Shown here in pieces: positions 1-64,000 of a stretch of 64,000 bases of DNA. Both the position numbers and the translations under genes were made by a program. The stretch is from Candidatus Pacearchaeota archaeon CG_4_10_14_0_2_um_filter_35_33 (GTDB taxonomy: Archaea > Nanobdellota > Nanobdellia > Pacearchaeales > GW2011-AR1), in assembly GCA_002792635.1 (NCBI GenBank), contig PFOR01000015.1, forward strand, positions 6,744 through 70,743, given 5' to 3'. Numbering within the stretch: position 1 is the stretch's first letter; each line of letters opens with the position of its first letter. Under the pieces are notes generated by a model, which searched no databases, had not been told where the DNA came from, and saw nothing but the letters and a program-made list of their open reading frames with translations.

Positions 1-2
1 GC

Positions 3-830
3 AATTTACATCCTGGAACAATTTATTCAGTAAGTTCCAATGGAAAGTTTAGTAAAGGAAAGGTTTTACCTGACGAGGAAAGAAAAGGTTGTGTATTTGA
101 GATGTTGTATATAGCAAATGAGGAATCAACTCTGGACGAAGTTACAGTAGGAAGGGTTAGAGCCCAAATGGGAAGGCAAATGGCGAAAGAGATTAAGTTG
201 CCCGGTGTTCAATTTGTAACTTATGTTCCCCGATGTCCTAGGGCTGCAGCTGTTGCCTTGGCTCACGAATGGGGTGTTGAATCTGTGCAGGCATTTATGA
301 AAACACAGAAGAGAAGATCTTTTATGGGTCCCGATGAAGTTGAAAGAAGCGATTCAATAAAATCAAACTTGCATTTATTGAGAAAAAACGCTGAATTATT
401 AAGGGGAAAAATTGTTGCATTAATTGATGATAGTATAGTTAGGGGAAATAATATTAAATATGCAATCAAATTGCTGAATGAGGTTGGTGTGCAAAAGATA
501 CATGTCTTAAGTTATTCTCCCCGAATTGGGATTTATGATGAGTTTGGTAGGCCCAGTGGATGTGTTGATGGTACTGATATGCCTCCTTTAGATAATTTTG
601 TTTCTGTTAATAGAAAGGAGAGGAGAAACAGAACCTTAGAGGAAATAAGTAGAGAAATTGGAGCAGAGGTTCATTACCTGTCTTTGGAAGGCATGTTTAA
701 AGCTCTTGAAAATTCAGGAGTGAGGGATCCCAGAGATAACATGTGTTATAGGTGTATGGGTGGCCCGATTATTTTTGGTGGAGTAGAAAGAAAAATTCAA
801 TTGACTGTAAGTGCTAATGGAAACATTTAA
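3..830 (+). CDS. purF: Amidophosphoribosyltransferase (PurF)-like protein, C-terminal part; 5' end outside window
   Basis: Frame is open from the window edge (listed ORF 102..830 is the in-frame remainder). CVFEMLYIANEES resembles the PurF C.FEY.YFARPDS segment. VALIDDSIVRGNN is a type I PRTase PRPP-binding motif. Confidence 0.7.
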   Translation, partial: NLHPGTIYSVSSNGKFSKGKVLPDEERKGCVFEMLYIANEESTLDEVTVGRVRAQMGRQMAKEIKLPGVQFVTYVPRCPRAAAVALAHEWGVESVQAFMKTQKRRSFMGPDEVERSDSIKSNLHLLRKNAELLRGKIVALIDDSIVRGNNIKYAIKLLNEVGVQKIHVLSYSPRIGIYDEFGRPSGCVDGTDMPPLDNFVSVNRKERRNRTLEEISREIGAEVHYLSLEGMFKALENSGVRDPRDNMCYRCMGGPIIFGGVERKIQLTVSANGNI

Positions 831-854
831 ATTTAAATTAAGATATTAACTAGT

Positions 855-1091
855 ATGAAGTACGAAGATGATTTTATTCATTCAGTGATAAGGTTTGTTT
901 TGTGGGTTGCCGGACTTTTAATAGGCTTGGCAGTAGGGTTTGGAATGGTTGATGGCACCTTAAGAATATTGTTTCTTCCATTAGCTATAACTCAACTAGC
1001 AGGATGGCTTGCGATTGTTGCCATAGTTGTTGGGGTAATTTTAACAATAATTGAACATCTCAAAAATCAAAAAGATTTAAATAAGAAATAA
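855..1091 (+). CDS. Small two-helix membrane protein, unknown function
   Basis: 78-aa ORF with two long hydrophobic segments. No recognisable family. Confidence 0.45.
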   Translation: MKYEDDFIHSVIRFVLWVAGLLIGLAVGFGMVDGTLRILFLPLAITQLAGWLAIVAIVVGVILTIIEHLKNQKDLNKK

Positions 1092-1104
1092 TCTTAGATA
1101 TGAT

Positions 1105-1584
1105 ATGGTTGCGAAAAAGAAGAGTTTTAAGAAGGGCGCGAAAAATATGTCCAAGAAAACTGGCAAAAAGAATATGAAGAAGAACACAAAGAAACCAATG
1201 GTCAAAACTGCAAAAAAGATGCCAAAGAAGAGTTCTAAGAAGGGTTCTGGAAGAGGCTCAGGTTATGCTGTTAATGTTATGCAAAGGACTGCCTCTGATA
1301 TTGGAAGGACGGCAGAAAGGACAGTAGATTCGATGGCCATGACGGTAAGAGGAAGAAGAAGACCTACGATGGAAATTGCAATTATCTCATTAATCTTAAA
1401 CATAATTGTTCCCGGTTTGGGAAGTATTATTGGTGGAAAAACTAAGCAGGGTATCTGGCAAGTTATTTTATTGGTTATCGGTACAATATTAAGTGTGATT
1501 GGAATTGGTATCTTTATGATACTAATCGCTTGGATCTGGGCATTGGTTAGTGGAATACATCTTATTATGGATGCTAATAGATAA
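1105..1584 (+). CDS. Membrane protein with Lys-rich N-terminal tail and C-terminal two-helix domain
   Basis: 159-aa ORF. The first ~50 aa are K-rich. The C-terminus has a hydrophobic pair, IIVPGLGSIIGGKTKQGIWQVILLVIG.. Confidence 0.55.
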   Translation: MVAKKKSFKKGAKNMSKKTGKKNMKKNTKKPMVKTAKKMPKKSSKKGSGRGSGYAVNVMQRTASDIGRTAERTVDSMAMTVRGRRRPTMEIAIISLILNIIVPGLGSIIGGKTKQGIWQVILLVIGTILSVIGIGIFMILIAWIWALVSGIHLIMDANR

Positions 1585-1585
1585 A

Positions 1586-1858
1586 TTAGATAAATACATT
1601 TCTAAGGTAGCTAAGGTAGTTTAGTATTGTTGCGAATGATGCCCATAGAAAGTACGGAACTAACATCCATCCTGCTTTTTTATCAATTTTGAATGTGAAT
1701 ACTAACATGAATATAATTGAAACCTAAATCAATAAGAGGTCATAAAATGCCCGCAATATCTCTTGTTGTCCAAAAAATAGGAAACTCCATAATGCGTTAG
1801 CAATTAGATTAATACCAAACGCAATTCCAATCTGCTTTTTCTTTAATTCCTTCAAATA
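1586..1858 (-). pseudogene. TspO/MBR-family protein, C-terminal fragment with in-frame TAG
   Basis: Minus frame reads ..INLIANALWSFLFFGQQEILRAFYDLLLI*VSIIFMLVFTFKIDKKAGWMLVPYFLWASFATILNYLSYL. LN..WS.LFF and PY..W..FA..LN are TspO hallmarks. The N-terminal half is absent and there is a TAG at 1724..1726. Confidence 0.6.
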
Positions 1859-2050
1859 CTATGAATGCATCGTACAATCTTTCAAATTTTGCGCCTCTTG
1901 ATAATCCAGATACCCTCTCTGCAGTTTCGTGAGATATTGGATGTTTTTCTGAATCATATGGGATAATTATCTGTTCACTAACCATTTCAGAAACACAAAT
2001 GAACCGTTTTTAAATTTTATCAAGCATGTCACTTAATAATTAATACAAAT

Positions 2051-3331
2051 CTATTTCTTCCCACCTATCTTGGTTTTCCCTAAATATTTTTGCAGAGCTT
2101 TTGGAACCTTTACACATCCATCTTTTTGCTGGAAATTCTCCAGAATTGCCACTAACGCCCTTGATGTTGCGATAGCAGTATTATTTAATGTGTGGGGATA
2201 CATCTTCTGATTATCCTTATCTACGAACCGGATTCCTAATAGTCTCGCCTGAGCATCAGTCATGTTAGTTACAGATGTTATTTCTTGATAGATCTTTTCT
2301 ATTGGACGCCAAACTTCTAAGTCTGCTCCTCTTGCCTTTAAGTCTGACAAGTCTCCAGTGCAAGATTCATTCTCTCTGATAGGTAACTTCAGTTTTTTGA
2401 ATAAATCTTTGCTTAATTTTAACAATTCATCATAATACTTCCAGGAATCTTTTGGATGGCAGATGACAACCATCTCTTGTTTATTGAATTGATGCGTTCT
2501 ATATAGTCCTTTTTCATTTATCCCGTGGCTTCCTATTTCTTTTCTAAAACACATTGAGTAAGCAGTCAACTTTATAGGAAGCTGAGTATGATTTAACATC
2601 TTATCAAAATACATTCCAATTAATGGATGTTCAGATGTTGCAATTAAATACAAATCTTCATCCTGGATCTTATAAGCCATTTGATCAATCTCGGCTTTGG
2701 TGTAAACACCTTTTAATATATCCTGACGGATCATTAAGGGAGGTTCGACATATTCGTACCCTGCCTTAACCATGAAATCTCTTGCGTAATTTATCAACGC
2801 CTGATTTAATAATGCTAAATCTCCTTTCATAAAATAGAATCCTTTTCCTGATGTTTCTGCTGATGCATCGAAATCTAACCAGCCATTCATCTCTCCAAGC
2901 TTAATATGGTTTTTTGGTTTGAAGGAAAACTTAGGAGGCTTTCCCATTATTTCCCGGACTTTGTTATCTTTATCACTCTTCCCTTTAGGAACGTCAGGAT
3001 GCATGATATTAGGAATCTGAACCAATAAAGAATCCAAGTCTTCTCTAATTTTGTTCATTTCCTTTTCGTTATTGGTTATTTTATCCGGAATTACTTTGGC
3101 TTTCTTTAATAGGCTTTTAATATCTTTCTTTTGTTTCTTGGCCTCTGAGATTTCCTTAGAAACTTTATTCCTATTAGTCCTTAGAAGGTCGTTATTCCTT
3201 TTCAGCTTTCGCCATTTGGCATCTTTTTTGGTAAACTCATCCACAAGCTTTAGTTTATCATATTGGAGCTTCCTCTTTATGTTCTCTTTTACTAAATCAG
3301 GGTCTTTTCTGATAATTTGGATATCAATCAT
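2051..3331 (-). CDS. serS: Seryl-tRNA synthetase
   Basis: 426 aa. N-terminal coiled-coil arm followed by a class II core (FRKEIGSHG, YRTHQFNKQEMV, NNTAIATSRALVAILEN). Confidence 0.95.
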   Translation of the reverse strand: MIDIQIIRKDPDLVKENIKRKLQYDKLKLVDEFTKKDAKWRKLKRNNDLLRTNRNKVSKEISEAKKQKKDIKSLLKKAKVIPDKITNNEKEMNKIREDLDSLLVQIPNIMHPDVPKGKSDKDNKVREIMGKPPKFSFKPKNHIKLGEMNGWLDFDASAETSGKGFYFMKGDLALLNQALINYARDFMVKAGYEYVEPPLMIRQDILKGVYTKAEIDQMAYKIQDEDLYLIATSEHPLIGMYFDKMLNHTQLPIKLTAYSMCFRKEIGSHGINEKGLYRTHQFNKQEMVVICHPKDSWKYYDELLKLSKDLFKKLKLPIRENESCTGDLSDLKARGADLEVWRPIEKIYQEITSVTNMTDAQARLLGIRFVDKDNQKMYPHTLNNTAIATSRALVAILENFQQKDGCVKVPKALQKYLGKTKIGGKK

Positions 3332-3392
3332 AAAAAGAAAATAGAAACAGAATATATAAACTTTAACAAAAATAAATTTAAGGACTCAAAAC

Positions 3393-3512
3393 TTATTCGT
3401 CCTCTTCCTCTTCGTCGTCTTCATCGGAGTCCTCTTCCTCTTCGTCGTCTTCGTCCTTGTCGTCCTCCATGTCTTCTTCGTCGTCTTCGTGTTCTTCTTC
3501 TTCCTCTTCCAT
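3393..3512 (-). CDS. Candidate 39-aa poly-acidic micro-protein
   Basis: Hand-translated as MEEEEEEHEDDEEDMEDDKDEDDEEEEDSDEDDEEEEDE*. GGAGG lies ~8 nt upstream of the ATG, and the ORF sits 61 nt upstream of serS on the same strand. The listed + ORF 3317..3517 is its antisense shadow. Confidence 0.35.
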   Translation of the reverse strand: MEEEEEEHEDDEEDMEDDKDEDDEEEEDSDEDDEEEEDE

Positions 3513-3651
3513 GTTAGTGCCCTCCTTTCACTTTTCTCAGATATCTAAATGGTTTTTAAACTTTCCTGCAGAAAATAAACTCTAATTCAGGGACGACAAT
3601 AGCTTAATAAATACAGAAGCAATATGGATTAAGCCAAAGGAGGTGAATTAA

Positions 3652-3699
3652 ATGGCAAGAGCAAAACCTGCAAAGAAGAAAGCTACTAAGAAGAAGTAA
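3652..3699 (+). CDS. Candidate 15-aa basic micro-ORF (MARAKPAKKKATKKK)
   Basis: ATG is preceded by AAGGAGGTGA with 5-nt spacing. It lies upstream of membrane gene 3770..4429, so it may be a leader peptide or may be spurious. Confidence 0.3.
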   Translation: MARAKPAKKKATKKK

Positions 3700-3769
3700 G
3701 GCAGATCGAGCTTCTAACCTTTTTGTTGTTTTTGTTAAGTTTTATAAATCTTGATTTCTTAAAGAAGTT

Positions 3770-4429
3770 ATGTCATTGGAATCAATAAAAGAGGGTTTCC
3801 TGGCAGGATACAATCAGTTCATTTCACCTATCCCTGCGGAAATACAGCCAATCATAAATCTGATTATCTTTGCTTTTCTTATAGCTATTTATTCCATATT
3901 TACGTGGCACTTTTATAGAAACCTTTCTAAGAAAGACATAATAGAACTTAACTTAAAGAGATATAACAGAACGACTCATCCCTTCTTGAATAAGATTGTT
4001 GCTTCGGCATTTAATTTTCTGGAATACATTGTTATCTTGCCTTTTCTGATTTTCTTTTGGTTTGCGATTTTGGCATTCATAATCTTGGTACTTGCATCTG
4101 AACAAAGGGCTCAACAAATAATAACAATTGCAGCAGCAGTTGTTGCAGCGATAAGAATTCTTTCTTACTATTCTGAAGATCTTTCAAAAGATCTAGCAAA
4201 GTTATTCCCATTCACCATTCTTTCCATATTTTTGTTGTCTCCAACATTCTTCACAATAGATAGAATTTTGTCATTCGTTACAGAGATTCCCGCTTTCTTT
4301 AGCATTGTCTTTTATTATCTAATATTTATAATTGCATTAGAATTAATCCTTAGACTTTTGGATACGATTGTTAATTTGTTCCATAGTGAAGATTCACCTG
4401 TTCCTGTTCCAGAGCCTTCAGAAAAATAA
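3770..4429 (+). CDS. Polytopic membrane protein, unknown function
   Basis: 219-aa ORF with several hydrophobic helices. Confidence 0.6.
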   Translation: MSLESIKEGFLAGYNQFISPIPAEIQPIINLIIFAFLIAIYSIFTWHFYRNLSKKDIIELNLKRYNRTTHPFLNKIVASAFNFLEYIVILPFLIFFWFAILAFIILVLASEQRAQQIITIAAAVVAAIRILSYYSEDLSKDLAKLFPFTILSIFLLSPTFFTIDRILSFVTEIPAFFSIVFYYLIFIIALELILRLLDTIVNLFHSEDSPVPVPEPSEK

Positions 4430-4430
4430 T

Positions 4431-6158
4431 TTATCTTCCGTGGCTATCTTTATTGGGATGTTCGTGACCTTCGTCTGATCTTTCTTTCAATTCCTTAAGA
4501 TGGTCTTGTCCTTCCTTCTTAAGCTTCTTTGGAAGGTAATTGTGTTTTGATAGCAGATTTGCAATGTGTGCTCCTCCAAGGAAGTGTGGCATTATAACAT
4601 AAACTGCTCCTGCTTTGTATAAGTCAAAGCTATCTTTGATTGAGTGCGATGTTGGGACAAACGAAACATTGTGCTTTGACAATTTCTGGAGTATGTGCAG
4701 ATTAACATGTTTAGCAGGAATTGTTGAAACTACGAGCTTAACTTTATCTAGGTTTAGTCTATCAAGAAGCTCTGTATCATGTGCATCACCATAAAAGGCA
4801 GGGATTCCTCTTGCAGACAAATCAGTTATGACTGTTGGATTGTAATCAACAACTAGAAACTTCTTCTTGGATTTATTGAAACTCTTAAGCAGATTGAATC
4901 CTATTCTGTTATAACCAAATAGTATTATTTCATAATCTCTTAAGGCATTCTTTCCAAATGATTTGGGCATTTCCCTTAGGTTCCTTCTTTCGAATATGCT
5001 TAATGATTGTGCTAGTATGTGGTACAACTTTTCATTGTATTTGATGAAATAAGTTGAGCCGGCTATTGTGATAAGTCCGACTGCAGTTGCGAAGGATAGA
5101 ATTTCTGATGGGATGTGTCCGATGGTCACTCCTAATGCTATCAATATTAGCGAAAATTCGCTTATTTGTGCTACTGTTAATCCTGCTAAGAAGCTGTTTC
5201 TCTTTGTATACCTCATCATACCCATGATTGCTAGAACAATTATTGGGTTGCCTAATAATATGAACACAGAGAATATTATTATTGGAACTATCTGGTCTAT
5301 TACATTTCCTAAAACCATCTGAGAGCCAAGCCATATGAAGAACAATACAACAAAGAAGTCTCTTAATGGACTCATCTTTGAAGATATCTCATATCTGTAT
5401 GGAGATAGGGAAAGAGATATACCTGCTAATAATGCCCCCATTTCCATTGAAAAGTTGAAATAAGAAAATGCTGCAGCAACTGCAAAACACCAGCCTATGG
5501 CAAAAAGCAAAAGAAGCTCTTGAGAGTGAGCCATCTTTTTTGTAATATAAGGTAGAACATACATCCCAATTAAGAACAAGCCCATGATTAATGCTAGTCC
5601 AATCATTAATGTTGTGGAAAGAACTTCTGAGATCACTGCGTTTTCGGAGAATGCAGAGATGCCCATTAAAACAAAAATCGCTATGAAGTCTTGAACGATA
5701 AGAAAACCAACTGAAATTTTTCCGTATAAAGTTTCAAGGTCTCTTTTATCCGATAATAATTTAGTGATTATAATTGTACTACTGAATGTGAATGCTAGGG
5801 ATATGTATAAGGCAGGAATTAATTCAAAACCAAGGCCTCTTGCAATAAAGAACCCTGCGATTGATGTGAATAAGACTTGACCCACTCCAGTTATCAATGA
5901 AACTGCTCCAACTTCCTTGATGACTCTTGGATTTAAGTTCAACCCAACCAAGAACAACAAGAATGTAATTCCAATTTTAGAGAAAATTGTGATTGTTTCT
6001 GAAGAATCAACGAGATTTAGGAAAGAAGCTCCGACAAGTATCCCTGTGATAATATATCCTATGATTAAGGGCTGTCTCAAGAGTCTCATAACGGCTGAAA
6101 CGGCTACGGCTATAATTATTATCAAACTTAATTCAATGAAAATCGTTTCAAGGACCAT
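4431..6158 (-). CDS. CPA2-type cation:proton antiporter with C-terminal TrkA-N/RCK domain (Kef-like)
   Basis: 575 aa. About 380 aa form a Na+/H+-exchanger-like polytopic domain, followed by a Rossmann-like IILFGYNRIGFNL..VVDYNP segment. Confidence 0.85.
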   Translation of the reverse strand: MVLETIFIELSLIIIIAVAVSAVMRLLRQPLIIGYIITGILVGASFLNLVDSSETITIFSKIGITFLLFLVGLNLNPRVIKEVGAVSLITGVGQVLFTSIAGFFIARGLGFELIPALYISLAFTFSSTIIITKLLSDKRDLETLYGKISVGFLIVQDFIAIFVLMGISAFSENAVISEVLSTTLMIGLALIMGLFLIGMYVLPYITKKMAHSQELLLLFAIGWCFAVAAAFSYFNFSMEMGALLAGISLSLSPYRYEISSKMSPLRDFFVVLFFIWLGSQMVLGNVIDQIVPIIIFSVFILLGNPIIVLAIMGMMRYTKRNSFLAGLTVAQISEFSLILIALGVTIGHIPSEILSFATAVGLITIAGSTYFIKYNEKLYHILAQSLSIFERRNLREMPKSFGKNALRDYEIILFGYNRIGFNLLKSFNKSKKKFLVVDYNPTVITDLSARGIPAFYGDAHDTELLDRLNLDKVKLVVSTIPAKHVNLHILQKLSKHNVSFVPTSHSIKDSFDLYKAGAVYVIMPHFLGGAHIANLLSKHNYLPKKLKKEGQDHLKELKERSDEGHEHPNKDSHGR

Positions 6159-6245
6159 TCCTCTTTTCCTTGGTTAAAGAAATGGGCTCTGTTTTATATA
6201 TGTTGCTATGAGAAGATTTAAAAAGCAATTTTTTCTAATCAAATC

Positions 6246-6554
6246 ATGGCTAGAGTAAGGATTAAACTCAATAGCGTAGACATAAAGGCATTGAATGAGA
6301 TAGTGGGAATGATTAAAGAAATCGCTGACAGAACTGGAGTTATAATGAGGGGTCCTGTTCCGCTGCCTACAAAAAAGATGAAAGTTACCACAAGAAAGAG
6401 TCCTTGCGGTGATGGAACTGCTACTTTTGACAGATTTGAAATGAGAGTTCATAAGAGGATTATAGATTTACCTGCTGAAGATAGAGTTTTGCATCCTATA
6501 ATGCATCTCAATATTCCTAGAAGCGTTCAGATAAAGATTGAGATGAAAGAGTAA
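6246..6554 (+). CDS. rps10: Ribosomal protein uS10 (S10)
   Basis: 102 aa. MARVRIKL..GPVPLPTKK..TTRKSPCGDGTATFDRFEMRVHKR is the archaeal S10 pattern. Confidence 0.95.
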   Translation: MARVRIKLNSVDIKALNEIVGMIKEIADRTGVIMRGPVPLPTKKMKVTTRKSPCGDGTATFDRFEMRVHKRIIDLPAEDRVLHPIMHLNIPRSVQIKIEMKE

Positions 6555-6593
6555 AACAACAATTCTTTTATATGCTTGTCAAAATGATATTGG

Positions 6594-7127
6594 ATGGGAT
6601 TGATAGCTTCGGTTCTTCCGAGAGATGAGTTTGATAGCCTCCTTCTAATTTATGATATAAAAATTCGGTGATTTAAGAGTAGGTTCGTCTGGTGGGAAGG
6701 TTAAATCGGGAGAAACTCCAAGGAAGTGTGGAATTAGAGAACTAAAAGAAGAACTTGATATCAAAAAGTTCTTGTGTTTTATTCCATTAAAGTGTGGGGC
6801 TTGTTTGAACTTTTGGATGCTCAAGGTTGCATTCATTCATGCACTAAAGTATATGGTTTTCTGCATCGGCAACCTTGACATAACAGTTAGACTTGATAGA
6901 TTTATAGGCACTTATAGAACAACTTCTCCTGAAGGAGATTTCCTAGCATTTACTTATTTTACAACAATAATAGATGGCAGCCGAAAATAATGGAGCCTAG
7001 GAAGATAGGCCATTATGATTGGTTTGACCTTGAATCGATAGAGAGATTGGCAGAAAAAACAGGGACAGTTAATCCTAATTTAATAAGTCCGTTGTCAGAG
7101 ATTAAAAGATACATCGAGGGAAACTAA
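6594..7127 (+). pseudogene. Nudix hydrolase disrupted by two homopolymer frameshifts and a 126-nt repeat insertion
   Basis: Nudix box GGKVKSGETPRKCGIRELKEELDI. The frame breaks at A-run 6659..6663 and at the A-run near 6985. The repeat element occupies 6758..6883 in-frame. Confidence 0.7.
6758..6883 (-). repeat. MITE-like modular repeat, copy A (full length, inside the Nudix gene)
   Basis: The reverse complement is near-identical to 16599..16726. It differs by a few substitutions and a 2-nt indel in the CCACAC-TTTA-GTGTGG hairpin. Confidence 0.85.
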
Positions 7128-8101
7128 TCCTTTTTCCTTTCGTGCTCTTCGACATAACCACCGATAACTGTTAATGGTGCTTTAATCGTTCCGTGCGATT
7201 GATAGTTTTCCAGGATGATGTGTTCTGGTTTTATATTTTCAAGAGATGTTGCTTCAGGACTTATCTTAAGTTTAGCAAAGGGTAATGGTTCTCTTGAAAT
7301 TTGTTCATTTACCTGATTAAAGTGATTTTCATATATGTGAACATCTCCAAAAGTATGAATAAACTCTCCAGGTTCATATCCGGCAAGATGTGCTAGGATA
7401 TGTGTAAGCAAAGCGTAAGAAGCAATATTAAATGGCACTCCAAGAAAAACATCTGCAGACCTTTGATATAAATGCAATGACAATTTGCCATTACTAACGC
7501 TTACCTGATACATGTTGTGACAGATTGGGAATCTACATGCCTCTTCAGGTTTTGCCATATCGTACAAGTAAGGCGGATTCCATGAATTTACAATAGCATT
7601 ATGGCAGTGAGGATCTTGTTTGACTTCATTTAAAACCCATTGTAATTGGTCTATTTTTCTGCCATCATTAGCAGGCCAACTTCTCCATAACTCTCCATAA
7701 ATATGTTTCAAAACACCATGTTTCTGAGCAAACTCATCATCATTTTTAATCCTGGAAATAAATTCTTCCTTAGTCATCTCCGGCAATTCACCCTTGTCAG
7801 ATTTCATCTTATACAATTTATACGGATAATCATCCCAAATATGGACATTGTTATCCACAAGATATTTGATATTATTCATACCCTTAAGAAACCAAAATAG
7901 TTCATGTAAAACACCATTCCAATACACTTTTTTTGTTGTTAATAATGGGAACCCTTTAGATAAGTCAAATCTCAATTGTTTTCCCAACCGGCTGTATGTT
8001 TTGACTTTAGTCTTTAAATCAACCTGCTCAGCACCATTATCCCTGATGTCTCTTAGAAGGTCTAGGTATTGCTTTTCAGGATGCCTCTCCCCCTTTTCCA
8101 T
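7124..8101 (-). CDS. thyA: Thymidylate synthase (ThyA type)
   Basis: 325 aa. Has the ..RFPICHNMYQ.. active-site Cys region and DVFLGVPFNIASYALL. Confidence 0.93.
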   Translation of the reverse strand: MEKGERHPEKQYLDLLRDIRDNGAEQVDLKTKVKTYSRLGKQLRFDLSKGFPLLTTKKVYWNGVLHELFWFLKGMNNIKYLVDNNVHIWDDYPYKLYKMKSDKGELPEMTKEEFISRIKNDDEFAQKHGVLKHIYGELWRSWPANDGRKIDQLQWVLNEVKQDPHCHNAIVNSWNPPYLYDMAKPEEACRFPICHNMYQVSVSNGKLSLHLYQRSADVFLGVPFNIASYALLTHILAHLAGYEPGEFIHTFGDVHIYENHFNQVNEQISREPLPFAKLKISPEATSLENIKPEHIILENYQSHGTIKAPLTVIGGYVEEHERKKD

Positions 8102-8132
8102 ATTTTTCTATTATTGAAGGAATATATAAGTT

Positions 8133-8537
8133 TTATTGTGAAATACCTACGGAGCTTCTAGCATGGTATAATGCATCTTCAACATCTTCTTGGTCTACTC
8201 CGATGGGTTCAATCGCTTCGGCTGTTTGGGATATTGCTTTTCTAAAATGAACAGAACCAGCATCTTTCATAAAGTAATAACCTATTCTTTTTTCAAATCC
8301 ATTCTTGCTGGAAGTTGTTTCTACAAGGGTATATCTCCCATTGTTTACAACTAGAGAGTAATCTATTCTACCCCCTAAGTTGATATCGGAAGAGCCTATC
8401 CCTAAAACAGAAGTTTCTCCGGACCTAAATTCCGAGTTTGCTTTGGCCACAACCTCCAAAATAGAATCATCATTAATAAACTCTCCTCTCGCCAATGCCT
8501 CTCCTCTTAATCCATAAATCTCATGATTAAAATCCAT
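8133..8537 (-). CDS. Hypothetical protein
   Basis: 134-aa ORF with no recognisable motif. Confidence 0.45.
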   Translation of the reverse strand: MDFNHEIYGLRGEALARGEFINDDSILEVVAKANSEFRSGETSVLGIGSSDINLGGRIDYSLVVNNGRYTLVETTSSKNGFEKRIGYYFMKDAGSVHFRKAISQTAEAIEPIGVDQEDVEDALYHARSSVGISQ

Positions 8538-8610
8538 CTTATGGGAAAACTGGATGGTATAAAAATATTTCAGTAATAATCTTTATATAATCCGGCCGTT
8601 AGAGATACTC

Positions 8611-9027
8611 ATGGAAATAAAAATCAAGAAGCTTCATCCAGATGCAAAAGCCCCCATTCATGCAACATCAGGGTCTGCGGGATTTGATATTTATGCCTTG
8701 AAAGATATTGTTTTGGAACCTGGAACAACCACTATAGTTCCTACAGGTGTAGCCTTTGAGATTCCTCCGGAATATTATGTAAGGATTGAGGATAGAAGTG
8801 GAATGGCAATAAAAGGAATCCATAAGGTAGCAGGAATCATAGACTCTGATTATAGGGGGGAAGTCGGAATTGTTTTGCACAATAGCAATAAAGAACCTTA
8901 CAAGATAGAAAAACACAATAGGATTGCTCAAGGGATTTTGACTCCAGTGAATCAGGCTAATTTTGTGGAGAGCGAGTTATCGGATACTGAAAGAGGCACT
9001 GGAGGATTTCATTCTACAGGGAAATAA
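8611..9027 (+). CDS. dut: dUTP diphosphatase (dUTPase)
   Basis: Motifs GSAGFDI, IIDSDYRGEV and RGTGGFHSTG. Confidence 0.9.
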   Translation: MEIKIKKLHPDAKAPIHATSGSAGFDIYALKDIVLEPGTTTIVPTGVAFEIPPEYYVRIEDRSGMAIKGIHKVAGIIDSDYRGEVGIVLHNSNKEPYKIEKHNRIAQGILTPVNQANFVESELSDTERGTGGFHSTGK

Positions 9028-9048
9028 GTTTATATATTTATTAAAATA

Positions 9049-9480
9049 ATGAAAAAGAAAATTTTAATTTCCTCTGCAATTACATTTGTTCTTTTACTAA
9101 GTCTAGTAACATCAATACATGAAATAGAAAAAGTTGAAACAAAAAATCTTGTAGCTGACAATGGGGTGTGCGAATATTACGAAAAAGTATTCGAGATAGG
9201 AGAAAAAGATGACGTAATGATTAACGGACAAAAAGTTTCTATGGAACTAACAAAAATCGAACAGGAAAACCAGTTCTTCTACGGCTACTGGAAGCTTAAT
9301 GACTATGAAGGCATTGTAAAAAACGACGATTTCTTTACAAGAAATGAAAACAAAGCATTAAGTCATGTTAAATTCTCCTTTAACAGGGAGGGCGATTCAG
9401 AAACAACAAAATCAATAGGTTTTGACGAAGCCGCCTATTATACGGTTGACTGCACTGACGGCTACAACAAGCAGTTCTGA
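9049..9480 (+). CDS. Secreted/anchored hypothetical protein
   Basis: 143 aa with an N-terminal hydrophobic helix. Confidence 0.5.
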   Translation: MKKKILISSAITFVLLLSLVTSIHEIEKVETKNLVADNGVCEYYEKVFEIGEKDDVMINGQKVSMELTKIEQENQFFYGYWKLNDYEGIVKNDDFFTRNENKALSHVKFSFNREGDSETTKSIGFDEAAYYTVDCTDGYNKQF

Positions 9481-9483
9481 TTT

Positions 9484-10086
9484 ATGCAGAAACTAACGAT
9501 ATCAGAAGGATGGAATCTTGTTCCCTCCCGGACAAGCCTTGAAGAATGCTACTATTCAGATGAAAGAGAGCTATGCAAGGATGATGTTTTAGCAGAATAT
9601 TACTACATCCACGAACTAAGTGATTATATTACTCAAGAAGAACTGAAAAACAATCCCGAAAAATACATGAAATACATAGATGACGATGAAAATCCAGCAG
9701 CCAGATTTTATTCAAAATGGATTTACATAGATTCTGGGGCCTCTGACAAATGGCTAACCTACAAAAGTTCAGTTACCAAAAGAGAGCAATATCTCGAGGA
9801 GAGCCAAATAAACCTGTTTGAGGGATGGAATTTCCTAACATTCCAACCATTCATGGTATGGGATGATGATTTAGAAGATGACAGGTTATCATTTAACGAA
9901 ATGAAAGGAACCTGCGAGATAGAAAATCTATATTTCTGGCAACCTGTAGAGAAGGAATGGATTGCCTGGGATTTGAACGAAAAAATTGATAATGACTTAA
10001 TCGGAGCAGGTTTTGTAATCAAAGTTTCTGAGAGCTGTCATCTGGGATATGAAAAAGAACAACCAGGACCTCCACCGACACCATAA
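9484..10086 (+). CDS. Hypothetical protein with Pro-rich C-terminus (..EQPGPPPTP)
   Basis: 200-aa ORF starting 4 nt after the previous gene. Confidence 0.5.
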   Translation: MQKLTISEGWNLVPSRTSLEECYYSDERELCKDDVLAEYYYIHELSDYITQEELKNNPEKYMKYIDDDENPAARFYSKWIYIDSGASDKWLTYKSSVTKREQYLEESQINLFEGWNFLTFQPFMVWDDDLEDDRLSFNEMKGTCEIENLYFWQPVEKEWIAWDLNEKIDNDLIGAGFVIKVSESCHLGYEKEQPGPPPTP

Positions 10087-10087
10087 A

Positions 10088-10249
10088 ATGAATAACAAAG
10101 GAAAAGCATGGGTTTGGATACTGATTATAATAATTCTATTGATAATTATAATCGGTGCAATATTCATCATTATGGGCAATGATGGAGGAATCTCCAACGT
10201 TCTGTCGGGAGTTTCCGGACCTGGCTCTCCTCCGCCCCTTCCGAATTAA
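10088..10249 (+). CDS. Small single-helix membrane peptide with Pro-rich tail (..GPGSPPPLPN)
   Basis: The ATG at 10088 lies directly after the upstream stop. The listed ORF 10049..10249 is the same frame with an earlier, overlapping start. Confidence 0.4.
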   Translation: MNNKGKAWVWILIIIILLIIIIGAIFIIMGNDGGISNVLSGVSGPGSPPPLPN

Positions 10250-10282
10250 TTGGATTTATAAATACTCAAAGCATATTAAAAG

Positions 10283-11029
10283 ATGGATTTAACAGAGTTC
10301 AAAAAGTTCTTTCTATTCAATCTGATAGGGAGCTTGATTATTTCTGCGTCAGTTGCTGTTGTAACTGTTCTTATAGGAATCTTTAATGAAGTTACCTGGA
10401 GAGTAATAACAACTCTTGGAATGGTTGCTTTGCATTCTCTTATTTCCCTTGCATTTATATGGGGGGACGAAAAAGAAGGAACATTCAACGAGCTGGAATT
10501 TTTCTCAAACACACTCTTCTTGTTAATTGTGTTAAGTTTCATAACATCCCTATTCGGAATCTGGGAAATTCTTGATGAAGGATTAATATGGGATATATAC
10601 ATTACATACTTCTTGCTGGGTTTTGTGGCACTTCATGGAAACATCCTCTACAAAGCAATGCACAAGGAAAATTATCTTGACTTGATAGTCTATCTAAATT
10701 ACGTTTTCATGGCCTTAGTAGTCATTCTTCTCCTTCCTATAATCTACATAGATAATTCATTCACCATCCTCGGAGAATTTTATTACAGAATCCTCGCAGC
10801 AGCAGGAATAATTGATGGAACACTTAGTATTCTCGCAATAATCTTCTATAAACTTTATATGCACAAACATCCAAGAGTGGAAGACCCGCTTGAATATGGA
10901 TACATTCAAGGCGAAAGGAGAAAGAAAAAGAAGGGGTTAAGCTGGTGGGTTTGGATTCTCATTATCTACTTAATAATTCAGGTAAGCCTTCCTTTCTTTC
11001 TTTGGGGAATAAGAGGTTCTATATTTTAA
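10283..11029 (+). CDS. Polytopic membrane protein, unknown function
   Basis: 248 aa with multiple hydrophobic helices and a basic RRKKKKG segment before the last helix. Confidence 0.6.
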   Translation: MDLTEFKKFFLFNLIGSLIISASVAVVTVLIGIFNEVTWRVITTLGMVALHSLISLAFIWGDEKEGTFNELEFFSNTLFLLIVLSFITSLFGIWEILDEGLIWDIYITYFLLGFVALHGNILYKAMHKENYLDLIVYLNYVFMALVVILLLPIIYIDNSFTILGEFYYRILAAAGIIDGTLSILAIIFYKLYMHKHPRVEDPLEYGYIQGERRKKKKGLSWWVWILIIYLIIQVSLPFFLWGIRGSIF

Positions 11030-11068
11030 AGCCATAATCCTTAAATAACTCTCTTTTAAGATAAAACT

Positions 11069-12214
11069 ATGTCAAAAGAGCTTGTTATTATTGCAGGAAT
11101 TGCGAAGAATAATGTTATTGGGCAAGGTAATAAACTGCCGTGGCATTTGAAAGAGGATTTGAAAAGATTTAAGGAACTAACATTTGGCCATCCCATGATT
11201 ATGGGTAGAAAGACTTTTGAATCAATCCTTGAAATGCTTGGTAGTCCATTGCCTGGGAGAACATCAATAATATTAACAAACCAGCAGAGTTATAATCATC
11301 CAGATGCTATAACAACTCATTCATTGGATGAAGCGATAAAGAAAGCACATGAAATATCAGATAAGGCATTTATCATCGGCGGGCAATCAATTTACGAACA
11401 GGCATTGCCGTTGGCAGATAAACTCGAAATTACTCACGTACACAGAAACTTTGAAGGGGATGCTTTCTTCCCTGAGATAAAAGGGGATGATTGGCTTGAA
11501 ATTAAGAGACGGGATTTTGAAGGTGAAAATCTCGGATACACATTTTCAACATATGAAAAAAGACCGCAAGCAATTAAAAAAAATAGAAAAGGAATGTTTA
11601 TTGTAGTAGAGGGTATTGATGGCTCTGGGAAATCAACACAAATAAAGAACCTCGCATATCATATTTTTAGCAAAAGTAAATATCATCATATAATTTTAAC
11701 AAGAAATCCATATAAGAATGTCAACATCAGGGATATATTGCATCAAGATTCAAATCCGTATTCGCAGGCAGAAAAACTTGCAGATTCTTTCATAGCAGAT
11801 AGGACGCAACAAGCGGAAGAGATTATCCTTCCAAATCTAGAGAAGGGACATTTTGTAATTTCAGATAGATATAAGTTATCAACAATAATCTACCAAGCAA
11901 CACAAGGCATGGATATGGAAGAATTAATTGAGAAACAATCTCACTTGCCTGTTCCTGATATGACATTTATCATTGATGTGTCTGTAGAAGAAGCAAAAAG
12001 AAGAATGATGGGTGAAGATGTTTCTATAAGAGGAAAGGAACACAAGTTTGAGGCAGATGTAGGGTTCATGAAAAAACTTAGAGACAATCTCCTAAAAGCA
12101 AAAGACTTGCTATCAGAAAAAGGAGAAAAAGTCTTTGTAATAAACGGGGAAAGAATTCCCGAAGAAATCACCAAAGACATCGCAGACATCTTTGACAGAG
12201 AATTAATTGATTGA
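11069..12214 (+). CDS. folA-tmk: Dihydrofolate reductase fused to thymidylate (dTMP) kinase
   Basis: N-terminal ~165 aa are DHFR-like (IGQGNKLPWHLKEDLKRFKELT..MGRKTFESI..IIGGQSIYEQ). The C-terminal part is dTMP kinase (FIVVEGIDGSGKSTQ P-loop, DRY motif in ISDRYKLST). Confidence 0.9.
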   Translation: MSKELVIIAGIAKNNVIGQGNKLPWHLKEDLKRFKELTFGHPMIMGRKTFESILEMLGSPLPGRTSIILTNQQSYNHPDAITTHSLDEAIKKAHEISDKAFIIGGQSIYEQALPLADKLEITHVHRNFEGDAFFPEIKGDDWLEIKRRDFEGENLGYTFSTYEKRPQAIKKNRKGMFIVVEGIDGSGKSTQIKNLAYHIFSKSKYHHIILTRNPYKNVNIRDILHQDSNPYSQAEKLADSFIADRTQQAEEIILPNLEKGHFVISDRYKLSTIIYQATQGMDMEELIEKQSHLPVPDMTFIIDVSVEEAKRRMMGEDVSIRGKEHKFEADVGFMKKLRDNLLKAKDLLSEKGEKVFVINGERIPEEITKDIADIFDRELID

Positions 12215-14230
12215 CTGTTCCTGCATTTCCCTGACAGCATCTAGTACTCTTGTATCCGGAGAAAGAATAAAAACGTGATCTTCCGGAGAACGTAAGGCTC
12301 TGAAGATTCTTTGTATAAATTCTCTTCTTGCTTTATCTCTGTAAAATTCCCAATAGATTCCGGGATTTGTTTTTTGTAAAATCTTCCAGAAAGTGTCTTT
12401 AACATTTGGATTTGGATATTTGGTGAATACAATAGATTTACAAGTATCCCCCGGAAAGTCTACTCCTCTCGAACATTTAGTACTAAATAACCTCTCTGAA
12501 AGGCCTTGTTTAAATCCTATTATCGCTCTTCCTTCTTTATCATCCCTCTGCAACTGGATTAGTTTTTCATGATTCATTACGCCATACAAATCAAATTTGG
12601 CAATTTCCTCTTCATTAGGAAGATCCCTAAAAGCATTAACGTGAATTAACGTTGGTTTCTCTGCCTTAATGATACAAGCCTTTAAAGATTCCAAGTAATC
12701 TTGACGGGATTTCCTATTCGAACTAAAATTAGAATATTTACAATCGAATTCCTTTCCTGTCTTAACAATGTCTAACTGCCCCATTGTTATTGTTTCTGCT
12801 TCAACAATCTTATAATCTTCCAATCTAAAAAGCTCCTTTATTATCCTGGGAGAATGTAATGTTCCGGACATGAAAACTAAAGATTTTGTTTTGTTAAGCA
12901 AATCACTGAACTTTGGAGTCAAATTAATACTAACAAGCCTGACAAAATGATTATCTTCTTCTTTTCTAAATGTTACATATACGTCATCTAATGTATTACC
13001 AAAATTCTTCGCGGCCTCCAAAGCAGAGTTAGCGTAATTCATTTCATCAATCAATATTTCAGCTTCCAAATCAGAATCTCCAATTAACATTCCCAAGATG
13101 TCTGCTATCTTTGTTTCCCTGATGTGGAAAACTTGTTCTTCGTCTACTCCTAAAACAATTTTATTTTTTATTTCCAGACCAAGCAATTCAAGAATTCTCT
13201 TTAGATGTTCTCTTGTTTCAGGTTTATCCGGAACAATGTGTTTTAGGGAATTCTCAAGTCTATTCAGATTAATTTCTCCTTGTTCGAACAAAGAATCCAG
13301 AAAATCATCAGCTTCATCGATTATCTCTACATCCGTCATTGGTTTTCTGCCTAAAGACAATTCAGCAAGGTATTTAGCGGAATTAAAAATAATAACGTCT
13401 GCTTCTTTATATGAAAGGTATTGGTCATAATAAGAACATCCGGGTTTTCTATGGTAAAAGATATATTGTTTTCCGTCACATCCCTTATATTTCATCTTGT
13501 TGGCTTTCATCTGTCTCAAATCCAAATCGGCAGGTAAAATAGGACTCCAATAAGGGTTTGTAGGTGCGATAGATATTCTCTTTAAATCTTGTATGTCTGG
13601 AAAATCCTTATTTTGTAATAACGGGTTGCTAGAATAGTATTCCATCAATTTATCCTGATTTTTGTCAGTTAACTTAATATTCTCAGGCAATAGGGGGTCT
13701 GCACATGACTTTCCAGGAAAGTATAACGAATCGTGATTATCTCTGCCTGTAATCATTGCAATCTTCATTTTTCTTCCTGATTTGTTTCTTAAATGAAGTT
13801 TATGCATGTAATCCTCCTCATATTGTTTTTGGAGGGCTTTAACAGGAACAACAACACTTGCACTGCCAAGAGAACGAGCAATATTTAATGCAATGGCACT
13901 CTTTCCAGTTCCACAAGTTCCATGCAAGAATACTATTCTGGTTCCTTTCTGGATAAGTTCTACAATTTCCCTAACAACATCTTCCTGCGTCTTTCCATTT
14001 GTGAACTTTAATGGCTTTAATGCCTGTTTTCCATGTAAGCTCCAGTAATCTTTCTCAAAAATGTCCTCCATTTTATCCCCTTTATCTGAATCCTTCTGTA
14101 AAAAAAGCAAGGACGAGGAAGTTCTTAACTCTCTGTTTTCACTTCCAACTTTTTCCTTTTTCTGATAATTTTCCAGACTTCCATCAACGCCAATCAACTT
14201 TCCGTTAGAATCAAATTTCATTCTCTTCAT
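12203..14230 (-). CDS. Superfamily-2 helicase, XPD/Rad3/DinG-like
   Basis: Walker A GTCGTGKS and Walker B IIDEADDF. The C-terminal ..SRGVDFPGD..IVFTKYPNPN resembles the helicase C_2 region of the XPD/DinG family. Confidence 0.75.
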   Translation of the reverse strand: MKRMKFDSNGKLIGVDGSLENYQKKEKVGSENRELRTSSSLLFLQKDSDKGDKMEDIFEKDYWSLHGKQALKPLKFTNGKTQEDVVREIVELIQKGTRIVFLHGTCGTGKSAIALNIARSLGSASVVVPVKALQKQYEEDYMHKLHLRNKSGRKMKIAMITGRDNHDSLYFPGKSCADPLLPENIKLTDKNQDKLMEYYSSNPLLQNKDFPDIQDLKRISIAPTNPYWSPILPADLDLRQMKANKMKYKGCDGKQYIFYHRKPGCSYYDQYLSYKEADVIIFNSAKYLAELSLGRKPMTDVEIIDEADDFLDSLFEQGEINLNRLENSLKHIVPDKPETREHLKRILELLGLEIKNKIVLGVDEEQVFHIRETKIADILGMLIGDSDLEAEILIDEMNYANSALEAAKNFGNTLDDVYVTFRKEEDNHFVRLVSINLTPKFSDLLNKTKSLVFMSGTLHSPRIIKELFRLEDYKIVEAETITMGQLDIVKTGKEFDCKYSNFSSNRKSRQDYLESLKACIIKAEKPTLIHVNAFRDLPNEEEIAKFDLYGVMNHEKLIQLQRDDKEGRAIIGFKQGLSERLFSTKCSRGVDFPGDTCKSIVFTKYPNPNVKDTFWKILQKTNPGIYWEFYRDKARREFIQRIFRALRSPEDHVFILSPDTRVLDAVREMQEQSIN

Positions 14231-14332
14231 GAGGGTACCTTACAAATGAGCTTTATAAAAATTTAGTGAAAGATTTATAAACAGACAAATTAGAAATTAG
14301 ATATAAAAACAACGAAAGATTATATTCTAAGG

Positions 14333-14497
14333 ATGTACAAACCGACAGAAAAGCGAGCAGTTGCATATCTTTCAGTAGCCATAACCTTCGCGGGAATTAC
14401 TGATTATGCAATAGACAGGTTCATGGAACATAGAGAACAAAGAACAGTTCTAAGAACTTCCTCTCTGGAAAACATAAGTGAAAAAAACTCAAATTAA
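14333..14497 (+). CDS. Candidate 54-aa small protein
   Basis: Hand-found ORF MYKPTEKRAVAYLSVAITFAGITDYAIDRF.. in the helicase-glyA gap. No family recognised. Confidence 0.25.
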   Translation: MYKPTEKRAVAYLSVAITFAGITDYAIDRFMEHREQRTVLRTSSLENISEKNSN

Positions 14498-15729
14498 TAA
14501 TAGGGAAACCTTTCGCACAAATTCCTTATTTTCCCCCTTATTATGCCCTTCAACTCTTTGCTTTCCCTAGCTTTAATAACATCAGCCATCCACTTTCCAA
14601 TCTCCTCCATCTCTTTTTCCTTCATTCCACGGGTTGTTAAAACAGGCGTTCCTAAACGCAGTCCGGATGGTTTGAATGGAGTGCTTTCATCATATGGAAC
14701 ACTATTGGCATTACAACAGATTCCAGATTCTTCTAATGCAACAGCAACTTCCCTACCAAGCCCAATTCCAAACGGACGCAAATCAATTAATAAAAGATGG
14801 TTATCAGTTCCGTTTGTTACTAACTTTATGCCCTCATCCATCAAAGTCGAAGCAAGAGCTTTTGCGTTTTTGATTATTTGTTGCGAATATTCCTTGAATT
14901 CTGGTTGCATTGCGTCCTTGAAGGCGATTGCTTTCCCAGCCGTATTATTATTATGGGGGCCTCCCTGCATTCCGGGGAAAACAGCCCTATCAATGTCTTT
15001 AGCATATTTTTCCTTGCATAATATTAATCCACCCCTAGGACCTCTAAGAGTCTTATGGGTGGTTGTCATAACAACATCAGTATAAGGCACGGGATTTTCT
15101 AGAACACCTCCAGCAATTAAACCAGAAATATGGGAAATATCTGCTAAATGAATTGCGTCAACTTCTTCCGCAATTTTCTGGAATCTTTTAAAGTCAATAT
15201 TTCTTGGATAAGCAGTTAATCCAGATATGATTAACCTTGGCTTTTCTCGTAAAGCTATTTCTCTAATCTTGCCATAATCTAATAACTCAGTTTCTTTATC
15301 AACACCATAACTAACTGCTTGATAGATTTTCCCTGAAAAATTAACCTTGCTTCCATGCGTTAAATGCCCTCCACAAGCTAAATCCAGACCCATAAACTTC
15401 TCGCCCGGCTTCAAAAAAGCAAGAAAAACAGCAGCATTTGCCGGACTCCCAGATAATGGCTGAACATTAGCGTGTTCTGCTCCAAATAATTTCTTGGCTC
15501 TGTCAATAGCAATCTTCTCTATATTATCAACATGCTCATTCCCTTGATAATATCTCTTAAAGGGATAACCTTCAGAATACTTGTTCATCAATACAGACCC
15601 ACAAGCCTCCAGAACAGCAGGAGAAACATAATTTTCAGAAGGAATCATATTTAACACGGATTTCTGTCTTTCCAGTTCCTGATTCATATACCCAAAAACT
15701 TCAGGGTCTGCCTCTTTTATGGATTCCAT
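14494..15729 (-). CDS. glyA: Serine hydroxymethyltransferase
   Basis: 411 aa with ..GGHLTHGS.. and the PLP-lysine region TTTHKTLRGPRGG. Confidence 0.95.
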   Translation of the reverse strand: MESIKEADPEVFGYMNQELERQKSVLNMIPSENYVSPAVLEACGSVLMNKYSEGYPFKRYYQGNEHVDNIEKIAIDRAKKLFGAEHANVQPLSGSPANAAVFLAFLKPGEKFMGLDLACGGHLTHGSKVNFSGKIYQAVSYGVDKETELLDYGKIREIALREKPRLIISGLTAYPRNIDFKRFQKIAEEVDAIHLADISHISGLIAGGVLENPVPYTDVVMTTTHKTLRGPRGGLILCKEKYAKDIDRAVFPGMQGGPHNNNTAGKAIAFKDAMQPEFKEYSQQIIKNAKALASTLMDEGIKLVTNGTDNHLLLIDLRPFGIGLGREVAVALEESGICCNANSVPYDESTPFKPSGLRLGTPVLTTRGMKEKEMEEIGKWMADVIKARESKELKGIIRGKIRNLCERFPYY

Positions 15730-15779
15730 AGTAGTCCTTGAAGCTAAAACAATTTAAATATATCTATGCTGGAAAAAAC

Positions 15780-16286
15780 ATGACTCTAGTAATATTGACA
15801 TCCTCAAGCCCCAAATTAATAGGACAACTAAATCCCTCATTAATAATAACAAATAATCCAAACCCCTCCAAGTTAGATTTTCCTTGTATAATTATAGAAG
15901 ATAAAAATTTTAATAGTAGAAAAGAATATGACTTATCAATAAAGGAAAAATTAGATAATATAAATCCTGATTTAATTATCTTGGCAGACTATAACAAAAT
16001 CATAAAATCCCCGGAATTACTAGAAAAATACAAGGACAAAATAATCAACATCCATCTTTCATATCTTCCAAATTTCCCAGGATATAAAGCACACGAGCAG
16101 GCCTGGAAAGCAAAAGCCAAGGAGTCTGGATACACATTACACCGGATTAATGGTCATGTGGACAAAGGCCAAATCCTAAAACAAGAAAAAGTTGATATAA
16201 GCGATTGTAAATCTCCAAAAGAGATAAAGGATAAGTTATCAAAATCTGCTTGGAAAGGATTGAAAGAGTTAATCGCAACCCTTTAA
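15780..16286 (+). CDS. Formyltransferase-domain protein (PurN/GAR transformylase-like)
   Basis: IINIHLSYLPNFPGYKAHEQA..SGYTLHRINGHVDKGQIL matches the formyl-transferase N-domain pattern. The listed ORF begins at a TTG (15738); the first ATG is at 15780. Confidence 0.65.
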   Translation: MTLVILTSSSPKLIGQLNPSLIITNNPNPSKLDFPCIIIEDKNFNSRKEYDLSIKEKLDNINPDLIILADYNKIIKSPELLEKYKDKIINIHLSYLPNFPGYKAHEQAWKAKAKESGYTLHRINGHVDKGQILKQEKVDISDCKSPKEIKDKLSKSAWKGLKELIATL

Positions 16287-16311
16287 AACTCTCAATTCTC
16301 AATAATCCTAA

Positions 16312-16392
16312 GCCGTCGTTGGGTAGTGGTAGCCCGCTTGCTTGGAGAGCAAGTTTCCTTTGGATATCCAGGTTCGATTCCTGGCGACGGCG
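16312..16392 (+). tRNA. tRNA-Ser (anticodon GGA)
   Basis: Hand fold: acceptor GCCGTCG/CGACGGC, anticodon stem CTTGC/GCAAG with loop TTGGAGA, a 14-nt variable arm, and T arm CCAGG-TTCGATT-CCTGG. Confidence 0.85.
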
Positions 16393-16598
16393 TACTTCCA
16401 TTACAAGAGATAACTAAATTATTAAAACTATGCCTTTAACATCTTAATAAGAAAATTCAATCCTCTTTCTATAAATTCAATTTTCTCATCCCTGCTTAAC
16501 AATACAAATTTTTCCCTATTAAACTCCGGCTCTGTAGGCTTTGCCAGTTCCATAAGTTTAATCTATGAACTTTCTTTATAAATCATCGGAGAAATTTT

Positions 16599-16726
16599 TT
16601 ATGTCAAGGTTGCCGATGCAGAAAACCATATACTTTAGTGCATGGATGAATGCAACCTTGAGCATCCAAAAGTTCAAACAAGCCCCACACTTTAGTGTGG
16701 AGTAAAACACAAGAACTTTTTGATAT
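16599..16726 (+). repeat. MITE-like modular repeat, copy B (full length)
   Basis: TTATGTCAAGGTTGC..GCAACCTTGAGCATCCAAAAGTTCAAACAAGCCCCACACTTTAGTGTGGAGTAAAACACAAGAACTTTTTGATAT. Contains two hairpin modules. Confidence 0.85.
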
Positions 16727-16845
16727 TAAGAATGACTGTTTGCTGACCTGCGGAAGAAGTATCAAGACTTATGGATATGTTAACTAAAGAAGATTGATTT
16801 GATTAATAGGAAAATCTTTAAAAAGAGCATTTTATTTTTGATGAT

Positions 16846-17040
16846 ATGACCTACATCGAAATTAAAGGCGTTTTGTTGAGAGAGAATGCGAGAGATATTT
16901 GTATCCAGGCTAATCGATGTGAATATGCAAGAGAGTGTGCTGATAATCCTAGAATGAGAGATGGGTGTGCTGCTTATTTTGGTCTGACCTTAAATCAGCT
17001 TTCATTAGAGACGGAAAGAGAGCCTAGGAGGAAAAGATGA
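16846..17040 (+). CDS. Small hypothetical protein (Cys-containing)
   Basis: 64-aa ORF whose stop overlaps the start of the next gene (ATGA). Confidence 0.4.
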   Translation: MTYIEIKGVLLRENARDICIQANRCEYARECADNPRMRDGCAAYFGLTLNQLSLETEREPRRKR

Positions 17041-17624
17041 ATAAAATATTTTTTTATGTTAGTGTTTTGATAGTGATTGCCCTGATATTTATTGTTCCTA
17101 ACCTAACAATTCCCTTGACAGGGAATGTTGTGGGTGTTGATAAAGGCCAGGAAGTAGTTTTGGAAACTAATTATGGCGACATTGTTTTGGCCCTTTATTC
17201 GGACATGCCTGTAACAACAGGAAATTTTGTTGATTTAGTAAACGAAGGATATTATGATGGGGTTAAGTTTCACAGGGTTATTAATGGTTTCATGATTCAA
17301 GGAGGAGACCCATACACGAAGGATGACTCCAAGAAAAATTTATGGGGTGCTGGGGGGCCAGGATATACAATTGAAGATGAATTTAATGGAAAAGGAAACT
17401 TAAGAGGTACTATTTCCATGGCTAATGCTGGGGCAAATACCGGAGGAAGTCAGTTTTTCATTAATCTTGTTGATAATAACTTCTTAGATGGCAAGCATCC
17501 TGTTTTTGGAGAAGTTATTTCTGGAATGGGTGTTGTTGATAAGATTGGAAAAGTCCAAACAACTGGAAGTCCATTAGATAGGCCTCTGGAAGATGTTGTT
17601 ATTGAGAGGATTTATGCGCGATGA
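17037..17624 (+). CDS. Cyclophilin-type peptidyl-prolyl cis-trans isomerase with N-terminal membrane anchor
   Basis: FHRVINGFMIQGGDP and SMANAGANTGGSQFFI. An N-terminal helix is followed by LTGNVVG. Confidence 0.9.
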   Translation: MNKIFFYVSVLIVIALIFIVPNLTIPLTGNVVGVDKGQEVVLETNYGDIVLALYSDMPVTTGNFVDLVNEGYYDGVKFHRVINGFMIQGGDPYTKDDSKKNLWGAGGPGYTIEDEFNGKGNLRGTISMANAGANTGGSQFFINLVDNNFLDGKHPVFGEVISGMGVVDKIGKVQTTGSPLDRPLEDVVIERIYAR

Positions 17625-18235
17625 GATTGTTATTCATGGGACCACAGGCGTCAGGAAAAGGGACGCAAGCAAAAATAATTTCTAAAAAGCTCGAGATTCC
17701 ACATATTTCTACAGGTGATTTATTGAGGAATGTTGAAGGCGAGTTAAAGGAAGAAATTGATTCTTATATGAATCAAGGGATGTTATATCCGGATGAGGGG
17801 ATGATTAGGATATTGAAAGAGAGATTTAAGGAAGATGACACTGATAATGGTTTCATATTAGATGGGTTTCCTAGAAATTTGAAACAAGCTGAAATGCTTG
17901 ATGAGATTACGGAAATTGACAAAGTTGTCGAAATCCATGTTGATGAGGAAAGAACAATACAAAGGATTCTAAACAGATTGAATTGTCCTAATTGTGGGGC
18001 TTTGTTTAATGCTGTAAAACATAAACCAAAAGTTGAAAATATATGTGATGATTGTGGCTCAGGATTAATAAAGAGAAAAGATGATACTGAAGAGGCAATC
18101 AGGAAAAGATTAGAGATTTATGAAAGGGATACGAAACCCGTATTGGAACATTATAAGGGCAGGGTTGTTAGAGTTGATGGGGGGATTGGGATAAAGAATG
18201 TTACTGAGGCGATTTTAGAGAAACTTAAGGTTTAA
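17621..18235 (+). CDS. adk: Adenylate kinase (zinc-lid type)
   Basis: P-loop GPQASGKGTQA and lid CPNCG..CDDCG. The start overlaps the upstream stop (ATGA). Confidence 0.9.
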   Translation: MRLLFMGPQASGKGTQAKIISKKLEIPHISTGDLLRNVEGELKEEIDSYMNQGMLYPDEGMIRILKERFKEDDTDNGFILDGFPRNLKQAEMLDEITEIDKVVEIHVDEERTIQRILNRLNCPNCGALFNAVKHKPKVENICDDCGSGLIKRKDDTEEAIRKRLEIYERDTKPVLEHYKGRVVRVDGGIGIKNVTEAILEKLKV

Positions 18236-18259
18236 TAGTTATAATTTGCTTCTTGGATA

Positions 18260-19189
18260 ATGCAAAAGAGCGTTAAAGGAAATATACAAAAATTCTTTTT
18301 GTTTGTGCTTAGTCAGAGAAGATAGTTTATTCCCATTCTTGCCATTTATTTTTTGACTTTACCGAGTACAACTGCACAGCAAATTGGAATCTATTCTGCT
18401 GCAGGTTATCTGGCATCATTTGTATTTGAAATTTCTAGCGGATATTTTGCAGATAGATTTGGCCATAAAAAAACACTTGTTTTGGCTAAACTGTTGATGA
18501 TTTTTTCTACTTTCTTATTTGTAATAACTGATTCTCTTCCATTTTTTGTTTTAGGGATGGTATTTTTGTCTACTTCTTTTGCATTCGCTTCTGGAATTGG
18601 CCCTGCCTTTATGCATGATACATTAATACAGATGAAAAGGGAAAAAGATTTCACAAGGGTCATGAGCAAGATGGGTGCTTATGTTTCTCTGATAAGCATA
18701 TTTTTGATTATATCTCTTCCGTTTTTCACCACCATTGATATAATCCTTCCCTTGAAGATAAGTTTAGCTTTTGATGTTCTTGGATTTTTTGCAGTTATTT
18801 TATTAGTTTCTCCGAAAAGAGAAGGAGAGGTAAGCAAGGATTCGATGATTAAGACTATAAAGGATTCCTCTAATCCCAGATTTTATTGGGTTTCATTATT
18901 CATGGGGCTGATTTCTAGGTTTGTATTTGCAACTGCAAATTACAAGGAAGTTTACCTGCAAAGCCTTGATTACTCGGTAATCTTGGTTGGTTTTATAATG
19001 GGGTTGTCAAGATTCGCATGGTTTTTAATTGGAAATGATGCCCGTATTATTGAAAAAAGAATAAGTGTTAAGAGTCTGTTAAGATTGTAAATATTGTTGT
19101 TTCCGGTTTTGATTGTTTTGGCAGGAATATTGATGTTTGTTTCTTTAAGTGTGGTATATCAGTTCCTTAAAAAGCACTTGGATGAATAA
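18260..19189 (+). pseudogene. MFS transporter with in-frame TAG (18323..18325) and TAA (19088..19090)
   Basis: GYFADRFGHKKT is an MFS motif-A-like loop. ATG 18260 reads MQKSVKGNIQKFFLFVLSQRR*FIPILAIYFLTLPS.. in the frame of the listed ORF 18353..19090. After the TAA the same frame continues with a hydrophobic helix to 19189. Confidence 0.6.
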
Positions 19190-19220
19190 GATTTAAATAT
19201 TAAAATTCTTAGTAATTGGC

Positions 19221-20714
19221 ATGGGAAGAGAGAGGTGGAAATCCAGAACTGTATTTTTGTTTGCAGCTATTGGAAGTGCTGTTGGTTTGGGAAATGTGTG
19301 GCGGTTTCCATATATGACTTATAAATTTGGCGGGGGTGCATTTTTGATCCCTTATTTGATTGCACTATTTGTTATCGGAATTCCATTGTTGATGTTAGAA
19401 TTTGCTCTTGGTCAGAAGTTTCAGAGGGGGGCTGTTGATTCATTTAGAAAGATACATCATAAGTTAGGTGGAATTGGAGTTCTTGCTGTCCTGTCTGGTT
19501 TTATTATTGTCTTGTATTATGCAGTGATTATGGCGTGGACTCTAATATACATGCTAAATTCATTTTCTTCTGAATTGCCCTGGGTTGGTAATGCTGATGG
19601 TTATTTCCACACAACTGTTCTTGGATTAACAGATAGTGTGAGTAGCATTGGGGGAATTAACATACCATTATTGATTGCTCTTTTTGTGATATGGGTTGCA
19701 ATTTATTTTATTGTTAGAAAAGGTGTCGATAGTGTGGGAAAGGTAGTTATGATTAGTATGCCACTTCCATTGATACTAATGCTTGTTCTTTTCATTAGAG
19801 GAATATTTTTGCCTGGGGCATTTGAAGGAATTATAGCTTATCTCCAACCTGATTTATCTGCATTAATGGATCCAGATATATGGATTGCCGCTGTTGCTCA
19901 AATATTCTTTACTTTAAGTATTGGATTTGGTATTATGACTGCTTATGCAAGTTTTAATTCTAAGAACCAGAATGTTAGGGGTGATACCTACATAACTGCC
20001 ATATCTGATGCGGCGATGAGTCTGTTTGCAGGTTTTGTCGTGTTTGCAATTTTGGGTTATATGGCGACGACAGAAGGTGTTGCGGTTGCCGATGTTGCAA
20101 CATCTGGACCTGGGTTGGCTTTTGTTGTATTTCCTGAAGCTCTTTCACTACTTCCTTCCGCGTGGTTCTTTTCTCTGCTTTTCTTTTTAGCTTTATTTGC
20201 TTTAGGAATTGATTCTGCATTTTCAATTGTTGAGGCTGTTAATACAACAATTGGGGATAGATATAAGAAACCGAATAGACCTAAGATTGCATTCTTTACT
20301 TGTTTAATCTCATTTTTGTTAGGAATAATTTTTGTTACAGGTGCTGGATTGTATTTCCTAGACATTGTAGATTATTTCATTAATAATTATGGGCTTGTTA
20401 CAGCAGGGCTATTAGAAGCGGTTGTTATTGGATGGTACTTTGGTCCTAAAAAGATTAGACTATTTGTGAACAAGCAGTGTGGATGTAATATTAGAGGGTG
20501 GTGGGATTATGCTATTAAATATGTAATACCAATTGCGTTGATAATTTTATTAGGTTACCAATTTTATACCGATATAACGACACCCTATGGAGGGTATCCA
20601 CAATGGGCTTTAGCAATAGGGTGGGTTTCTTTCTTAATTCCATTAATAATTGCAATTGTTTTCTCATTGAAAGGAAAGAGGGAAGATGTTGTTCAGAGCA
20701 AGAAAAGACTTTGA
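19221..20714 (+). CDS. Sodium:neurotransmitter symporter (SNF/NSS) family transporter
   Basis: 497 aa with N-terminal ..AAIGSAVGLGNVWRFPY.. and about 12 helices. Confidence 0.9.
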   Translation: MGRERWKSRTVFLFAAIGSAVGLGNVWRFPYMTYKFGGGAFLIPYLIALFVIGIPLLMLEFALGQKFQRGAVDSFRKIHHKLGGIGVLAVLSGFIIVLYYAVIMAWTLIYMLNSFSSELPWVGNADGYFHTTVLGLTDSVSSIGGINIPLLIALFVIWVAIYFIVRKGVDSVGKVVMISMPLPLILMLVLFIRGIFLPGAFEGIIAYLQPDLSALMDPDIWIAAVAQIFFTLSIGFGIMTAYASFNSKNQNVRGDTYITAISDAAMSLFAGFVVFAILGYMATTEGVAVADVATSGPGLAFVVFPEALSLLPSAWFFSLLFFLALFALGIDSAFSIVEAVNTTIGDRYKKPNRPKIAFFTCLISFLLGIIFVTGAGLYFLDIVDYFINNYGLVTAGLLEAVVIGWYFGPKKIRLFVNKQCGCNIRGWWDYAIKYVIPIALIILLGYQFYTDITTPYGGYPQWALAIGWVSFLIPLIIAIVFSLKGKREDVVQSKKRL

Positions 20715-20748
20715 AAAGGTTTAAAAGGGAGTAATTTTCTGATATTTT

Positions 20749-21066
20749 ATGAATCATAGTAAGAATGACGGAACTTGGGAGCAAATGCTTTCTGGAAAAG
20801 AGAGAACTATCAATGTGGGGGGGAGAGATGTTTTGTATTATGAAAATGCTGGAAAAAAGACAATTGTTATTGGATATAAGATTAATGACGATTATACCTA
20901 TAGGGGGAATAGAGTGGTTAGAGTTGCTCCGGTTAAGAACGGAAAATATAATGGATTTCCTGGAAATAGAGAGGATAGAGCAAGAGTCGAGAAGGCTTTA
21001 AGAAGAAGGGGGAAGTGTTCTTTCTGGGAACTTGAGAATCAAGAGCCTGCTTTGTCTGAACTCTGA
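20749..21066 (+). CDS. Hypothetical protein
   Basis: 105-aa ORF with no motif recognised. Confidence 0.4.
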   Translation: MNHSKNDGTWEQMLSGKERTINVGGRDVLYYENAGKKTIVIGYKINDDYTYRGNRVVRVAPVKNGKYNGFPGNREDRARVEKALRRRGKCSFWELENQEPALSEL

Positions 21067-21102
21067 TAAGTTATAAAAAGTGATAGATTCTAATTGTTTA
21101 AA

Positions 21103-21173
21103 GGGCTTGTAGTATAGGGGTAGTACGTGCGGCTGGCAGTCGTGAGGTTTGGGTTCGACTCCCGGCAAGTCCA
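21103..21173 (+). tRNA. tRNA-Ala (anticodon GGC)
   Basis: Acceptor GGGCTTG/CAAGTCC gives the G3-U70 alanine identity pair. Anticodon loop CTGGCAG; T loop TTCGACT. Confidence 0.85.
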
Positions 21174-21178
21174 TAAAA

Positions 21179-23146
21179 TTATTTTTTCTTGCCGAAGTTT
21201 TTATTTCTGAAAAAAGCTACTATAAGGTATGCTCCTGCTAATAGTGCCAGAAAGATAATTATTGCTATTCCTGGTGATTCTTTGCTAAAACCGACTACCG
21301 CACCGGTTATTCTTGCTATAGGATTTTGTGATTGTTCAGAAAATTCTGTTGTTTCTGATAGTGTGCAAGATTGTGTTTCTACGGGTTTGGATGATTCTGA
21401 AGCATAACAAGCTTCAACCTGTTTTTCGCATGTTCTTGTTTGTTGTCCTTCAGAACAAGCACTCCATTCTTCACAAATCCAAACTGTGCTACATCCCTTT
21501 CCACTACCTCCACCTAAAGAAGATGCTTGATCCTCTAAAATTTCTTCTGGTTCTTCTATTGGTCTTTCTCCGATTCTGTAATTGCTCCATCTAGATACTC
21601 TTATGCTAACATTTGATTGATTTAAAGGAGTTAGAGCTTCACAATCAGGAGGTCCGCAAGTCTCTGAGTTTCTTAGGATTACTGGATTATTAAACTCAGG
21701 AATGTTAACAAAAGTTACTATTGCTGGTTTGTTTAAGTTTGGAGCAATATTCGAATCAATTTCGAAAAAGTTATCCTGGATTTTTACTGTGCTTGAACCA
21801 TTGTCTCCTGAACCAATTATGGGTTCAAGGAATTGGATTTGCCCATGAGTTGGTTTTCTAATAGTAACATATAATCCTCCTTCTGGAGGAAGAGAATATT
21901 TTTCCACACCTTGCCCTATTAAAACTATTTCAGATTTGGGGGTTGCACCCATTAAGTTCAAATCTTCACCCTGGATATTTTCCAAATTATTCCCTATCAG
22001 CTTGCTTTTTTCTTGCGATGCAGATTCGGCGCCGATGAATTTAAATGCATCTCCTGAAGATTCATACACATGATTCCCTCTGAAGAAACTCTCTTTAGAT
22101 TCGCGAACTAAAAATGAACTGGAATCCTCGCCCCGAGTTTTTATCTTGTTGTTTATATAACGGCTCTCATCTGAGGATTGGAGGTTTATTGAATTTGATG
22201 ATTCTCCAGATGTTAGGAGTTTATTTGAATCTATTGTGCTTTTCAAGAGGGAGGTAATGGATATCCCATGGCTTAAGTCACCGGTTGTGATGATATCATT
22301 CTTTTTCACAAGGAGGTTTTTTGCCCATATTGATAGAATAGCTTCGCTTTGGTCTCCTGAAGTTTCTATTTCATTTCCAAATAATAAAGTATTGGCTGTA
22401 TCTTTCAAGATTATTCCCTGGCTATTTAGGGCATTGGTTTTAATCACATTATTCAGAAGGATAATGTTTTTACCAACATTAATACTGATTGCAGGAGAAT
22501 TTTTAACCTCGTCATCTATCTGAGAAATCTCGCAATTTTTTAATGCAAAAATTTTGTTTCCATTAGATTCCACAGCATATCCCTGGCTTTTCATTGAGTA
22601 GATTATTTCATTGCCCCTGCAGTCTAGTATTACCTTATCTGATTCTATATTAAAGCATGTTGAATCAGAGTAAACTGTGTTTTCCAATTTGTATATTCCT
22701 GGGCTGGAAATGGTTTGACATTCTTTTATTAGTTCTTGTGGAAGTTCCTTTATCTCTTCTACCAAGGATTCATCAAGATTTAGTCCTTCTATATAATGCT
22801 CTGAGTTGATTAGCCGATTGTTTTCATATATCTTAACATTTCCTGTGAATCTTTCAGATTCAGTAGACTTGATTGAATCCGATATAATCTTTCTTTTAAC
22901 CAGTGTGTCTTTGGTTATTTTGTCTGAATCTATTAAACTCCTTATATCTGGAATATGTTTTCTTTCATCTTTTGGAGGTGAAACCGGTGTGACCGGAATG
23001 ACTTCTCGTATATTGTTATCTTTAAGGTTTGGTGGCAATATGGATGTTTTAAGAGAAGATTTTAGTGATACGCCTTCAGCAAATGCAACGCCGGGAAGTA
23101 CTAAAATCAATAAAATCAGAATCACGGAAATCTGCCTCTTTCTCAT
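21179..23146 (-). CDS. Large secreted parallel beta-helix repeat surface protein with C-terminal membrane-anchor/sorting tail
   Basis: 655 aa. Signal peptide, then repetitive N/S/G-rich ~22-aa periodic segments typical of right-handed beta-helix proteins. A Cys-rich module (CSTVWICEEWSACSEG..C..C) precedes the tail ..SPGIAIIIFLALLAGAYLIVAFFRNKNFGKKK. Confidence 0.7.
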   Translation of the reverse strand: MRKRQISVILILLILVLPGVAFAEGVSLKSSLKTSILPPNLKDNNIREVIPVTPVSPPKDERKHIPDIRSLIDSDKITKDTLVKRKIISDSIKSTESERFTGNVKIYENNRLINSEHYIEGLNLDESLVEEIKELPQELIKECQTISSPGIYKLENTVYSDSTCFNIESDKVILDCRGNEIIYSMKSQGYAVESNGNKIFALKNCEISQIDDEVKNSPAISINVGKNIILLNNVIKTNALNSQGIILKDTANTLLFGNEIETSGDQSEAILSIWAKNLLVKKNDIITTGDLSHGISITSLLKSTIDSNKLLTSGESSNSINLQSSDESRYINNKIKTRGEDSSSFLVRESKESFFRGNHVYESSGDAFKFIGAESASQEKSKLIGNNLENIQGEDLNLMGATPKSEIVLIGQGVEKYSLPPEGGLYVTIRKPTHGQIQFLEPIIGSGDNGSSTVKIQDNFFEIDSNIAPNLNKPAIVTFVNIPEFNNPVILRNSETCGPPDCEALTPLNQSNVSIRVSRWSNYRIGERPIEEPEEILEDQASSLGGGSGKGCSTVWICEEWSACSEGQQTRTCEKQVEACYASESSKPVETQSCTLSETTEFSEQSQNPIARITGAVVGFSKESPGIAIIIFLALLAGAYLIVAFFRNKNFGKKK

Positions 23147-23185
23147 ACTAATCCTAACTAATCTAAATTTAAATAATTAACTATA

Positions 23186-23794
23186 TTAGTATTCAATGCC
23201 CTTCCTAGCTAAAAAGCCGGAATCAAAGGGGTGCTTGATTTTCTTGATTTCAGTTACTAAATCTGCTTTTTCGAAGATTTTTGGGAATGGTTTATGACTT
23301 CCTGTAAGGATGAGTTCGGAACCCCGAGGCTTGTCTTCTATTAGTTCTATTATTTCTTTTTCCTTTAACAGACCGAGCTGGACGGCATAAAGAATTTCGT
23401 CTGCAATTACAATTTGATATTTGTTTAAGGATTCTTTAACATGGTTTAAAGCTGTTTGGCATGCCTTAATTTGGTTTTCAGTTGGTTTTTTTATGACCCA
23501 TCCATCAGAGCCAAATCTCCTATATGAGAACTCTGGAAATTTTTCTAATGCCTGGATTTCGCCAGGAATTTGTTGTTCTAAACTGTCAGCACCATTCTTC
23601 ATAAATTGGACCAAATGCACATTATATCCGTTACCTACGGCTCTTAATGCTGTGCCAAACGATGATGTGGACTTGCCTTTTCCGTTACCCCAAAATACCT
23701 GAGTAAATCCGAGACCGTGTTTTTTGTATTTATCTAAATGAGACATTTCTATCTTAATGCCAGAAAGTTTATAGTTATTACTATAATTCAGCAC
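23186..23794 (-). CDS. Cob(I)yrinic acid a,c-diamide adenosyltransferase (CobA/CobO/BtuR family)
   Basis: GNGKGKSTSSFG P-loop, VQFMK, and C-terminal ADLVTEIKKIKHPFDSGFLARKGIEY. A more likely start is M17 at 23746. Confidence 0.8.
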   Translation of the reverse strand: MLNYSNNYKLSGIKIEMSHLDKYKKHGLGFTQVFWGNGKGKSTSSFGTALRAVGNGYNVHLVQFMKNGADSLEQQIPGEIQALEKFPEFSYRRFGSDGWVIKKPTENQIKACQTALNHVKESLNKYQIVIADEILYAVQLGLLKEKEIIELIEDKPRGSELILTGSHKPFPKIFEKADLVTEIKKIKHPFDSGFLARKGIEY

Positions 23795-24171
23795 TTCCTA
23801 ATAAGACGGAGAAGTTTCTGTGCTAGACTGTTACATATTTATAATCCTATGTGTTGATTTCTTCAGGAATCCCATAGTTCTCGTTTCATTGATTTCATTA
23901 TAATCTGCCCAAAGAGGTATAATCCCCTGCATATAAGCCATTTGTTAAATAGGTCTATAAATCATACCTCTTTATAGTTTGGAAATTCTGTAATCTCGGA
24001 TAACTTGCACCTGAATCAAAGATAATTAAGGTTGTCTTGATATCTTGTGGAAATCATCAGCATCCATAAACTCTCCTAAATGATTGCATTAGTCACAATC
24101 ATATCTCTTTCAGTTTTTGTATTCTGGTTCTGCTGTTCTGCAATAGGAAAAATTTTCATTTACTGTTTTGT

Positions 24172-24255
24172 TTATGTCAAGGTTACCTGAGCATCCAAAA
24201 GTTCAAACAAACCCCACACTTTAGTGTGGAGTAAAACACAAGAACTTTTTGATAT
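24172..24255 (+). repeat. MITE-like modular repeat, copy C (lacks the large internal hairpin loop)
   Basis: TTATGTCAAGGTTACCTGAGCATCCAAAAGTTCAAACAAACCCCACACTTTAGTGTGGAGTAAAACACAAGAACTTTTTGATAT. Confidence 0.85.
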
Positions 24256-24376
24256 AATAAGGAGAATGCAAGCCATTATGCCTCTATCAAGACAGTTATC
24301 CTTATGCTCCCAGAATAGTGTAATTAATTAAAAAAAGAAAATTAGAGAGTCCTAAATTAAAACTCTCAAAAAAAAA

Positions 24377-25093
24377 TTAAAGTTTTGACTGAATGATTTG
24401 ATTAAATACTTCAAAGGGTTGTGCACCACTTACAACTGTTCCTTCTCCGGTATTGCCTGAAGCAATCAAGAAGTAAGGTGTACCTCTTCCGCCTTTTGCC
24501 TGCGCTTCACTCATGTCTTCCTTGACATTTGCAACTTTTTCTCCTGAATCAAGGCATTCGTTGAATTTCTCTGTGTTTAATCCAAGTTGTACAGCGTATT
24601 CCTTGAATGTATCAACACCACCTGCAACTCCCTGCTCAAAGAGTATGTTATGCATTTCCACAAACATTCCCTGGTCTGCAGCACATTCAGATGCTTCTGC
24701 AGCCTTCTGAGCATCTGGATGGATGCTTGTCAAAGGAAACTGCTTGTAGACAATTGCAACCTTATCACTATATTCCGCCTTAATCTGGCTAACAGCTCCT
24801 AGATAAGCCCTCTGACAGAAAGGACATTCAAAGTCAGAGTATTCCACTACAAACACGTCAGAATTCATACTTCCCTGAAGGAAATTGTCATCTTCCGTAA
24901 CTTCTATATTGTAAGTAGCCCCTCTTCCGCTATTATCTTTAACCACATTGCCTGTCGGGCTAGGGTTATTTGGCAGTATAAATGCAACTCCGCCGATAAC
25001 AAGGACAGCTAGCAGGACAAAAGTGGAGTATTTCCACAAAGCGTCTTTCCTGATTTTTATTGTTCCGCTATCGTTATTTTGTTCTTCTTTCAT
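24377..25093 (-). CDS. Membrane-anchored DsbA-like thiol:disulfide oxidoreductase
   Basis: N-terminal helix followed by a thioredoxin fold with VVEYSDFECPFCQRAY (CPFC active site). Confidence 0.85.
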   Translation of the reverse strand: MKEEQNNDSGTIKIRKDALWKYSTFVLLAVLVIGGVAFILPNNPSPTGNVVKDNSGRGATYNIEVTEDDNFLQGSMNSDVFVVEYSDFECPFCQRAYLGAVSQIKAEYSDKVAIVYKQFPLTSIHPDAQKAAEASECAADQGMFVEMHNILFEQGVAGGVDTFKEYAVQLGLNTEKFNECLDSGEKVANVKEDMSEAQAKGGRGTPYFLIASGNTGEGTVVSGAQPFEVFNQIIQSKL

Positions 25094-25646
25094 TGTTTTT
25101 ACCCCCTTTCATTTGTTGAATAGTACATACCTCACAAATTGTTAAATCCTTCGATATTTTAAATATTGCGAATCCTATGATTATGATTGCCAGGACCGAG
25201 ATTTCTAGGCCTTTAAATGGGAGTAATGATATGAAAATTCCTCCTATTCCTAAGACAGCTATCAATCCAATTCCGCATGCTGCACATCCTGGGGCAAGAA
25301 GGGCGATAAATATTCCGACTGAACTTAATACCCCTGTCTTTTTGGACTTGTGTTTAGCATTTTTTATTTTAAAAGTTATTAAGGAGATTAAGATGCCTAT
25401 TAATAACGACGAGAGAACCAGGGAAATATAAGAATGAAGCAAGGTTGATTTATGGAAATCAATTGATCCATTAAACAAATAGATTATTCCAGACAGCAAG
25501 CCGTAGTTTTTTAAAAATGAGGAGAGAGTTTGATAATTTTGAATTATCACATTTAATATGTAAAAGATTAAAGCTATTATTATTGTTAATATTGCATATC
25601 CCGGCTTCTTGAATACAGTTTTCCAAACGTTTATTATTTCATTCAT
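25074..25646 (-). CDS. Polytopic membrane protein with two CxxC motifs (APGCAACG within a helix; CEVC near the C-terminus)
   Basis: 190 aa with about 5 helices. Its 3' end overlaps the DsbA-like gene start by 20 nt. Confidence 0.6.
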   Translation of the reverse strand: MNEIINVWKTVFKKPGYAILTIIIALIFYILNVIIQNYQTLSSFLKNYGLLSGIIYLFNGSIDFHKSTLLHSYISLVLSSLLIGILISLITFKIKNAKHKSKKTGVLSSVGIFIALLAPGCAACGIGLIAVLGIGGIFISLLPFKGLEISVLAIIIIGFAIFKISKDLTICEVCTIQQMKGGKNNERRTK

Positions 25647-25864
25647 ATTATTTCTATTTTATGTTTAATTCCAAACCAAATTAAGATAAACGCTATTATG
25701 ATGTAAATTGTAAGAATCACGGGATTATAGAATATTAAGAGAGAAAGGAGTTTTGTTTTAATTATATAATTCTGTCCTGATTCTGTTTGAATTTTTATAA
25801 AATAAGTGACTAGCAGAATCGCTAATATTGCTATGCCTATATAGAATGGGTATTTTGGTTTCAT
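25643..25864 (-). CDS. Small two-helix membrane protein
   Basis: 73 aa. Has 4-nt overlaps with both neighbours, which suggests an operon. Confidence 0.5.
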   Translation of the reverse strand: MKPKYPFYIGIAILAILLVTYFIKIQTESGQNYIIKTKLLSLLIFYNPVILTIYIIIAFILIWFGIKHKIEII

Positions 25865-26343
25865 TCCTTTAATACAACTACGTTAGTCATTCCTCTCCTC
25901 TTTCTTTCTACTAACTTGTGACCTTCTAATCTATCAATTACCCTCGTCATTTTTGCCTTTCCGAATCCTGTTTGTTCGATTAAATCTGCTTGAAAGATTG
26001 CTTTTTTTTCCTTAACGAGATTAAATACTTTCTTTTCCTCGGGTTTTAACCCATTTAAGTCGTATTTCTTAGGTTTTTGTTTTTCTTTTACTTTCTTTAC
26101 AATTATTCTTTCTTGTGGTTTTGAGAACACTAAGACCAGACCTATTATGACTAGTAAGGCTGCAATTGCAAAAGAAAGATAGGTTTGCTGGTCTATCGAC
26201 TGATACATTGGACATGATGTTCCATGTTCTGTTGAACAAGTTGCGTCGACTATGTCTCTCATTGTGTTATTAAATAAAAATATTATAAATATTATTACGA
26301 TTGCGATTCCGATAATTAAGTACCCAACTTTCTTATTTTCCAT
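25861..26343 (-). CDS. Membrane-anchored winged-helix (MarR/TrmB-like) transcriptional regulator with Cys-containing external loop
   Basis: From M25 of the listed ORF (25861..26415): helix, loop DATCSTEHGTSCPMYQ, helix, basic linker, then LNGLKPEEKKVFNLVKEKKAIFQADLIEQTGFGKAKMTRVIDRLEGHKLVERKRRGMTNVV (wHTH). Confidence 0.7.
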   Translation of the reverse strand: MENKKVGYLIIGIAIVIIFIIFLFNNTMRDIVDATCSTEHGTSCPMYQSIDQQTYLSFAIAALLVIIGLVLVFSKPQERIIVKKVKEKQKPKKYDLNGLKPEEKKVFNLVKEKKAIFQADLIEQTGFGKAKMTRVIDRLEGHKLVERKRRGMTNVVVLKE

Positions 26344-26387
26344 TGATTTTACTTGGAAACAGGCTTTAAGAAGTTTATGAATTTTCA

Positions 26388-26471
26388 TGAAACTGGGGCG
26401 TGAAACTAGCCTCATAAGATTTAGAAAATCTTAACAAAGCAAGGGTTTCACTGTGTGAAACTAGTTTCACA
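26388..26471. promoter_or_regulatory. Divergent control region with an 18-bp palindrome and extra half-sites
   Basis: Perfect palindrome TGTGAAACTAGTTTCACA at 26454..26471. Extra half-sites GTTTCAC at 26445..26451, GTGAAACTAG at 26400..26409 and TGAAACT at 26388..26394. TATA-like CTTAAATAAAA lies downstream. Confidence 0.65.
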
Positions 26472-26506
26472 AAAGCGCTTAAATAAAATCGATTCCTGGA
26501 AAACGC

Positions 26507-27133
26507 ATGACTGAAAAAATGAATAAGGAGTTTGTGGCACAGATTGTTGTTATCTGTGTACTTGCGTTATTAATCTCATTTAACGTGGGAAGAATGTATT
26601 CTCCTGGATTATCTACAGGTATAAGAACAGTTTCTGCTTCTGATGTTATTCCTACTGGCATGCCTAGCATATATGGAGAAGAGCTAGGAATTAGTTATGA
26701 TGATATTTCACCTAATGACCCTAGGTTGGCAGATGCTACTATTAATAAGATGAGTGAATATGAGGATACGCAGTTAAATGAGGAACAGATGACTCATTAT
26801 ATTAATATAGCCGGTTCTATCAGTTGCGAGTATTGTTGTGGAGCCGAATCTATTATATTTAGTAATGGAGAGAGAGCTTGCGGATGTGCCCATAGTTATG
26901 CTATGAGGGGATTGGCAAAGTACTTGTTAATCAATCATCCTGAGATGGGTGATGATGAAATTCTTACGGAACTGGCTAAATGGAAAACTTTGTTTTTCCC
27001 TGGAATAATGGAAGCTAAGGCACAGGCATTAAAAGATAATGGGATTGAGTTTAACTATATCAATCTCAGTAGTAATGCCTACAGAGGAATTGAGAAGGGA
27101 CAAGGAAGTGGAGGCATGGTCGGAGGATGTTAA
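26507..27133 (+). CDS. Anchored Cys-motif protein (CEYCCG..ACGCAHS) with C-terminal GSGGMVGGC
   Basis: 208 aa. N-terminal helix, Cys cluster SISCEYCCGAESIIFSNGERACGCAHSY, and a terminal cysteine. Confidence 0.6.
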   Translation: MTEKMNKEFVAQIVVICVLALLISFNVGRMYSPGLSTGIRTVSASDVIPTGMPSIYGEELGISYDDISPNDPRLADATINKMSEYEDTQLNEEQMTHYINIAGSISCEYCCGAESIIFSNGERACGCAHSYAMRGLAKYLLINHPEMGDDEILTELAKWKTLFFPGIMEAKAQALKDNGIEFNYINLSSNAYRGIEKGQGSGGMVGGC

Positions 27134-27339
27134 AATTTTTGACTGCTGGTTTGATGCTGATGCCTGGAGTTCTGGCTTGTGGGCCTCATGAAGAAGCTGG
27201 ACATGGTTATAGTACGATGGGTCTTGGGTTTTCTGGAGGCTTATTTGGTTTTATTATACAAATTTTAATTATTGCTACCCTTGTGTTGGGAATATCATTA
27301 TTGGTTAAGAATCTAAATATGAAAGGAGGGAAAAGATGA
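27127..27339 (+). CDS. Small membrane protein with His/Met-rich segment
   Basis: 70 aa. Signal-like N-terminus ending VLAC, then GPHEEAGHGYSTMG, then a C-terminal helix. Confidence 0.5.
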   Translation: MLKFLTAGLMLMPGVLACGPHEEAGHGYSTMGLGFSGGLFGFIIQILIIATLVLGISLLVKNLNMKGGKR

Positions 27340-27503
27340 AAGTAAAAAAGAGCACTTTGTTGTGGGTTGTGATTGCAGTTCTTTTCATAGCTGTTTTGTG
27401 GATGACATTCCAAACAGGAAATGTTGATGTTGCTTCGCAAGCCGCTGAAACTACATCAAGATCTGCATCTGCTTATGGAAGTGGCATGGTAGGGGGTTGT
27501 TAA
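27336..27503 (+). CDS. 55-aa anchored peptide ending GSGMVGGC
   Basis: Hand-found: MKVKKSTLLWVVIAVLFIAVLWMTFQTGNVDVASQAAETTSRSASAYGSGMVGGC*. ATGA overlap with the upstream gene; the next gene starts 2 nt after its stop. Confidence 0.45.
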   Translation: MKVKKSTLLWVVIAVLFIAVLWMTFQTGNVDVASQAAETTSRSASAYGSGMVGGC

Positions 27504-27504
27504 G

Positions 27505-27975
27505 ATGAAAGGATTGTTTATTTTTATTGGTATTGCTATTTTATTAGTTGGAGCGTTTTTTGTGATTGGTGGAGGGATTACAGGTAATGCGGTTGGAACT
27601 GCATCTGCACAAGTAACAATGTATAAATCACCTACATGCGGATGTTGTGTGGGGCACGGAGGATATTTAGAGAGAGTGGGATTTGATGTTAATACAATTG
27701 CAGATGATGGAACTTTGGCAAAGGTTAAAGATGAGTTTGGTATTCCTGCAAATATGAGAAGCTGTCATACAGCAGTGATTGGAGATTATTTTGTTGAAGG
27801 GCACATTCCAATTGAGGTTATTGAAAAGTTATTAGCTGAGAAACCGGATATTGACGGTATTGCGTTGCCGGGTATGCCTTCTGGAAGCCCGGGTATGCCT
27901 GGTGTGAAGAGGGGAGACTGGGTAATTTATGCAATTAAAGATGGTCAAGTGATTAGAGAGTTCGTGAGAGTATGA
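27505..27975 (+). CDS. DUF411 (CopG-like) metal-binding protein, membrane anchored
   Basis: SPTCGCC, CHTAVIGDYFVEGHIP and PGMPSGSPGMPG. Confidence 0.8.
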   Translation: MKGLFIFIGIAILLVGAFFVIGGGITGNAVGTASAQVTMYKSPTCGCCVGHGGYLERVGFDVNTIADDGTLAKVKDEFGIPANMRSCHTAVIGDYFVEGHIPIEVIEKLLAEKPDIDGIALPGMPSGSPGMPGVKRGDWVIYAIKDGQVIREFVRV

Positions 27976-28403
27976 GATATGAAAAACAAACCTACTGGAT
28001 TGTGATATTCGCTCTGGTTATTGTTTTGTTTGTTAGCTATCTACCCAATAGTCATTCAATGAATCTGAGTGACATGAGTATGGAAGAAAAAAAAGAATTT
28101 CACATTTCTTTGAAGACAGACATACAAGAAGAGTTATTGGAGCAGAGCAGGTATAGATGTTGTTTAAAAAAGCCATGTACCTATTGTATTGAAAAGACAC
28201 CAGGACATGGAGAGGGAGCAACATGTGATTGTTTGAGCGATATTGTGAATGGAAAACATCCGTGTGGTGAATGTATTGGAGAAATCTTAGAGGGTCATGG
28301 TAATCCGTATTTGAAAGAGTATTTCGCTGAAGCAATAGCTGAGGAAGTTGGCATGAATCATTTAGATGAAATACAAAAAATAATTGATGAGAAGTATGCT
28401 TAA
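27972..28403 (+). CDS. Anchored Cys/His-rich protein
   Basis: CCLKKPCTYCIEKTPGHGEGATCDCLSDIVNGKHPCGECIGEILEGHGNP. Confidence 0.6.
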   Translation: MRYEKQTYWIVIFALVIVLFVSYLPNSHSMNLSDMSMEEKKEFHISLKTDIQEELLEQSRYRCCLKKPCTYCIEKTPGHGEGATCDCLSDIVNGKHPCGECIGEILEGHGNPYLKEYFAEAIAEEVGMNHLDEIQKIIDEKYA

Positions 28404-28404
28404 A

Positions 28405-28842
28405 ATGGAAAAAGATAACTCAATATTATATGGATTGTTAGCGGGAGCAGGATTACTAGTTTTTTATCTTGCTGTAGTTTCTGCTTTTCAAGGTATGGAA
28501 TTCGCGTTTATTAATCTTAGAAGTCTTTGGTTTTTGGTATTTCCCTTGGCTATTGGATTTGGATGGCAGGTTGGACTATTTGCTTCCATAAAACACACAG
28601 CACAGATTAATGGTATTGTTGCAGGAACAGGGGCTGTTTCTGCCGGAGGGATGCTGGCTTGCTGTAGTCACTTTTTATTGAACATGCTCCCTTTTCTTGG
28701 AGCTGCTGGATTGGCAACTGTATTGATGGAATATCAAGCATGGTTTTTAGGTGTTGGTTTGCTGGCGAATGTTGCTGGGATTAGATTCATGTTAAAGCAT
28801 AAGAAGAAAATGAAAAAGATGAAAGGAGGTTGTTGTAAATGA
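28405..28842 (+). CDS. Four-helix membrane protein with intramembrane vicinal Cys pair (MLACCSH) and C-terminal GGCCK
   Basis: The ATG at 28405 follows the upstream stop directly. The listed ORF begins earlier at a TTG (28384). Confidence 0.6.
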   Translation: MEKDNSILYGLLAGAGLLVFYLAVVSAFQGMEFAFINLRSLWFLVFPLAIGFGWQVGLFASIKHTAQINGIVAGTGAVSAGGMLACCSHFLLNMLPFLGAAGLATVLMEYQAWFLGVGLLANVAGIRFMLKHKKKMKKMKGGCCK

Positions 28843-29063
28843 AGAAAGCTATTTTGTATATTTTAATTGCTATTCTGTTAATTGTAATAATTGTTATGAC
28901 CTTCTTTCCTAATATGATTTATGCTTTTCAGCATGGGGTAACTGGAAACGTTGTTGCAGAAGATGCTGGAGATAAATGTACTCATCCAGAAGGAACTTCA
29001 GTAGAAGATTGGCAGACACATATGTCGCACCACCCGAATATCTATAGGGAATGTTTGGAGTGA
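28839..29063 (+). CDS. Small anchored His/Cys-motif protein
   Basis: 74 aa. Helix, then VTGNVVAEDAGDKCTHPEG..WQTHMSHHPNIYRECLE. Confidence 0.5.
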   Translation: MKKAILYILIAILLIVIIVMTFFPNMIYAFQHGVTGNVVAEDAGDKCTHPEGTSVEDWQTHMSHHPNIYRECLE

Positions 29064-29107
29064 GAGCGCAGCGTGGCTTGAGTTGTAAATGCCCCGTAGG
29101 ACTAAAA

Positions 29108-29309
29108 TTTAGTGCAACGATGCCGAAGGGAAAACCCTAAAAAATAGTAGATTTTTGGGGCGCCAAAAACTGAAAGTTTTTTAGCGAATCAAAGTTTTTG
29201 AGAATGTCGTTTTATACGATTTTGAAATAATATTTTTTTGGGTGGGCTATGTATTAGAGAGACGCGCGCTTTTTTTGTTTCTTTTTTCTAAAAAGAAAAT
29301 GAGGAGTTC
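29108..29309 (+). repeat. 202-bp direct repeat, copy 1
   Basis: 201/202 identical to 33459..33660; the single difference is g29162 versus a33523. Looser similarity extends ~10 nt further. Contains hairpins AAAAACT-GAA-AGTTTTT and TTTCTTTTT-TCT-AAAAAGAAA. Confidence 0.95.
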
Positions 29310-29403
29310 CGTTATTTTCAAAAAATCAGGCTACCGAAGGATTTTTAAAGTTTGAAAATATATTAATATTAATAACTGTCCCGTGTGGTTCGCCACATTG
29401 GGA

Positions 29404-29670
29404 CTACTTTTTATTTAGTGCTTTTCTCAGATTAATTGAGCCATCGCAACAATTTCTCAATTGATATGAAGAGCTTTTTGGAAAAAAGGCATTGATTACT
29501 CTCTTTCCATTTTTTCTAACGAGATTTATAGCAGGAATAAAATCTGCATCAACAACACTATTCACTACTTTAGCCGAAATAATCCCCTCTAAATCAACAT
29601 GGCTTATCAAAACAATTTTATCTTTATCAGTTAAATTTTTGACAAAATCAAAAAAACCTTCTTTCGCTTC
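29404..29670 (-). pseudogene. N-terminal remnant of a DHH-family (RecJ/NrnA-like) phosphoesterase
   Basis: ..KEGFFDFVKNLTDKDKIVLISHVDLEGIISAKVV.. resembles the DHH motif I/II region. There is no in-frame ATG for the upstream part, and only ~90 aa remain. It ends near the repeat boundary. Confidence 0.4.
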
Positions 29671-29679
29671 CTATTTCAA

Positions 29680-30345
29680 TCATTCCAACTTCTCCATAAT
29701 AATGGCCTTGATATTTTTTTCCTTGCACAATGCAATAAACCTTTCAGCATCTTTTAAAGTTCCAGCAACACCCGCACCATAATGCATAGGTATCGCCAAA
29801 TCAGGACTCAAAACACTGGCGGCCTCAGCCGCTTGCTCTGCAGTCATAACATACTTCCCCGAAACAGGCAATAAAGCTACAAACTTATTACCCTGTTTCC
29901 CATGTCCTGTAAGTTTATGCATCTCAGGAATAAAATCGCTATCTCCTGCATGATAAAAAACATTATTGCCTATTTTTATAACAAAGCCTATCCAGCCCTC
30001 TTCCTTAGGATGATAATCTTTTCTTATATTGTAAGCCGGCACTGCTTCAATCCTTATTTCGTCTAAATCTAATTTATATCCTGCTTCCACAATCTGCAAA
30101 TCAATTCCTTCTATCTTTAATATTTTACTTTGAACATCCGCAGTACACACCACAACAGTCCCAGGTTCAACCAACTTTTCTATATCTTCAATACTACAAT
30201 GGTCATAATGTCCATGTGTTATTAAAATCAAATCCACTTTCCCGATATCTTTAATCTTGTAGGGGTCTATAACAATCCTCTTTCTGTTTCTTATCAAAAA
30301 TCCTGAGTGCCCCAAAAACTCTATATCTATATCTCCAATCTTCAT
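29680..30345 (-). CDS. Metallo-beta-lactamase-fold hydrolase
   Basis: 221 aa with LILITHGHYDHC (HxHxDH motif). Confidence 0.85.
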   Translation of the reverse strand: MKIGDIDIEFLGHSGFLIRNRKRIVIDPYKIKDIGKVDLILITHGHYDHCSIEDIEKLVEPGTVVVCTADVQSKILKIEGIDLQIVEAGYKLDLDEIRIEAVPAYNIRKDYHPKEEGWIGFVIKIGNNVFYHAGDSDFIPEMHKLTGHGKQGNKFVALLPVSGKYVMTAEQAAEAASVLSPDLAIPMHYGAGVAGTLKDAERFIALCKEKNIKAIIMEKLE

Positions 30346-30406
30346 ATAAGTCCATATCAGAATCGATTTTTAAACTTAATTATGCCCTTGATTTTTCAAT
30401 AAAACT

Positions 30407-31930
30407 TCAACTGGGTCTATCCTGATTAGGCCATGGAACATTACATTCCTGGAGATAGTTCGGCCTAGATTCTACAGTAGAAACCTTGCTCTTAGGATTC
30501 CGCACAACATTCAGAGTATATTCAATATGTGGCACTTGTTCATTCCACTTCAATTTCCTAGTAGCTACATCATTTATCATTTTCAATATCCCATATTCAT
30601 CACTCTGTTGGTCATTAGGGCTCACCATCTTAACAGTAAGCAGAGAATTTGTCAAACCATGAACTCTAGCCTCTTTGCTTCCAATATCTTTATACTGCCA
30701 AAGTGTATATGGATATACTTCATCAATCTTTGAAATATATTGAGAATATCTATGGATAGTTTGACATAGTTTAAGCAATTTAGCATCAAATCCTGGATCA
30801 TTTTGGTCCCCTAATCCTCCAACTAAAACCAAATCCTCTTTATTTGCAACAGGCATAATTGTAAAATCCATGCCTGGCCATCTTTCATGATAATGGTCTA
30901 TCAAATCTAGTATATCCTTACAATTTCCTCCCCCTAAATATTCTCCTCCAGAAAACTTACAAGGAATCACATTATCATAATAAGACAATCTATAATTTAC
31001 ACCCCCAATCTTATCATTTTCAACAACTAGCTCTTCCCCATTCCACCCCCTTGTAATGGGACTTCCAGATTCTGGAATTATGGTAAATTTAGCACCGGGA
31101 TGTTTGTACAAGATATCTCCAACTCTCCAAGCATTATACCAAGTTCCAAAACTTCCTGCAGAGCTTCCAGCCATTATAATTTCGGCTCTATCCAAATCAA
31201 AATCTCTCTCTTTGAGCAACTCAAAAGTCTTGTCCAGTCCAAGTTCTATATTGATACCACCATCATGAATAATACTTATGTACAATTTATCAATTATTAT
31301 TCTTCCATCTTCTTCATGAGTCACTGTTCTAACATACGGATAATTTTTTTCTATCTCTTGAAAATTAATCTTATTATTAATCAAATTCTCATAACTTTTA
31401 ACCATTCCAGTCTCTCCGGTGAAATCATATTCTATTGGCTCTGTCAATCTTCCAGAATGAAAATCTTGAGTACAATAAGGAAGAATAACCCAATTAGCAT
31501 CTTTAACAAAATCATTATTATCAGGATGGTCTAAAAAGATAAAACTATTATCTTCATTAAATTGTTTTGGAGGATTAATCAATCCTAATGTGAAGCCTAC
31601 ATTTGTTCTGAACTTACCATCTTTGTCAACCATTGTATCTCCTCCTCCCGGAAGCCAAATCACCAATCTATTATTGGGCTTCCCATTAATCTTAGCAGGT
31701 CCTGCCGAAAAACCCATTACATATTCTTCTCCATTTCCACATTTGGCTCCTGAAACAGGAACTACTTGCCAATCTTCTCTCTGTCCTTCAACTATTGGAG
31801 GATTTGCCCCATTATTATCTTTTCCTCTTTTACCTCTCTTTACTCCAATAAAAACTAAACTAATTATAAGAATAATAAGAATTAAGACAACAATAATCCC
31901 AATATAAATCTCTTTTTCTTTCTTCTTCAT
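30407..31930 (-). CDS. Secreted esterase, pectin-acetylesterase/Notum-like
   Basis: 507 aa with an N-terminal anchor. WLPGGGD, LPYCTQDFHSG and MAGSSAGSFG resemble the PAE-family GGG / YCDG.SF.G / G.SAGG motifs. Confidence 0.5.
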   Translation of the reverse strand: MKKKEKEIYIGIIVVLILIILIISLVFIGVKRGKRGKDNNGANPPIVEGQREDWQVVPVSGAKCGNGEEYVMGFSAGPAKINGKPNNRLVIWLPGGGDTMVDKDGKFRTNVGFTLGLINPPKQFNEDNSFIFLDHPDNNDFVKDANWVILPYCTQDFHSGRLTEPIEYDFTGETGMVKSYENLINNKINFQEIEKNYPYVRTVTHEEDGRIIIDKLYISIIHDGGINIELGLDKTFELLKERDFDLDRAEIIMAGSSAGSFGTWYNAWRVGDILYKHPGAKFTIIPESGSPITRGWNGEELVVENDKIGGVNYRLSYYDNVIPCKFSGGEYLGGGNCKDILDLIDHYHERWPGMDFTIMPVANKEDLVLVGGLGDQNDPGFDAKLLKLCQTIHRYSQYISKIDEVYPYTLWQYKDIGSKEARVHGLTNSLLTVKMVSPNDQQSDEYGILKMINDVATRKLKWNEQVPHIEYTLNVVRNPKSKVSTVESRPNYLQECNVPWPNQDRPS

Positions 31931-32120
31931 ACAATAATAAAATAAATTGTAGTTAAAAATCTTATGGATTATTTCTTAACTGGAAAAAAGAAAATAAATC
32001 ATACCGCCTAAACAAGCCAAGCCATCTGACCAGTCTTTCCATGAATCAATCCAGGAATGCCATAAATATCAAAAAATCCAAAAAAAAATCCTAAATGCCA
32101 ATTTTTTCTAGGTGTCTTCT

Positions 32121-32396
32121 TTACCATTCCAAACTCTTAATCTCAACATCTTCATAAACAATCACTTTCAATTCATAAAACTTAATTGTATCTTCAACTT
32201 GGTCATCAAAATACCTCAGCTGAAAATCTCCTGCATCTTCCTTTGCCTTAGGGTCATAAAGCTCTATCAGCATCTCCTTAGTGGTCTTATAATCCTCAAA
32301 AACATAATGAGCATCCACCACCAGTTCCTTTCCATTCACCTTCATTTTATCGCCTTTCACTATCTTGCCAATCGGCTTTGATGATTTTATCTTCAT
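32121..32396 (-). CDS. Hypothetical protein
   Basis: 91-aa ORF with no motif recognised. Confidence 0.45.
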   Translation of the reverse strand: MKIKSSKPIGKIVKGDKMKVNGKELVVDAHYVFEDYKTTKEMLIELYDPKAKEDAGDFQLRYFDDQVEDTIKFYELKVIVYEDVEIKSLEW

Positions 32397-32467
32397 ACTC
32401 TTCAGAGAAACAGATTATTTTTAAGCTTTGGGATTCTCCTAAAGCCATGGAAATACCAATATCTAGA

Positions 32468-32522
32468 ATCAAAAAATTCTTACGTGTTTGAACTTTTGGA
32501 TGCTCAGGTAACCTTGACATAA
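32468..32522 (-). repeat. MITE-like modular repeat, copy D (minimal; both internal modules absent)
   Basis: The reverse complement reads TTATGTCAAGGTTACCTGAGCATCCAAAAGTTCAAACACGTAAGAATTTTTTGAT. Confidence 0.7.
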
Positions 32523-32582
32523 AAAGCCATAGGAGGATATAAAAAGTCTAAATTCGAGAAATGATAGAATGTAAACACCTAA

Positions 32583-33167
32583 ATGGTAGCTAAAAAAGAA
32601 AGCTTGGAATTGATGACTGATAAAGAATTAGCCCAATTAGCCCAAAGAGTTGTTGAAGGAGATGATGAAGCATTTGATAGAATAATGCAGATTTATTCGC
32701 CATATTTTTACAAATTATGTTTAAATTTCGTACATTCTAAGGACAAAGCAGATGACATTCACCAAGAGGCTACAATAAAGATGTGGGAAAAAATGAGTCA
32801 ATACGACTCCTCGAGAACCTTCATAAAATGGGCAACTGCGATTTATAAAAACACAGCAATAGACTATCTAAGAAAAGTCAAGTCGAGAAATAATATTCAC
32901 TATGTAAACAACATAGATTTCTCAAGATATGCAACACCAGAACGAACAACCTCAATTTCAGAAGAGGAAAGGTTAGACCTGGAGAAGGGTATAACTTCAT
33001 TACCTGAAACTCCTAGAGAAGTAATAACAGTTATCTATTTTAGAGGATACTCTTTATCCGAAACTGCCAGATTATTGGGAAAACCTGGCGGTACAATAAA
33101 ATCAGCATTAAGTCGGGGTTTAAATAAATTAAGAGAGAAAAGTGAATTAGAAAAACAAATAGCTTAA
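32583..33167 (+). CDS. Bacterial-type ECF (sigma-70 family) RNA polymerase sigma factor
   Basis: Region 2: DDIHQEATIKMWEKMSQYDSSRTFIKWATAIYKNTAIDYLRK. Region 4: LPETPREVITVIYFRGYSLSETARLLGKPGGTIKSALSRGLNKLRE. Confidence 0.85.
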   Translation: MVAKKESLELMTDKELAQLAQRVVEGDDEAFDRIMQIYSPYFYKLCLNFVHSKDKADDIHQEATIKMWEKMSQYDSSRTFIKWATAIYKNTAIDYLRKVKSRNNIHYVNNIDFSRYATPERTTSISEEERLDLEKGITSLPETPREVITVIYFRGYSLSETARLLGKPGGTIKSALSRGLNKLREKSELEKQIA

Positions 33168-33169
33168 AT

Positions 33170-33352
33170 TCAGTTCTTCACAAAACTTTCTACAACTAAA
33201 ATAGGAAACAAGAGAGTAGCATCCCCAAAAACTTTAACACTCTTAGCCTCTTTTTTGATTTTTCCCCAACATCTATAATCCACCTCTTCTGATGATTCTG
33301 GACAATGATAAGGCAAATCTCTAATCTTGTTAAAAACTTGAATGGTATCCAT
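33170..33352 (-). CDS. Small hypothetical ORF (possibly a gene fragment)
   Basis: 60-aa ORF with no motif recognised. Confidence 0.3.
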
Positions 33353-33458
33353 ATTTTTTTGATAAACATTAAAATATTAAAAGGTTTTCCATTAGGGTTC
33401 TCAACTTTATTTTATTTAAACCCGGTTAGTTTCGTCCGAATACTTGCAGGGATTACAT

Positions 33459-33660
33459 TTTAGTGCAACGATGCCGAAGGGAAAACCCTAAAAAATAGTA
33501 GATTTTTGGGGCACCAAAAACTGAAAGTTTTTTAGCGAATCAAAGTTTTTGAGAATGTCGTTTTATACGATTTTGAAATAATATTTTTTTGGGTGGGCTA
33601 TGTATTAGAGAGACGCGCGCTTTTTTTGTTTCTTTTTTCTAAAAAGAAAATGAGGAGTTC
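33459..33660 (+). repeat. 202-bp direct repeat, copy 2
   Basis: See copy 1 (29108..29309). Confidence 0.95.
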
Positions 33661-33688
33661 TTATTTTGCTTCTTTTTCTAAAAGAAGA

Positions 33689-33961
33689 TTATTCCTCTTC
33701 TTCAGAAGTGCTTAACATATTTTTTAAGAAATTTCCAAAATTTCCAGTTCTTTGGTTTTTTGCTTTTTCCAAAGAACCAACAGATTTTACTCTAATATAA
33801 TCCTTAACATAAGCCAAAACTCCATAAACAAATTCTTTTGGAGATTCGGAAGTATAAAGTGGCTCAACTTTAAAAGAATCATCAACAAGCCCTTCTCTCT
33901 TTGCTTCTCTTTCAAATAATTTAAATTTCCAATATTGCGTTGGATTTGTTGCGATTTTCAT
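33689..33961 (-). CDS. Hypothetical protein
   Basis: 90-aa ORF. Confidence 0.45.
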   Translation of the reverse strand: MKIATNPTQYWKFKLFEREAKREGLVDDSFKVEPLYTSESPKEFVYGVLAYVKDYIRVKSVGSLEKAKNQRTGNFGNFLKNMLSTSEEEE

Positions 33962-33965
33962 ATGA

Positions 33966-34442
33966 TTAACTTTTTTTTCTTTTCAACTTTTTTATCGAAT
34001 ATAAAAAATTCTCTAAAGTATCTCTCGATTTTCCTTCAATAATAAAATCAGATGGTTTTAATCCATAGTGTTCTCTTAATTCTTTGTAAATTGAATATTG
34101 CTGTGATTCCTTTTCTGGTCGCCCTCTTTCATCTCTTTGAATTTCCCCACTAACAAGAACATAAGGTTTTGGTTCTTTTGTATGGGAGTGGCTTCTCATA
34201 ACGGTTCCAACTCTTTTTTGGTCTGCTTCTAAAGTTCCTGTTGGAATAACTAAAGATTCAAGAGATTTATTTACAACAAATAAAATAAGAGAAGCCATAA
34301 AGAAAGTTAAGCTAAAAACAAAAAATAAAATATTCTTGATTTCTATATTAGTTCCGATAACTGCTCCTGTAAAAATTATATCAACAGATAAAAATAGAAA
34401 AACAAATCCTACAAGTAATAAAACTAAAGACAACTTCTTCAT
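33966..34442 (-). CDS. Membrane-anchored DUF218/YdcF-like protein
   Basis: ..YVLVSGEIQ..KPSDFIIEGKSRDTLENFLYS.. resembles the DUF218 ..SG...S.NT.EN pattern. Start taken at MKKLSLVLLL (the listed ORF extends to 34520). Confidence 0.5.
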   Translation of the reverse strand: MKKLSLVLLLVGFVFLFLSVDIIFTGAVIGTNIEIKNILFFVFSLTFFMASLILFVVNKSLESLVIPTGTLEADQKRVGTVMRSHSHTKEPKPYVLVSGEIQRDERGRPEKESQQYSIYKELREHYGLKPSDFIIEGKSRDTLENFLYSIKKLKRKKS

Positions 34443-34502
34443 AATATTTTTATGAAAAGAGGATATAAAAAGATATTTAAAACAAAAAGAGATTGTGTTT
34501 TT

Positions 34503-34760
34503 ATGAAAAAGAGATTTCAAAGAAAAATATTATCAACTTTTGCATTTTCTGTAGTTGCATCAGTTTTAATGATTGTTCACGGAATTTTTTTAGATTTAGA
34601 TTTTGCTCAAATAAAAAGATTAAGTTTAGAAGGTTTTGCATTTACTTTTGTATTGGTCTTTATTGGTTTGCTTATTCTTGAAAAAATATTCAATCTTGAG
34701 GAAGACGAAGAAATTATTAAAATAAAAAAAAGATTGAATAAGATAGAAAAGAAAAAATAA
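34503..34760 (+). CDS. Small membrane protein
   Basis: Two helices and a K/E-rich tail. Start taken at MKKRFQRKIL (the listed ORF begins at 34452). Confidence 0.4.
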   Translation: MKKRFQRKILSTFAFSVVASVLMIVHGIFLDLDFAQIKRLSLEGFAFTFVLVFIGLLILEKIFNLEEDEEIIKIKKRLNKIEKKK

Positions 34761-35150
34761 TTCTCGGCGTGAGCCGACTATTTGTCCGAAGGACTAAAAA
34801 CCTCTCAGATTAAATGAAAAATTTGGGTGAGTGATAACGAACCTCTTAACCATTGTTAGAAAAAGTGCGAAGCATTTTGTTGTTTTTCTCGTCGGTCGGA
34901 TAAAAGAAGTTTTTTCCTTTATTTTTGAGGCGACAATCTGCTATTTAGGGGCGGTGGTCGGGGGTTTCAGAGTTCACTTTAATTGAAATGAATCGCGGTT
35001 ATGTCTGGGTGAGCGTAGCGAAAGTCTGCAAGACGGCACCGAGCACCACAACGAAGTGAGGAGCGGAGAGTTAAAATCACTTTTCAGGGCGGGCAATGTA
35101 TTAGAGAAGTTGTTGTGTATTTTTGTTTTCTTTTTCGGAAAAAAAGAGAT
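34761..35150. other. Non-coding, locally G+C-richer segment with stable hairpins, ending in a diverged partial third copy of the 202-bp repeat
   Basis: TCGGC-GTGA-GCCGA at 34764..34777 (GNRA loop) and GTCC-GAA-GGAC at 34784..34794. GGGCGGGCAATGTATTAGAGA (35087..35107) parallels GGGTGGGCTATGTATTAGAGA of the repeat. Only short spurious ORFs are present. Confidence 0.5.
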
Positions 35151-35197
35151 TTTCAAGAAACCGAAAGATTTTTATAGTTATACAAGTATGTATACCC

Positions 35198-35476
35198 ATG
35201 CCACAAGAAACATTAAGAAAAAACATTTTGCACTATCCACAATTAGATACTATTCTAATGGTTGAGGAATTTATTAGAGATAACTCTGGAGAATATAAGA
35301 AAAAATCTCTCTGGGAAGCTCTGCCTAGAAAGATGATTTATCAGACTTTTTGCGTGATATTTGACTACTTACTAGAATCTGGAAAAATAACACAAGACAA
35401 AGAGGGTTGGGTTGTTTGGATTTGGAATCCAGAATTAGTAAGAAAATATCTTTCTAAATCCTATTTATCAAGATGA
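35198..35476 (+). CDS. Small winged-helix-like protein; putative antitoxin/partner of the downstream RelE-like gene
   Basis: ATG 35198 lies ~25 nt after the TATA-like TTTTATAG. It has a 4-nt ATGA overlap with the toxin gene. The partner role is inferred from position only. Confidence 0.45.
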   Translation: MPQETLRKNILHYPQLDTILMVEEFIRDNSGEYKKKSLWEALPRKMIYQTFCVIFDYLLESGKITQDKEGWVVWIWNPELVRKYLSKSYLSR

Positions 35477-35802
35477 AATCGCAAATAAAATTTGCTGAAG
35501 AAAAATTGAAAGAAAGTTTTGAGAGACTTAAAGATTCAAAAACAGAAGATAAAAAACTTTACGAGTGGATAAATAGAGCATTAAATGATTTAGAAGAAAA
35601 CGCTTTTTGTGGAATAAGAATACAAAAAAGATTAATCCTGAAAGTTTACATTGAAAAATATATCATTGATAATTTATGGAAATATGACTTGCCCAAAGGT
35701 TGGAGATTGATTTATTCTGTTGCAAATGGGGAAGTTTGTGTTTTATCCATAATTCTTGAATGGATAGACCATAAAGATTATGAAAGAAGATTTGGGTATT
35801 AA
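35473..35802 (+). CDS. RelE/ParE-superfamily toxin
   Basis: ..LWKYDLPKGWRLIYSVANGEVCVLSIILEWIDHKDYERRFGY matches the RelE/ParE C-terminal core (..RiiY.v....v.il.i..H..Y). Confidence 0.7.
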   Translation: MKSQIKFAEEKLKESFERLKDSKTEDKKLYEWINRALNDLEENAFCGIRIQKRLILKVYIEKYIIDNLWKYDLPKGWRLIYSVANGEVCVLSIILEWIDHKDYERRFGY

Positions 35803-35804
35803 TC

Positions 35805-36065
35805 TTGTTCAAAGAAGATTTAAGACACGAGTTTATTTCCTCACAAAGTAGTCTGCAGACAATTTTGAAGAAAGCTGGAAGGAAAGCAGAGATTGAAAGG
35901 GTTCATCCACATATGTTAAGGCATAGCTTTGTCACTCATTTGATTGAAAATGGATATGCGGTGAATGACGTTCAGGTACTATTGGGGCATAAGAGCCCTG
36001 AAACTACAATGATTTCCCTGCATGCTTCTGGGAACATGATTAATGTTAGAAGCCCCTTGGATTAA
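35805..36065 (+). pseudogene. Tyrosine recombinase (XerC/D-like integrase) C-terminal remnant
   Basis: VHPHMLRHSFVTHLIENGYAVNDVQVLLGHKSPETTMISLHAS. No ATG and no N-terminal domain. The catalytic Tyr position reads Ser (canonical ..TT.IYTH). Confidence 0.75.
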
Positions 36066-36066
36066 C

Positions 36067-36086
36067 TTGTGAAACTAGTTTCACAA
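36067..36086. promoter_or_regulatory. Perfect 20-bp palindrome TTGTGAAACTAGTTTCACAA (operator candidate)
   Basis: The 18-bp core at 36068..36085 ends 35 nt before ATG 36121. TATA-like AATATATATTA lies between. Confidence 0.65.
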
Positions 36087-36120
36087 TAACCAATATATAT
36101 TAGAATTCATAAATAATAGC

Positions 36121-36606
36121 ATGAAAAAAGTAATCCTGGTTTTGATGTTTGTTCTCTTGATAGGGGGAGTAATGGCTCATGGGGAGGAAACTTTTGAGGA
36201 AGCAGAAGAAATAATCATACAGAAAATATCCTGTGATGAGCTGACAGAGAATCAGTTGGAGGTTTTGGGAGATTATTACATGGAGCAGATGCATCCTGGA
36301 GAGTTACATGAGATAATGGATGAAAAGATGGGGGGAGAAGGTTCTGAATCATTAAGACAGGCTCATATCAATATGGCTCTAGCGTTTTATTGCGGAGAGC
36401 ATGATGAGTTTTCTGGAAGTATGATGGACGTTATGATGGGAAGGACAGAAGATAATAGTTATGGAATGATGGGAGGCTATGGAATGTATGGATTTAATTG
36501 GTTTAGGATTATTATACAACTGGCAGTCACTACCCTGTTAGTCTTATTAATTATCTGGTTTATCAGGAAGCTAAATGAAAAACCAAAAAAGAGAAAGAGA
36601 AAATGA
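36121..36606 (+). CDS. Secreted/anchored Met/His-rich protein
   Basis: Signal peptide, HGEE.., MMDVMMGRTEDNSYGMMGGYGMYG, and a C-terminal helix. Confidence 0.6.
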   Translation: MKKVILVLMFVLLIGGVMAHGEETFEEAEEIIIQKISCDELTENQLEVLGDYYMEQMHPGELHEIMDEKMGGEGSESLRQAHINMALAFYCGEHDEFSGSMMDVMMGRTEDNSYGMMGGYGMYGFNWFRIIIQLAVTTLLVLLIIWFIRKLNEKPKKRKRK

Positions 36607-36986
36607 AAAAGAATCTTGTTTATTTGATATTAGGAGCAATTATTATTATGGCTGTTGGCGTAACCTTTGTTGATTTTGATAATCAGATTGTTTCTGTTAA
36701 TAGTGAGGAGTTTGCTAATCTAATAGATGCTGCATTTGTTTTACAAGTACATGAGCCGTATTATGGAGAGATAGAAGGGACTGATTTAGTTGTTGAAGAT
36801 TGGGATAATCTGGACTCTTATATAGATAAGCTTCCCAAGGATAAGAAGATTGCAATTTACTGCCGTTCGGGAAGAATGTCAGGAATTGTTGCAGAGCAGT
36901 TAGCAGAGAGGGGTTATGATGTATATGATTTAGAAGGGGGAATGAATGCCTGGCAGGAATCGGGCAAGGAGTTAATAGTAAGATGA
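36603..36986 (+). CDS. Membrane-anchored rhodanese-domain protein
   Basis: Active-site loop IAIYCRSGRMSG and ..LEGGMNAWQ. Confidence 0.85.
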   Translation: MKKNLVYLILGAIIIMAVGVTFVDFDNQIVSVNSEEFANLIDAAFVLQVHEPYYGEIEGTDLVVEDWDNLDSYIDKLPKDKKIAIYCRSGRMSGIVAEQLAERGYDVYDLEGGMNAWQESGKELIVR

Positions 36987-37360
36987 TTGGATTTTCTAAG
37001 AAAACGAATTTAGGATTTGAGGAGGCAGAGAAGAAAGTTAGGCAGGAGCTAGAGAAAGAGGGATTTGGTGTTCTTACAGAGATTGATGTTTCTGCTGTAT
37101 TAAAGAAGAAGCTGGATAAAGATTATGGTAAATACAAGATTCTTGGAGCTTGTAATCCTCCTTTTGCCTTTAAGGCTTTAGAAGCTGAAAAAGAGATTGG
37201 GCTTTTATTGCCTTGTAATGTTATTATTTATGAGAATAATGGTGTAAATGTCTCGGCTGTGAATCCAATGGAGGCTATGGAGATGATTGAAAATGAGGGA
37301 TTAAAAGGGATTGCAGAAGAAGTTTCAGAAAAACTGAAGATGGTGATTGAGAGGGTTTGA
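36983..37360 (+). CDS. DUF302-family protein
   Basis: [44 protein letters not shown]. Confidence 0.75.
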
Positions 37361-37389
37361 TTTTTATAGTTTCGGATATTAATGATAAG

Positions 37390-39672
37390 ATGAAAAAAGC
37401 GATAATAGATATAGAAGGAATGCATTGTGCTTCATGTGCTGCCAACCTGGGAAAGAGTTTGAAAAAGGTTAAAGGAGTTAAAGATGCTAATGTTAATTTA
37501 GTTGTTAAGAAAGGATATTTGGAGTTATCAGGAAAAGTAAAGGAAGAGGATTTGAGGAAAGCAGTTTCTAAGGTTGGAAATTATAAGATTGCTAATATTG
37601 ATTATGAAAATTATGGTAAAGACGATAAAGAAAATAATTATCGCAATACTATGGGTGGTGGGGAGAGAGATGATAATCACAAGATGAATCATGATGGGCA
37701 CGATATGAGGGGCGGGATGAATCATGGTAAACACACAGGACATGAACATGGCAGTGTGGATGAAAAAGAAATAAAATCATGGAAGAGGAAGATGTGGATT
37801 GCATGGCCTATTACAATTGTGATAATGTTTGTCATGTTTTCTGAAAGGCTTTTTGGTCTAAGGCTGTTTGAGGAGAATATTATAGTTATTGTTTTGCTTA
37901 TATTGAGCTTTCCTGTTATTTTTATTCTTGGCTGGCAAACATTAAAGGGCGGTTTGAAAGGATATATTAGTTTCTATTTCAACATGGATTCACTAATCGG
38001 CTTGGGAACTGTTATTGCTTGGCTTACAGGAATACTGGCTTTATTTGGCATCACGCAGGACTTTTCTGGTATCTCAGCTATGATAATGACTTTCTTCATT
38101 ACTGGAAAGTATGTTGAAGTAAAGGCAAGAGGGCAGGCAGGGCAAGAAATTAAAAAATTGTTGGAATTGGGTGCTAAGAAGGCAAGAATTATTAGAAATG
38201 GAAAGGAAATAGGGATTGATATTTCAGAAGTTAAGGTGGGAGATATTATGATTGTTAAACCAGGAGAGAAAATCCCGACAGATGGAATTATTGTTAAAGG
38301 AGAAAGCAGTATTGATGAGAGCAGTGTTACTGGAGAATCAGTTCCTATTGATAAAGTTCTTGGAGACAAGGTTATAGGAGCAACTGTTAATCAGGATGGT
38401 ATTTTAGAAGTAAAGGCAGAGAAAATAGGAAGAGATACTTTTTTATCTAATGTGATTAAACTTGTTGAGAATGCTCAAGGAAGCAAGATTCCAATTCAGG
38501 CATTTTCTGATAAGATAACTAATGTGTTTGTTCCTGTGATTTTAGGATTGACAATATTAACCTTTGTAGGATGGTATTATTATACGGGAGATTTGAGTCG
38601 GGCTATTGGTGTTGCTATTTCTGTTTTAGTCATAGCTTGTCCTTGTGCTCTTGGTTTAGCAACCCCAACAGCGTTAATGGTTGGCTCTGGAATAGGAGCT
38701 AAAAGAGGGATATTAATCAGAAAGGGAGAGGCAATTCAGACTATGAAAGAGGTAAAAATAGTGATGTTTGATAAAACAGGAACAATTACAAAGGGGAAGC
38801 CTGAAGTTGTTGATATTTATTCACTAGTAAAAGAGAATTATCTGATGGAGGTTGTTGCATCCATAGAAAAGCAGAGCGAACATCCTATTTCTCATGCAAT
38901 TGTGGAAAAAGCCGGCTTGAAGAAGTATAAAGAGGTTTCAGGGTTTAAGATATTAAGAGGCAGAGGAGTTACAGGAGTTATTGGAAAGAAGAAGATTTTG
39001 ATAGGAAATAGGACTTTGATGGATGAGAACAAGGTTAAACTAGATAAACTTGAGAAGAAAGTTAAGGAATACGAATCTAAAGGGCAAACAACTATGATTG
39101 TTGCTGAAAATAAGGAGGCGATTGGTGTTATTTCGGTTGCGGATGATGTTAAGGAAGATTCCAAGGAAGCAATAAAGGAACTGCATGATTCGGGATATAA
39201 GACAGTTATGATTACAGGAGACAATGAAGCAACTGCTAGGGCCATTGCTAAGAAGGTTGGGATTGATGAAGTTATTGCTAACGTTCTTCCGGAAGATAAA
39301 GTTAGAAAAGTAGAAGAATTACAAGAAAAAGGAATGGTGGCATTTGTAGGAGATGGTGTTAATGATGCTCCTGCATTAAAACAGGCAAATGTCGGGATTG
39401 CTATGGGTACCGGGACGGATATTGCAATAGAGGCAGGAGATATTGTTCTTGTTAAGGGTTCCTTACAAGGAGTTGTGGGAGCTATCAATTTATCAAAAGC
39501 CACGTTCAAAAAAATAAAGCAGAATTTATTCTGGGCTTTTGGATATAATGTTATTGCAATACCAATCGCCGTAGCAGGATTTCTAAATCCTGCGATTGCT
39601 GAGATAGCGATGGCTCTTTCTAGTGTCACTGTTGTGGGGAATGCTAATTTGTTGAGGAAAAAGAAGATTTAG
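37390..39672 (+). CDS. copA: Copper-translocating P1B-type ATPase
   Basis: HMA domain GMHCASC, His-rich linker, CPC, DKTGTIT and GDGVNDAP. The listed ORF begins at a TTG (37357); the first ATG is at 37390. Confidence 0.95.
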
Positions 39673-39706
39673 TTAGATTTATAATATTTGATTTGTAAAT
39701 AAAGGT

Positions 39707-39808
39707 ATGAAGAAATCATTTCAGAAGATGTTGCCCTGGTTGATTGTTGCTTTAATTATAGGAGTATTAATTGGTTGGACGATTAAGAGTGGCGGATGCG
39801 GGGTTTAG
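39707..39808 (+). CDS. Candidate 33-aa single-helix peptide ending SGGCGV
   Basis: Hand-found: MKKSFQKMLPWLIVALIIGVLIGWTIKSGGCGV*. It lies 35 nt after copA. Confidence 0.35.
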   Translation: MKKSFQKMLPWLIVALIIGVLIGWTIKSGGCGV

Positions 39809-39841
39809 GAAAGTTATTATACTTGATTTCCCTTTCAGTTT

Positions 39842-40126
39842 ATGGATAAAAAGATTATTTTCCTGTTCGTTATTTTAGGGATTTTGGTTGTTGCGTTGGC
39901 TTTGTTCATTGGGTATTCTACGGAATCTGATAATGAAAGAGTTGATAATGGAAATGGATGTATTGAAATTGGATGTCCTAGTGCTGAATATGTTGGGAGC
40001 ATTAATTCTGATAAATATTATCCCTGTGATTGTAGATATGCTAAAACTGTAAAATTAGAAAATATTGTCTGTTTTGATTCAGACCAGGAAGCTGTTGACA
40101 AGGGTTATGAAAAGAGTGATTGCTAG
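39842..40126 (+). CDS. Small anchored Cys-rich protein
   Basis: Helix, then ..NGCIEIGCP..KYYPCDCRYAKTVKLENIVCFDSDQEAVDKGYEKSDC. Confidence 0.5.
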   Translation: MDKKIIFLFVILGILVVALALFIGYSTESDNERVDNGNGCIEIGCPSAEYVGSINSDKYYPCDCRYAKTVKLENIVCFDSDQEAVDKGYEKSDC

Positions 40127-40338
40127 AATCCGAGGATACCTAATCTATACAATGCTGAGCCAACCCATAAGATTAATAGAAGATACAAGATAGCCCACCC
40201 TTTTGAAGCAGAGAAATGTTTTACGAATCCTTTTCCTAGATTCTTTTTATACCATTTAGAGAAAAATAGAATTGTTATAGCCGCTACAATGCTGTCTATC
40301 AAAAATAAGTACCAGATTATTGATTCTATTGAAATCAT
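40123..40338 (-). CDS. Small two-helix membrane protein
   Basis: 71-aa ORF. Confidence 0.5.
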   Translation of the reverse strand: MISIESIIWYLFLIDSIVAAITILFFSKWYKKNLGKGFVKHFSASKGWAILYLLLILWVGSALYRLGILGF

Positions 40339-40499
40339 TTTTTCCTTGTTAGCTGTACCCGAGCCATTAAGATAAATCCTGCTCCTAGTCCTATAAACAT
40401 TCCTGCAACTAATTGGTCGTATAGGAACCCAAGGCCCATCCCTAAAATCAAACCACCAGGGATAAACAAGCCAGACGCATCACCCTGTTTCTTTTTCAT
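40335..40499 (-). CDS. Candidate 54-aa Gly-rich membrane peptide
   Basis: Hand-found: MKKKQGDASGLFIPGGLILGMGLGFLYDQLVAGMFIGLGAGFILMARVQLTRKK*. ATGA overlap with 40123..40338. Confidence 0.4.
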   Translation of the reverse strand: MKKKQGDASGLFIPGGLILGMGLGFLYDQLVAGMFIGLGAGFILMARVQLTRKK

Positions 40500-40530
40500 G
40501 TTGTAAGAAAGGGAATTTTGTATATAAAAG

Positions 40531-40550
40531 TTGTGGAACCAGTTTCACAA
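40531..40550. promoter_or_regulatory. Operator-like palindrome variant TTGTGGAACCAGTTTCACAA
   Basis: Two mismatches to the consensus. The core at 40532..40549 ends 35 nt before ATG 40585. TATA-like TTATTAAATAG lies between. It sits between divergent genes. Confidence 0.55.
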
Positions 40551-40584
40551 ACATTATTAAATAGTCTTTTTTATTAATGCTAGA

Positions 40585-41493
40585 ATGGTATTGTGTATAA
40601 TTGCTCTGCCTGTATTTGCAATTTTAGGATTATTTAGTGTGAAGTATAGGCAGCTTGCTAGTGAAAGTTTGGATTGTATGTTTAGGACAGTTACATTTAG
40701 GCGATGTCAATTGGGATTGGATGATAGGATAAAATCAGATTTGACAGGGAAATTGATGAAAAGATCTCCTGCTCTTGCTCGATTTTTCTATAATTATTAT
40801 AAATTGATTTCGTGGATTGTATTGGTATTATTTATCTGGAGTGCTTATGCTACGGGAGTAGGATTGTATAACTATTATTTATATGGGAATTGTAATGGTC
40901 CTGATTCTGATGGCTTTTGTTTATTAAACCCAACGGGAAGCAATAGTGGTACATCGAAGATTATTGGAAGTATCCATGGAGAAGTAATCTTACCAGTAGT
41001 TGAAGAGGATGATTATATTTTTGGGAATCCTGAGGCTGAATTAACAATAATAGAGTTTGGGTGTTATAGATGTCCCTATACTAAACAAGCAGAAAGTATT
41101 GTTGATGAAGTTTTGGAATATTATAATGGTAGGGTTAATTTACAATTTAAGAGTATTTTATTAGAGCATGAATTGAGTTATGAATCTGCTTTGGCTGCTA
41201 ATTGTGCTTTGGAACAAGGGAAATATGAGGAATATCATGATAGGTTATTTGAGGAGCAAGAGATGTTGAATTATCTGGATTTTGTTAGAATTGCTAATGA
41301 TATTGATTTGGATTCCGAACAATTCAATGAATGTCTTGAAAGCGAAAGATATGAGGACGAAATTAGAGCAGACCACCAGGCAGGGATTGATGCGGGCATT
41401 CAGGGAACACCGACATTCTTTATTGGGGATGAGGTTATAGTCGGACCAAAACCTTTCAAGACGTTTAAGACAGTGATTGATAGGCAGTTATGA
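40585..41493 (+). CDS. Fusion of a two-helix Cys-containing membrane domain and a DsbA-like thioredoxin domain
   Basis: N-terminal part has C31/C41 and CNGPDSDGFC. C-terminal part has IIEFGCYRCPYTKQ (CxxC) and ..GIQGTPTFFIG. Confidence 0.75.
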   Translation: MVLCIIALPVFAILGLFSVKYRQLASESLDCMFRTVTFRRCQLGLDDRIKSDLTGKLMKRSPALARFFYNYYKLISWIVLVLFIWSAYATGVGLYNYYLYGNCNGPDSDGFCLLNPTGSNSGTSKIIGSIHGEVILPVVEEDDYIFGNPEAELTIIEFGCYRCPYTKQAESIVDEVLEYYNGRVNLQFKSILLEHELSYESALAANCALEQGKYEEYHDRLFEEQEMLNYLDFVRIANDIDLDSEQFNECLESERYEDEIRADHQAGIDAGIQGTPTFFIGDEVIVGPKPFKTFKTVIDRQL

Positions 41494-42203
41494 TGAATAA
41501 AAATATGGAAGAAGTTAAAATGGGTTCTCCAAAAGGGGAGATTGTAGAGACGGTTCATTATTCAGAGGAAGAAGTTGACAGGCTTGCTGTTCTTTGTCCT
41601 GGGTTTTTAGATTCTAAGGATTATGCTCATCTGGTAGAATTGGCTAAAGTTTTAAGCCGAAATTGATATGATGTAATAAGATTTGACCCTATAGGAACAT
41701 GGGAAAATGAAGAGGAGATTGATGATTACACAACTACCCAATACCTGGAAGACATAAGAAGAGTTATTGATTTCATGAAAATCAAAAAGAATTACAGGAA
41801 AATTCTTATTGGTGGACATAGCAGAGGTGGACAAGTTGCGTTTTTATAGGCTACAAGGGATAAAAGAATTTCCATGGTTTTGGGGATTATGCCTTCGTCA
41901 AACCAAACTAAATCTGGAAAGATAATTGAAGAGTGGAAAGAAAAGGGGTTTAAGATGTCAACAAGAGATTTACCTAATGATAAAAATAAAAATAGAAAAT
42001 ATAGGGTAAAATTTTTCCATATTGAGGATTCACTTCAGTATGATGTTGTCGAGGATGCAAGAAAAATAGAGGTTCCTGTAATTTTTATAGCAAGAGAATT
42101 AGATACCACCTGCCTTCCAAAGTACGTGAAGGAAATATATGATAATGCCAACGAACCAAAGAAATTTATCCTAACGCCTGGGATTGGACATGATTATTGT
42201 TAG
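41490..42203 (+). pseudogene. Alpha/beta hydrolase with in-frame TGA (41664..41666) and TAG (41847..41849)
   Basis: A single frame reads MMNKNMEE..LAKVLSRN*YDVIRFDPIG..ILIGGHSRGGQVAFL*ATRDKRI..PGIGHDYC. GHSRG is a nucleophile elbow. The listed ORF 41874..42203 is its tail. Confidence 0.7.
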
Positions 42204-42296
42204 AATACAGATGAAATAAAAATAGTTAATGGAGAAATTTTGAAGGCAATTCATGAATTGATAAAATATTAAAAACCCCAATTTCTTTTAAATAGT

Positions 42297-43496
42297 ATGT
42301 TTGGATTCAATCCTGAAAAAGCAAGGAAAGATTTTCCTATTCTGGAAAACATGAAAGGGGTGTATTTTGATAATGCGTGCATGTCTCTTAGACCTAAGTC
42401 TGTAATAGAAAAGATGAATGAATATTATTTGCAATATCCTGGATGTGGGGGGAGGAGTGAACATAAGATTTCTAAGAGAGTTGGGGATGAAGTGGCTAAT
42501 GCTAGAAGAGAAGTAAAGAGGTTGATTAATGCTTTGAGTGATAAAGAAATTGTGTTTACAAAGAATGCTACGGAGGCAATTAATTTAGTTGCTAATGGAT
42601 TAAAATTGAAGAGGGGGGATGAAGTTATTATTTCTGATAAGGAGCATAATTCTAATTTACTTCCTTGGTTGAAGTTGAAAAAGAAAGGGATTAAAGTTAA
42701 AGTTTGTGAATCCAAGGCTGATAATACATTTAATCTGAAGGCTTTTGAGAAATGTTTTTCAAAAAATACAAAGATAGTTAGTGTTGTTCATATTTCTAAT
42801 TTGGATGGTGTTGAAAACCCTATTAAAGATATAATCCGGGTTGCGCATAGGAAAAATGTTCCTGTATTACTAGATGCTTGTCAAAGCGTACCTCATAAAA
42901 AGATTGATGTTAAATCATTGGATGTTGATTACATGGCTTTTTCGGGACATAAGATGTTAGCACCATCAGGAACGGGAGTTTTGTATGCTAAGAAAGAGTT
43001 ATTGGAGAACCTGGATTCTTTTATTGTTGGAGGAGGAACTGTTTATGATTCTACATATGAAGATTATAAACCAGAAGAGATTCCTCAGAGATTTGAAGCA
43101 GGATTGCAGGATTATTCTGGAATCATTGGTTTGGGGGTGGCCTGTAGGTATTTGAGAAAGATTGGAATGAAAAATATAGAGGGGTATGAAAGAAGATTGA
43201 ATAAAATTTTAACAGAGGAATTGAGGATGATTGTTAGTATTATTGGGCCGGAAGATGCCGAATTAAGGAATGGGATCTTTTCATTTAATGTGCCTGGAAT
43301 GAAACCATTAATTGCTGCTAAGATGTTGGATGGGGCTGGGTTCTATGTCAGAGGGGGAGCACATTGCGTTCATTCATGGTTTAACAAACATGAGATGGAG
43401 GGATGTGTTAGAGCTTCATTTTACTTTTATAATACTGAGGATGAAGCAAGGAGATTTGTTGAGGCCGTTAAGAAGATTGTGAAGATGGTTAAGTAA
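42297..43496 (+). CDS. Cysteine desulfurase (class V aminotransferase, SufS/NifS-like)
   Basis: PLP-Lys region SGHKMLAPSGTGVLY and active-site loop VRGGAHCVH. Confidence 0.9.
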   Translation: MFGFNPEKARKDFPILENMKGVYFDNACMSLRPKSVIEKMNEYYLQYPGCGGRSEHKISKRVGDEVANARREVKRLINALSDKEIVFTKNATEAINLVANGLKLKRGDEVIISDKEHNSNLLPWLKLKKKGIKVKVCESKADNTFNLKAFEKCFSKNTKIVSVVHISNLDGVENPIKDIIRVAHRKNVPVLLDACQSVPHKKIDVKSLDVDYMAFSGHKMLAPSGTGVLYAKKELLENLDSFIVGGGTVYDSTYEDYKPEEIPQRFEAGLQDYSGIIGLGVACRYLRKIGMKNIEGYERRLNKILTEELRMIVSIIGPEDAELRNGIFSFNVPGMKPLIAAKMLDGAGFYVRGGAHCVHSWFNKHEMEGCVRASFYFYNTEDEARRFVEAVKKIVKMVK

Positions 43497-43527
43497 GGTT
43501 TAAAAGATATAATTTCTTAGATAAATC

Positions 43528-43968
43528 ATGAATTGGACAACGTTGGCTGGATTCTCTGGGAAAGAAATTATTGCAGGTGGGATTTTAGGTGCTTTGATTG
43601 CCCTAGGAATTGTATTTGCAATTTTGGTGGTTGCTGCACTTTATATTTATGGTGCGTGGGCTTGGATGACTATTGCGAGGAAATTAAAACATAAATATCC
43701 TTGGCTTGCATGGATTCCAATTGCTAATCTTGCTATGATTCTTCAGTTAGGGGGATTTCATTGGGCTTGGATTTTCCTAATATTGTTTCCAATAGCTGGA
43801 TGGATTGCATTATTAGTCCTTGGAATAATTGCTACATGGAGGATTTTTGAGAAAAGAAATTACCCTGGTTGGTTTAGTCTTTCGATTATAATACCTGAAA
43901 TTGGATTTGTCTTGTATATGGTTGCGATAGGATTTGTTGCCTGGATGGACAGAAAGAAAAGGCTTTGA
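43528..43968 (+). CDS. Polytopic membrane protein, unknown function
   Basis: 146 aa with a W-rich segment, WAWMTIARKLKHKYPWLAWIPIANL. Confidence 0.55.
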   Translation: MNWTTLAGFSGKEIIAGGILGALIALGIVFAILVVAALYIYGAWAWMTIARKLKHKYPWLAWIPIANLAMILQLGGFHWAWIFLILFPIAGWIALLVLGIIATWRIFEKRNYPGWFSLSIIIPEIGFVLYMVAIGFVAWMDRKKRL

Positions 43969-44013
43969 TTTTACTTTCATAAATTTTATAAAATAGTATT
44001 TTTAGGGGTTGGT

Positions 44014-44436
44014 ATGAATCGAAAAGGAGTTGCCCCTGCTTTGATTATTGTTGGTGTTTTGGTAGTTCTGGCTCTAGGCGGATATGCTGTTATTAAGTCG
44101 GGCGAACCTCAAGCAGTTGAAGGGCAAGAGGTTGATGTTAAAGATGTGCAAGGAGCAGGAAACCCTATTGTTAGAAGTGGAAATGTTATAGAAGTAACTG
44201 ATTCTTGGTTTAGCCTTAAGGAGCTAGAAGTTGGTGTTGGTGATAGCGTTACATGGGTTAATAAACAATCAAGAGTGAGCTGGCCTGCAAGTGCTATGCA
44301 CCCTACCTATACAGTCTATCCAGAATCAGACATAAAAAAGTGTGGGACACAGGAAAAAGATGAAACATTTGACGCATGCAAGGGGCTTGGATTTGAGGAA
44401 AGTTATCAGTTTACATTTAATGAAGTTGGAGAATGA
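44014..44436 (+). CDS. Anchored cupredoxin-like protein, apparently truncated by an in-frame TGA (frame continues to 44490)
   Basis: ..VGVGDSVTWVNKQ.. and ..SYQFTFNEVGE*AYHDHLMPSMFGKVIVK*. The C-terminal strand of the fold lies after the TGA. Confidence 0.55.
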   Translation: MNRKGVAPALIIVGVLVVLALGGYAVIKSGEPQAVEGQEVDVKDVQGAGNPIVRSGNVIEVTDSWFSLKELEVGVGDSVTWVNKQSRVSWPASAMHPTYTVYPESDIKKCGTQEKDETFDACKGLGFEESYQFTFNEVGE

Positions 44437-44530
44437 GCATATCACGATCATCTTATGCCTAGCATGTTTGGTAAGGTAATTGTTAAGTAATAAGAATTAG
44501 ATTTATATATCTCGGTTTGTTGTTTCAAAA

Positions 44531-45523
44531 ATGAATAAGAATGGAGGACTTGCAGGGGCTGTTGTGTTGGTTGTTTTAATAGCTATACTTATTGGATCTT
44601 TATGGTTTTTGTACCAAAATCTTCCTGGAAGCATTCAAGAACTAAAACCTATTGGAAACGGTGGAGATGACAGTATAAGGAGAAACGTAGATTATGACAC
44701 TGGCAACTTTACGGAAAGTGGGCAATTCTACCCAAACATGAGATTTGCAGATAGACAGATAAGTTACAATGTAGCGGATGAATGTGATGATAAGAAAAAG
44801 AGAGAGGTGGATGAAGCCTTTGACACGATTGAGGATAATACTGTTTTAAGATTTATTAGAGAGGGAAATTCAGCTCAGATAAAGGTTCTTTGTTCGGAAG
44901 ATGCTCCAGAGCCTGAAGGAGAGGGGCATTTTGTCGCTGGAGAGGGAGGGCCAACGGAAGTTATCAATACAACTCTTTATTCGGTAATTTTTGCAGGGCA
45001 AATGTCTTTGTATAGGGATGATAAATGTGATACACCTCACATTGCACTTCATGAAGGCTTGCATGTTCTGGGATTTGACCATAATAATAATCCAAAAAGT
45101 ATTTTATATTCTACCTTGAATTGCGAACAGGAAGTTGATGACTACATATGGAGAGAAATAAATAGAATTTATGAGGATCCTGGTCTGGCAGATTTAAAGA
45201 TTACAGATGTTGTTGCAACTAAGGCTGGAAGATACTTGAATTTTGATATAGAGATTGTTAATCAAGGATTGATACTTGCAGACGATGTTAAGTTAACTGT
45301 GTATGGTGATGATGATGCTATTGAGTTTAAGGATTCTGAATCTGGAGTTACTCTACATTATATAGAAATCGGAGACATTAAAGTTGGAACAACTTATACA
45401 TTGAGAGTTGATAATGCTAGGATGTCTGGGAGGGGAGTAGAAGAGGTTAGGTTTGTTGTAGATGTTAAGAATGAAATAGATGAATTATTTGAGGACAATA
45501 ACGATCTTACATTGACTGTTTAG
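44531..45523 (+). CDS. Membrane-anchored metzincin-type zinc metalloprotease with C-terminal beta-sandwich (CARDB-like) domain
   Basis: HEGLHVLGFDH (HExxHxxGxxH). The tail ..DLKITDVVATKAGRYLNFDIEIVNQG.. is CARDB-like. Confidence 0.75.
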   Translation: MNKNGGLAGAVVLVVLIAILIGSLWFLYQNLPGSIQELKPIGNGGDDSIRRNVDYDTGNFTESGQFYPNMRFADRQISYNVADECDDKKKREVDEAFDTIEDNTVLRFIREGNSAQIKVLCSEDAPEPEGEGHFVAGEGGPTEVINTTLYSVIFAGQMSLYRDDKCDTPHIALHEGLHVLGFDHNNNPKSILYSTLNCEQEVDDYIWREINRIYEDPGLADLKITDVVATKAGRYLNFDIEIVNQGLILADDVKLTVYGDDDAIEFKDSESGVTLHYIEIGDIKVGTTYTLRVDNARMSGRGVEEVRFVVDVKNEIDELFEDNNDLTLTV

Positions 45524-45706
45524 CTGAGTTAAGTTCTTCCTCAACTTTTCTATCCTTTTTGCCAACTTGGCGTTGACTTATTCTTTCATAAAAATTCGAG
45601 AAAAAACTCATATTTAAATCTTTCTTTTGTTGTAATTATATAGTAATTAATTATATGGTTATTCTAAAGCAGATAATCATTTAAAGAAACAATTTGTTTG
45701 ATTTCA

Positions 45707-46672
45707 ATGAATAATGAGAGGTTAAAAGAGATTGTTAATCGGTTTAATGAGAATAGCGTTGTTGTCCTGGGGGATGTTGTGATAGATAGTTATGTTTATG
45801 GAAAACCCAGAGGGCATAATCCTGATAAAGATGGGAAGCCATTGATAACAGTTCAAAAGGAAAGTTTGTTTTTAGGGGGAGGAGGCAATTCTGCTGCAAA
45901 TGTGGCATCTTTAGGCGGGAGTTGTGTTTTTTACACTGCTGTTGGAAATGACAGTAATTCCGAAATTGTTAAGGGTATTTGTGAAAAAAACGGAATAGTT
46001 CCCTTTTTTGTCAGGGAAGGAGACACCATTGTTAAGAGAAGAGTATTAACCAACGATGGTGAATATATGGCAAGAGTCGATCATGGAGAACAGGATTTAA
46101 ACGATTTGTCAGAAGAATCCAAGAAACAAATCTTAGAAAATATAAAAGAAAAAAATCCTAAGGTTATCCTATTATCTGATTATAATAAAAGATTGTTTAG
46201 AGGGAATTTAAGTGAAAGTATTATTGCGTATGCCAAAAGAAATAATATCAAAGTTATGGTAGACCCAAAGCCGGTTAATAGCAATAAATTTAAAGGCTCT
46301 TTTCTTTTTTGCCCCAATTTGAAAGAAGCTAAGGAAATGATAGGAGACATTAATGATTTTGAGGAAATTGCTAAAAGAGTCAGGGAAAAATCTGGATGCG
46401 AGAATGTTATTGTAACTTTGAAAGATAAGGGGTTAATTTGCTATGATGGTTGGGAATGCAAGATTATTCCAAGTTATGCCAGAAATGTTGAAGACACGAT
46501 GGGGGCTGGAGATACATTGAAGGCGGGAATCGCTCTTGCTTTGGCGGCAGAAGCAAATATCTTTGATGCAGCAGAAATTGGAAGTCATGCTGTTGCAATC
46601 GCTGTAGAAAGAAAAGAGACAACGGTTGTTAAATATCAGGAATTATTAGATAGAATTGAGAAAGAATTATAA
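45707..46672 (+). CDS. PfkB-family carbohydrate kinase (RfaE domain-I-like)
   Basis: ..GGGGNSAANVASLGG.. and the ..GAGDT.. anion hole. The listed ORF starts at a TTG (45698). Confidence 0.8.
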   Translation: MNNERLKEIVNRFNENSVVVLGDVVIDSYVYGKPRGHNPDKDGKPLITVQKESLFLGGGGNSAANVASLGGSCVFYTAVGNDSNSEIVKGICEKNGIVPFFVREGDTIVKRRVLTNDGEYMARVDHGEQDLNDLSEESKKQILENIKEKNPKVILLSDYNKRLFRGNLSESIIAYAKRNNIKVMVDPKPVNSNKFKGSFLFCPNLKEAKEMIGDINDFEEIAKRVREKSGCENVIVTLKDKGLICYDGWECKIIPSYARNVEDTMGAGDTLKAGIALALAAEANIFDAAEIGSHAVAIAVERKETTVVKYQELLDRIEKEL

Positions 46673-46675
46673 AAA

Positions 46676-46819
46676 TCCCCTCACCAAGAGTCGAACTTGG
46701 GTAACTCGGGTTCTGCAATGTTCTAACGAACACACACTGCTTGCGTTTCATCCTTTTCCCGAGGGAATGTCCACGCTAATCCTCTACAGCCGAGTGCTCT
46801 ACCGTTGAGCTATGAGGGG
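46676..46819 (-). tRNA. tRNA-Tyr (anticodon GTA) with ~73-nt intron at 37/38
   Basis: Acceptor CCCCTCA/TGAGGGG (C1-G72, the archaeal Tyr identity pair). D arm GCTC-AACGGTA-GAGC. Anticodon stem CTCGG..CCGAG is split by the intron. T arm CCAAG-TTCGACT-CTTGG. Confidence 0.85.
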
Positions 46820-46939
46820 ATGGTTTAATTAGATTGAAAGGGTTTTAAAAGGTTGTGCTGTCTAATTTGGATTATATTTCTTAGCTTCCTGAGATAAGGC
46901 ACTACAGAAATCTGAATGAATTCTATCCATTAAAGTATT

Positions 46940-47116
46940 TCAAATTTGTAGTATTCCAGCCCTTGCTTCTGACACGTCTTGGTCATTTAAATCGTAAAGT
47001 CCATCTCCAGATATCATATATGCTTTTGTGATTGAACTCTGTGTGATTCTCAATCCTTCTTCAATTTCTGCGGTTTGTTCTTCGAAGGTTTGTTCTTCAA
47101 AAGGTTTTCTTGTCAT
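46940..47116 (-). CDS. Candidate 58-aa acidic protein with tandem FEEQT
   Basis: Hand-found: MTRKPFEEQTFEEQTAEIEEGLRITQSS.. No family recognised. Confidence 0.25.
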   Translation of the reverse strand: MTRKPFEEQTFEEQTAEIEEGLRITQSSITKAYMISGDGLYDLNDQDVSEARAGILQI

Positions 47117-47148
47117 GCAAATCTGAGAAAGGGAGTGTTCTTAAATCT

Positions 47149-48513
47149 TTAACTCCCTTCTGCAGCAAAGCTTGTTTTGTTGGATTGTGTTACATATGGG
47201 GTGTTGTTAAATTTATATGATGCTGTTGCTACAGGAAGCTCGAATGTTCCAACAACTTTTATCTTTGAATAGATTAGATAAGAAAATGTTCTTTCCTCCC
47301 CTGCGTTCAACCTGGAAATATTCCAATGAACTGTTCTAGATTTCTCATCAATCTTATCTGGTTTTGTTCCAAATTTTTCGTGTATTTTCGTCATTCCGGG
47401 AATTCTATCTGTTATTTTGATGTCTTCCAGTCTCTTTCTTGCTCTTGCTTTTACTCTTACCTTGAGTGCAAATTCTCCGCCTTTTGTTTTGACAAAAGAG
47501 ATTCTCTTTTTGAGAATTAGATTTGACCTGATATAGAATTTCGCCACAACTATCACAAGAATTACCAATATGATTATTAAAAGAGGGATTGTGTAGTTAG
47601 TGGTTGTCGTTATTCTGATAGACTCATTTGGTTTTAGACTTCTAGACCATGTGTATTCAACTAGTAGTCCTGACCTTTCAGTAGTTTGAGGGATTTCAGA
47701 GTGGGTTGTAAATAACCTTGTTAATACATTTTTAGTTTGAGTTATTGTTGCGATTGTTGGTACATTTCCTGCATTTGTTTTCTCGGTTATTGTTGTTCTG
47801 CTTATTATTCCGGATGTAGCCTGTGCTGAAATTATTCCATCTTTTTCAAGATAATTTATTTCCGCTTCTGTTAGAGATTCTGCTCCTAGATATGAAAGAG
47901 ATATTTGATAATTGTAATCGTCAGCCTCAAGGTCTCTTATATCTTTAGTTATCGGTATTTCCAGTTCAATTTGTTCTTGTGGATTTAGGGATATTGTTTC
48001 TGAATATTCGAAGAATCTCGATTCCAATTGGAGAGAGATATCTTTAATTTCTCTTTCTTCCTTGTTTTTTATCACTAATGTTGCTGTTTCATCATCTGGA
48101 AGAATAATTAATGGTTGAAATTCAAGAAGTTCCGATAGTGAGACTATTTTTAATCTTAAGGAATTCCTGTAGGTCCCTGGCTGTTTTCCTGCGATTCTGT
48201 ATTCAAAAGAAAACCATCCTTCATTCTCTTCCATAACCTTTCTAGAAGGGGTGGCAGTTATCATTATCTCATTAGTAACTTCATATGGAATCCTAAACTC
48301 TTCGGGATTAATTTCTACTCCAACATAGCTGAATATTTTAAACTCTGTGCTAGTTAAATCGTTGTTTGTGATTTTAAGCTTGTATACTGCAGACTCATTT
48401 AGCTCTTTAATTAAAATATTGCTGATTTCTGTACCTTGGGCCTCTATATCCAGGGCAGATATTACGGCTAAATTAAGCAATAATAAGAGCGTTACAATCG
48501 CCAATTTTTTCAT
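47149..48513 (-). CDS. Type I membrane protein: large extracellular beta-rich region, one helix, C-terminal DUF11/CARDB-like domain
   Basis: 454 aa. Signal peptide, helix IPLLIIILVILVIVVAKFYI, and the tail ..ITDRIPGMT..WNISRLNAGEERTFSY. Confidence 0.6.
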   Translation of the reverse strand: MKKLAIVTLLLLLNLAVISALDIEAQGTEISNILIKELNESAVYKLKITNNDLTSTEFKIFSYVGVEINPEEFRIPYEVTNEIMITATPSRKVMEENEGWFSFEYRIAGKQPGTYRNSLRLKIVSLSELLEFQPLIILPDDETATLVIKNKEEREIKDISLQLESRFFEYSETISLNPQEQIELEIPITKDIRDLEADDYNYQISLSYLGAESLTEAEINYLEKDGIISAQATSGIISRTTITEKTNAGNVPTIATITQTKNVLTRLFTTHSEIPQTTERSGLLVEYTWSRSLKPNESIRITTTTNYTIPLLIIILVILVIVVAKFYIRSNLILKKRISFVKTKGGEFALKVRVKARARKRLEDIKITDRIPGMTKIHEKFGTKPDKIDEKSRTVHWNISRLNAGEERTFSYLIYSKIKVVGTFELPVATASYKFNNTPYVTQSNKTSFAAEGS

Positions 48514-48557
48514 TAGAATTGAAATTATGGGCAGTATATAAAAATATATGTTCTATC

Positions 48558-49061
48558 TTATTTTCTTGCTTCTAAATCAAAGAATTTCTTTATATCGTTC
48601 TTCAAATCCTGAACATATTTCATGGTCTTAATTTCCATTGCCTCAGTTCTTGAAGGAATAATATATTTTTGATAAAGTTCCTTGAAGAATTTTTGTAATC
48701 CTGAATGTTCCCACTTGCTTGAATAATCTTTGACAAGAACTGCCTTAAATGTTATTTCGAGTTCCTGGAATTCGTTGGTTTTTAGTCTTTTCCCATCCAC
48801 TTCTATTTCTATTGTCTTCATGCCTCTTACCTTTGTGACCATTTCTATTTCAGCCCTAAAGTAATCCGTCAGCTCCTTTTTTGATTCCCATTTTATTTCT
48901 AAATCTTTTACATCACCGTTTATCTTTTCGTTATATTGTTTTTCGGTTATGCTGAAGTCCTCTGCCCCAAGCCAGCGATACATAAAATTATAGAATTCTC
49001 TGATATCTCCAATTCCTTTATGTTTGAAAACTTCCTTAAGTACTGTGTCTTTCTCAGCCAT
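48558..49061 (-). CDS. Hypothetical protein
   Basis: 167-aa ORF. Confidence 0.5.
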   Translation of the reverse strand: MAEKDTVLKEVFKHKGIGDIREFYNFMYRWLGAEDFSITEKQYNEKINGDVKDLEIKWESKKELTDYFRAEIEMVTKVRGMKTIEIEVDGKRLKTNEFQELEITFKAVLVKDYSSKWEHSGLQKFFKELYQKYIIPSRTEAMEIKTMKYVQDLKNDIKKFFDLEARK

Positions 49062-49102
49062 CTTTTATTAATTAGATTGGAAAAGATTGTATATAAATGT
49101 TA

Positions 49103-49444
49103 TCAGTTTTCTAGAATAGTTATTCTATCAGCTCTTTTATTGCCTTCAATAATTTCTGAGGTGGAATAGATTTCTTCTGAAAGGGACCTATACGCGAAAC
49201 GTGCTCCAGGATAATCTGTTCCCGGTCCATATATTTGCAACAAGTTTCCTTGTAGGAAACTAATGCTTGCTTCTTCCCCAATATTCATTAACTCAGAACA
49301 AAGTTGCTTTTTGGTTTTTGTAGGAGAATCAATTATGTTTAGAGTTATTTGCTTGTCTGGAAGCACAAACCCCATGGTTACAGTTAGTGCTAAAATCGTT
49401 CCTAGTTCAAACAATTTTGTCCTATTTCTCATAAATTTAGTCAA
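49103..49444 (-). CDS. Hypothetical anchored protein
   Basis: 113 aa with an N-terminal hydrophobic segment. Confidence 0.45.
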   Translation of the reverse strand: MTKFMRNRTKLFELGTILALTVTMGFVLPDKQITLNIIDSPTKTKKQLCSELMNIGEEASISFLQGNLLQIYGPGTDYPGARFAYRSLSEEIYSTSEIIEGNKRADRITILEN

Positions 49445-49462
49445 ATCCTGACTTTATAAAAG

Positions 49463-50023
49463 CTAATATAAATTTTCCCTGCAGGCAGGGCATAAAAATC
49501 TGTCTTCTACTCTTAATAATTCTGAGTATTCACCACATTCTTCGCACATTCCATCGCTTTGCGAAGAATCAAGGGATAGTTTTTTGAGCTTCCGAGATTC
49601 TTCTCTTATTGAAAAAACCTCTCCAAAGCTGGTATAAATGGAAGGGTCAATTGCCAGGATGTCTTTTAAGGTTATAATGCCTACAACTCTTCCTTTTGAC
49701 ATTACAGGAAGCCTTCTAAAGCCTACTTTTTTCATTTTTTTAATGGCCTCGTTTACGTCAGAGGAGGGCTTTGTTATAGCGACTTTTCTTGTAGCTATAT
49801 CGATTGCCTTCACCTTATTTAAATCGATATTTGACTTTTTTGTTATTGTCCATAATATGTCTCTTTGGGTTATGATTCCTAGAAGTTTGTCTTTTTTTGT
49901 GACTAACAGGGAATTGACTTTTTGCTTAACAAACTGCTTTGTGCAGGCTAAAAGATTCGTATCAGGTGATACAGAAATGAACTTTCTCGTCATGACGTCC
50001 CCAACAGCTATCTTCTTGAACAT
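49463..50023 (-). CDS. CBS-domain pair protein with C-terminal zinc ribbon
   Basis: Two CBS repeats (..VGDVMT..; ..RRLPVMSKGRVVGIITLKDIL) and CEECG..CPAC. Confidence 0.8.
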   Translation of the reverse strand: MFKKIAVGDVMTRKFISVSPDTNLLACTKQFVKQKVNSLLVTKKDKLLGIITQRDILWTITKKSNIDLNKVKAIDIATRKVAITKPSSDVNEAIKKMKKVGFRRLPVMSKGRVVGIITLKDILAIDPSIYTSFGEVFSIREESRKLKKLSLDSSQSDGMCEECGEYSELLRVEDRFLCPACRENLY

Positions 50024-50381
50024 CTACCCTCTATTATCATCTATTATTAAAGAATATATGTTATATTAAAATTGTGGTGGAGTAGATAAATGCTTAAAAG
50101 GCTGTTTTAGAGGCTCTGGCTTACAAAGTTCTCCGATTGGAAAACTGGGCTTATTACCTCTCTTGCTAGAGCATCCTCTTCTATTTGCTTTATTAAACCA
50201 AATAAAGGTCTTTCTTCTGCCATACAGATGGAGATTTTAATGGAGATTTAAAGGTTTTTATTGGATTGGCTTTGTTAAATAAGTCTTCTTTTTAGCCTAC
50301 TTTTTTATTCTTAACTTTCACAATCTTCATATCAATAGGTGCCATGATAAATTATATAAGTGTATCGATACCATAATTTAT

Positions 50382-50699
50382 ATGAGAGAAGAATTAGAGC
50401 TATTGCAAAAACTCGCAAAGCGAACTAAAACCTGTTATAATGAAAAATTTATTTATAGTTTAAACAATGGAGTTGCAGATTTAGATGATTTAATTAATGG
50501 AGGTTATATGAGAACTGAGAATATTGTTAGTAAAGGTAATGAAGAAAAATTTTATAAAATAACTCTTAAAGGTTGGGCCTTTGTAAATCAGTTAAAAGAA
50601 AGGAAAAGTCAAATAAAAAATATGAAATGGCAAATTGGTCTAACAATAGCCGTTTTAGGCTTAACTTTAATGGGTTTAGTTGTTTCAATTATGAAATAG
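50382..50699 (+). CDS. Hypothetical protein with C-terminal membrane helix
   Basis: 105-aa ORF. Confidence 0.45.
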   Translation: MREELELLQKLAKRTKTCYNEKFIYSLNNGVADLDDLINGGYMRTENIVSKGNEEKFYKITLKGWAFVNQLKERKSQIKNMKWQIGLTIAVLGLTLMGLVVSIMK

Positions 50700-50813
50700 A
50701 CTTTTTTAACTAACGCTACTTTTTTAACAAAGCCTATTGGATTTTATGGAAAAATTGGCTATATTATTCTCAAGAGTATAAATCCTTAAAAATAGGGTTT
50801 GGGGGGAATTAGT

Positions 50814-52409
50814 ATGAGTAATGATAAGCCCATTTATATTCTTCCTGAGAACGTTCAGAGGACGCTCGGGAAAGATGCCCAAAGGAATAACATTCTTGCA
50901 GCCAGGGTTGTTTCAGAGGTTGTTAGGACAACCCTAGGCCCTAAGGGCATGGATAAGATGCTTGTAGACAGTGTTGGAAATATTGTGGTTACAAATGATG
51001 GGGTTACTATATTGGAAGAAATGGAAATAGACCATCCGGCCGCTAAAATGGTTGTTGAGATAGCTAAAACTCAGGAGGAAGAAGTAGGAGATGGAACTAC
51101 AACTGTAGCTATGTTGGCTGGTAAATTATTGGAGAATGCGGAGAATCTGTTGGACAAGAAAATACACCCCACTGTGATTGCTAAAGGTTATAGATTAGCT
51201 GCTGAAAAGGCTAAGGAAATTTTGAATGGTATGGGAATTGACGTGGATTCCAGAGATGTTTTAAGAAAAATTGCTGTTACTGCGATGACTGGGAAAGGTG
51301 CAGAGGGAAATAGGGAAAAGTTAGCAGATTTAATTGTTAGTTCGGTAGATCAGGTGTCTTCTGGGAGGGAAGTGGAGGTGGATGATATAAAAATAGAGAA
51401 GATAAAAGGAGATGAAATTGGAAACAGCGAATTGATTCAGGGGATTGTCTTGGATAAGGAGGTTGCTAATGATTCCATGCCAAAAAGAGTTGAAGATGCT
51501 AGAATTGCATTGATTGATTTTCCCTTAGAATTAAAAAGTCCTGAAGCAGAGGCAAAAATTTCAGTATCCTCGCCAGAGCAGTTACAGAGTTTTATTGAAT
51601 CTGAAGAAAGATATTTGAAGGAAATAACTGACCGTATTATTATGTCTGGTACCAATGTTATCTTTTGTCAAAAAGGAATTGATGATGTCGCACAATATTA
51701 TTTGGCAAAAGCAGGAATAATGGCTTGTAGAAGAACCGCTAAAAGTGATATGGAAAAATTATCCAGGGCGACAGGCGGGAAAATTGTAAGTAATATTGAA
51801 GGTGTTAATGATAATAATTTTGGTAAATCCAAAATGGTTGAGGAAATTAAGAAAAATGATGATGGGATGATTTATGTTAGAGGATGTGAAAACCCTAGGG
51901 CTGTTACAATTCTAGTTAAGGCATCAACAGGACATGTCGTTGATGAAATTGAGAGGGCTGTTAAAGATGGTTTAGGTGATGTGATAGCAGCAGTTAAGTC
52001 TGGGAAAGTTGTTACAGGGGGTGGCGCTATTGAAATTGAGCTGGCAAAAAGATTGAGGCAGTATTCCAGAACATTGGGGGGTAGAGAACAGTTAGCTGTT
52101 GAAGAATTTGCTAACGCTCTTGAATTTATTCCTGAAACTTTAGCAGAGAATGCTGGACTTGATCCAATAGATATTTTGACTGAATTGAAGAAGAGACATG
52201 AGGATGGAATGGAAAGAGATGGCCTTAACTTGTTTAATAATAAAATAGAAAATTGTTTTGAAGCGGGAATTGTTGAACCCTTAAAGGTTAAGACTCTGGC
52301 AATTAATTCTGCATCTGAAGTTGCTGTTATGATTTTGAGAATTGATGATGTTCTCATAAGTTCTGGTAGCAAGCAGATGCCTGCTAGCCCTTATGCGGGA
52401 ATGGATTAA
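50814..52409 (+). CDS. ths: Thermosome subunit (group II chaperonin)
   Basis: ..[11 protein letters not shown].., ..VGDGTTT.. and ..VTGGGAIE... The first ATG is at 50814; the listed ORF begins at a TTG (50799). Confidence 0.95.
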
Positions 52410-52462
52410 TCTTAGATAAATTATTTAAACTGATTTTTGCGGTTTATTAAAGGGTAAACGAA

Positions 52463-52684
52463 ATGATGAAACCAAAAGGACTGGATAGTGTTGGTATGGA
52501 TGATATAAAAAGTATTATCGGAAATGTATATGGCCTATGGAGATTTAAGGGGAAGGAAGAGTTTGATGCTAAATCTGAGAAAGACAAAGAATTAGATAGA
52601 ACAACTAGGGATTCTTATGTTGATAGATATGTTAGAGCAAGATTTGAGAAAAGTCCACAAGGCAGGAAATATTTAAGGAGTTAG
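52463..52684 (+). CDS. Hypothetical protein
   Basis: 73-aa ORF. Confidence 0.4.
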   Translation: MMKPKGLDSVGMDDIKSIIGNVYGLWRFKGKEEFDAKSEKDKELDRTTRDSYVDRYVRARFEKSPQGRKYLRS

Positions 52685-52932
52685 TTAAAATCTTTTTCAA
52701 ATAGTATCACTGCACCTAAGAGGTTTCTTATATATGGGTGAAGCGAATTTCTTTGGTCGCCTATTATCTGAGCGACACTAACACCAGATTTTCTAATATT
52801 CCATATATTGAACAACTCTGTTTTTGATTAATATTCCCATGGGTAATAAATGTTTTATGAAAAAATTATCAAAAAGTGTATGTTTGAGATTTTGGATGTT
52901 GATGATGTTTTGAGGCACCTTAGAAATAATTA

Positions 52933-53061
52933 TGCGGTGTCGGGGAATCGAACCCCGGTCTGCGCGTTTTTACCTTGCCCTCATCTTCGCAAGGTGAAAG
53001 CTTGAGAATCGTAGATTCTCATTGTTGGCAACGCGCTATTCTACCACTAAATTAACACCGC
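52933..53061 (-). tRNA. tRNA-Gly (anticodon GCC) with 58-nt intron at 37/38
   Basis: Acceptor GCGGTGT/ACACCGC. Anticodon stem GCGCG..CGCGC with loop TTGCCA|intron|A. T arm CGGGG-TTCGATT-CCCCG. The intron holds two hairpins: GAGAATC-TAC-GATTCTC and CCTTGC-GAAGATGAGG-GCAAGG. Confidence 0.85.
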
Positions 53062-53136
53062 ATGGATTTATGAGAAATGGCGATTTTATAAAAGTGTTGA
53101 TTAAGTTTAAAAAGCGCATATTTGTTATTTGTTAGA

Positions 53137-53207
53137 GGCCCCATAGTCTAGTGGTAAAATGGCTCGTTTACACCGAGCAGTCCGCAGTTCGATTCTGCGT
53201 GGGGCCA
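53137..53207 (+). tRNA. tRNA-Val (anticodon TAC)
   Basis: Acceptor GGCCCCA/TGGGGCC. Anticodon stem GCTCG/CGAGC with loop TTTACAC. T arm CGCAG-TTCGATT-CTGCG. The D stem is weak. Confidence 0.8.
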
Positions 53208-53327
53208 TTATGAGTGTCGACTTAAGGGAAAAGCAAGAAGAGGCTGAGGAAGCAAATGCTGGTGTTTTTTATAATATTGGGAATAATAGGGATGCATTAG
53301 AAAAGGACGAAACAATGGCTTCTGAAT

Positions 53328-53672
53328 ATGGTATTCGTAGATGAAGTGGGAAATTATTTTTTTGATGGGATTAGGCAAATGCCCGCCTCTAACGAACATA
53401 CAGTTAATTTCGTTCCAAACTTTGCAAGAAGGGAAACACAAAGTTACCTGAAACAAAATTATGGGGAAAAAGAAGAAATTGTTCTAGAAGGAATCCAAAG
53501 AGGAGAGCATGGGTTGATTAATAGATTAATTGGTAGAGTTAAGAGTTATTTTTCTCCTGTAGATGACGGAATTGAATGTGATTCATGCGGGGAACAGATA
53601 GAAGGAGATGAAACCAATAGGATGGGACTAATCAATTTTATCATGATAGTCCTTGTTTGGTTGATGTTGTAG
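53328..53672 (+). CDS. Hypothetical ORF, possibly frameshifted
   Basis: 114-aa ORF containing CDSCGE. An alternative frame continues ..FYHDSPCLVDVV.. to 53797, so the boundaries are uncertain. Confidence 0.3.
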   Translation: MVFVDEVGNYFFDGIRQMPASNEHTVNFVPNFARRETQSYLKQNYGEKEEIVLEGIQRGEHGLINRLIGRVKSYFSPVDDGIECDSCGEQIEGDETNRMGLINFIMIVLVWLML

Positions 53673-53750
53673 AATTTGAAAGGAGAGAAACAGGAAATAG
53701 CAGAATAGCAAATGTTGACGTTGTCTCGAGGAAAAGGGCATTAAAAATTG

Positions 53751-53885
53751 TTAGAACAAGTCAGAACAGGAACGAAAATAACCACACTCACACTTAAGTT
53801 TACATTTCTGAGGTTCAAGAGTTTTACCACACACTTCACAGATTAAATAATTATCATCTTCATATTGGAGATCTATGAATTCCAT
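53751..53885 (-). CDS. Candidate 44-aa zinc-ribbon protein
   Basis: Hand-found: MEFIDLQYEDDNYLICEVCGKTLEPQKCKLKCECGYFRSCSDLF*. Its ATG overlaps the stop of the VIT gene (TAATG). It conflicts with the alternative + frame noted for 53328..53672. Confidence 0.35.
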   Translation of the reverse strand: MEFIDLQYEDDNYLICEVCGKTLEPQKCKLKCECGYFRSCSDLF

Positions 53886-54406
53886 TATCCTGCTAATCCT
53901 CTTAGAAGATATCCTACTACATATGCAAGGGCTGCTGCAATGCCTCCTATTATCAATGTTTCGGTTGCGGATCTTGGAACTGACTTTTTGACAATTAATC
54001 CCTTTACCGCTCCAACAAATAAGAAGGCAAGTGCAGTTAAAATTATTGAGTACGTGAATTTGCTTGTTTCTAAAGAAGGTATGAACAATGCAAGGACAAA
54101 AGATAACAAGGGTATGAAACCGATTGTAACGAAGGCTACAAATGTTGCTACTCCTGTCTTAAAAGGGTTTTTCACTTCCTTTTTATGTTTATGATTTTTG
54201 TGCAATTCCATATGTGCCTTAGTTGAAAGATAATTTGATATTGCCATTGAAAATCCATCTGCGAAAAGATTTGCAAATCCTAAGATAAGAACGACCCCTG
54301 CTGATAACGATGCCCCTATGGCTCCTGCAACGACCGCGAATGTTGTGATGGACCCATCTATACCGCCGTATACAAACTCAGGGAGATATTTTTGTTTAAC
54401 ACCCAT
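53885..54406 (-). CDS. VIT1/CCC1-family iron/manganese transporter
   Basis: EFVYGGIDGSITTFAVVAGAIGA.. plus about 5 helices. Confidence 0.8.
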   Translation of the reverse strand: MGVKQKYLPEFVYGGIDGSITTFAVVAGAIGASLSAGVVLILGFANLFADGFSMAISNYLSTKAHMELHKNHKHKKEVKNPFKTGVATFVAFVTIGFIPLLSFVLALFIPSLETSKFTYSIILTALAFLFVGAVKGLIVKKSVPRSATETLIIGGIAAALAYVVGYLLRGLAG

Positions 54407-54489
54407 CTTTTAGATGTCAGGAATGGGAGATATATAAATCATACTAATCCCTAGCTTTAAAAAGCATCCTTAAGCTTTAAATAATAGGG

Positions 54490-56286
54490 ATGAGTAAAAT
54501 AAATATGGAAGACAAAAAAGATTCAAGAAGTTTGGCGGGACATATTTCTAATCCTTTGGAATATGATCCCAACATGAAAAAGGGGATAGAAAATCCTGAA
54601 AAGGAAATTGGAAAAATTAAAGGGAAGTTGGAAGATTTTAAGAAGAAAGTTGTTAAGAAATTTCCATTCACAATTGCCCTTGGAGTTCTTCCTGAAGATT
54701 CATATAAACTTTTTGAAGAGGATGGAGGGCTATTGCCAGAGGAAGTTAATAGAAAACCTTTACATTTGATGTTTTTAGTCCCTGAAGAAAAATTTAAGGA
54801 CATACCTAAAAAGATTAAGCCTGAAATTTTGAAACTTGTGAAAGAAAGTAAGCAAGAGTTATGGATACATATTAAGACACCTGTCGATGTTTGGAATTAC
54901 GGATTAGATTCCAAGCCTGAATTTATTGATGCAATTGGAAGAAGTATGCCTTTACATGACACAGGATTCTTGGGAATGGTGAGGCTTGCAACTATACACA
55001 AGGCACTTGTATTGAGAAAATTCGAGAAATATGTTGCAACTTATGGAATTTTTGGGAGTCTGGTTACAGGGAACGCAGGAAAAGATTCTGACGTTGATAC
55101 TGTCGTGATTATAGATGATACTGATGTTAAGAGAATGCCGAGACTCCAGTTATTGGAAAAATTAAGAGGTATTGTTTATGACTATATCAGGGAGGCGACT
55201 GCACTTGCTGGTGTAAAAAATGTGCTGAATGTGCAAGTTTATCTTTTGACAGACTTCTGGAATAATGTTAAAGATGCTAACCCGGTTATGTTCACATTTA
55301 TCAGGGATGGAGTTCCATTGTATGATAGGGGAACTTTCTTGCCTTGGAAGCTTCTTCTGAAGATGGGTAAGATAAAACCGAGTCCTGAGGCTGTAGATAT
55401 GTTCATGAAAGAGGGGGATAGGACAGAGACATTATTTAAAAGAAGATTAATGGATTCTTTTGTTGACATATTTTGGGGTGTCGTTACACCAACCCAGGCT
55501 TTATTGATGCTTACTGGAAGAGCACCTCCAGTTCCAAAAGTTCTTGCTGCAGAAGTTAAAGAAGTTCTTGTAAATAAGGAGAAAGTTATGAGTTTGAAGG
55601 ACTGGAATTTTTTAGACAAGACAATGAAGATGTGGAAAGATTATGAACATGGAAAGATGAAAGAGATATCTGGAAAGGAAGTTGACAATGTTTACAAAAA
55701 CTTTGAGAATTATATTAAGGGTTTGAAAACCATCAGAGAAAAATTAGAATTAAATTTGAGAGATCAGGAAGCTGAAAGGATTCATACTGAAGTATTCAAG
55801 TTATTAAAAAACACCTTCGGAAATAAGAGTCAAGAAATGCTAATCAAGGACTTTGAGAAAGAGCTTGTTAAGAAGGGTAGAGTTGAAAATAGATTCCTTG
55901 ATGTTTTGAAGAGAGTTGCCGAAGTTAAGAAAAAAGCAAAGGGGAAGAAGGTTACTCCAAGTGATGTCCATAGACTGAGTAGAGATGCTAGTGAATTAAT
56001 TAATGGGGTAGTTGAATATAATCAGAGAAAGGAACTTGTTGCTATTGAAAAAAGCGTTATTCAAATTAACGGAAAGAAAGGCAAGGCCGAACTTGTAGTG
56101 ACGGATTCAGGAATTTTTGTTGTTGATAAAGAGATTAGGAAAATATCAAATGGATTAGTTAAGGGTGATAAGAAGGCCTTAGAAAAAGCTATTAGTGAGA
56201 CTAAGGACAGATTAAGGATTAACTTAGATTCTAAGGTTTTTGAGATTTTGAAGAAAGAGTTTGGCCAATTTGAATTGATGATGTAA
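54490..56286 (+). CDS. Large nucleotidyltransferase-domain (Pol-beta superfamily) protein
   Basis: GIFGSLVTGNAGKDSDVDTVVIIDD (GS..D.D NTase motif). Long helical N- and C-terminal extensions. Confidence 0.7.
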   Translation: MSKINMEDKKDSRSLAGHISNPLEYDPNMKKGIENPEKEIGKIKGKLEDFKKKVVKKFPFTIALGVLPEDSYKLFEEDGGLLPEEVNRKPLHLMFLVPEEKFKDIPKKIKPEILKLVKESKQELWIHIKTPVDVWNYGLDSKPEFIDAIGRSMPLHDTGFLGMVRLATIHKALVLRKFEKYVATYGIFGSLVTGNAGKDSDVDTVVIIDDTDVKRMPRLQLLEKLRGIVYDYIREATALAGVKNVLNVQVYLLTDFWNNVKDANPVMFTFIRDGVPLYDRGTFLPWKLLLKMGKIKPSPEAVDMFMKEGDRTETLFKRRLMDSFVDIFWGVVTPTQALLMLTGRAPPVPKVLAAEVKEVLVNKEKVMSLKDWNFLDKTMKMWKDYEHGKMKEISGKEVDNVYKNFENYIKGLKTIREKLELNLRDQEAERIHTEVFKLLKNTFGNKSQEMLIKDFEKELVKKGRVENRFLDVLKRVAEVKKKAKGKKVTPSDVHRLSRDASELINGVVEYNQRKELVAIEKSVIQINGKKGKAELVVTDSGIFVVDKEIRKISNGLVKGDKKALEKAISETKDRLRINLDSKVFEILKKEFGQFELMM

Positions 56287-56317
56287 AGCTTTTAAAGCCC
56301 CTCTTCTATGGAAATTT

Positions 56318-56521
56318 ATGGTTGTAGGCAAATGTGTTAACAAAATTGCTCGGCAATATAGGGATGAAATTTACGGTTCTGATAAGAATGATTTTAGCAG
56401 AGATATACATTATCTTGCAGCGTCTTTTGCAAGATTTCATGGGCTAGAATTGGAAGATGAGAAGGCTATTGGACTAGAAACCAATAAATATGTCCAATTG
56501 GGATGCAATATTCTGCTATGA
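56318..56521 (+). CDS. Hypothetical small protein
   Basis: 67-aa ORF. It overlaps the next ORF, so the two may be one frameshifted gene. Confidence 0.3.
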   Translation: MVVGKCVNKIARQYRDEIYGSDKNDFSRDIHYLAASFARFHGLELEDEKAIGLETNKYVQLGCNILL

Positions 56522-56712
56522 CTGCGGCAGGTTTGTTTGATGAATTAAGAGAGAGGTATAATGAAGTGACTACATCTGAAGAAGAAAAAATAATCATATC
56601 TCCAAGAGAGCTTGCGAGGAAGATAAGGAATTACAAAAAAAGAGAAGAAACAATGTCTAGTTTGAGGTCGATTATGGGCTGTGTTAACGGTTCTATAAAG
56701 AACAAGGTTTAA
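56503..56712 (+). CDS. Hypothetical small protein
   Basis: 69-aa ORF. Confidence 0.3.
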   Translation: MQYSAMTAAGLFDELRERYNEVTTSEEEKIIISPRELARKIRNYKKREETMSSLRSIMGCVNGSIKNKV

Positions 56713-56736
56713 AAAGCTAAATTTTCTAGACGGAAT

Positions 56737-56991
56737 ATGAAAGGAATAGTAGTTCAATTCAGACGGGGAAGACATACAATTCATGAAAGACACTTCCTAT
56801 TAGACTTAGGATTGAAAAATAGGGAAGAAGCCAAAAAAATGAAAGGTAGGGAAGTTATCTGGAAGAGTCCTGGAAAGAAAGAGATAAGGGGAAAAATATC
56901 AGATGCTCATGGCAATAATGGTTTGGTAAGGGCTATTTTTGAAAAAGGATTGCCCGGACAGGCGATAACAATGGAGGTAGAAGTGAAATGA
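56737..56991 (+). CDS. rpl35ae: Ribosomal protein eL33 (L35Ae)
   Basis: MKGIVVQFRRGRHTIHERH..GREVIWKSPGKKEIRGKISDAHGNNGLVRAIFEKGLPGQA. Confidence 0.9.
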   Translation: MKGIVVQFRRGRHTIHERHFLLDLGLKNREEAKKMKGREVIWKSPGKKEIRGKISDAHGNNGLVRAIFEKGLPGQAITMEVEVK

Positions 56992-57281
56992 GTAGGGTAA
57001 GTCGTGGAGTTATGACCTTAAACGATGAAATAACCTCAGTTGGAGAGTTGGCGAAGGATATGAGTAATAGGATTCAACTAAGAGAACTTGATCAAAGTAA
57101 GAATTACAATTTTGTGAACACCCAGGAAAGTCCAGGTATTGATTACGCTGTGAGCACTAATGAGGCTCCAATTTCACACTTGCAAAATGTGAGAAGATTT
57201 TCACATCCTGATATTGGGGGTTTTGTTCCCGATAAAACTATTGCCCAGTATGAGGGAGGTAAAATAAAATGGCATCATTAA
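56988..57281 (+). CDS. Hypothetical protein between two r-protein genes
   Basis: 97-aa ORF that overlaps both neighbours. Confidence 0.4.
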   Translation: MSRVSRGVMTLNDEITSVGELAKDMSNRIQLRELDQSKNYNFVNTQESPGIDYAVSTNEAPISHLQNVRRFSHPDIGGFVPDKTIAQYEGGKIKWHH

Positions 57282-57805
57282 GAAAAGCATCAGCGTATTC
57301 AAAGAAGAAAGTAAGGCCTTATACCAGGAAATCTAAGATTAAGGGAAAGAGTTACATTAAGCAAGTCCCTAACAATAAGATTGTTAAGTATAATATGGGG
57401 AATATTAGGGCTTATAACGAAGGAAAATTCAAGAATATTTTGAAGCTTGTGTCTAAGGAGAAAGTCCAAATAAGAGATAATGCCTTAGAATCTTGCAGGC
57501 AATTATTGAATAAATCCCTAGAGAAAAAGATTCCTGGAAGGTATTATTTTGAAATAAAGATTTTTCCACACCATATCTTAAGGAACAACAAAACTGCTGC
57601 GGGTGCCGGAGCTGACAGGCTTTCTTCTGGTATGAAGCATAGTTTTGGAGTTATCGAGGGTCGGGCTGCAATTGTCTCTCCTGGGAAAGAAGTCTTTCTT
57701 GTTGGAGTGGATAATGAATCCGACTTAAGGGTGGCAAGGGTTGCAATGTCTACGGTGAAATCAAAGTTACCTTGTAAAACAAAGCTCACTCTTGAGAAGA
57801 AGTAG
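57269..57805 (+). CDS. rpl10e: Ribosomal protein uL16 (L10e)
   Basis: MASLRKASAYSKKKVRPYTRKSK..VKYNMGN..RNNKTAAGAGADRLSSGMKHSFG. Confidence 0.95.
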   Translation: MASLRKASAYSKKKVRPYTRKSKIKGKSYIKQVPNNKIVKYNMGNIRAYNEGKFKNILKLVSKEKVQIRDNALESCRQLLNKSLEKKIPGRYYFEIKIFPHHILRNNKTAAGAGADRLSSGMKHSFGVIEGRAAIVSPGKEVFLVGVDNESDLRVARVAMSTVKSKLPCKTKLTLEKK

Positions 57806-57982
57806 AAAATTTTAAGTAGTGATTTTATTTTTCTTCCTCAGATTCGGGACTATCTGAGTTTGTGATGTCTTTATCTTCATCAAATTCAGATTTGTATTTG
57901 ATTAGGAATCCTGCCTTACAGCTACAGAGAGTTTCAGAATCTGGCATAAAATACAAGGGAGAACCAATATATAAATTTTAAG

Positions 57983-59773
57983 ATGGTAAGAGTAATAGAA
58001 GCTAAGAGGATAAATTTCAAGGAAAACTTCAAGTTGTATTGGGGTCTTGTTAAAAAGTATAAATGGTTTCTTTTTGCAATAATCCTATTCGTCCTTATTA
58101 ATGCGGTCACTCATGTCGCGGATAAGTTTCTTTTCAAGGTTATAGTAGATAGGGGGAATGAGTTTGCTGCTGGAGAATTGTTGAGAAATTCTTTTGTAGA
58201 TATTCTTGTTGTTGTAGCTATAAGTTATCTTGCTATAATTGCTATAAGAGTTGGTTTCAAATGGGTTCAACTTAGATTTACTCACAGACTTGAAACAGAA
58301 GTCATATTTGACTTTAAAAAGAAATTCTTTGACCATATAGTGCATTTGTCTCATGGATTCCATACAACTCATAAAACGGGAAGTATGATTTCGAGAATGA
58401 CTAGGGGGGCGAGTGCGATTGAAAGGGTAACCGATTTTATAATATTCAATACACTTCCTCTTGTGTTTGAATTGATTTTGGTTGGGGCATCTCTTATCTA
58501 TTTCGACTTAGCAACCGCTGGCGTAATTGTGGTAATTGCGTTTGTATTTGTGGTATATAGTTATTACTTCCTGCAGAAGCAAAGGAAGGCGAATATAGAT
58601 TTCAATAATGCTGAAGATTTCGAGAAGGCAAATATGGGCGATATCTTTACTAATATAGATTCAATCAAGTATTTCGGAAAAGAGTCTATGATTAAAAACA
58701 AATACAAGAATCTTAGTTTAGACACTAAGAAGAAGATGTTTAATTCGTGGTGGTATAATGAATGGTTGTCTTCAGGACATACTTTAATTACGGGACTTGG
58801 TGCATTCTTCCTTGTTTTCTTCCCTATTCTTAGGGTTCTTCAGGGAGAGATTAGTATTGGAACACTTGTTTTCATATACACAGCTTATGGAAATATCTTT
58901 GGGCCCTTGTATGGATTTGTTGGAGGGTTGAGAGGATTTTATAGAAGCATGGCTGATTTTGAGTCCCTTTCACAATATTCTAAGGTTGAAAATGATATTA
59001 AAGACAAGAAAAATGCCAGAAATCTAGAAGTTAAGAAAGGAGAAATTGAATTTAGAGATGTTGAATTCAATTATGGAAAGAGGCCGTTGTTTGGGAAATT
59101 TAATTTGTCTATAAAGAAGAATGAGAAGGTTGCTCTAGTTGGGCATTCTGGTTGTGGAAAGACAACTTTGGTGAAATTGCTTTACAGATTATTCGATGTG
59201 AATTCTGGGAAGATATTGATTGATGGTAAAGATATAAGAGATTTCAAGCAAGAATCATTGAGGGGAGAGTTAAGCATTGTTCCCCAAGAAGCAATCTTAT
59301 TTGATGATACCATATATAATAATATTAGGTTTTCAAATCCTAAGGCATCAAGGAAAGATGTTCTGAGGGCTATGAAATTTGCTCAATTAGATAGGTTTGT
59401 TCAAAATTTACCTAAAAAAGAAAACACGATTGTAGGAGAGAGGGGAGTTAAATTATCTGGAGGAGAGAGGCAGAGAGTTTCTATAGCGAGGGCTTTATTG
59501 GCTAATAAAAAGATTCTTGTGTTGGATGAGGCAACATCTTCATTAGATTCGATGACAGAACATGAGATTCAAAAAGATTTGTTTAGATTGATGGAAGGCA
59601 GAACGTCTATAATCATAGCTCATCGTTTGTCTACGATAATGCAAACTGACAAAATAATTGTTATGGAGAATGGGAAGATAGTCCAGATTGGAAAGCATAA
59701 GAATTTAATTAGAAAGAGGGGACCATATAGGGTGCTTTGGGAATTGCAGAAAGGTGGTTATATAGGGGAATGA
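57983..59773 (+). CDS. ABC exporter, fused permease/ATPase (MsbA-like)
   Basis: Six-helix N-domain. Walker A GHSGCGKTT, signature LSGGERQR and Walker B ILVLDEATS. Confidence 0.9.
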   Translation: MVRVIEAKRINFKENFKLYWGLVKKYKWFLFAIILFVLINAVTHVADKFLFKVIVDRGNEFAAGELLRNSFVDILVVVAISYLAIIAIRVGFKWVQLRFTHRLETEVIFDFKKKFFDHIVHLSHGFHTTHKTGSMISRMTRGASAIERVTDFIIFNTLPLVFELILVGASLIYFDLATAGVIVVIAFVFVVYSYYFLQKQRKANIDFNNAEDFEKANMGDIFTNIDSIKYFGKESMIKNKYKNLSLDTKKKMFNSWWYNEWLSSGHTLITGLGAFFLVFFPILRVLQGEISIGTLVFIYTAYGNIFGPLYGFVGGLRGFYRSMADFESLSQYSKVENDIKDKKNARNLEVKKGEIEFRDVEFNYGKRPLFGKFNLSIKKNEKVALVGHSGCGKTTLVKLLYRLFDVNSGKILIDGKDIRDFKQESLRGELSIVPQEAILFDDTIYNNIRFSNPKASRKDVLRAMKFAQLDRFVQNLPKKENTIVGERGVKLSGGERQRVSIARALLANKKILVLDEATSSLDSMTEHEIQKDLFRLMEGRTSIIIAHRLSTIMQTDKIIVMENGKIVQIGKHKNLIRKRGPYRVLWELQKGGYIGE

Positions 59774-59807
59774 TAAAGCTAATAAACTATGGATTATTAA
59801 ATTTAGC

Positions 59808-61466
59808 ATGAGTGGGCATAAAAAAGATTATCTTTATATCGGACTTGTGATACTGGTTTTGAGTTTGATACTTATGGTTAATTCTATTCCGGGAGTTTAT
59901 CTTATTGGACCATTTTCAAAGATTAGTTTATCTCCTGGATATGATAATCCTGGACCTGGCGATGCTATTGCTGGTTTAATTTTGTTAGGAATAGGAATAC
60001 TTTTGATTGCTAAATCTAGGAAGACGAGAGGACAGGCATCAATAGAATTTTTAATGACTTATGGATGGACGATATTGGCTGTTCTTGTTGCTGTCGGAGT
60101 TCTAGCATATTTTGGGGTTTTTAGTTCGGGGTCTTTGACTAGCACCACTTCTGTTGTTTCGCCGCCATTTACTATAAGTAGCTTCGGAGTTGTTGATTCT
60201 GAAGTTGATGAAATTGTCTTTGAACTTGGTAACGGGGGAGGTTATACCTTGAGAATAACCCAATTTGAATTAATTAATCCTAGGTTGGATGGAGGTCTTT
60301 TGGAGTGTTCATCCGGATTTAATGTAGTTTATGACCCTATTGATTGCCAATCTCAGTTTGAACCTGGTTCAAAATGTCTTGTAAAACTTCAATGTAGTAG
60401 TGGAGAGATTAAGTCGGGGGATTTTTTCAACTCAGATTTTGAGGTGACTTATCAGAAGAGTGGGGGCGCTCTTGATTCTATTGCTTCAGGTTCCGTTAGT
60501 ATCATAGTACAAGGAGAAGATTCAGGAGGAAATCAGGCTCCAATCTCAGACTTTGGTTTTAGTCCTCCCAATCCAGAGGTTAATACAGAAGTTGTGTTTG
60601 ATGCATCTTCATCATATGATCCTGATGGAACAATTGTTGAATATAGGTGGGATTGGGAAAATGATGGAATAGTTGATTATACGACAACGGAAAAAACTGC
60701 TAGCCATATGTTCACAATTGTTGACACATATGAAGTTAAGCTCACTGTTGAGGATACAATTGGCCAAACGGATGATATGATTGTTCCCATACAAGTGAAT
60801 TCTTGGATATATAACAGCATGCTTTTTGGCATGAATTTTGATGATGTGAATGGAGGGAATCCTGTTGATTTGAGCGGTAATGGATTAGACGGAACTTTGT
60901 ATGGTGGGGCCTCTTTAGTTCCTGCTAAATTAGGTAATGGATTGGATTTTGATGGAAATGTTGGAACCTTTATGGGCCTTGGTAATTGGAACTCTGTTGA
61001 TTTGTCTTCTGGATATAGTATTTCTATGTGGGTTTATAGAAAGAGTGATGTGGCCGGAGCTTTGTTCAAAAAAGGTAATGGGCTTGCCAGTCATGGCAGA
61101 TATGCCCAGGTACAATTTGGAACTTCGAACAGCGGTGATATAGATTTCTATATGGGAGACGGCATAAATGTTTGCAGGGCTATTAATTATGCTACTGACT
61201 CAATTACTTCTGGGAATTGGCATCACATTGTGATTACTGTTGACAGTACTAAACAAGTAACATTATACGCTGATGAAGGTGTTGATTTAACTCAATCTTG
61301 TGGTGCTCTTACTGGAACTTATACTGATGAAAATGCAGCATTTTCTGGAGTGTTGAAAAATGATGGAGGTTATCTAAGTTTTGACGTGACCATAGATGAA
61401 TTTTATATTTTTGACAAGGTTTTAACAACTGATGAAATACATAAATTGTTCACCTTAGATTATTAG
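59808..61466 (+). CDS. Surface protein with class III (type IV pilin-like) signal, PKD domain and LamG/ConA-like domain
   Basis: KSRKTRGQASIEFLMTYGWTILAVLVAVG has the archaeal prepilin-like G|Q..E5 pattern. The PKD domain contains ..VVFDASSSYDPDGTIVEYRWDW..KLTVEDTIGQTD. The LamG-like part contains ..WHHIVITVD..IDEFYIFDKVLTTDEI. Confidence 0.7.
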   Translation: MSGHKKDYLYIGLVILVLSLILMVNSIPGVYLIGPFSKISLSPGYDNPGPGDAIAGLILLGIGILLIAKSRKTRGQASIEFLMTYGWTILAVLVAVGVLAYFGVFSSGSLTSTTSVVSPPFTISSFGVVDSEVDEIVFELGNGGGYTLRITQFELINPRLDGGLLECSSGFNVVYDPIDCQSQFEPGSKCLVKLQCSSGEIKSGDFFNSDFEVTYQKSGGALDSIASGSVSIIVQGEDSGGNQAPISDFGFSPPNPEVNTEVVFDASSSYDPDGTIVEYRWDWENDGIVDYTTTEKTASHMFTIVDTYEVKLTVEDTIGQTDDMIVPIQVNSWIYNSMLFGMNFDDVNGGNPVDLSGNGLDGTLYGGASLVPAKLGNGLDFDGNVGTFMGLGNWNSVDLSSGYSISMWVYRKSDVAGALFKKGNGLASHGRYAQVQFGTSNSGDIDFYMGDGINVCRAINYATDSITSGNWHHIVITVDSTKQVTLYADEGVDLTQSCGALTGTYTDENAAFSGVLKNDGGYLSFDVTIDEFYIFDKVLTTDEIHKLFTLDY

Positions 61467-61500
61467 AAAAGCTAATAAACTTAAAATTCTTGGATAAGGT

Positions 61501-61710
61501 ATGAAGAAAGGATTGAAAATTGCGGGAGTTGTATTCTTGTTCTTTGGATTTGCAGTATTATTGAATTCGGGATTATTCTTAACCGGATTGGTTGTTACAG
61601 AGAGCATGGATACGGCATTAAACGACTTGAACAGGATTTTTGGTTATGTTGGAGCAATATTAGTTTTGGTTGGGGGGGCCCTGATAGTGTTGGCCAACCA
61701 GTACCAATGA
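61501..61710 (+). CDS. Small two-helix membrane protein
   Basis: 69 aa containing ..LFLTGLVVTES.. Confidence 0.5.
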   Translation: MKKGLKIAGVVFLFFGFAVLLNSGLFLTGLVVTESMDTALNDLNRIFGYVGAILVLVGGALIVLANQYQ

Positions 61711-61895
61711 AATTAGTGAGACAGATTGCAGCCGTACTTTTTTTCATAGCAGGAGTTATGTTTCTTGTGGGAAGTTATGGAATTACAGGATTTGTTATTG
61801 GAGGGGATGTTGTTGGAACAATATCACCATTGTTAGGAATAGGCTTATTGGTTGAGGGTGTTTTGACAGCTACTTGGACAAATATGGGTGACTAG
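61707..61895 (+). CDS. Small two-helix membrane protein (paralog-like of 61501..61710)
   Basis: 62 aa containing ..YGITGFVIGGD... ATGA overlap with the upstream gene. Confidence 0.5.
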   Translation: MKLVRQIAAVLFFIAGVMFLVGSYGITGFVIGGDVVGTISPLLGIGLLVEGVLTATWTNMGD

Positions 61896-61934
61896 TAGGC
61901 AAATCTTATTAAAGCCAACATTTCTGGGATTTGG

Positions 61935-62210
61935 ATGATAGTTAAGGTATTGGGTGCAATAGATTTGATTGCTGGATTTACGTTTTTAATAATGATATTT
62001 GGTTTTGAGCCTTTTCTGCCTTTAATTTTATTTTCTGCAGGATTGCTATTCATGAAGGGATTATTTGCTCTTACTGGGGATATATTGAGTTTTTTAGATT
62101 TATTATCTAGCTTTACCTTAATATTGAGTATATTTCTTGGATTACCAATGTTTTGGATTTGGACTCTGGCTTTCTTGCTTTTTGCGAAAGCTATGGTTAG
62201 TTTCGTATAA
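61935..62210 (+). CDS. Small three-helix membrane protein
   Basis: 91-aa ORF. Confidence 0.5.
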   Translation: MIVKVLGAIDLIAGFTFLIMIFGFEPFLPLILFSAGLLFMKGLFALTGDILSFLDLLSSFTLILSIFLGLPMFWIWTLAFLLFAKAMVSFV

Positions 62211-62242
62211 ATCTTTATTAACTCTGACTTTTTTAATATGGG

Positions 62243-64000
62243 ATGGTAAAAAGAGATGATTTAATTAGGTGGTTCTCTGAGTTGAATAATAAAAATGTAG
62301 ATATTGCTGGTGGGAAGGGGGCAAGTTTAGCAGAGATGTATAGAAATAAATTTCCCGTTCCTCCTGGATTTGTGATTACTGCTGATGCCTACAAATATTT
62401 CATAGAAAAGTCAGGGATTGCTAATGATATTTCCAGAATCCTGGATGAATTGGATGTAGATAATACCGCTGAATTGAACAAAGCAACTAGAAAAATTAGG
62501 GATTTGATTGAGGGAAGCAAGTTGCCTGATGATTTGAGGGATGAGATTATTGAAGCTTATTCAGTTTTGGATGATAATAAAGTTGAAGGAGCAAGTTTAG
62601 GGGCATCTGATATTTTAAGGACATCACACGAAAGGCCTTTTGTTGCTGTCAGAAGCAGTGCAACAACAGAAGATTTGGCTGATGCAAGTTTTGCAGGACA
62701 GCAAGAAACATTTTTATCTGTTAAAGGTGATGAAGAATTATTAGAAAAAGTTAGGAGATGTTTCTCGTCTTTGTTTACGCCGAGAGCGACATTTTATCGT
62801 CAGAAAAAAGGTTTTGAACATAATAAGGCATATTTGGCAGTTGTTATCCAAAAGATGATTGATTCTGAAAAATCAGGAGTTATGTTTTCTAAAAATCCCT
62901 TAAAGGATGATGGAAATGTTATAATTGAGGCTGTTTTTGGTTTAGGAGAAGGGATTGTTTCTGGAAAAATATTACCAGACCATTACATTGTAAATCCAAG
63001 AAATGATTTTGAAACTATTGAGAAAAAAGTTTCTGATAAGAAGATTGCCTTAGTTAGAAATTCTTCTGGCAAGGTTGGAGAAGTTAAATTAACGGAGGAG
63101 AAAAGTAAGAGAGAGGTTTTAAGTCAGTATGAAAGAAAGAGGCTTGCTCAGTTTGCATTACAATTAGAGGAACATTATAAGAAACCGCAAGATGTTGAAT
63201 TTGCAATTGAAAAAGAAGAATTTTATATTGTTCAAAGTCGCCCAGTAACGACGAAAACTAAGCAAAGTGAGGGAGAGATAGGTGGAAATGTTTTGTTCTC
63301 TGGTTTGGGTGCCAGTCCAGGAGTTGCGTCTGGCGTTGTTAAAATTATTCATAATTTAGAAGAACTGGGTAAGATAAGGAGGGGGGATGTTCTTGTTACT
63401 AAAATGACTAATCCTGATATGGTTGTTGCCATGCAGAAGGCTGCAGGAATTGTTACTGATGAAGGTGGTGTTACATCACATGCAGCTATTGTTTCGAGAG
63501 AAATGGGCATTCCTGCCGTTGTTGGGACAAGAGTTGCAACAGAAAAACTGAAAGATGGAGATGTTGTTAGTGTCGATGGATTTACAGGAAGGGTTATTGA
63601 AGGTAGGGTGGAAGAAAGAAGAGTGGAGATAAAGGCGATTGTTGAAACAAAAACCAATATTAAGGTGATTGTTGATTTGCCTGACTATGCTGAGAGGGCT
63701 GCTAAATCAAAGGCAAAAGGAATTGGTTTAGTTAGATTAGAAGGAATGATTGCCGAGAAGGGAACGCACCCTGTTTGGTATTTGAAAAAAGGAAAGATTG
63801 AGGAATATATTTCAATGATACACGATGGATTAAAAACAATGGCTGGTCACTTTGATGAAATATGGATGAGAAGTTCAGATGTTAGAAGTGATGAATATAA
63901 AAACCTTGAGGGCGCACCAAAAGAAGTTGAAGGTAATCCAATGTTAGGAGACCATGGTATAAGGTTTAGCTTAAAGAATGAAGATTTATTGGAAGCTGAA
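62243..64000 (+). CDS. ppsA: Phosphoenolpyruvate synthase (pyruvate, water dikinase), 3' end outside window
   Basis: Hand-translated frame is open to the window end. MVKRDDLIRWFSEL..DIAGGKGASLAEM.., ATP-grasp region, and phospho-His loop TDEGGVTSHAAIVSREMGIPAVVG. Confidence 0.9.
   Translation, partial: MVKRDDLIRWFSELNNKNVDIAGGKGASLAEMYRNKFPVPPGFVITADAYKYFIEKSGIANDISRILDELDVDNTAELNKATRKIRDLIEGSKLPDDLRDEIIEAYSVLDDNKVEGASLGASDILRTSHERPFVAVRSSATTEDLADASFAGQQETFLSVKGDEELLEKVRRCFSSLFTPRATFYRQKKGFEHNKAYLAVVIQKMIDSEKSGVMFSKNPLKDDGNVIIEAVFGLGEGIVSGKILPDHYIVNPRNDFETIEKKVSDKKIALVRNSSGKVGEVKLTEEKSKREVLSQYERKRLAQFALQLEEHYKKPQDVEFAIEKEEFYIVQSRPVTTKTKQSEGEIGGNVLFSGLGASPGVASGVVKIIHNLEELGKIRRGDVLVTKMTNPDMVVAMQKAAGIVTDEGGVTSHAAIVSREMGIPAVVGTRVATEKLKDGDVVSVDGFTGRVIEGRVEERRVEIKAIVETKTNIKVIVDLPDYAERAAKSKAKGIGLVRLEGMIAEKGTHPVWYLKKGKIEEYISMIHDGLKTMAGHFDEIWMRSSDVRSDEYKNLEGAPKEVEGNPMLGDHGIRFSLKNEDLLEAE

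What the first reader, a model, noticed from the sequence alone, without database searches (positions are those of the whole stretch)
26454..26471. 18-bp palindrome TGTGAAACTAGTTTCACA sits exactly 35 nt upstream of three operon start codons: candidate metal/thiol regulon operator
The palindrome is perfect at 26454..26471 and 36068..36085 (the latter extends to a 20-mer, TTGTGAAACTAGTTTCACAA). It occurs with two mismatches (TGTGGAACCAGTTTCACA) at 40532..40549.

In all three cases exactly 35 nt separate the 18-bp core from the ATG of the first + strand gene (26507, 36121, 40585). In each spacer an A/T box (CTTAAATAAAA, AATATATATTA, TTATTAAATAG) lies about 25 nt before the ATG. That is the geometry expected for archaeal leaderless promoters with a regulator site abutting BRE/TATA.

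Locus 1 carries extra half-sites (GTTTCAC 26445..26451; GTGAAACTAG 26400..26409; TGAAACT 26388..26394) facing a divergent regulator gene. I did not notice the motif in other intergenic regions of the window. All three downstream operons encode Cys/His/Met-motif envelope proteins, DsbA-like domains or CopA.
Basis: seen in the sequence. Interest (0 to 1): 0.72.

Follow-up and report, generated by a model that had tools for sequence, protein, structure and literature searches.

The report
Conserved copper-regulon operator in DPANN archaea
The palindrome is a real, deeply conserved DNA control site that sits at a fixed position just upstream of the promoters of copper-defence genes in tiny DPANN archaea, and it is almost certainly read by a previously uncharacterised membrane-anchored DNA-binding protein encoded next to it.

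Summary
TGTGAAACTAGTTTCACA is perfect at 26454-71 and 36068-85 and has 2 mismatches at 40532-49. No other hit with 3 or fewer mismatches exists in the window (0.05 expected). Each site lies exactly 35 nt before an ATG.

Comparative data show this is a lineage-wide operator, not chance. The 14-bp core TGAAACTAGTTTCA recurs in Pace-/Woese-/Nanoarchaeota genomes. In an unbiased metagenome scan, 92 of 121 hits have an ATG 37-39 nt after the core. The target promoter consensus is tTgTGAAACTAGTTTCACAAAAG-nnn-TTATATA-21 nt-ATG, so the transcripts are inferred to be leaderless and the operator abuts the BRE.

77% of motif-bearing metagenome contigs also encode the 160-aa regulator family of 25861-26343. 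This protein has a TM hairpin with an invariant C-x7-C-P-M loop (His nearly invariant) and a C-terminal wHTH.

Downstream operons encode CopA, HMA chaperones, multicopper oxidases, cupredoxins, DUF411/CopG, Met-rich proteins and Dsb-like proteins, which makes this a copper regulon.

The most likely mechanism is a membrane-tethered one-component copper sensor that binds as a dimer directly upstream of the BRE. It probably activates transcription, as P. furiosus CopR does from the same position. Repression is not excluded. I found no description of this system in the literature searched.

The parts
26454..26471 (.). Operator O1. Perfect 18-bp palindrome (14-bp core 26456-26469), 35 nt before ATG 26507.
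   Evidence: It is identical to the consensus of more than 130 orthologous promoters.
26472..26485 (+). Promoter P1. BRE-like AAAG (26472-75), GCG spacer and TATA box TTAAATA (26479-85, -28..-22 from the ATG). The transcript is inferred to be leaderless.
   Evidence: Alignment of 46 target promoters gives CACAAAAG-nnn-TTATATA. Promoters in general show the same phasing.
26507..29063 (+). Target operon 1. Seven tightly packed or overlapping genes: a 208-aa CEYCCG...CGCAHS protein, two small proteins with C-terminal Cys tails, DUF411/CopG-like (27505-27975), a Cys-rich 143-aa protein, a 152-aa membrane protein and a 74-aa protein.
   Evidence: ORFs, Pfam. The 208-aa family is a recurrent first gene after the motif (10 plus 39 cases). 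The same gene order occurs in related operons.
26399..26416 (.). Degenerate second operator O1' (core 26401-26414, TGAAACTAGCCTCA, 2 mismatches). It lies 57 nt upstream of the regulator's ATG and is the likely autoregulatory site.
   Evidence: In 35 related loci the core lies 34-92 nt upstream of the regulator's ATG.
26445..26451 (.). Extra half-site GTTTCAC flanking O1. A further half-site, TGAAACT, lies at 26388-26394.
   Evidence: Similar extra half-sites near the regulator promoter occur in L006, L070 and L077.
26364..26372 (-). TATA-like box TTCTTAAAG of the regulator's own promoter. TTCTTAAA occupies -29..-22 from ATG 26343.
   Evidence: The same aaaCTTCTTAAAt element is found upstream of orthologous regulators.
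25861..26343 (-). Candidate regulator, 160 aa. It has an N-in TM hairpin with an outward loop C36-STEHGTS-C44-P-M-Y, a basic disordered linker and a C-terminal winged helix (DUF7343/MarR-like).
   Evidence: Pfam, alignment with invariant C36, C44 and M46 and near-invariant H40, AF2 model with pLDDT 84, wHTH fold matches.
24377..25864 (-). Genes co-oriented and overlapping with the regulator: a 73-aa membrane protein, a 190-aa membrane protein with a CAAC motif, and a DsbA-like thioredoxin (24377-25093).
   Evidence: The same arrangement occurs in L200 and L201.
36068..36085 (.). Operator O2. Perfect 18-mer (20-mer 36067-36086), 35 nt before ATG 36121. TATA ATATATA lies at 36093-36099.
36121..39672 (+). 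Target operon 2: a Met-rich 161-aa protein, rhodanese, DUF302 and the Cu(I) P1B-type ATPase CopA (37357-39672, with an HMA domain and a CPC motif).
   Evidence: Pfam. TIGR01511 scores 580 bits against a cutoff of 397. Met-rich proteins and CopA recur after the motif in other genomes.
40532..40549 (.). Operator O3 (TGTGGAACCAGTTTCACA, 2 mismatches). It is bidirectional, lying 35 nt before ATG 40585 (+) and 32 nt before ATG 40499 (-).
   Evidence: TATA boxes lie at 40557-63 (+) and 40521-28 (-, TTTATATA at -29..-22). The 34-nt core-to-ATG spacing on the minus side equals the commonest regulator-side spacing.
40585..41493 (+). Target gene 3: an N-terminal membrane domain with Cys motifs fused to a DsbA-like thioredoxin domain.
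   Evidence: Pfam. An orthologous N-terminal domain follows the motif at 37 nt in L037.
40123..40499 (-). Two small membrane-protein ORFs (54 and 71 aa) divergent from O3. They are possible additional targets.
   Evidence: ORFs. The promoter geometry is read. There is no Pfam hit.

Best explanation
The 18-bp palindrome (functional core TGAAACTAGTTTCA) is the operator of a copper-homeostasis regulon that is conserved across Pace-/Woese-/Nanoarchaeota (DPANN).

It is bound by a dimer of the 160-aa membrane-anchored winged-helix protein encoded at 25861-26343. That protein is a one-component sensor. A two-helix membrane hairpin exposes a short Cys-x3-His-x3-Cys-Pro-Met loop on the outside of the cell. 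A flexible basic linker connects the hairpin to a cytoplasmic wHTH.

Genes in this lineage are inferred to be leaderless, with the TATA box at -28..-22 from the ATG. The operator therefore occupies -53..-36 and ends exactly at the BRE-like AAAAG.

My preferred mechanism is that a thiophilic metal (Cu(I)/Cu(II)) binding at the loop changes the dimer geometry, so that the DNA-bound wHTH pair helps TFB/TBP assemble. This is activation from directly upstream of the BRE, as shown for P. furiosus CopR and for TrmBL1 sites upstream of BRE/TATA.

What is switched on:
- In the window: CopA with rhodanese, DUF302 and a Met-rich protein; a DUF411/CopG-containing Cys-rich envelope operon; and Dsb-like oxidoreductases.
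- Through the degenerate site 26399-26416, the regulator's own operon.

Shown here: the motif, its rigid spacing, its conservation, its co-localisation with the regulator family, the regulon content and the domain and topology model.

Inferred: that this protein binds the site, that copper is the signal, and that the effect is activation.
For: Motif significance in the window:
- 3 hits against 0.05 expected.
- No other promoter-placed sites.

Conservation:
- 58 of 80 regulator-anchored genome loci carry the motif with 3 or fewer mismatches in 16 positions.
- The distance from core to target ATG is 37/38 nt in 46 cases, whereas core to regulator ATG varies from 34 to 92 nt.
- An unbiased metagenome scan for TGAAACTAGTTTCACAAAAG gave 121 hits, with an ATG at 37 (65 hits), 38 (21) or 39 (6) nt.
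- Sequence outside -55..-20 is not conserved, so the motif is not a mobile repeat.

Leaderless geometry:
- The general promoter profile shows TATA at -29..-22 and AA at -33/-32 in the window and in 273 genes of related genomes.

Regulator link:
- 40 of 53 Y-type regulator genes have the core within 150 nt, against 4 of 22 W-type paralogs, which differ in the recognition helix (GKAKMTRIIDRLEG vs SKARMTRIVDKLEG).
- 92 of 119 motif contigs encode a family member, against 8 with an ArsR-type gene.

Architecture:
- Pfam DUF7343 scores 31.7 bits, above the cutoff.
- C36, C44 and M46 are invariant and H40 is nearly invariant.
- The AF2 model shows a TM hairpin (2-35, 45-73), a low-confidence linker and a wHTH at 101-158. 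The wHTH matches the MarR/ArsR class.

Copper theme:
- CopA matches TIGR01511.
- Multicopper oxidase, cupredoxin and DsbB-like proteins occur as first genes after the motif.
- HMA chaperones and CopA occur in the downstream operons.
- DUF411 is copG, which is Cu-induced in the Vibrio CueR regulon (PMC12341060).

Positional analogy:
- The P. furiosus CopR motif lies directly upstream of the BRE at Cu-induced promoters, copR is divergent from copA, and CopR activates in vitro (PMC7830388).
- TrmBL1 activates when bound upstream of BRE/TATA and represses when bound downstream (PMC4706686).
Against: There is no experimental data of any kind. Binding, signal and sign of regulation are all inferred.

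The target promoters have near-consensus TATA and BRE-like elements. That is more typical of repressed promoters than of activator-dependent ones.

The operator's outer bases touch the BRE, so occlusion of TFB is equally feasible sterically.

Spacing on the regulator's side is variable (34-92 nt), which argues against a single stereospecific mechanism at both promoters.

Many regulon proteins have no known function, including the 227-aa and 208-aa families and the Cys-rich proteins. Dsb-like proteins and rhodanese could point to thiol or sulfur stress. The Cys/His/Met loop could bind Ag, Hg, Cd or Zn, or form a disulfide.

13 of 53 Y-type regulator genes lack a nearby motif.
Confidence: 0.55

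Rival explanations
1. The operator and membrane-anchored regulator are the same, but the regulator is a repressor. The unliganded dimer sits on -53..-36 and blocks TFB access to the adjacent BRE. Metal binding at the loop releases it or distorts it, which derepresses the cop genes.
For: The target promoters have strong, near-consensus TATA (TTATATA) and BRE-like AAAAG elements. The 18-mer's last bases run into the BRE. At the 34-nt spacing used by many regulator promoters and by the minus side of site 3, only 5 nt separate the core from the TATA box. Most MarR/ArsR-class wHTH proteins, which are the closest folds, are repressors; that statement is established knowledge.
Against: The operator is never found over the TATA box, or between the TATA box and the start, in more than 130 promoters. 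Those are the usual positions of archaeal repressor sites (TrmBL1 rule, PMC4706686). The rigid 37/38-nt phasing suggests a stereospecific contact. The functional analogue CopR activates from the same position.
Confidence: 0.3
2. The regulon responds primarily to envelope thiol/disulfide (redox) stress, or to another thiophilic metal (Hg, Ag, Cd, Zn), not to copper. On this view the C-x7-C loop works as a redox switch serviced by the co-encoded DsbA-like system.
For: The regulator is co-transcribed with a DsbA-like protein and a CxxC membrane protein. Site 3 controls a DsbA fusion. DsbB-like, rhodanese and DUF302 genes and many Cys-rich proteins are in the regulon. Two invariant Cys residues lie 8 residues apart.
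Against: The signature genes across genomes are copper-specific: Cu-type P1B-1 ATPase, multicopper oxidases, cupredoxins, HMA chaperones and DUF411/CopG. The invariant Met and near-invariant His in the loop are typical Cu(I) ligands rather than redox-switch residues; that statement rests on general knowledge. Dsb-like proteins are known accessories of copper resistance (the Scs system, from general knowledge).
Confidence: 0.2
3. The palindrome is bound by a different factor, and the membrane wHTH is merely a co-regulated neighbour. Candidates are the ArsR-type regulator seen in some of these operons or an unlinked soluble TF.
For: An ArsR-type HTH_5 gene occurs in 8 of the 144 motif-controlled operons examined. 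About half of motif sites are not adjacent to the regulator. Binding has not been tested.
Against: The window has the motif three times but no ArsR-type gene. Only 8 of 119 motif contigs have one, against 92 of 119 with the membrane wHTH family. Motif presence tracks the Y-type recognition helix. The classic divergent regulator-operator-target layout occurs in 35 loci.
Confidence: 0.08
4. The palindrome is not a protein operator at all. It would instead be a dispersed mobile repeat, an RNA/DNA hairpin (terminator or processing site) or a chance similarity.
For: It is a perfect inverted repeat able to form a hairpin. An integrase remnant ends 2 nt before site 2.
Against: The flanks beyond -55 and -20 are unrelated. 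The sequence itself is invariant, not merely the pairing, and variants are asymmetric and not compensatory. The site lies upstream of the inferred TSS with no T-run. It is rigidly phased to the TATA box and the ATG. The chance expectation is 0.05.
Confidence: 0.02

Closest known systems
CopR of Pyrococcus furiosus / Thermococcales and Sulfolobales (Lrp-type HTH + TRASH copper regulator; PMC7830388)
   Same: It is an archaeal copper regulon. The regulator gene is divergent from the cop genes. A (semi-)palindromic motif lies directly upstream of the BRE at nearly all regulated promoters. Targets include CopA and metallochaperones.
   Different: The protein is unrelated. CopR is a soluble octameric Lrp-family protein with a cytoplasmic TRASH/His sensor. 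Here the regulator is a 160-aa membrane hairpin plus a MarR-like wHTH with an extracytoplasmic Cys/His/Met loop. The motifs differ (TTNNCAWWWTGNNAA against TGAAACTAGTTTCA). No TRASH domain was detected.
ArnR/ArnR1 of Sulfolobus acidocaldarius (membrane-bound one-component activators of the archaellum; Lassak 2013 and Bischof 2019 as cited in PMC12107092)
   Same: They are archaeal transcription factors with a wHTH and two TM helices in one polypeptide. This is the only precedent for membrane-tethered TFs in archaea that I found in the searches made.
   Different: The architecture is reversed: N-terminal HTH, sensing and HAMP domains, then C-terminal TMs. ArnR/ArnR1 belong to a different lineage (Crenarchaeota), have different targets (archaellum and pili) and an unknown, non-metal signal. 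There is no sequence relationship.
Bacterial membrane-integrated one-component regulators (ToxR, CadC, BcrR types) - from general knowledge
   Same: A sensor outside the membrane and a DNA-binding domain inside it sit on one chain, with no phosphorelay. Periplasmic Cys residues modulate activity in CadC and ToxR. These regulators usually act as activators.
   Different: Those proteins have an N-terminal OmpR-type or XRE-type DNA-binding domain, a single TM helix and a large periplasmic domain. Here a C-terminal MarR-like wHTH follows a TM hairpin whose sensor is only a loop of about 9 residues, and the transcription machinery is archaeal.
MarR-family and ArsR/SmtB-family wHTH regulators
   Same: The winged-helix fold is the same (Foldseek and PDB profile hits). 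The operator is palindromic, which implies a dimer. Cys-based and metal-based sensing is common in these families.
   Different: The MarR dimerisation helices are absent and are replaced by a membrane hairpin. The Pfam MarR and MarR_2 scores are below the gathering cutoffs. There is no HTH_5 hit.

Membership tests
Pfam DUF7343 (PF24034) winged-helix domain | A profile match above the curated gathering score | tested here: met
   31.7 bits against a cutoff of 27.6, residues 102-158. The same domain is precomputed for nearly all 120 listed homologs.
MarR family | A Pfam MarR or MarR_2 match above the gathering score | tested here: not met
   MarR_2 scores 24.1 against 27, and MarR scores 20.7 against 24.6. 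PDB profile hits to MarR proteins are weak (E 7e-4 and above) and cover the wHTH only.
MarR family | A soluble homodimer formed by N- and C-terminal helices flanking the wHTH | tested here: not met
   The AF2 model shows a TM hairpin (2-35, 45-73), a disordered linker and then a minimal wHTH (101-158) with no extra helices.
Archaeal CopR (Lrp-HTH + TRASH) | An Lrp/AsnC-type HTH plus a C-terminal TRASH metal-binding domain | tested here: not met
   There is no TRASH or AsnC Pfam hit. An AsnC-family PDB hit appears only at E = 0.085.
Archaeal CopR (functional class: copper regulon operator upstream of BRE) | A palindromic site directly upstream of the BRE of cop promoters, with the regulator divergent from the cop genes | tested here: met
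   The operator ends at -36/-38, and the BRE-like AAAAG and the TATA box follow. A divergent layout occurs in 35 loci. CopR geometry is taken from PMC7830388.
Archaeal CopR (functional class) | Copper- or silver-dependent change in DNA binding or transcription | not testable with these tools
   This needs EMSA or in vitro transcription with and without Cu.
Membrane-integrated one-component transcription regulators | TM segment(s) and a DNA-binding domain in one polypeptide, with the DNA-binding domain cytoplasmic | tested here: met
   There are two hydrophobic helices. The linker after TM2 is basic (KKVKEKQKPKK) and the loop is acidic, which fits the positive-inside rule (read from the sequence). 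The topology is inferred, not measured.
ToxR/CadC subfamily | An N-terminal OmpR-type wHTH, a single TM helix and a large periplasmic sensor domain | tested here: not met
   The wHTH is C-terminal and MarR-like, there are two TM helices, and the loop is about 9 residues.
Leaderless archaeal promoter | A TATA box about 25 nt, and a BRE about 33 nt, upstream of a TSS that coincides with the start codon | tested here: inconclusive
   Sequence phasing is strongly consistent: TATA at -28..-22 at targets and at 41 + 273 other genes, with no SD-like leader. The TSS itself was not measured.
Cu(I)-exporting P1B-1 ATPase (CopA) for 37357-39672 | A match to the TIGR01511 subfamily above cutoff, an HMA domain and a CPC motif | tested here: met
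   580 bits against 397. HMA at residues 17-74. [11 protein letters not shown] is present in the translation.

The most novel reading that the evidence does not exclude
This would be the first defined regulon of DPANN archaea and the first membrane-tethered metal-sensing transcription factor in Archaea. The 160-aa protein would read extracytoplasmic copper with a Cys-x3-His-x3-Cys-Pro-Met loop at the tip of a TM hairpin. It would directly recruit the basal machinery to a nearly invariant operator placed at -51..-38 of leaderless cop promoters, physically tethering those promoters to the membrane. A paralog with a different loop and recognition helix (the W-type), encoded inside the regulated operons, would form a second tier.
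Probability: 0.45. Interest if true: 0.78.

Novelty: new variant of a known kind. Interest (0 to 1): 0.66.

Why it matters
Gene regulation in DPANN archaea is essentially uncharted, because almost none of them are cultured.

This finding provides a complete, testable regulatory module:
- a 14-18-bp operator that barely varies across regulators sharing only 50-65% identity with the window's;
- a rigid promoter architecture that also points to leaderless transcription as the norm in the lineage;
- a candidate sensor-regulator small enough to synthesise.

If the protein senses copper outside the cell and acts directly on DNA, it is a minimal alternative to the bacterial two-component copper sensors (CusRS/CopRS) and to the cytoplasmic archaeal CopR.

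The regulon also flags several abundant, unannotated membrane and Cys/Met-rich protein families as copper-handling candidates. These are the 227-aa family and the 208-aa CEYCCG family.

On the practical side, the operator is a ready marker for finding cop regulon members in metagenomes. The analysis also corrects a recurrent mis-annotated start codon of the regulator.

Tried and rejected
- **Half-site enrichment in the window.** GTGAAAC, TGAAACT and GAAACTAG are not enriched beyond the four sites, so there is no dispersed repeat.
- **Weaker regulon members in the window.** I looked for a half-site 34-39 nt before an ATG. Only the three known sites came up, plus chance-looking ATTTCA hits such as the one at ATG 8101(-).
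- **A separate operator for the W-type paralogs.** A shared k-mer search in 12 loci returned only coding and low-complexity k-mers.
- **Literature.** The motif string, DUF7343/COG2512, and DPANN + copper + regulator searches gave no description of this system.
- **Solved structures.** There are only generic wHTH matches and no full-length analogue.
- **Pfam and NCBIfam for the main unknown target families.** The 208-aa, 227-aa, 143-aa, 152-aa, 190-aa and Met-rich proteins gave no hits.
- **ArsR-type regulator as the binder.** Rejected on co-occurrence counts.
- **Hairpin, terminator or mobile-element readings.** Rejected.
- **Operon clustering.** Single-linkage clustering of operon proteins over-merged the Cys/Gly-rich and TM proteins into cluster F0. 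I used only clearly defined clusters and Pfam-verified representatives.
Full report
**1. Observation**

The pattern search returns exactly three matches to TGTGAAACTAGTTTCACA with 3 or fewer mismatches in the 64-kb window:
- 26454-26471, perfect;
- 36068-36085, perfect, extending to the 20-mer TTGTGAAACTAGTTTCACAA;
- 40532-40549, TGTGGAACCAGTTTCACA, 2 mismatches.

Dinucleotide-preserving shuffles expect 0.05 matches, and none of 100 shuffles reaches three. Reading the sequence confirms exactly 35 nt between each 18-mer and the ATGs at 26507, 36121 and 40585. The extra half-sites near site 1 are confirmed. A scan with the 14-bp core shows that GTGAAACTAG at 26400 belongs to a degenerate full site (core 26401-26414, TGAAACTAGCCTCA). 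No other promoter-placed site exists in the window.

**2. Context**

The window is archaeal. Two of its five tRNA genes are 129 and 144 nt long, which indicates introns, and GC content is about 35%. Every homolog of the proteins studied comes from Pacearchaeota, Woesearchaeota or Nanoarchaeota MAGs.

The genes around the three sites are as follows.
- **Site 1** lies between a minus-strand operon and a seven-gene plus-strand operon.
  - The minus-strand operon runs regulator 25861-26343, a 73-aa protein, a 190-aa CxxC membrane protein and DsbA-like 24377-25093.
  - The plus-strand operon (26507-29063) includes a DUF411 protein and several Cys-rich proteins.
- **Site 2** precedes an operon of a Met-rich protein, rhodanese, DUF302 and a copper-type P1B ATPase. 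The ATPase scores 580 bits against TIGR01511 and has an HMA domain and a CPC motif.
- **Site 3** precedes a membrane-domain/DsbA fusion.

**3. The regulator**

The 160-aa protein passes the Pfam DUF7343 threshold but falls below threshold for MarR. More than 1,399 homologs exist; the best 120 listed are 60-79% identical to it, apart from a 99%-identical copy of the window's own protein (P0001).

An alignment of 26 sequences shows invariant C36, C44 and M46 and near-invariant H40, in the motif C-x3-H-x3-C-P-M-Y between two hydrophobic helices. The recognition-helix region GFGKAKMTRIIDRLEG...ERKRRGM is almost invariant.

AlphaFold (pLDDT 84) gives a helical hairpin (2-35, 45-73), a low-confidence basic linker and a wHTH at 101-158. 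Structural and sequence neighbours are generic MarR/ArsR-type wHTHs only. The charge distribution (acidic loop, basic linker) implies an N-in, loop-out, wHTH-in topology. That topology is an inference.

**4. Comparative test of the operator**

I fetched 80 genome loci anchored on the regulator. 58 carry the motif with 3 or fewer mismatches in 16 positions.

In 35 loci the core sits in a divergent intergenic region between the regulator and a target gene. The distance from core to target ATG is 37 or 38 nt in 46 promoters, while the distance to the regulator's ATG varies from 34 to 92 nt.

Aligning the target promoters on the ATG gives tTgTGAAACTAGTTTCACAAAAG-nnn-TTATATA. The TATA box lies at -28..-22, and there is no conservation outside -55..-20.

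A scan that was independent of the regulator searched all metagenome contigs for TGAAACTAGTTTCACAAAAG. It gave 121 hits, of which 92 have an ATG opening an ORF 37-39 nt after the core.

Promoters in general have an A-rich BRE-like element at -33/-32 and TTTAWATA at -29..-22 from the ATG. This holds for 41 promoters in the window and for 273 genes in related genomes. Leaderless transcription is therefore inferred as the norm, and the operator ends exactly where the BRE begins.

It also excludes a mobile repeat or hairpin, because the sequence itself is invariant, variants are asymmetric, and the flanks are unrelated.

**5. Link between regulator and operator**

The family splits into two paralog types.
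- **'Y-type' (MENKxVGY)** has the loop CxxxHGxxCPMY and the helix GKAKMTRIIDRLEG. 40 of 53 genes have the core within 150 nt.
- **'W-type'** has the loop CFIQHGDVxSCEMY and the helix SKARMTRIVDKLEG. Only 4 of 22 genes have the core nearby.

Among the 119 motif-anchored metagenome contigs, many of which are short, 92 encode a family member and only 8 encode an ArsR-type regulator. The window contains no ArsR-type gene.

The regulator's own promoter (aaaCTTCTTAAAg, -29..-21 from ATG 26343) is conserved in orthologs. This fixes the start codon at 26343. The 184-aa gene model in databases (P0001) translates the operator itself, with LVS encoded by CTAGTTTCA.

In the window the usual single shared operator is duplicated. 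The perfect copy serves operon 1, and a degenerate copy 57 nt upstream of the regulator's ATG serves the regulator.

Site 3 is bidirectional. It lies 37 nt (core to ATG) from 40585 on the plus strand and 34 nt from ATG 40499 on the minus strand, where TTTATATA sits at -29..-22.

**6. Regulon content**

First genes after the motif, across genomes, are:
- a 227-aa Met/Cys-rich polytopic membrane family (86 cases, no Pfam hit);
- the 208-252-aa CEYCCG...CGCAHS family (49 cases, including 26507);
- Met-rich MMGY proteins (including 36121);
- cupredoxin-like proteins with CGCGG tails;
- multicopper oxidases;
- CopA;
- DUF411;
- DsbB-like and DsbA-fusion proteins.

Downstream operon members include cupredoxins, HMA chaperones, CopA, DUF302, an ArsR-type regulator and the W-type paralog. 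DUF411 is CopG, which is copper-induced in a bacterial CueR regulon (PMC12341060). The theme is copper detoxification with accessory thiol-oxidoreductases.

**7. Mechanism**

A palindromic 14-18-bp site implies a dimer. I propose a membrane-tethered one-component sensor whose external Cys/His/Met loop binds copper and whose wHTH pair acts at -53..-36.

Two experimentally studied archaeal systems give the positional rule.
- TrmBL1 activates when bound upstream of BRE/TATA and represses when bound downstream (PMC4706686).
- P. furiosus CopR recognises a semi-palindrome directly upstream of the BRE of copper-induced promoters, is divergent from copA, and activates in vitro (PMC7830388).

The operator here is never placed over or after the TATA box in more than 130 promoters, and its phasing is rigid. 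Both points favour activation.

Three points favour repression: the consensus-quality TATA and BRE, the contact with the BRE, and the variable spacing on the regulator side. I put activation at about 55-60% and repression at about 30%.

**8. Comparison with known systems and novelty**

Functionally the system resembles the archaeal CopR regulon, but the protein is unrelated. It fails the defining CopR features (Lrp HTH, TRASH).

It is a membrane-integrated one-component regulator, like the bacterial ToxR/CadC proteins and the archaeal ArnR/ArnR1 (PMC12107092). However, it has an inverted and much smaller architecture.

It belongs to Pfam DUF7343, which has no assigned function. Neither the motif string, DUF7343/COG2512, nor any description of the system was found in the literature searched.

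I therefore rate it a new variant of a known kind. Metal-responsive operator-regulator pairs and membrane-bound one-component TFs are both known. This sensor type, this operator and this lineage are not.

**9. Verdict**

- Confidence that this is a conserved regulatory operator at leaderless promoters: about 0.95.
- Confidence that the adjacent membrane wHTH binds it: about 0.8.
- Confidence that copper is the signal: about 0.65-0.7.
- The sign of regulation remains open.

Noticed in passing
window 35805-36065 and 32100-36065: An 86-aa C-terminal fragment of a tyrosine recombinase (Phage_integrase, E = 4e-18) ends 2 nt before operator O2. The preceding ~4 kb has the lowest GC in the window (0.315-0.327) and several small ORFs. 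This may be a decayed integrated element inserted right next to the cop promoter.
   Followed up: partly
window 32583-33167 (+): A 194-aa ORF has bacterial-type sigma-70 region 2 and region 4 domains (ECF-like; Pfam E values of 1e-12 to 1e-5). This is unexpected in an archaeal contig. It lies in the low-GC stretch upstream of the integrase fragment and is probably horizontally acquired or element-borne.
   Followed up: no
L001-L080 (e.g. L019, L029, L034 6874-7365, L040, L079): A paralogous 'W-type' subfamily of the regulator has a different loop (CFIQHGDVxSCEMYDSV) and altered recognition-helix residues (SKARMTRIVDKLEG). It usually has no palindrome nearby. It often sits inside motif-controlled cop operons directly after an ArsR-type gene or after CopA/HMA genes. 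No operator of its own was found by a k-mer search.
   Followed up: partly
related loci, e.g. L038 (divergent from the regulator), L041, L080; absent from the window: The commonest first gene after the operator is a ~227-aa polytopic membrane protein. It is rich in Met, with the motifs CMSGMMxGMTxGM and GxCCGxMG, and has no Pfam or NCBIfam hit. It is usually followed by a cupredoxin-like protein, a Met-rich small protein, an HMA chaperone and CopA. It is a candidate for a new copper-handling membrane protein family.
   Followed up: partly
window 27107-27133 and 27477-27503; related loci (L003, L050, L064, L158): Several regulon proteins end in Gly/Cys-rich tails. The window has ...GSGGMVGGC and ...GSGMVGGC, and other loci have ...GGGCGCGG and ...GSCGCGK. 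These may be metal-binding tails or a sorting or modification signal.
   Followed up: no
window 25861-26415 (-); P0001, P0031: Public gene calls extend the regulator by 24 aa (MRLVSRPSF...). The extension is a translation of the operator region (CTAGTTTCA = LVS) and recurs in homologs. It is a systematic start-codon mis-annotation.
   Followed up: yes
window 46676-46819 (-) and 52933-53061 (-): Two tRNA genes are detected by Rfam but not by ARAGORN. They are 144 and 129 nt long, which implies introns. All the tRNA genes ARAGORN found (71-81 nt) lack an encoded CCA.
   Followed up: no
window 8101 (-) upstream region: An isolated half-site-like element, ATTTCACAATAAAACTTATATA, lies 37 nt before the ATG of a 325-aa ORF. 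It resembles the proximal half of O2 plus its promoter. It is probably chance, but it could be a weak regulon member.
   Followed up: no
window 26461-26466, 36075-36080: The centre of the operator is ACTAGT (a SpeI site containing CTAG). The central TA is conserved in nearly all sites and changes to CA only in O3 and a few orthologs.
   Followed up: no

Follow-up and report, generated by a model that had tools for sequence, protein, structure and literature searches.

A seven-gene block around CopG in a Pacearchaeota genome as the likely envelope arm of a copper regulon

Here, we describe seven open reading frames (ORFs), all on the plus strand, which span positions 26507-29063 of the window, the whole 64,000-nucleotide stretch of DNA that was analysed (ORF listing with translations). 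The host is a tiny groundwater archaeon of the Pacearchaeota (DPANN), a single-membrane cell. The genes, referred to as g1 to g7, are as follows.

26507..27133, plus strand: g1, 208 aa, with an N-terminal anchor, an extracytoplasmic helical domain, a flexible Gly/Ser linker and a terminal MVGGC
27127..27339, plus strand: g2, 70 aa, with a signal-like segment, the His/Met motif CGPHEEAGHGYSTMG, one helix and a basic tail
27336..27503, plus strand: g3, 55 aa, an arm-only protein with a membrane anchor, a linker of ~25 residues and a terminal GMVGGC
27505..27975, plus strand: g4, 156 aa, a membrane-anchored CopG (DUF411) with a CxCC motif (TCGCC), SCHT and GMPSGSPGM
27972..28403, plus strand: g5, 143 aa, an anchored domain of ~80 residues with 8 invariant Cys and 3 invariant His
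28405..28842, plus strand: g6, 145 aa (alternative starts at 28396 and 28384), a membrane protein of four predicted helices with a Lys-rich cytoplasmic tail ending in GGCCK
28839..29063, plus strand: g7, 74 aa, with a membrane anchor and an external mini-domain of 26 residues

From g1 to g7 the successive junctions are a 7 nt overlap, a 4 nt overlap, a 1 nt gap, a 4 nt overlap, a 1 nt gap and a 4 nt overlap. The tight co-directional packing reported in an earlier note on this DNA (1 nt gaps and 4-7 nt overlaps) thus holds at all junctions, and the genes are probably translationally coupled. The six Cys/His/Met motifs that the same note had listed are all found in the translations. Its claim of a hydrophobic helix plus a soft-metal motif for each gene stands for the helices, at least one of which is present in every product, but not for the motifs, which number six for seven genes, g3 having a GSGMVGGC tail only. 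The products g1, g3, g4, g5 and g7 each consist of a single N-terminal anchor followed by an acidic domain. Cysteine makes up 3.17% of the seven products against 0.84% of the other window ORFs of at least 100 aa (odds ratio 3.9, Fisher p = 5e-8), and Met and His are enriched as well.

Could this be a chance run of short ORFs or a decayed, functionless remnant? Three of the ORFs are shorter than 75 aa, as such a reading would have it, but for every one there are conserved homologues in which motif residues are invariant, and syntenic partners recur across dozens to hundreds of genomes. The conservation data refute this explanation, to which we give next to no probability. Since relatives of every ORF were recovered by word, profile or HMM search, together with synteny, all seven are, as judged by comparative analysis, real and conserved genes.

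The block is conserved across DPANN genomes, a point that had been put forward for checking: g1 is upstream of g6 in 51/51 DPANN loci whose upstream sequence is 3 kb or longer, g7 comes after g6 in 63/66 archaeal loci, and the window order g1-g3-DUF411-g6-g7 recurs in 27 loci. As an exact set of seven, the block is peculiar to this genome. Elsewhere in DPANN, the g2 and g5 slots are taken by an HCPLCT or CVIC...ECCKKW membrane protein, a PCYCGC protein, a rhodanese or DUF302. In 15 g6-centred loci, the gene immediately before g6 encodes a PCYCGC protein, and these neighbours of g6 are possibly interchangeable parts. The HMM and structure-based searches identified g4 as DUF411 and gave the remaining six products no relative in Pfam, NCBIfam or the PDB. 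DUF411, named by Pfam/NCBIfam for g4 only, is thus the sole recognised family of the set, as had been supposed, and the other six products are, on the basis of their homologues, members of conserved, unnamed families.

The match of g4 to Pfam PF04214 reaches 88.5 bits against a cut-off of 27 (E = 2.2e-25), and that to Pseudomonas aeruginosa CopG (PDB 6WIS) has a phmmer E of 9.5e-21, with TCGCC of g4 aligned with CGCC of 6WIS and GMPSGSPGM with GMPVGSPGM. By these alignments, g4 is a member of the CopG/DUF411 family with intact copper-cluster motifs. According to a review (PMC7558416), the CxCC motif of CopG and adjacent Met residues hold a tetranuclear copper cluster, and CopG has been proposed to interconvert Cu(I) and Cu(II) and discussed as a possible copper donor to multicopper oxidases.

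In the loci examined, the DUF411 gene is always paired with either the 8-Cys domain of g5 or the HCPLCT membrane protein. The g5 domain carries the motif CC-x4-CxxC-x6-H-x5-CxC-x8-H-x-CxxC-x7-H, and its 608 relatives come from DPANN and from CPR bacteria. In each of the four further distinct contexts that were examined (five loci, L085-L089), its gene comes immediately after DUF411, and none of the 84 g6 loci contains it. Searches of Pfam (with 31 members) and of the PDB gave no match for g5; compared with the PF13798 proteins of the loci, it has an hhalign probability of 5.6% and a pairwise E of 0.007, with the Cys/His columns in register.

For g1, an alignment of 39 sequences, 3 bacterial members included, shows the invariant motif C107-x2-CC...C125-x-C127-x-H129. 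Its relatives number 1965 among clusters at 90% identity, every one of them named hypothetical and none with a Pfam domain, and the terminal tail is kept in 54/55 homologues. Sequence and profile searches of Pfam and the PDB with g1 gave no match. The AlphaFold2 model of g1 has a pLDDT of 90 and a pTM of 0.77, and Foldseek found no PDB fold match for it (best E = 2). Homologues of g3 occur in 47/66 archaeal loci, often in 2-3 copies, placed between g1 and DUF411. The recovered g3 ORFs end in MVGGC save three (one truncated tail and two DUF411 cross-hits), the sole motif of g3 being the terminal ...GSGMVGGC tail that it has in common with g1.

Two families were compared with g1. For CcmH (PF03918), which on these results would be a very remote relative at most, 0/39 g1 members match at E up to 1, a comparison by hhalign with the single CcmH sequence of E. 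coli gives a probability of 0.4%, no CcmH chain is among the best 50 of 80 Foldseek PDB matches (all with E of at least 2), and CcmH was not found in a PDB profile search with g1. A suggestive local correspondence, without statistical support, is seen between the g1 segment around CEYCC and the LRCxxC helix-loop of CcmH from E. coli, the two being in register. For PCYCGC (PF13798, NF041379), there is no family match and the hhalign probability is 4%.

The small g2 product matches an HMM built from short Met/His-rich bitopic proteins of related loci (E = 1.7e-8). Elsewhere in the window this HMM matches only ORF 36121-36606, in its C-terminal part; this ORF opens the CopA operon described below, and all remaining window ORFs have E > 0.09. 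By this profile match, g2 is a member of the unnamed Met/His-rich bitopic microproteins of copper islands. Its slot between g1 and g3 is not conserved in related archaeal loci.

For the membrane protein g6, word search recovered 219 relatives, and a profile search recovered 1008 clusters (50% identity), which span DPANN archaea, CPR and other bacteria. The protein gave no match in Pfam, NCBIfam or the PDB, and its AlphaFold2 model is weak (pLDDT 71, pTM 0.34). The third predicted helix holds an invariant M83-x2-C86-C87-x-H89, and the residues invariant across archaea and bacteria include Q55, M83, C86, C87, H89, P96, Y110 and Q111. No conserved acidic residue for proton coupling is seen in the alignment. 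Among 57 longer relatives, 16 bear N-terminal fusions (YHS in 9, HMA in 4 and HMBD in 3) and none has a thioredoxin-like domain; some relatives join YHS, the g6 core, an extra helix and an external GGHHR domain in a single chain. In g7, the external mini-domain carries the invariant motif C47-x10-W-x2-H-x2-HH-x6-C72; fusions of g7 with g6 (L056, 253 aa) and with a rhodanese domain (L039) also occur.

The earlier note had likened g6 to the small mercury transporters MerF and MerT, a likeness under which the set would take up Hg(II) or another thiophilic metal by passing it from the g6 Cys pair to a cytoplasmic Cys pair. The architecture bears out the likeness: in the window g6 a helix Cys pair is followed by a hairpin, then by a basic stretch and a Cys pair at the end, in MerF register, and the intramembrane vicinal pair C86-C87 is invariant. 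In addition, models of MerP, MerA and MerTP give scores with the HMA domains of g6 fusion relatives. Homology is another matter: hhalign of the g6 family against MerF, whose query sequence was verified against PDB 2M67 beforehand, gives a probability of 0.6% (E = 0.095), and g6 has no MerF, MerT or MerC match in Pfam/NCBIfam at E up to 1. The C-terminal vicinal pair falls away as a MerF/MerT-type feature, since the GGCCK ending is particular to this genome, the DPANN consensus being GGxCH with a single Cys-His and bacterial members lacking a tail Cys. The HMA domain of the g6 fusion protein P0344 scores best against CopZ models, and the associated ATPase has a Cu+ signature. As had been stated earlier, MerA, MerR and MerP are absent as far as a reading of the window and of the neighbourhood listings and scans goes, in which none was noticed. 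With no detectable MerF/MerT homology, a second Cys pair that is not conserved and no mer gene noticed, Hg(II) is unlikely as the substrate, and we regard MerT/MerF-style uptake as very improbable.

The surroundings of the block point to another metal. Three further features of the window bear on this.

25861..26415, minus strand: a divergent, membrane-tethered winged-helix regulator, DUF7343/MarR-like (Pfam DUF7343 E = 1.8e-7, MarR_2 4.6e-5)
26454..26471, no strand assigned: an 18-bp perfect palindrome, TGTGAAACTAGTTTCACA, 35 nt upstream of the g1 start codon, a candidate operator
36069..39672, plus strand: a second palindrome operon encoding a Met-rich protein, an anchored rhodanese, DUF302 and a Cu+-type P1B ATPase (Pfam)

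The palindrome core, GTGAAACnnGTTTCAC, occurs in three window copies (at 26455, 36069 and, with 1 mismatch, 40533) against 0.01 expected, and the copy before the ATPase operon lies at 36069-36084. The palindrome is also present in 12 related loci, mostly upstream of g1 or DUF411 homologues: in 7 of the 12 it precedes the g1 homologue, with ~40-55 nt to the start listed for that gene (38 nt in L028), and in L085 it is 52 nt upstream of the DUF411 gene. A homologue of the regulator is found within 6 kb of g6 in 44/66 archaeal loci, mostly directly upstream of g1, and we infer that the winged-helix regulator is the probable reader of the palindrome.

The window ATPase has CPC of TM4 at residue 428, YN of TM5 at 730 and MALSS of TM6 at 752, along with an N-terminal HMA CASC at 24; the combination of CPC, YN and MxxSS we take to be the P1B-1 Cu+/Ag+ signature of the established classification. 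CopA-like genes, counted by tblastn with one query in loci of at least 12 kb and possibly including P-type ATPases of other specificity, lie within ~9 kb of g6 in 36/43 archaeal and 9/11 bacterial loci. In bacteria, the g6 gene adjoins genes for a CsoR-family repressor and for a small YHS protein. The neighbourhoods of g6 and the block also include genes for cupredoxins, multicopper oxidases and HMA proteins. In light of the palindrome before the Cu+-type ATPase operon, the CopA-like pumps nearby, the CsoR and YHS neighbours and the YHS, HMA and HMBD fusions, copper is most likely the metal handled by the seven-gene set. Of the earlier suggestion of a relay for Cu(I), Hg(II) or thiols, what survives is thus a soft-metal context pointing to copper, with a thiol-redox role as a serious competitor and Hg(II) being unlikely.

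In light of this context, what might the role of the set be? We consider it fairly probable that the set is the envelope arm of the Pacearchaeota copper regulon, a Cu(I) relay of the envelope, not described before, that is built around a thiol-lined conduit formed in the membrane by g6 and g7. On a rise in copper, the winged-helix regulator would leave the palindrome and both operons would be made. Outside the membrane, tethered ligands, namely the microprotein g2 with its His/Met motif and the flexible arms of g3 and g1 that end in Met-Val-Gly-Gly-Cys, would catch Cu(I) and hand it by ligand exchange to the multi-cysteine domains, which are the CxxCC/CxCxH domain of g1 and CopG with its constant partner g5. 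The transmembrane conduit would be g6 plus g7, the external His-triad mini-domain of g7 connecting to the intramembrane Met/Cys-Cys/His site of g6, from which Cu(I) would reach the cytoplasmic Cys tail or, in bacterial relatives, a YHS, HMA or HMBD domain.

As for the direction of transport, an inward hand-off may be slightly favoured, based on the logic of MerT/MerF, CopC-CopD and CTR1 and on the lack of an energy-coupling domain in g6. CsoR regulation in bacteria argues equally well for export, possibly by Cu+/H+ exchange at thiols. Importing the copper that CopA exports would bring no obvious gain to a single-membrane cell, and the direction of g6 is therefore a real gap in the relay reading. 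Also speaking against a relay are the lack of a conserved acidic residue and the poor model of g6 mentioned above.

The module might also serve copper supply and not defence, with g6 and g7 as an importer and CopG, g5 and g1 as insertion chaperones for envelope cuproproteins such as cupredoxins, COX2-like proteins and multicopper oxidases. Genes for such cuproenzymes (cupredoxin, COX2-like, multicopper oxidase) adjoin the block in several loci, the donor role discussed for CopG would fit, and the layout of g6 and g7 is importer-like, with His/Met on the outside, a Met/Cys site within the membrane and a Cys-His tail in the cytoplasm. However, no recognised cuproenzyme lies near the operon within the window, the control site is common to the module and an efflux-type ATPase operon, and the bacterial relatives adjoin a CsoR-family repressor. 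CsoR derepresses detoxification genes under copper excess. We therefore hold a supply role to be unlikely.

A somewhat better-placed alternative, which we consider clearly less probable than the copper relay but still a serious rival, is an extracytoplasmic thiol-disulfide relay in which the Cys motifs carry electrons and not metal. In such a relay, g6 would move reducing equivalents like CcdA/DsbD, the MVGGC arms and g1 would act like CcmG/CcmH, and the whole would keep envelope Cys (those of CopG included) reduced or mend copper-induced wrong disulfides like Scs/DsbC. The block neighbourhoods leave room for this reading at the expense of a metal relay: the opposite strand immediately upstream encodes a DsbA-like protein and a CxxC membrane protein, a second DsbA-like gene in the window lies behind a palindrome variant, bacterial g6 is flanked by DsbD_TM and redoxin genes, and anchored rhodanese domains are found in the variable slot or joined to g7. 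The register of the g1 CEYCC segment with CcmH is in its favour too, but kinship with CcmH finds no backing in the searches reported above. HMA is also fused to DsbD-like membrane domains in the neighbourhoods, so that an HMA fusion alone is no proof of metal transport. Against electron transfer, the domains fused to g6 are metal-binding (YHS, HMBD and HMA) and not thioredoxin-like, the invariant g6 motif joins two Cys with Met and His in one helix, which is a ligand set and not a redox pair, and g7, g2 and the bacterial GGHHR partner are His/Met-rich and not Cys-based. To our knowledge, a vicinal Cys-Cys disulfide is strained, and such a pair is not used by known Dsb or Ccd conduits, from which g6 differs in this respect.

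Returning to the copper relay, we tentatively suggest, as a bolder and more doubtful extension, that g6 represents a new, widespread prokaryotic class of thiol-lined Cu(I) permeases working by ligand exchange, which together with the MVGGC swinging arms and the g1 and g5 domains makes up a trans-envelope copper relay. Copper may pass from an external His-rich partner through the intramembrane Met/Cys-Cys/His site to a cytoplasmic YHS, HMA or Cys-tail acceptor. If so, g1 and g5 would be two new multi-cysteine domains, g1 being one without a solved fold relative. We know of no described cop, cus, pco or mer system that contains such a trans-envelope relay.

How does the set compare with known systems? 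With csoR-copZ-copA efflux operons it has in common that bacterial g6 adjoins a CsoR-family repressor, a YHS protein and a P1B ATPase, and that the candidate operator of the window module is common to the ATPase operon. The regulator in the window differs, being a membrane-tethered DUF7343/MarR-like winged helix and not CsoR, CopY or CueR, and described cop operons have no counterpart for six of the seven structural genes. With CopG of bacteria, g4 shares CxCC, SCHT, the Met-rich GMPxGSPGM loop, a non-cytoplasmic site and a genetic link to a Cu+ ATPase; it differs in being tethered by an N-terminal helix in a single-membrane archaeon and in its partner, no g5-like or HCPLCT protein being mentioned for bacterial CopG in the part of the review cited (PMC7558416). 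CcmH and PCYCGC/CYCXC proteins resemble g1 and g5 in being anchored outside the cytoplasm, in their helical domains and in a Cys motif placed where a helix meets a loop, although neither g1 nor g5 has a Pfam or NCBIfam match to either family.

MerF/MerT (PDB 2M67, 2H3O) and g6 are small membrane proteins with a helix-borne vicinal Cys pair and a cytoplasmic metal hand-off site, and in both cases HMA-domain partners or fusions exist. Unlike MerF/MerT, g6 has four helices instead of two or three, its Cys pair lies in helix 3 with an invariant Met and His, its second Cys pair is not conserved, and its context is one of copper and not mer. The copper importers CopC-CopD and YcnJ of bacteria and CTR1 of eukaryotes, whose layout is well established, resemble the window in combining a His/Met element outside the cell (g7 and g2), a Met/Cys/His site inside the membrane (g6) and a Cys-His tail in the cytoplasm, and as in YcnJ the external partner is sometimes fused to the membrane core in g6 relatives. 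From CopC, CopD and Ctr, g6 is set apart by having no Pfam match and by its Cys-Cys pair, which stands in place of Met or His filters.

Here, we propose that the seven co-directional genes g1 to g7, grouped around a DUF411 (CopG) gene, would encode a Cu(I) ligand-exchange relay at the cell envelope. The genes are arranged in the window as follows:

26507-27133, + strand: g1, ORF of 208 aa
27127-27339, + strand: g2, ORF of 70 aa
27336-27503, + strand: g3, ORF of 55 aa
27505-27975, + strand: g4 (DUF411), ORF of 156 aa
27972-28403, + strand: g5, ORF of 143 aa
28405-28842, + strand: g6, ORF of 145 aa
28839-29063, + strand: g7, ORF of 74 aa

The tight packing described in the earlier note is borne out (four junctions overlap, by 7, 4, 4 and 4 nt, and two leave a gap of 1 nt), and every motif that it quoted was found in the translations. 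Alternative starts are possible for g6 (ATG 28396, TTG 28384); the N-termini of its homologues agree best with 28405. In a simple hydropathy scan, an acidic domain follows a single N-terminal anchor in each of g1, g3, g4, g5 and g7. g2 combines a signal-like segment with one helix and a basic tail, and g6 is polytopic with 8 Lys/Arg among its last 15 residues. The cysteine content of the g1-g7 products is 3.17%, compared with 0.84% for the remaining long ORFs of the window (Fisher p = 5e-8), and Met and His are likewise enriched. The sequencing runs containing the region are groundwater and aquifer DNA runs only; no RNA run containing it was found.

These genes belong to large families. Close relatives of g6 number 219, share 63-72% identity with it and come from assemblies of Nanoarchaeota, Pacearchaeota and Woesearchaeota; a profile search of 1.84 billion representatives returned 1008 clusters. 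For g5 there are 608 relatives and for g1 1965. All of the latter are annotated as hypothetical, and one, from Candidatus Pacearchaeota archaeon CG_4_9_14_3_um_filter_35_19, is 100% identical. Pfam and NCBIfam scans of the seven products, and of the whole alignments of g1 and g5, named DUF411 only, the one family already recognised from the sequence. Scanning species-representative genomes with the g6 alignment yielded 80 loci (64 archaeal, 16 bacterial), which were compared with the window proteins by tblastn; with four further loci counted, this gave 66 non-duplicate archaeal loci. The neighbourhood recurs: g7 follows g6 in 63 of the 66, and wherever at least 3 kb of sequence upstream of g6 is available (51 loci), g1 lies there on the same strand; DUF411 is present in 37 of these. 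A homologue of the divergent winged-helix gene 5' of g1 (DUF7343/MarR-like), the candidate regulator, is nearby in 44 of the 66. Together, g1, g3, g4, g6 and g7 co-occur in 28 loci and keep the window's order in 27 of them.

The exact seven-gene composition is a local variant of this conserved block. The tblastn comparison did not find g2 and g5 at their window positions in the other loci. After DUF411, other genomes have a 170-aa HCPLCT membrane protein, and the slot just upstream of g6 is occupied by a CVIC...ECCKKW four-helix protein (36 loci), a soluble ...LECCxE protein (20 loci) or a PCYCGC protein (15 loci), with an anchored rhodanese and DUF302 as further alternatives. Single-linkage clustering of the neighbourhood ORFs fused all the anchored families into one cluster via shared anchors and tails, and only the separate clusters 1-31 were used.

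Which metal might the cluster handle? The palindrome TGTGAAACTAGTTTCACA, a candidate operator, sits 35 nt 5' of g1. Its core occurs again before a second operon at 36121-39672 and, with one mismatch, before a DsbA-like gene at 40585 (3 occurrences in the window, 0.01 expected). Twelve related loci contain it too, in most cases upstream of their g1 homologue; the distance to the listed start is about 40-55 nt in seven loci and 38 nt in L028. In L085 it precedes DUF411 instead. Products of the 36121 operon are a Met-rich protein, an anchored rhodanese, DUF302 and an ATPase whose CPC, YN and MxxSS motifs and HMA domain are the signature of Cu+/Ag+ pumps. Of the loci spanning 12 kb or more, 36 of 43 from archaea and 9 of 11 from bacteria have a CopA-like gene in the flanking sequence examined, and no mer genes were noticed in reading through the neighbourhood listings. 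This genomic context points to copper rather than mercury. The literature search found no functional study on MVGGC, PCYCGC or DPANN copper resistance, and for the six unnamed families it returned neither metal-binding nor transport experiments.

The product of g4 matches Pfam DUF411 at 88.5 bits and P. aeruginosa CopG (6WIS) with a phmmer E of 9.5e-21, the CGCC, SCHT and GMPxGSPGM loop being aligned; by sequence, we identify it as CopG. According to a review (PMC7558416), CopG is a thioredoxin-like periplasmic protein whose tetranuclear copper cluster is held by CxCC and two Met; it is described there as linked to copA and cus genes, with oxidation of Cu(I) as its proposed activity. The adjoining g5 belongs to an unnamed family in which eight Cys and three His, all within about 50 residues, are invariant, and neither a Pfam scan of the family alignment nor a PDB sequence-profile search found a relative. 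It lies directly 3' of DUF411 in all four other distinct contexts examined (five loci, archaeal and CPR bacterial) and was not found in 84 g6-centred loci; g5 is part of a DUF411-g5 pair usually located away from g6. Its similarity to the PCYCGC proteins is not significant (probability 5.6%), nor is that of g1.

In g1, residues C107, C110, C111, C125, C127 and H129 are invariant, and the terminal Met-Val-Gly-Gly-Cys (MVGGC) arm is retained even in bacterial homologues. The AlphaFold2 model is confident (pLDDT 90, pTM 0.77), and Foldseek against the PDB gave no fold match (best E = 2, TM of at most 0.19 among the matches listed). A PDB sequence-profile search gave no meaningful match; g1 is confidently predicted to have a fold without a solved relative. 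Kinship with CcmH was considered and is not supported: 39 g1 members have no Pfam match, the hhalign probability versus E. coli CcmH is 0.4%, and no CcmH appears among the PDB sequence matches or the Foldseek matches listed. A very remote link is possible from the local register around CxxC. g3 has nothing beyond an anchor and a linker that leads to the same MVGGC tail; such genes number one to three per related locus and fall into three subtypes. The Met/His-rich bitopic microproteins, a family frequent in these neighbourhoods, include g2 (HMM E = 1.7e-8). Many g1, g3 and g6 homologues (L002:4255-4497, L057:8905-9366, L003:2956-3654 and others) open on the cytoplasmic side with an M(D/E)CC... 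or ...CCKD motif, ahead of the anchor helix, so that in the single-pass ones both extreme termini carry Cys, one on each side of the membrane; g1 and g3 of the window are without this motif. Right after the copper ATPase, a 33-aa ORF with one helix (39707-39808) ends in ...KSGGCGV, another tail of Gly-Gly-Cys type.

The membrane conduit would be formed by g6, in which M83, C86, C87 and H89 of one helix, together with Q55, P96, Y110 and Q111, are kept across archaea and bacteria, and by g7, with conserved C47, W58, H61, H64, H65 and C72; the two are fused in L056. Among 57 longer g6 members, the N-terminal domain is YHS in 9, HMA in 4 and HMBD in 3, and some carry YHS, the g6 core, one further helix and an external GGHHR-motif domain in one chain. 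In bacterial loci this external domain is encoded just after g6, and YHS often just before it, adjoining a CsoR-family repressor gene. The fusions place the N-terminus and the Lys-rich C-terminus of g6 in the cytoplasm and the partner domain outside, and they explain why some source annotations of g6 relatives read "P-type Cu+ transporter". By sequence, g6 has the hallmarks of a metal permease, and the metal-binding domains to which it is fused are those that copper pumps also carry. The main rival explanation is that the cluster relays thiols and disulfides instead of metal, because Dsb-type genes are constant neighbours; against this, for g6, are the metal-binding fusions and the Met/His that accompany its Cys pair. 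The external domain of about 100 residues (THSVELD...W.G..GGHHR.G.L.F; L072:3306-3770, L083:8971-9879, P0262) occupies in bacteria the place of archaeal g7 and has only a sub-threshold Pfam match (DUF5643, E = 6e-5).

The earlier note had likened g6 to MerF and MerT. The register is reproduced (Cys pair, hairpin, basic stretch, terminal Cys), but comparison of the g6 profile with MerF, whose sequence was checked against PDB 2M67, gave a probability of 0.6%; we thus reject homology and regard the resemblance as architectural. The C-terminal vicinal pair GGCCK, also noted there, is present in the window's protein but not conserved, tails being mostly GGxCH in DPANN relatives and without Cys in bacteria. 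A PDB sequence-profile search with g6 gave no meaningful match, and its structure model is poor, Foldseek returning one meaningless match.

Several neighbouring genes are also of interest. In CPR bacterial loci (L072:2031-2672, also L076 and L078), the gene just 5' of YHS and g6 encodes a membrane protein of the isoprenylcysteine carboxyl methyltransferase family (ICMT/PEMT; Pfam ICMT E = 2e-7). A family modifying C-terminal cysteines beside a system rich in terminal Cys may be a link of interest; ICMT-like genes are also found in other metal-resistance clusters. Between the window's two operons, a 194-aa ORF (32583-33167) shares 30% identity (E = 7e-16) with an ECF-type sigma-70 factor (L086:527-1102) about 3 kb upstream of a DsbA-DUF411-g5-CopA cluster in a CPR bacterium (Magasanikbacteria); the presence on an archaeal contig of a sigma factor of bacterial type suggests CPR-DPANN gene flow around these islands. 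A polytopic protein at 24377-25646 (- strand), adjoining a DsbA-like gene, has an intramembrane APGCAACG / AAGCPTCG motif. Its family (loci cluster 3, e.g. L001:6652-7170) lies downstream of g7 in 25 related loci. The protein weakly matches the NCBIfam MerT/CopZ fusion selenoprotein model (E = 0.07) and may be a second thiol-lined membrane conduit. Membrane-anchored rhodanese domains, probably extracytoplasmic because of their anchors, are constant island members (L039:9436-9966, L003:4699-5580, window 36603-36986) and in one case are fused to g7.

To our knowledge, extracytoplasmic copper handling is well described only in Gram-negative bacteria, and we know of almost nothing beyond CopA in archaea and the ultra-small DPANN/CPR organisms. 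Here, five or six conserved families without a name, Pfam model or solved structure are subject, in hundreds of genomes, to regulation of the copper type. Among them, g1 combines a predicted fold without a solved relative with an invariant five-residue terminal Cys arm. If true, the proposed relay would introduce a transporter family and a carrier principle that are new to copper biology, and would give thousands of hypothetical proteins in groundwater metagenomes a function.

In this relay, tethered His/Met and terminal-Cys arms would capture the ion, the multi-Cys domains (g1, and CopG with g5) would hold or convert it, and g7 with g6 would link the outside with a cytoplasmic acceptor. As to direction, regulation of the CsoR type speaks for export, which could plausibly be driven by proton-for-Cu+ exchange at the thiols. 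An inward hand-off is favoured by the lack of an energy-coupling domain and, by analogy, by the layout that g6 and g7 appear to have in common with MerT/F, CopCD and CTR1.

Follow-up and report, generated by a model that had tools for sequence, protein, structure and literature searches.

Results

The sigma gene and its surroundings

The window analysed here, a 64,000-nt stretch of archaeal DNA, carries a gene for an ECF-type sigma-70 factor of 194 aa, which lies within a copper-resistance cluster among conserved genes, gene remnants and repeated elements. The features to which we refer are the following.

29099–29309, no strand assigned: direct repeat copy 1, 211 nt, 98% identical to copy 2, read depth about twice that of the flanks
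29569–29679, minus strand: 5' remnant of a DHH phosphoesterase gene (blastn, 75% over 111 nt to the start of the DHH gene of the relative L025)
29680–30345, minus strand: MBL-fold hydrolase (Pfam Lactamase_B_3; 72% identical to that of the relatives L021 and L023)
30407–31930, minus strand: p507, a membrane-anchored protein with a weak Pfam PAE match (69–70% identity to L021, L022 and L023)
32121–32396, minus strand: p91, a conserved small protein (75–89% identical to L021 and L023)
32485–32523, minus strand: MITE-like fragment of about 40 nt, aligned to copies at 16580–16740, 24110–24270 and 6770–6900
32535–32545, plus strand: GGATATAAAAA, the best TATA/BRE-like motif (PWM score 4.1, matched or passed in 33% of random 70-nt windows)
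32569–32574, plus strand: ATG-TAA start–stop mini-ORF, read from the sequence, in a frame other than that of the sigma gene
32583–33167, plus strand: sigma gene, ECF-type sigma-70, 194 aa (ORF, HMMs, PDB match, AF2 model and Foldseek)
33153–33268, minus strand: 3' remnant of dhs, the deoxyhypusine synthase gene (PF01916, profile positions 260–286 of 288)
33450–33660, no strand assigned: direct repeat copy 2, 211 nt, 98% identical to copy 1, read depth about twice that of the flanks
35805–36065, plus strand: C-terminal remnant of a tyrosine recombinase, 86 aa (Phage_integrase profile positions 106–168 of 172; PHROG integrase matches)

The order of the block within the copper-resistance cluster is dhs'–sigma and then p91–p507–MBL–DHH'. 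The dhs remnant is convergent with the sigma gene, their stop codons lying 2 nt apart, and is 79–81% identical in protein and 75–78% in nucleotide sequence to the 3' end of dhs in L021 and L023. On the other side p91 runs divergently from sigma, with a canonical promoter retained at –32 to –22. The p507 product bears a weak likeness to pectin acetylesterase, and the DHH gene comes after the MBL gene in relatives as well. As the original prediction had it, no anti-sigma gene adjoins: neither p91 nor the dhs remnant is anti-sigma-like, and p91 has no Pfam match, transmembrane segment or zinc motif. The direct repeats that were said to bracket the gene do exist, with a length of 211 nt and 98% identity in place of the 202 bp first given; the MITE-like copy said to lie upstream is likewise present, ending 59 nt before the ATG, as a fragment of about 40 nt. 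This fragment occupies the novel junction between the upstream regions of sigma and p91, at which the Logan contigs break. The recombinase remnant stands at the right edge of a 7-kb interruption of the copper cluster, 2.6 kb from the sigma gene and outside the 211-nt repeats. A remnant of an NYN-domain gene also lies near the sigma gene.

In composition the sigma gene is as AT-rich as its surroundings, as had been noted (GC 0.338 against 0.365 ± 0.022 for host genes), and the comparison of codon usage with flanking archaeal genes that had been proposed shows it to be host-like (z = 0.11). The neighbouring stretch at 33.7–35.8 kb stands out as foreign in composition (z = –3 to –6); it includes a GC-rich non-coding patch (34.83–35.09 kb) that gave no Rfam match at E ≤ 1 and no folding signal (z = +1.4).

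The product is an ECF sigma factor

The gene is confirmed as a genuine, intact, bacterial-type member of the ECF sigma-70 family on an archaeal chromosome. The predicted ORF is exact at 32583–33167, the motifs quoted for it are present, and the HMM check of family membership placed the product above threshold for the general sigma-70/ECF profiles: Sigma70_r2 PF04542 (48.2 bits, cut-off 24, residues 37–100), Sigma70_r4 PF04545 (43.6 bits, cut-off 24.1), Sigma70_r4_2 PF08281 (39.7 bits, cut-off 25.7) and Sigma70_ECF (25.9 bits, cut-off 21.1) from Pfam, and TIGR02937 from NCBIfam (93.6 bits, cut-off 42.9, residues 29–186 on profile positions 1–164 of 165). It falls below the cut-off of every specific ECF model (SigW, SigM, SigY, SigV, SigK and others), the highest being PRK12543 (94.7 bits, cut-off 197), with the SigW model at 87.5 bits (cut-off 209). 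The AF2 model (pLDDT 87.6) has two helical domains, sigma2 at about residues 13–107 and sigma4 at about 127–193, joined by a disordered linker (108–126); no region 1.1, region 3 or further domain was found in the 194 aa by Pfam or AF2. The top PDB sequence match is SigW (5wuq, 6e-17), the first 22 Foldseek matches of the model against the PDB are all ECF sigma factors, and sigma2 of the model superposes on region 2 of sigmaE (5or5) with a TM-score of 0.84 (TMt) and an rmsd of 2.3 Å.

When hallmark columns are defined as the 40 ECF alignment positions conserved at 60% or more, the window protein fits 32 of the 40 (bacterial mean 76%), and the residues retained include Q61, W83, D94, R97, L140, E160 and T171.

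Database relatives are all distant. An exhaustive HMMER search gave bacterial ECF factors as top matches (34–36% identity, 94 bits); the matches of the window sigma to the sigma factors of L021 (75 bits) and L023 (61 bits) score lower. A word-based homology search returned one near-identical protein and otherwise at most 35% identity, in agreement with HMMER; among about 15 billion proteins there was no relative at 40–99% identity, and no more than 36–40% identity was reached with any of 1.84 billion cluster representatives. A contig scan returned only bacterial ECF factors at 22–28% identity and tblastn against phages and plasmids nothing above 33%; the same aquifer, though deeply sampled, yielded no donor-like bacterial sequence. 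The closest relatives all stand in bacterial contexts, which bears out an ultimate origin of bacterial type.

Archaeal host and integrity of the assembly

That the contig is archaeal, as originally stated, is upheld by a thermosome gene on the same contig (NF041082, 751 bits; relatives named Ca. Pacearchaeota at 81–83% identity), by archaeal TATA boxes upstream of host genes (ending at –22 by PWM) and by the dhs remnant. ARAGORN did not call two tRNA matches, 129 and 144 nt long, which probably carry introns.

Ten independent assemblies (JGI, four NCBI MAGs, and SPAdes and MEGAHIT assemblies from ENA) have the same gene order at 99.97–100% identity, on contigs of up to 118 kb that span the repeats, so the sigma gene is no chimera. 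Read depth over the sigma piece tracks that of the flanks in four runs (9.2 against 9.4–12.1, 58.5 against 55.6–57.5, 21 against 26.3–27.9 and 22.7 against 21.6–26.6), and the option of a chimeric assembly raised at the outset is abandoned. The k=31 Logan contigs are insufficient to establish linkage because in them the sigma gene lies alone on a 978-bp piece with repeats at both ends. There is no difference in the sigma gene among the ten population loci; the population is clonal, so an intact ORF says nothing about recent selection. None of the RNA sequencing runs searched contains the gene.

A conserved site between dhs and ftsZ

Two related archaeal contigs, L021 and L023, have the order p91–p507–MBL–(DHH)–DS(+)–Sigma70(–)–FtsZ, in which the sigma gene sits between dhs and ftsZ, convergent with dhs and touching its stop. 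All three genomes with a sigma gene, that of the window included, have the 3' end of the gene abutting or overlapping the dhs stop codon. A more distant relative, L025, has the same string with a dhs–ftsZ gap of 76 nt and no sigma gene, an empty site; the relatives thus yielded two filled sites and a single clean empty one. In the close relative L022, which is rearranged, dhs has no sigma neighbour, and three further contigs (L024, L026 and L027) lack synteny or stop short of dhs and ftsZ. Another contig, found through a 161-aa gene of the copper cluster, has only that gene and CopA in common with the window.

The segment between the repeats, originally read as accessory, is therefore part of a conserved native string of genes that has been relocated and rotated; in the relatives this string already holds a sigma gene. 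This syntenic string also led us to reject a fresh insertion of a lone sigma gene. Carriage as cargo of a mobile element or island was rejected in turn: the integrase is a mere remnant, codon usage is host-like and the block genes are syntenic in relatives.

Divergence and selection

The sigma gene has diverged far faster than its neighbours, with 27–36% protein identity between lineages against 62–90%. Pairwise identities (window–L021, window–L023 and L021–L023, respectively) are 32, 27 and 36% for sigma, 75, 89 and 77% for p91, 70, 69 and 78% for p507, and 72, 72 and 79% for MBL; for the L021–L023 pair only, DS and FtsZ are 84 and 90% identical. At the nucleotide level the sigma coding DNA has no similarity to that of the relatives, whereas the flanks are 72–81% identical.

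Of the 40 hallmark columns the L021 sigma factor matches 32 and that of L023 matches 29, and 20 of the 30 positions invariant across the three proteins fall in those columns (P = 1.5e-9). This enrichment indicates, on the comparison of the three sequences, that purifying selection acts on the canonical sigma residues; folding alone may have caused their retention. The suggestion that the gene is decaying is contradicted by the 32 hallmark columns still matched in the window and by the selective keeping of hallmarks across three archaeal lineages. The three proteins also have in common an N-terminal motif, M[VI]A.[KR][DE], which starts 0 of 156 bacterial ECF factors.

A single clade of the three archaeal sigma factors was not rejected by the AU test (P = 0.26 and 0.73), and under LG+G4 the tree constrained to one clade is the best tree found. 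Under the mixture model the window sigma groups with L021 and L023 in 0% of bootstraps, the constraint costing 7.6 lnL units (p-AU 0.26), a result that leaves room for replacement of the cassette at the same site.

The promoter region

The motif GGATATAAAAA lies at –48 to –38, 37 nt before the sigma ATG as against the canonical 21 nt. The ATG-TAA mini-ORF is at the canonical leaderless distance from it, the box ending at –24 relative to the mini-ORF. Neither a canonical TATA box at –32 to –22 nor a Shine–Dalgarno sequence occurs upstream of the sigma gene, although a box at that position is present in five neighbouring genes of the block and in most strong host promoters (10 of 14); a TATA box out of place, or a leader, is also seen in a few host genes. 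The TATA-like boxes of the L021 and L023 sigma genes are at the canonical spot (–31/–32 to –21/–22). A candidate relic of a bacterial promoter, TTGACA-N18-TATAAA, was rejected, the TTGACA being part of the MITE-like fragment and the site being unlisted in a neutral scan.

Discussion

Transcription starts with sigma factors in bacteria and with TBP, TFB and TFE in archaea. Sigma-70 genes without anti-sigma partners are already known from DPANN genomes, as the family fam00359, for which mis-binning was ruled out through co-encoded archaeal genes; in the part of that report that deals with these genes, TBP, TFB and TFE are the only DPANN transcription factors mentioned beside them (Castelle et al., 2021, Front Microbiol 12:660052, PMC8204110). 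The present gene is accordingly only a moderate surprise. Like the fam00359 genes as described in that section, it lies on a DPANN chromosome with archaeal markers and with no anti-sigma gene nearby; it differs from the emphasis placed there on Woesearchaeota in belonging to a Pacearchaeota-type genome. What is new is the conserved site, the extreme divergence, the retention of hallmarks and the relocation; going by the same portion of the report, the dhs/ftsZ site, its empty counterpart, an identity of 27–36% combined with hallmark retention, and the rotation all go beyond it. The paper that reclassified the ECF sigma factors mentions archaea nowhere.

We propose that the sigma gene is inherited as part of a conserved string of genes and evolves extremely fast there, a history part of which is visible in the gene orders and part of which we infer. 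In the ancestor of the subclade the gene would have been inserted between dhs and ftsZ, the empty site persisting in a distant relative, and at least three lineages have kept a sigma gene there, convergent with dhs and abutting its stop. Selection would have preserved residues of sigma2.1, 2.2 and 2.3–2.4 and of sigma4.1 and the 4.2 HTH, while the remainder diverged to 27–36%. In the genome of the window the string p91–p507–MBL–DHH–dhs–sigma has been rotated to dhs'–sigma plus p91–p507–MBL–DHH', at the cost of most of DHH and dhs, and the block now lies in the copper-resistance cluster between the 211-nt repeats. Recombination at repeated elements is the most likely route, as the new junction carries a MITE-like fragment and the block is flanked at its ends by the 211-nt repeats. 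The relocation would also have moved the TATA-like box off the canonical leaderless position. The protein would be a product of the archaeon's own transcription and translation and would serve as an accessory, quickly diversifying regulator of transcription through the DNA-binding surfaces of sigma4 and sigma2, acting alone or docking on the archaeal RNA polymerase. To our knowledge these archaea have no bacterial core enzyme, so we do not assign the protein a role in a bacterial holoenzyme. An archaeal-expressed accessory regulator of transcription is the most likely function, and the co-option as a DNA-binding protein that was originally among the options is plausible. History and function taken as a whole, we consider this account on balance the probable one.

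A bolder version seems to us doubtful. The sigma factor might dock on the clamp coiled-coil of archaeal RNA polymerase, which TFE and Spt4/5 use and which is homologous to the beta' clamp helices of bacteria, and serve there as an exchangeable promoter-specificity or melting factor in a hybrid bacterial–archaeal form of initiation. The retained core-binding helix of sigma2.2 and the residues that recognise –10 and –35 would then be functional in the archaeal cell, and diversifying selection would account for the extreme divergence at an unchanged position, arising for example from conflict with viruses or hosts or from fast rewiring of a regulon.

Several other explanations have to be weighed against the inherited accessory regulator. 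One of them, which we rate as possible though on the improbable side, makes the dhs–ftsZ site a hot spot that repeatedly takes different ECF genes, through recombination in the conserved flanks or through repeated horizontal transfer, and the window sigma a xenolog. The mixture-model tree, the higher scores of bacterial ECF factors than of L021 and L023, the lack of nucleotide similarity in sigma DNA between well-conserved flanks and the lack of any relative at 40–99% identity all speak for it; they are countered by the single clade that survives the AU test and is the best tree under LG+G4, by the N-terminal motif found in all three proteins and in none of the bacterial ECF factors, by the same orientation and tight junction with the dhs stop in all three, by fully host-like codon usage and by the missing donor in a deeply sampled aquifer. 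It is also conceivable, if unlikely, that the family is functional in the relatives and the window copy is an unexpressed, as yet undecayed passenger, silenced when relocation severed a native promoter region that had been shared divergently with ftsZ. Such silencing would explain the missing box at –32 to –22, the TATA-like box 37 nt upstream with no Shine–Dalgarno sequence, the mini-ORF in the leaderless position and the remnants all round the gene (dhs, DHH, NYN-domain gene and integrase), and the clonal population makes intactness uninformative on recent selection. On the other hand the ORF is intact with its hallmark columns and host-like codon usage, dhs and DHH next door are truncated or decayed while sigma has been spared, some host genes likewise have displaced TATA boxes or leaders, and a short-leader mRNA could arise from TATAAAAA and the purine-rich stretch before it.

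The remaining explanations are much weaker competitors of an archaeal-expressed regulator. A sigma factor aimed at a bacterial host or partner, delivered to or used with its RNA polymerase, would account for the retained residues that contact the bacterial core and promoter; we nevertheless think it very improbable, with no signal peptide in the sequence, no secretion-linked neighbour genes, a position between housekeeping genes in relatives and no observation in its support. The described hosts of DPANN archaea are, as far as we know, other archaea. An artefact of assembly or binning, by which the sigma piece came from a co-assembled bacterium, would fit its isolation on a repeat-bounded piece in the k=31 Logan contigs, and is effectively refuted by assemblies from varied samples and assemblers that span the repeats in one order, by depth that follows the flanks, by the archaeal dhs remnant that abuts sigma on that very piece and by the recurrence of the dhs–sigma junction in related archaeal contigs.

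Intact DPANN sigma genes have been an unexplained oddity since 2021, and the present comparison supplies evolutionary evidence against contamination or decaying junk as the explanation of such genes. The fixed site and the retention of hallmarks, together with fast change elsewhere in the protein, argue for a real function, probably driven by conflict or by fast rewiring. Filled and empty dhs–ftsZ sites, with three very different alleles, offer a comparative system in which to study the role of a sigma factor where there is no bacterial polymerase.

The window sigma resembles the bacterial group 4 ECF factors (SigW 5wuq; sigmaE 1or7 and 5or5; AlgU 8z6g) in its sigma2–linker–sigma4 layout and similar length, and has their hallmark residues and fold; it differs in being encoded by an archaeon and in lacking a co-transcribed anti-sigma gene. 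A cognate anti-sigma neighbour is typical of ECF factors, not universal. Resemblance extends to the ECF-like sigma factors of phages (phrog_1740, the crAss-like 'sigma-W'), which are likewise small sigma2 plus sigma4 proteins with no anti-sigma partner, and the window sigma matches phrog_1740 at 1.4e-29 (104 bits). Unlike those of phages, it has no phage genes nearby; its best identity to a phage protein is 27–30%, and in the relatives its neighbours are housekeeping genes.

Identity and authenticity of the sigma gene

As originally predicted, the open reading frame at 32583-33167 (+) encodes a sigma-70 protein of the ECF type, and the product was confirmed at 194 aa. The protein is a bona fide member of this family, because the Pfam and NCBIfam thresholds, the relatives of solved structure, an AF2 model and Foldseek matches agree. 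It passed the HMM check of family membership, lying above the curated Pfam thresholds for Sigma70_r2, Sigma70_r4, Sigma70_r4_2 and Sigma70_ECF and scoring 93.6 bits with TIGR02937 (cut-off 42.9); the specific equivalog models all remained below cut-off (e.g. SigW, 87.5 vs 209). The closest solved structures by sequence are SigW, AlgU and sigmaE. The AF2 model, built from a 70-sequence alignment (pLDDT 87.6), predicts helical domains at residues 13-107 and 127-193 separated by a disordered linker; its sigma2 domain superimposes at 2.3 A on region 2 of Escherichia coli sigmaE, and the best 22 Foldseek matches in the PDB are, without exception, ECF sigma factors. The protein agrees with 32 of the 40 best-conserved ECF columns (bacterial members' mean, 76%), and the earlier option of a decaying gene is rejected.

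The contig also encodes a thermosome (NF041082, 751 bits), with relatives at 81-83% identity in Ca. Pacearchaeota CG1_02_39_14 and CG1_02_32_132. Of the 14 strongest host-gene cases, 10 have a box TTTATATA or TTTAAATA that ends at -22 or -21, a position consistent with leaderless archaeal promoters. Rfam gives two long tRNA matches, which are probably intron-containing archaeal tRNAs because ARAGORN (bacterial mode) called neither:

46676-46819 (-), Rfam tRNA match, 144 nt
52933-53061 (-), Rfam tRNA match, 129 nt

The stretch was recovered from sequencing runs of groundwater and aquifer metagenomes. Their k=31 Logan contigs stop at repeats, leaving the sigma gene on a piece of 978 bp whose depth follows that of its flanks in four runs (9.2 vs 9.4-12.1, 58.5 vs 55.6-57.5, 21 vs 26.3-27.9 and 22.7 vs 21.6-26.6). 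The exact protein is present in 73 blocks of the sequence collection, and gene order is identical in ten independent assemblies (99.97-100% identity, contigs up to 118 kb), which comprise three metagenomes from JGI, four MAGs from NCBI, and SPAdes and MEGAHIT assemblies from ENA. Moreover, the 978-bp piece holds the 3' end of an archaeal deoxyhypusine synthase gene (dhs). Depth, the ten assemblies and this dhs end rule out the chimeric assembly that had been offered as one option.

The protein looks like an orphan. Among 1.84 billion cluster representatives, only one protein (P0001, differing by the single substitution R22T) falls below 1e-30, the next-best match reaching 94 bits and 34% identity; no close relative was found in species-representative genomes. 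The nearest relatives lie in bacterial contexts, one beside T2SS, secretin and autotransporter genes and another with an overlapping downstream 424-aa gene in the usual anti-sigma position; for relatives in phages and plasmids, identity does not exceed 33%. The proposed codon-usage comparison, run against 47 host genes, showed the sigma gene to be host-like and indistinguishable from them (z = 0.11; GC3 z = -1.2).

A fixed site between dhs and ftsZ

Homologues of the neighbouring gene for a membrane-anchored 507-aa protein (p507; 67-70% identity) were found on long contigs of related archaea. Two of these, L021 (138 kb) and L023 (22 kb), share the order AspRS x2 - p91 - p507 - MBL - (DHH) - dhs(+) - Sigma70(-) - ftsZ, followed by nitroreductase - ... 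- eIF-1A, where p91 is a small conserved protein, MBL an MBL-fold hydrolase and DHH a DHH phosphoesterase. The more distant L025 (362 kb; p507 47% identical) has the same string without the sigma gene, the dhs-ftsZ gap being 76 nt, and an ECF HMM scan of 10 kb either side of this gap found none; in the close relative L022, where the order is rearranged, no sigma gene lies beside dhs. In the window the sigma gene is convergent with a C-terminal remnant of dhs (79-81% identical to the relatives' dhs), whose stop codon is 2 nt away; the corresponding junction is a 4-nt overlap in L021 and a 10-nt gap in L023. The dhs-ftsZ interval is a fixed site for the sigma gene, occupied in L021 and L023 but not in L025. 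The divergent sigma-ftsZ intergenic region is exactly 119 nt in both occupied relatives:

L021 16231-16349, sigma-ftsZ intergenic region
L023 14252-14370, sigma-ftsZ intergenic region

Within it, a distal TATTTAAAG box, conserved between the two, and a GGAGG leader serve ftsZ, and the sigma gene has its own proximal TTAAAAA box.

Divergence, selection and origin

Identity of products of the string (window-L021; window-L023; L021-L023)
p91: 75%; 89%; 77%
p507: 70%; 69%; 78%
MBL: 72%; 72%; 79%
Sigma: 32%; 27%; 36%
Deoxyhypusine synthase: L021-L023, 84%
FtsZ: L021-L023, 90%
Nitroreductase: L021-L023, 62%

The sigma coding DNA of the window shows no nucleotide similarity to that of the relatives, whereas identity in the flanks is 72-81%. 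All three proteins agree at only 30 of 194 positions, and 20 of these fall in the 40 hallmark columns, i.e. those at least 60% conserved among ECF factors (hypergeometric p = 1.5e-9); they include G26, D27, D58, Q61, W83, N90, P141, R145, G155, P168, G170, T171, K173, L183 and R184. The hallmark count is 32 of 40 for the L021 protein and 29 of 40 for that of L023. This looks like purifying selection on canonical sigma residues with the remainder of the protein diverged to saturation, and the hallmark residues may have been retained either for contacts with RNAP and DNA or for folding only.

We consider it probable that a single insertion was followed by hyper-divergence. The alternative, replacement of one cassette by another at the same site, seems rather unlikely. 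In its favour, no bootstrap tree under LG+C20+F+G4 groups the window protein with those of L021 and L023, which themselves pair firmly (support 100/99). However, constraining the three to a clade costs 7.6 lnL under that model (p-AU 0.26), and under LG+G4 the constrained tree ranks above every other one recovered (+18.3 lnL, p-AU 0.73). In addition, all three begin with the motif M[VI]A.[KR][DE], which starts none of 156 bacterial ECF proteins (M[VI]A starts one of 51 host genes); although noted post hoc, this is supportive of common descent.

Relocation and expression signals in the window

In the window the sigma gene lies in a relocated block. Read on the p507 strand, the order is dhs' - sigma / MITE fragment / p91 - p507 - MBL - DHH', a rotation of the ancestral p91 - p507 - MBL - DHH - dhs - sigma with every orientation kept, and the block is flanked by 211-nt direct repeats (98% identical).

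29569-29679, 5' end of DHH, truncated block end
33153-33268, 3' end of dhs, truncated block end
6785-6883, 16599-16726, 24188-24255 and 32485-32523, MITE-like repeats, long and short forms
29404-29607 (-), 67-aa ORF, C-terminal end of an NYN domain (profile positions 103-143 of 145, E = 5e-5)

A MITE-like fragment of about 40 nt lies at the new sigma/p91 junction. The relocation itself is documented; as to its route, we infer that the block could have been excised as a circle, or tandemly duplicated and then deleted, by recombination at repeated elements, and would then have integrated or become fixed between the 211-nt repeats. No circular form was seen in Logan contigs. The 67-aa ORF is another remnant of a gene, next to the first copy of the 211-nt repeat, and the string of the relatives contains nothing equivalent. 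The long MITE-like form contains an internal hairpin CAAGGTTGC...GCAACCTTG, and short-read unitigs break at the copies.

A CTTAAAAA-class box precedes the sigma gene of L021 and of L023 at -31/-32 to -21/-22, in class and position like the promoters of p91 and dhs. The best box in the window, GGATATAAAAA, has its end 37 nt before the sigma ATG (score 4.1, reached by 33% of random windows), and no Shine-Dalgarno sequence was found upstream of the gene. A search of RNA sequencing runs did not recover the gene.

32569-32574 (+), ATG-TAA start-stop mini-ORF, out of frame with the sigma gene and 8 nt ahead of its ATG

This mini-ORF, whose distance to the TATA-like box is the canonical leaderless one, could silence the sigma gene or permit termination-reinitiation. 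Because the weak box is displaced, a Shine-Dalgarno sequence is lacking and ATG-TAA occupies the leaderless position, this copy may be poorly expressed.

Possible role

Sigma-70 genes (fam00359) have been described in DPANN genomes, especially Woesearchaeota, as opposed to the Pacearchaeota-type host here; mis-binning was excluded, no anti-sigma factors were found and the mechanism was left unclear (Castelle et al., 2021; PMC8204110). The puzzle raised in the original prediction, an archaeal sigma factor with no known partner, stands but was already published. What is added is evolutionary: the fixed dhs-ftsZ site, extreme divergence with hallmark retention, and a documented relocation. Its most likely role is that of an accessory transcription regulator expressed by the archaeon; docking on the clamp of the archaeal RNAP is a bolder idea and strikes us as improbable.

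Other features of the window

The relocated block splits a copper-resistance cluster and adjoins AT-shifted foreign genes (z = -3 to -6) and an integrase remnant. Beyond the second 211-nt repeat, at 33689-35802 (GC 0.22-0.30; GC3 z = -1.7 to -4.9 vs host), lie strongly AT-shifted genes for 90-aa, DUF218-like, 102-aa, 92/117-aa and toxin-like 109-aa products; of the 7-kb interruption, this is the part with foreign composition, in contrast to the sigma block. In one variant of the population, 685 bp are missing at 35253-35939 (joint in runs X1 and X14; deleted in assembly L004), which takes away the greater part of the ParE/YoeB-like 109-aa gene together with the integrase remnant. A GC-rich non-coding patch at 34830-35090, conspicuous for this genome, gave no Rfam hit at E <= 1, and its folding energy was not in excess (z = +1.4). 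A palindrome, TGTGAAACTAGTTTCACA or its variant TGTGGAACCAGTTTCACA, precedes the TATA boxes of the copper and thiol-cluster operons:

26454-26471, 36068-36085 and about 40540-40560, palindrome just upstream of TATA boxes

Finally, a 381-aa ORF at 11069-12214 (+) joins dihydrofolate reductase (residues 5-164) to thymidylate kinase (180-371), an unusual fusion in a dTMP-cycle neighbourhood with thymidylate synthase (7124-8101) and SHMT (14494-15729).
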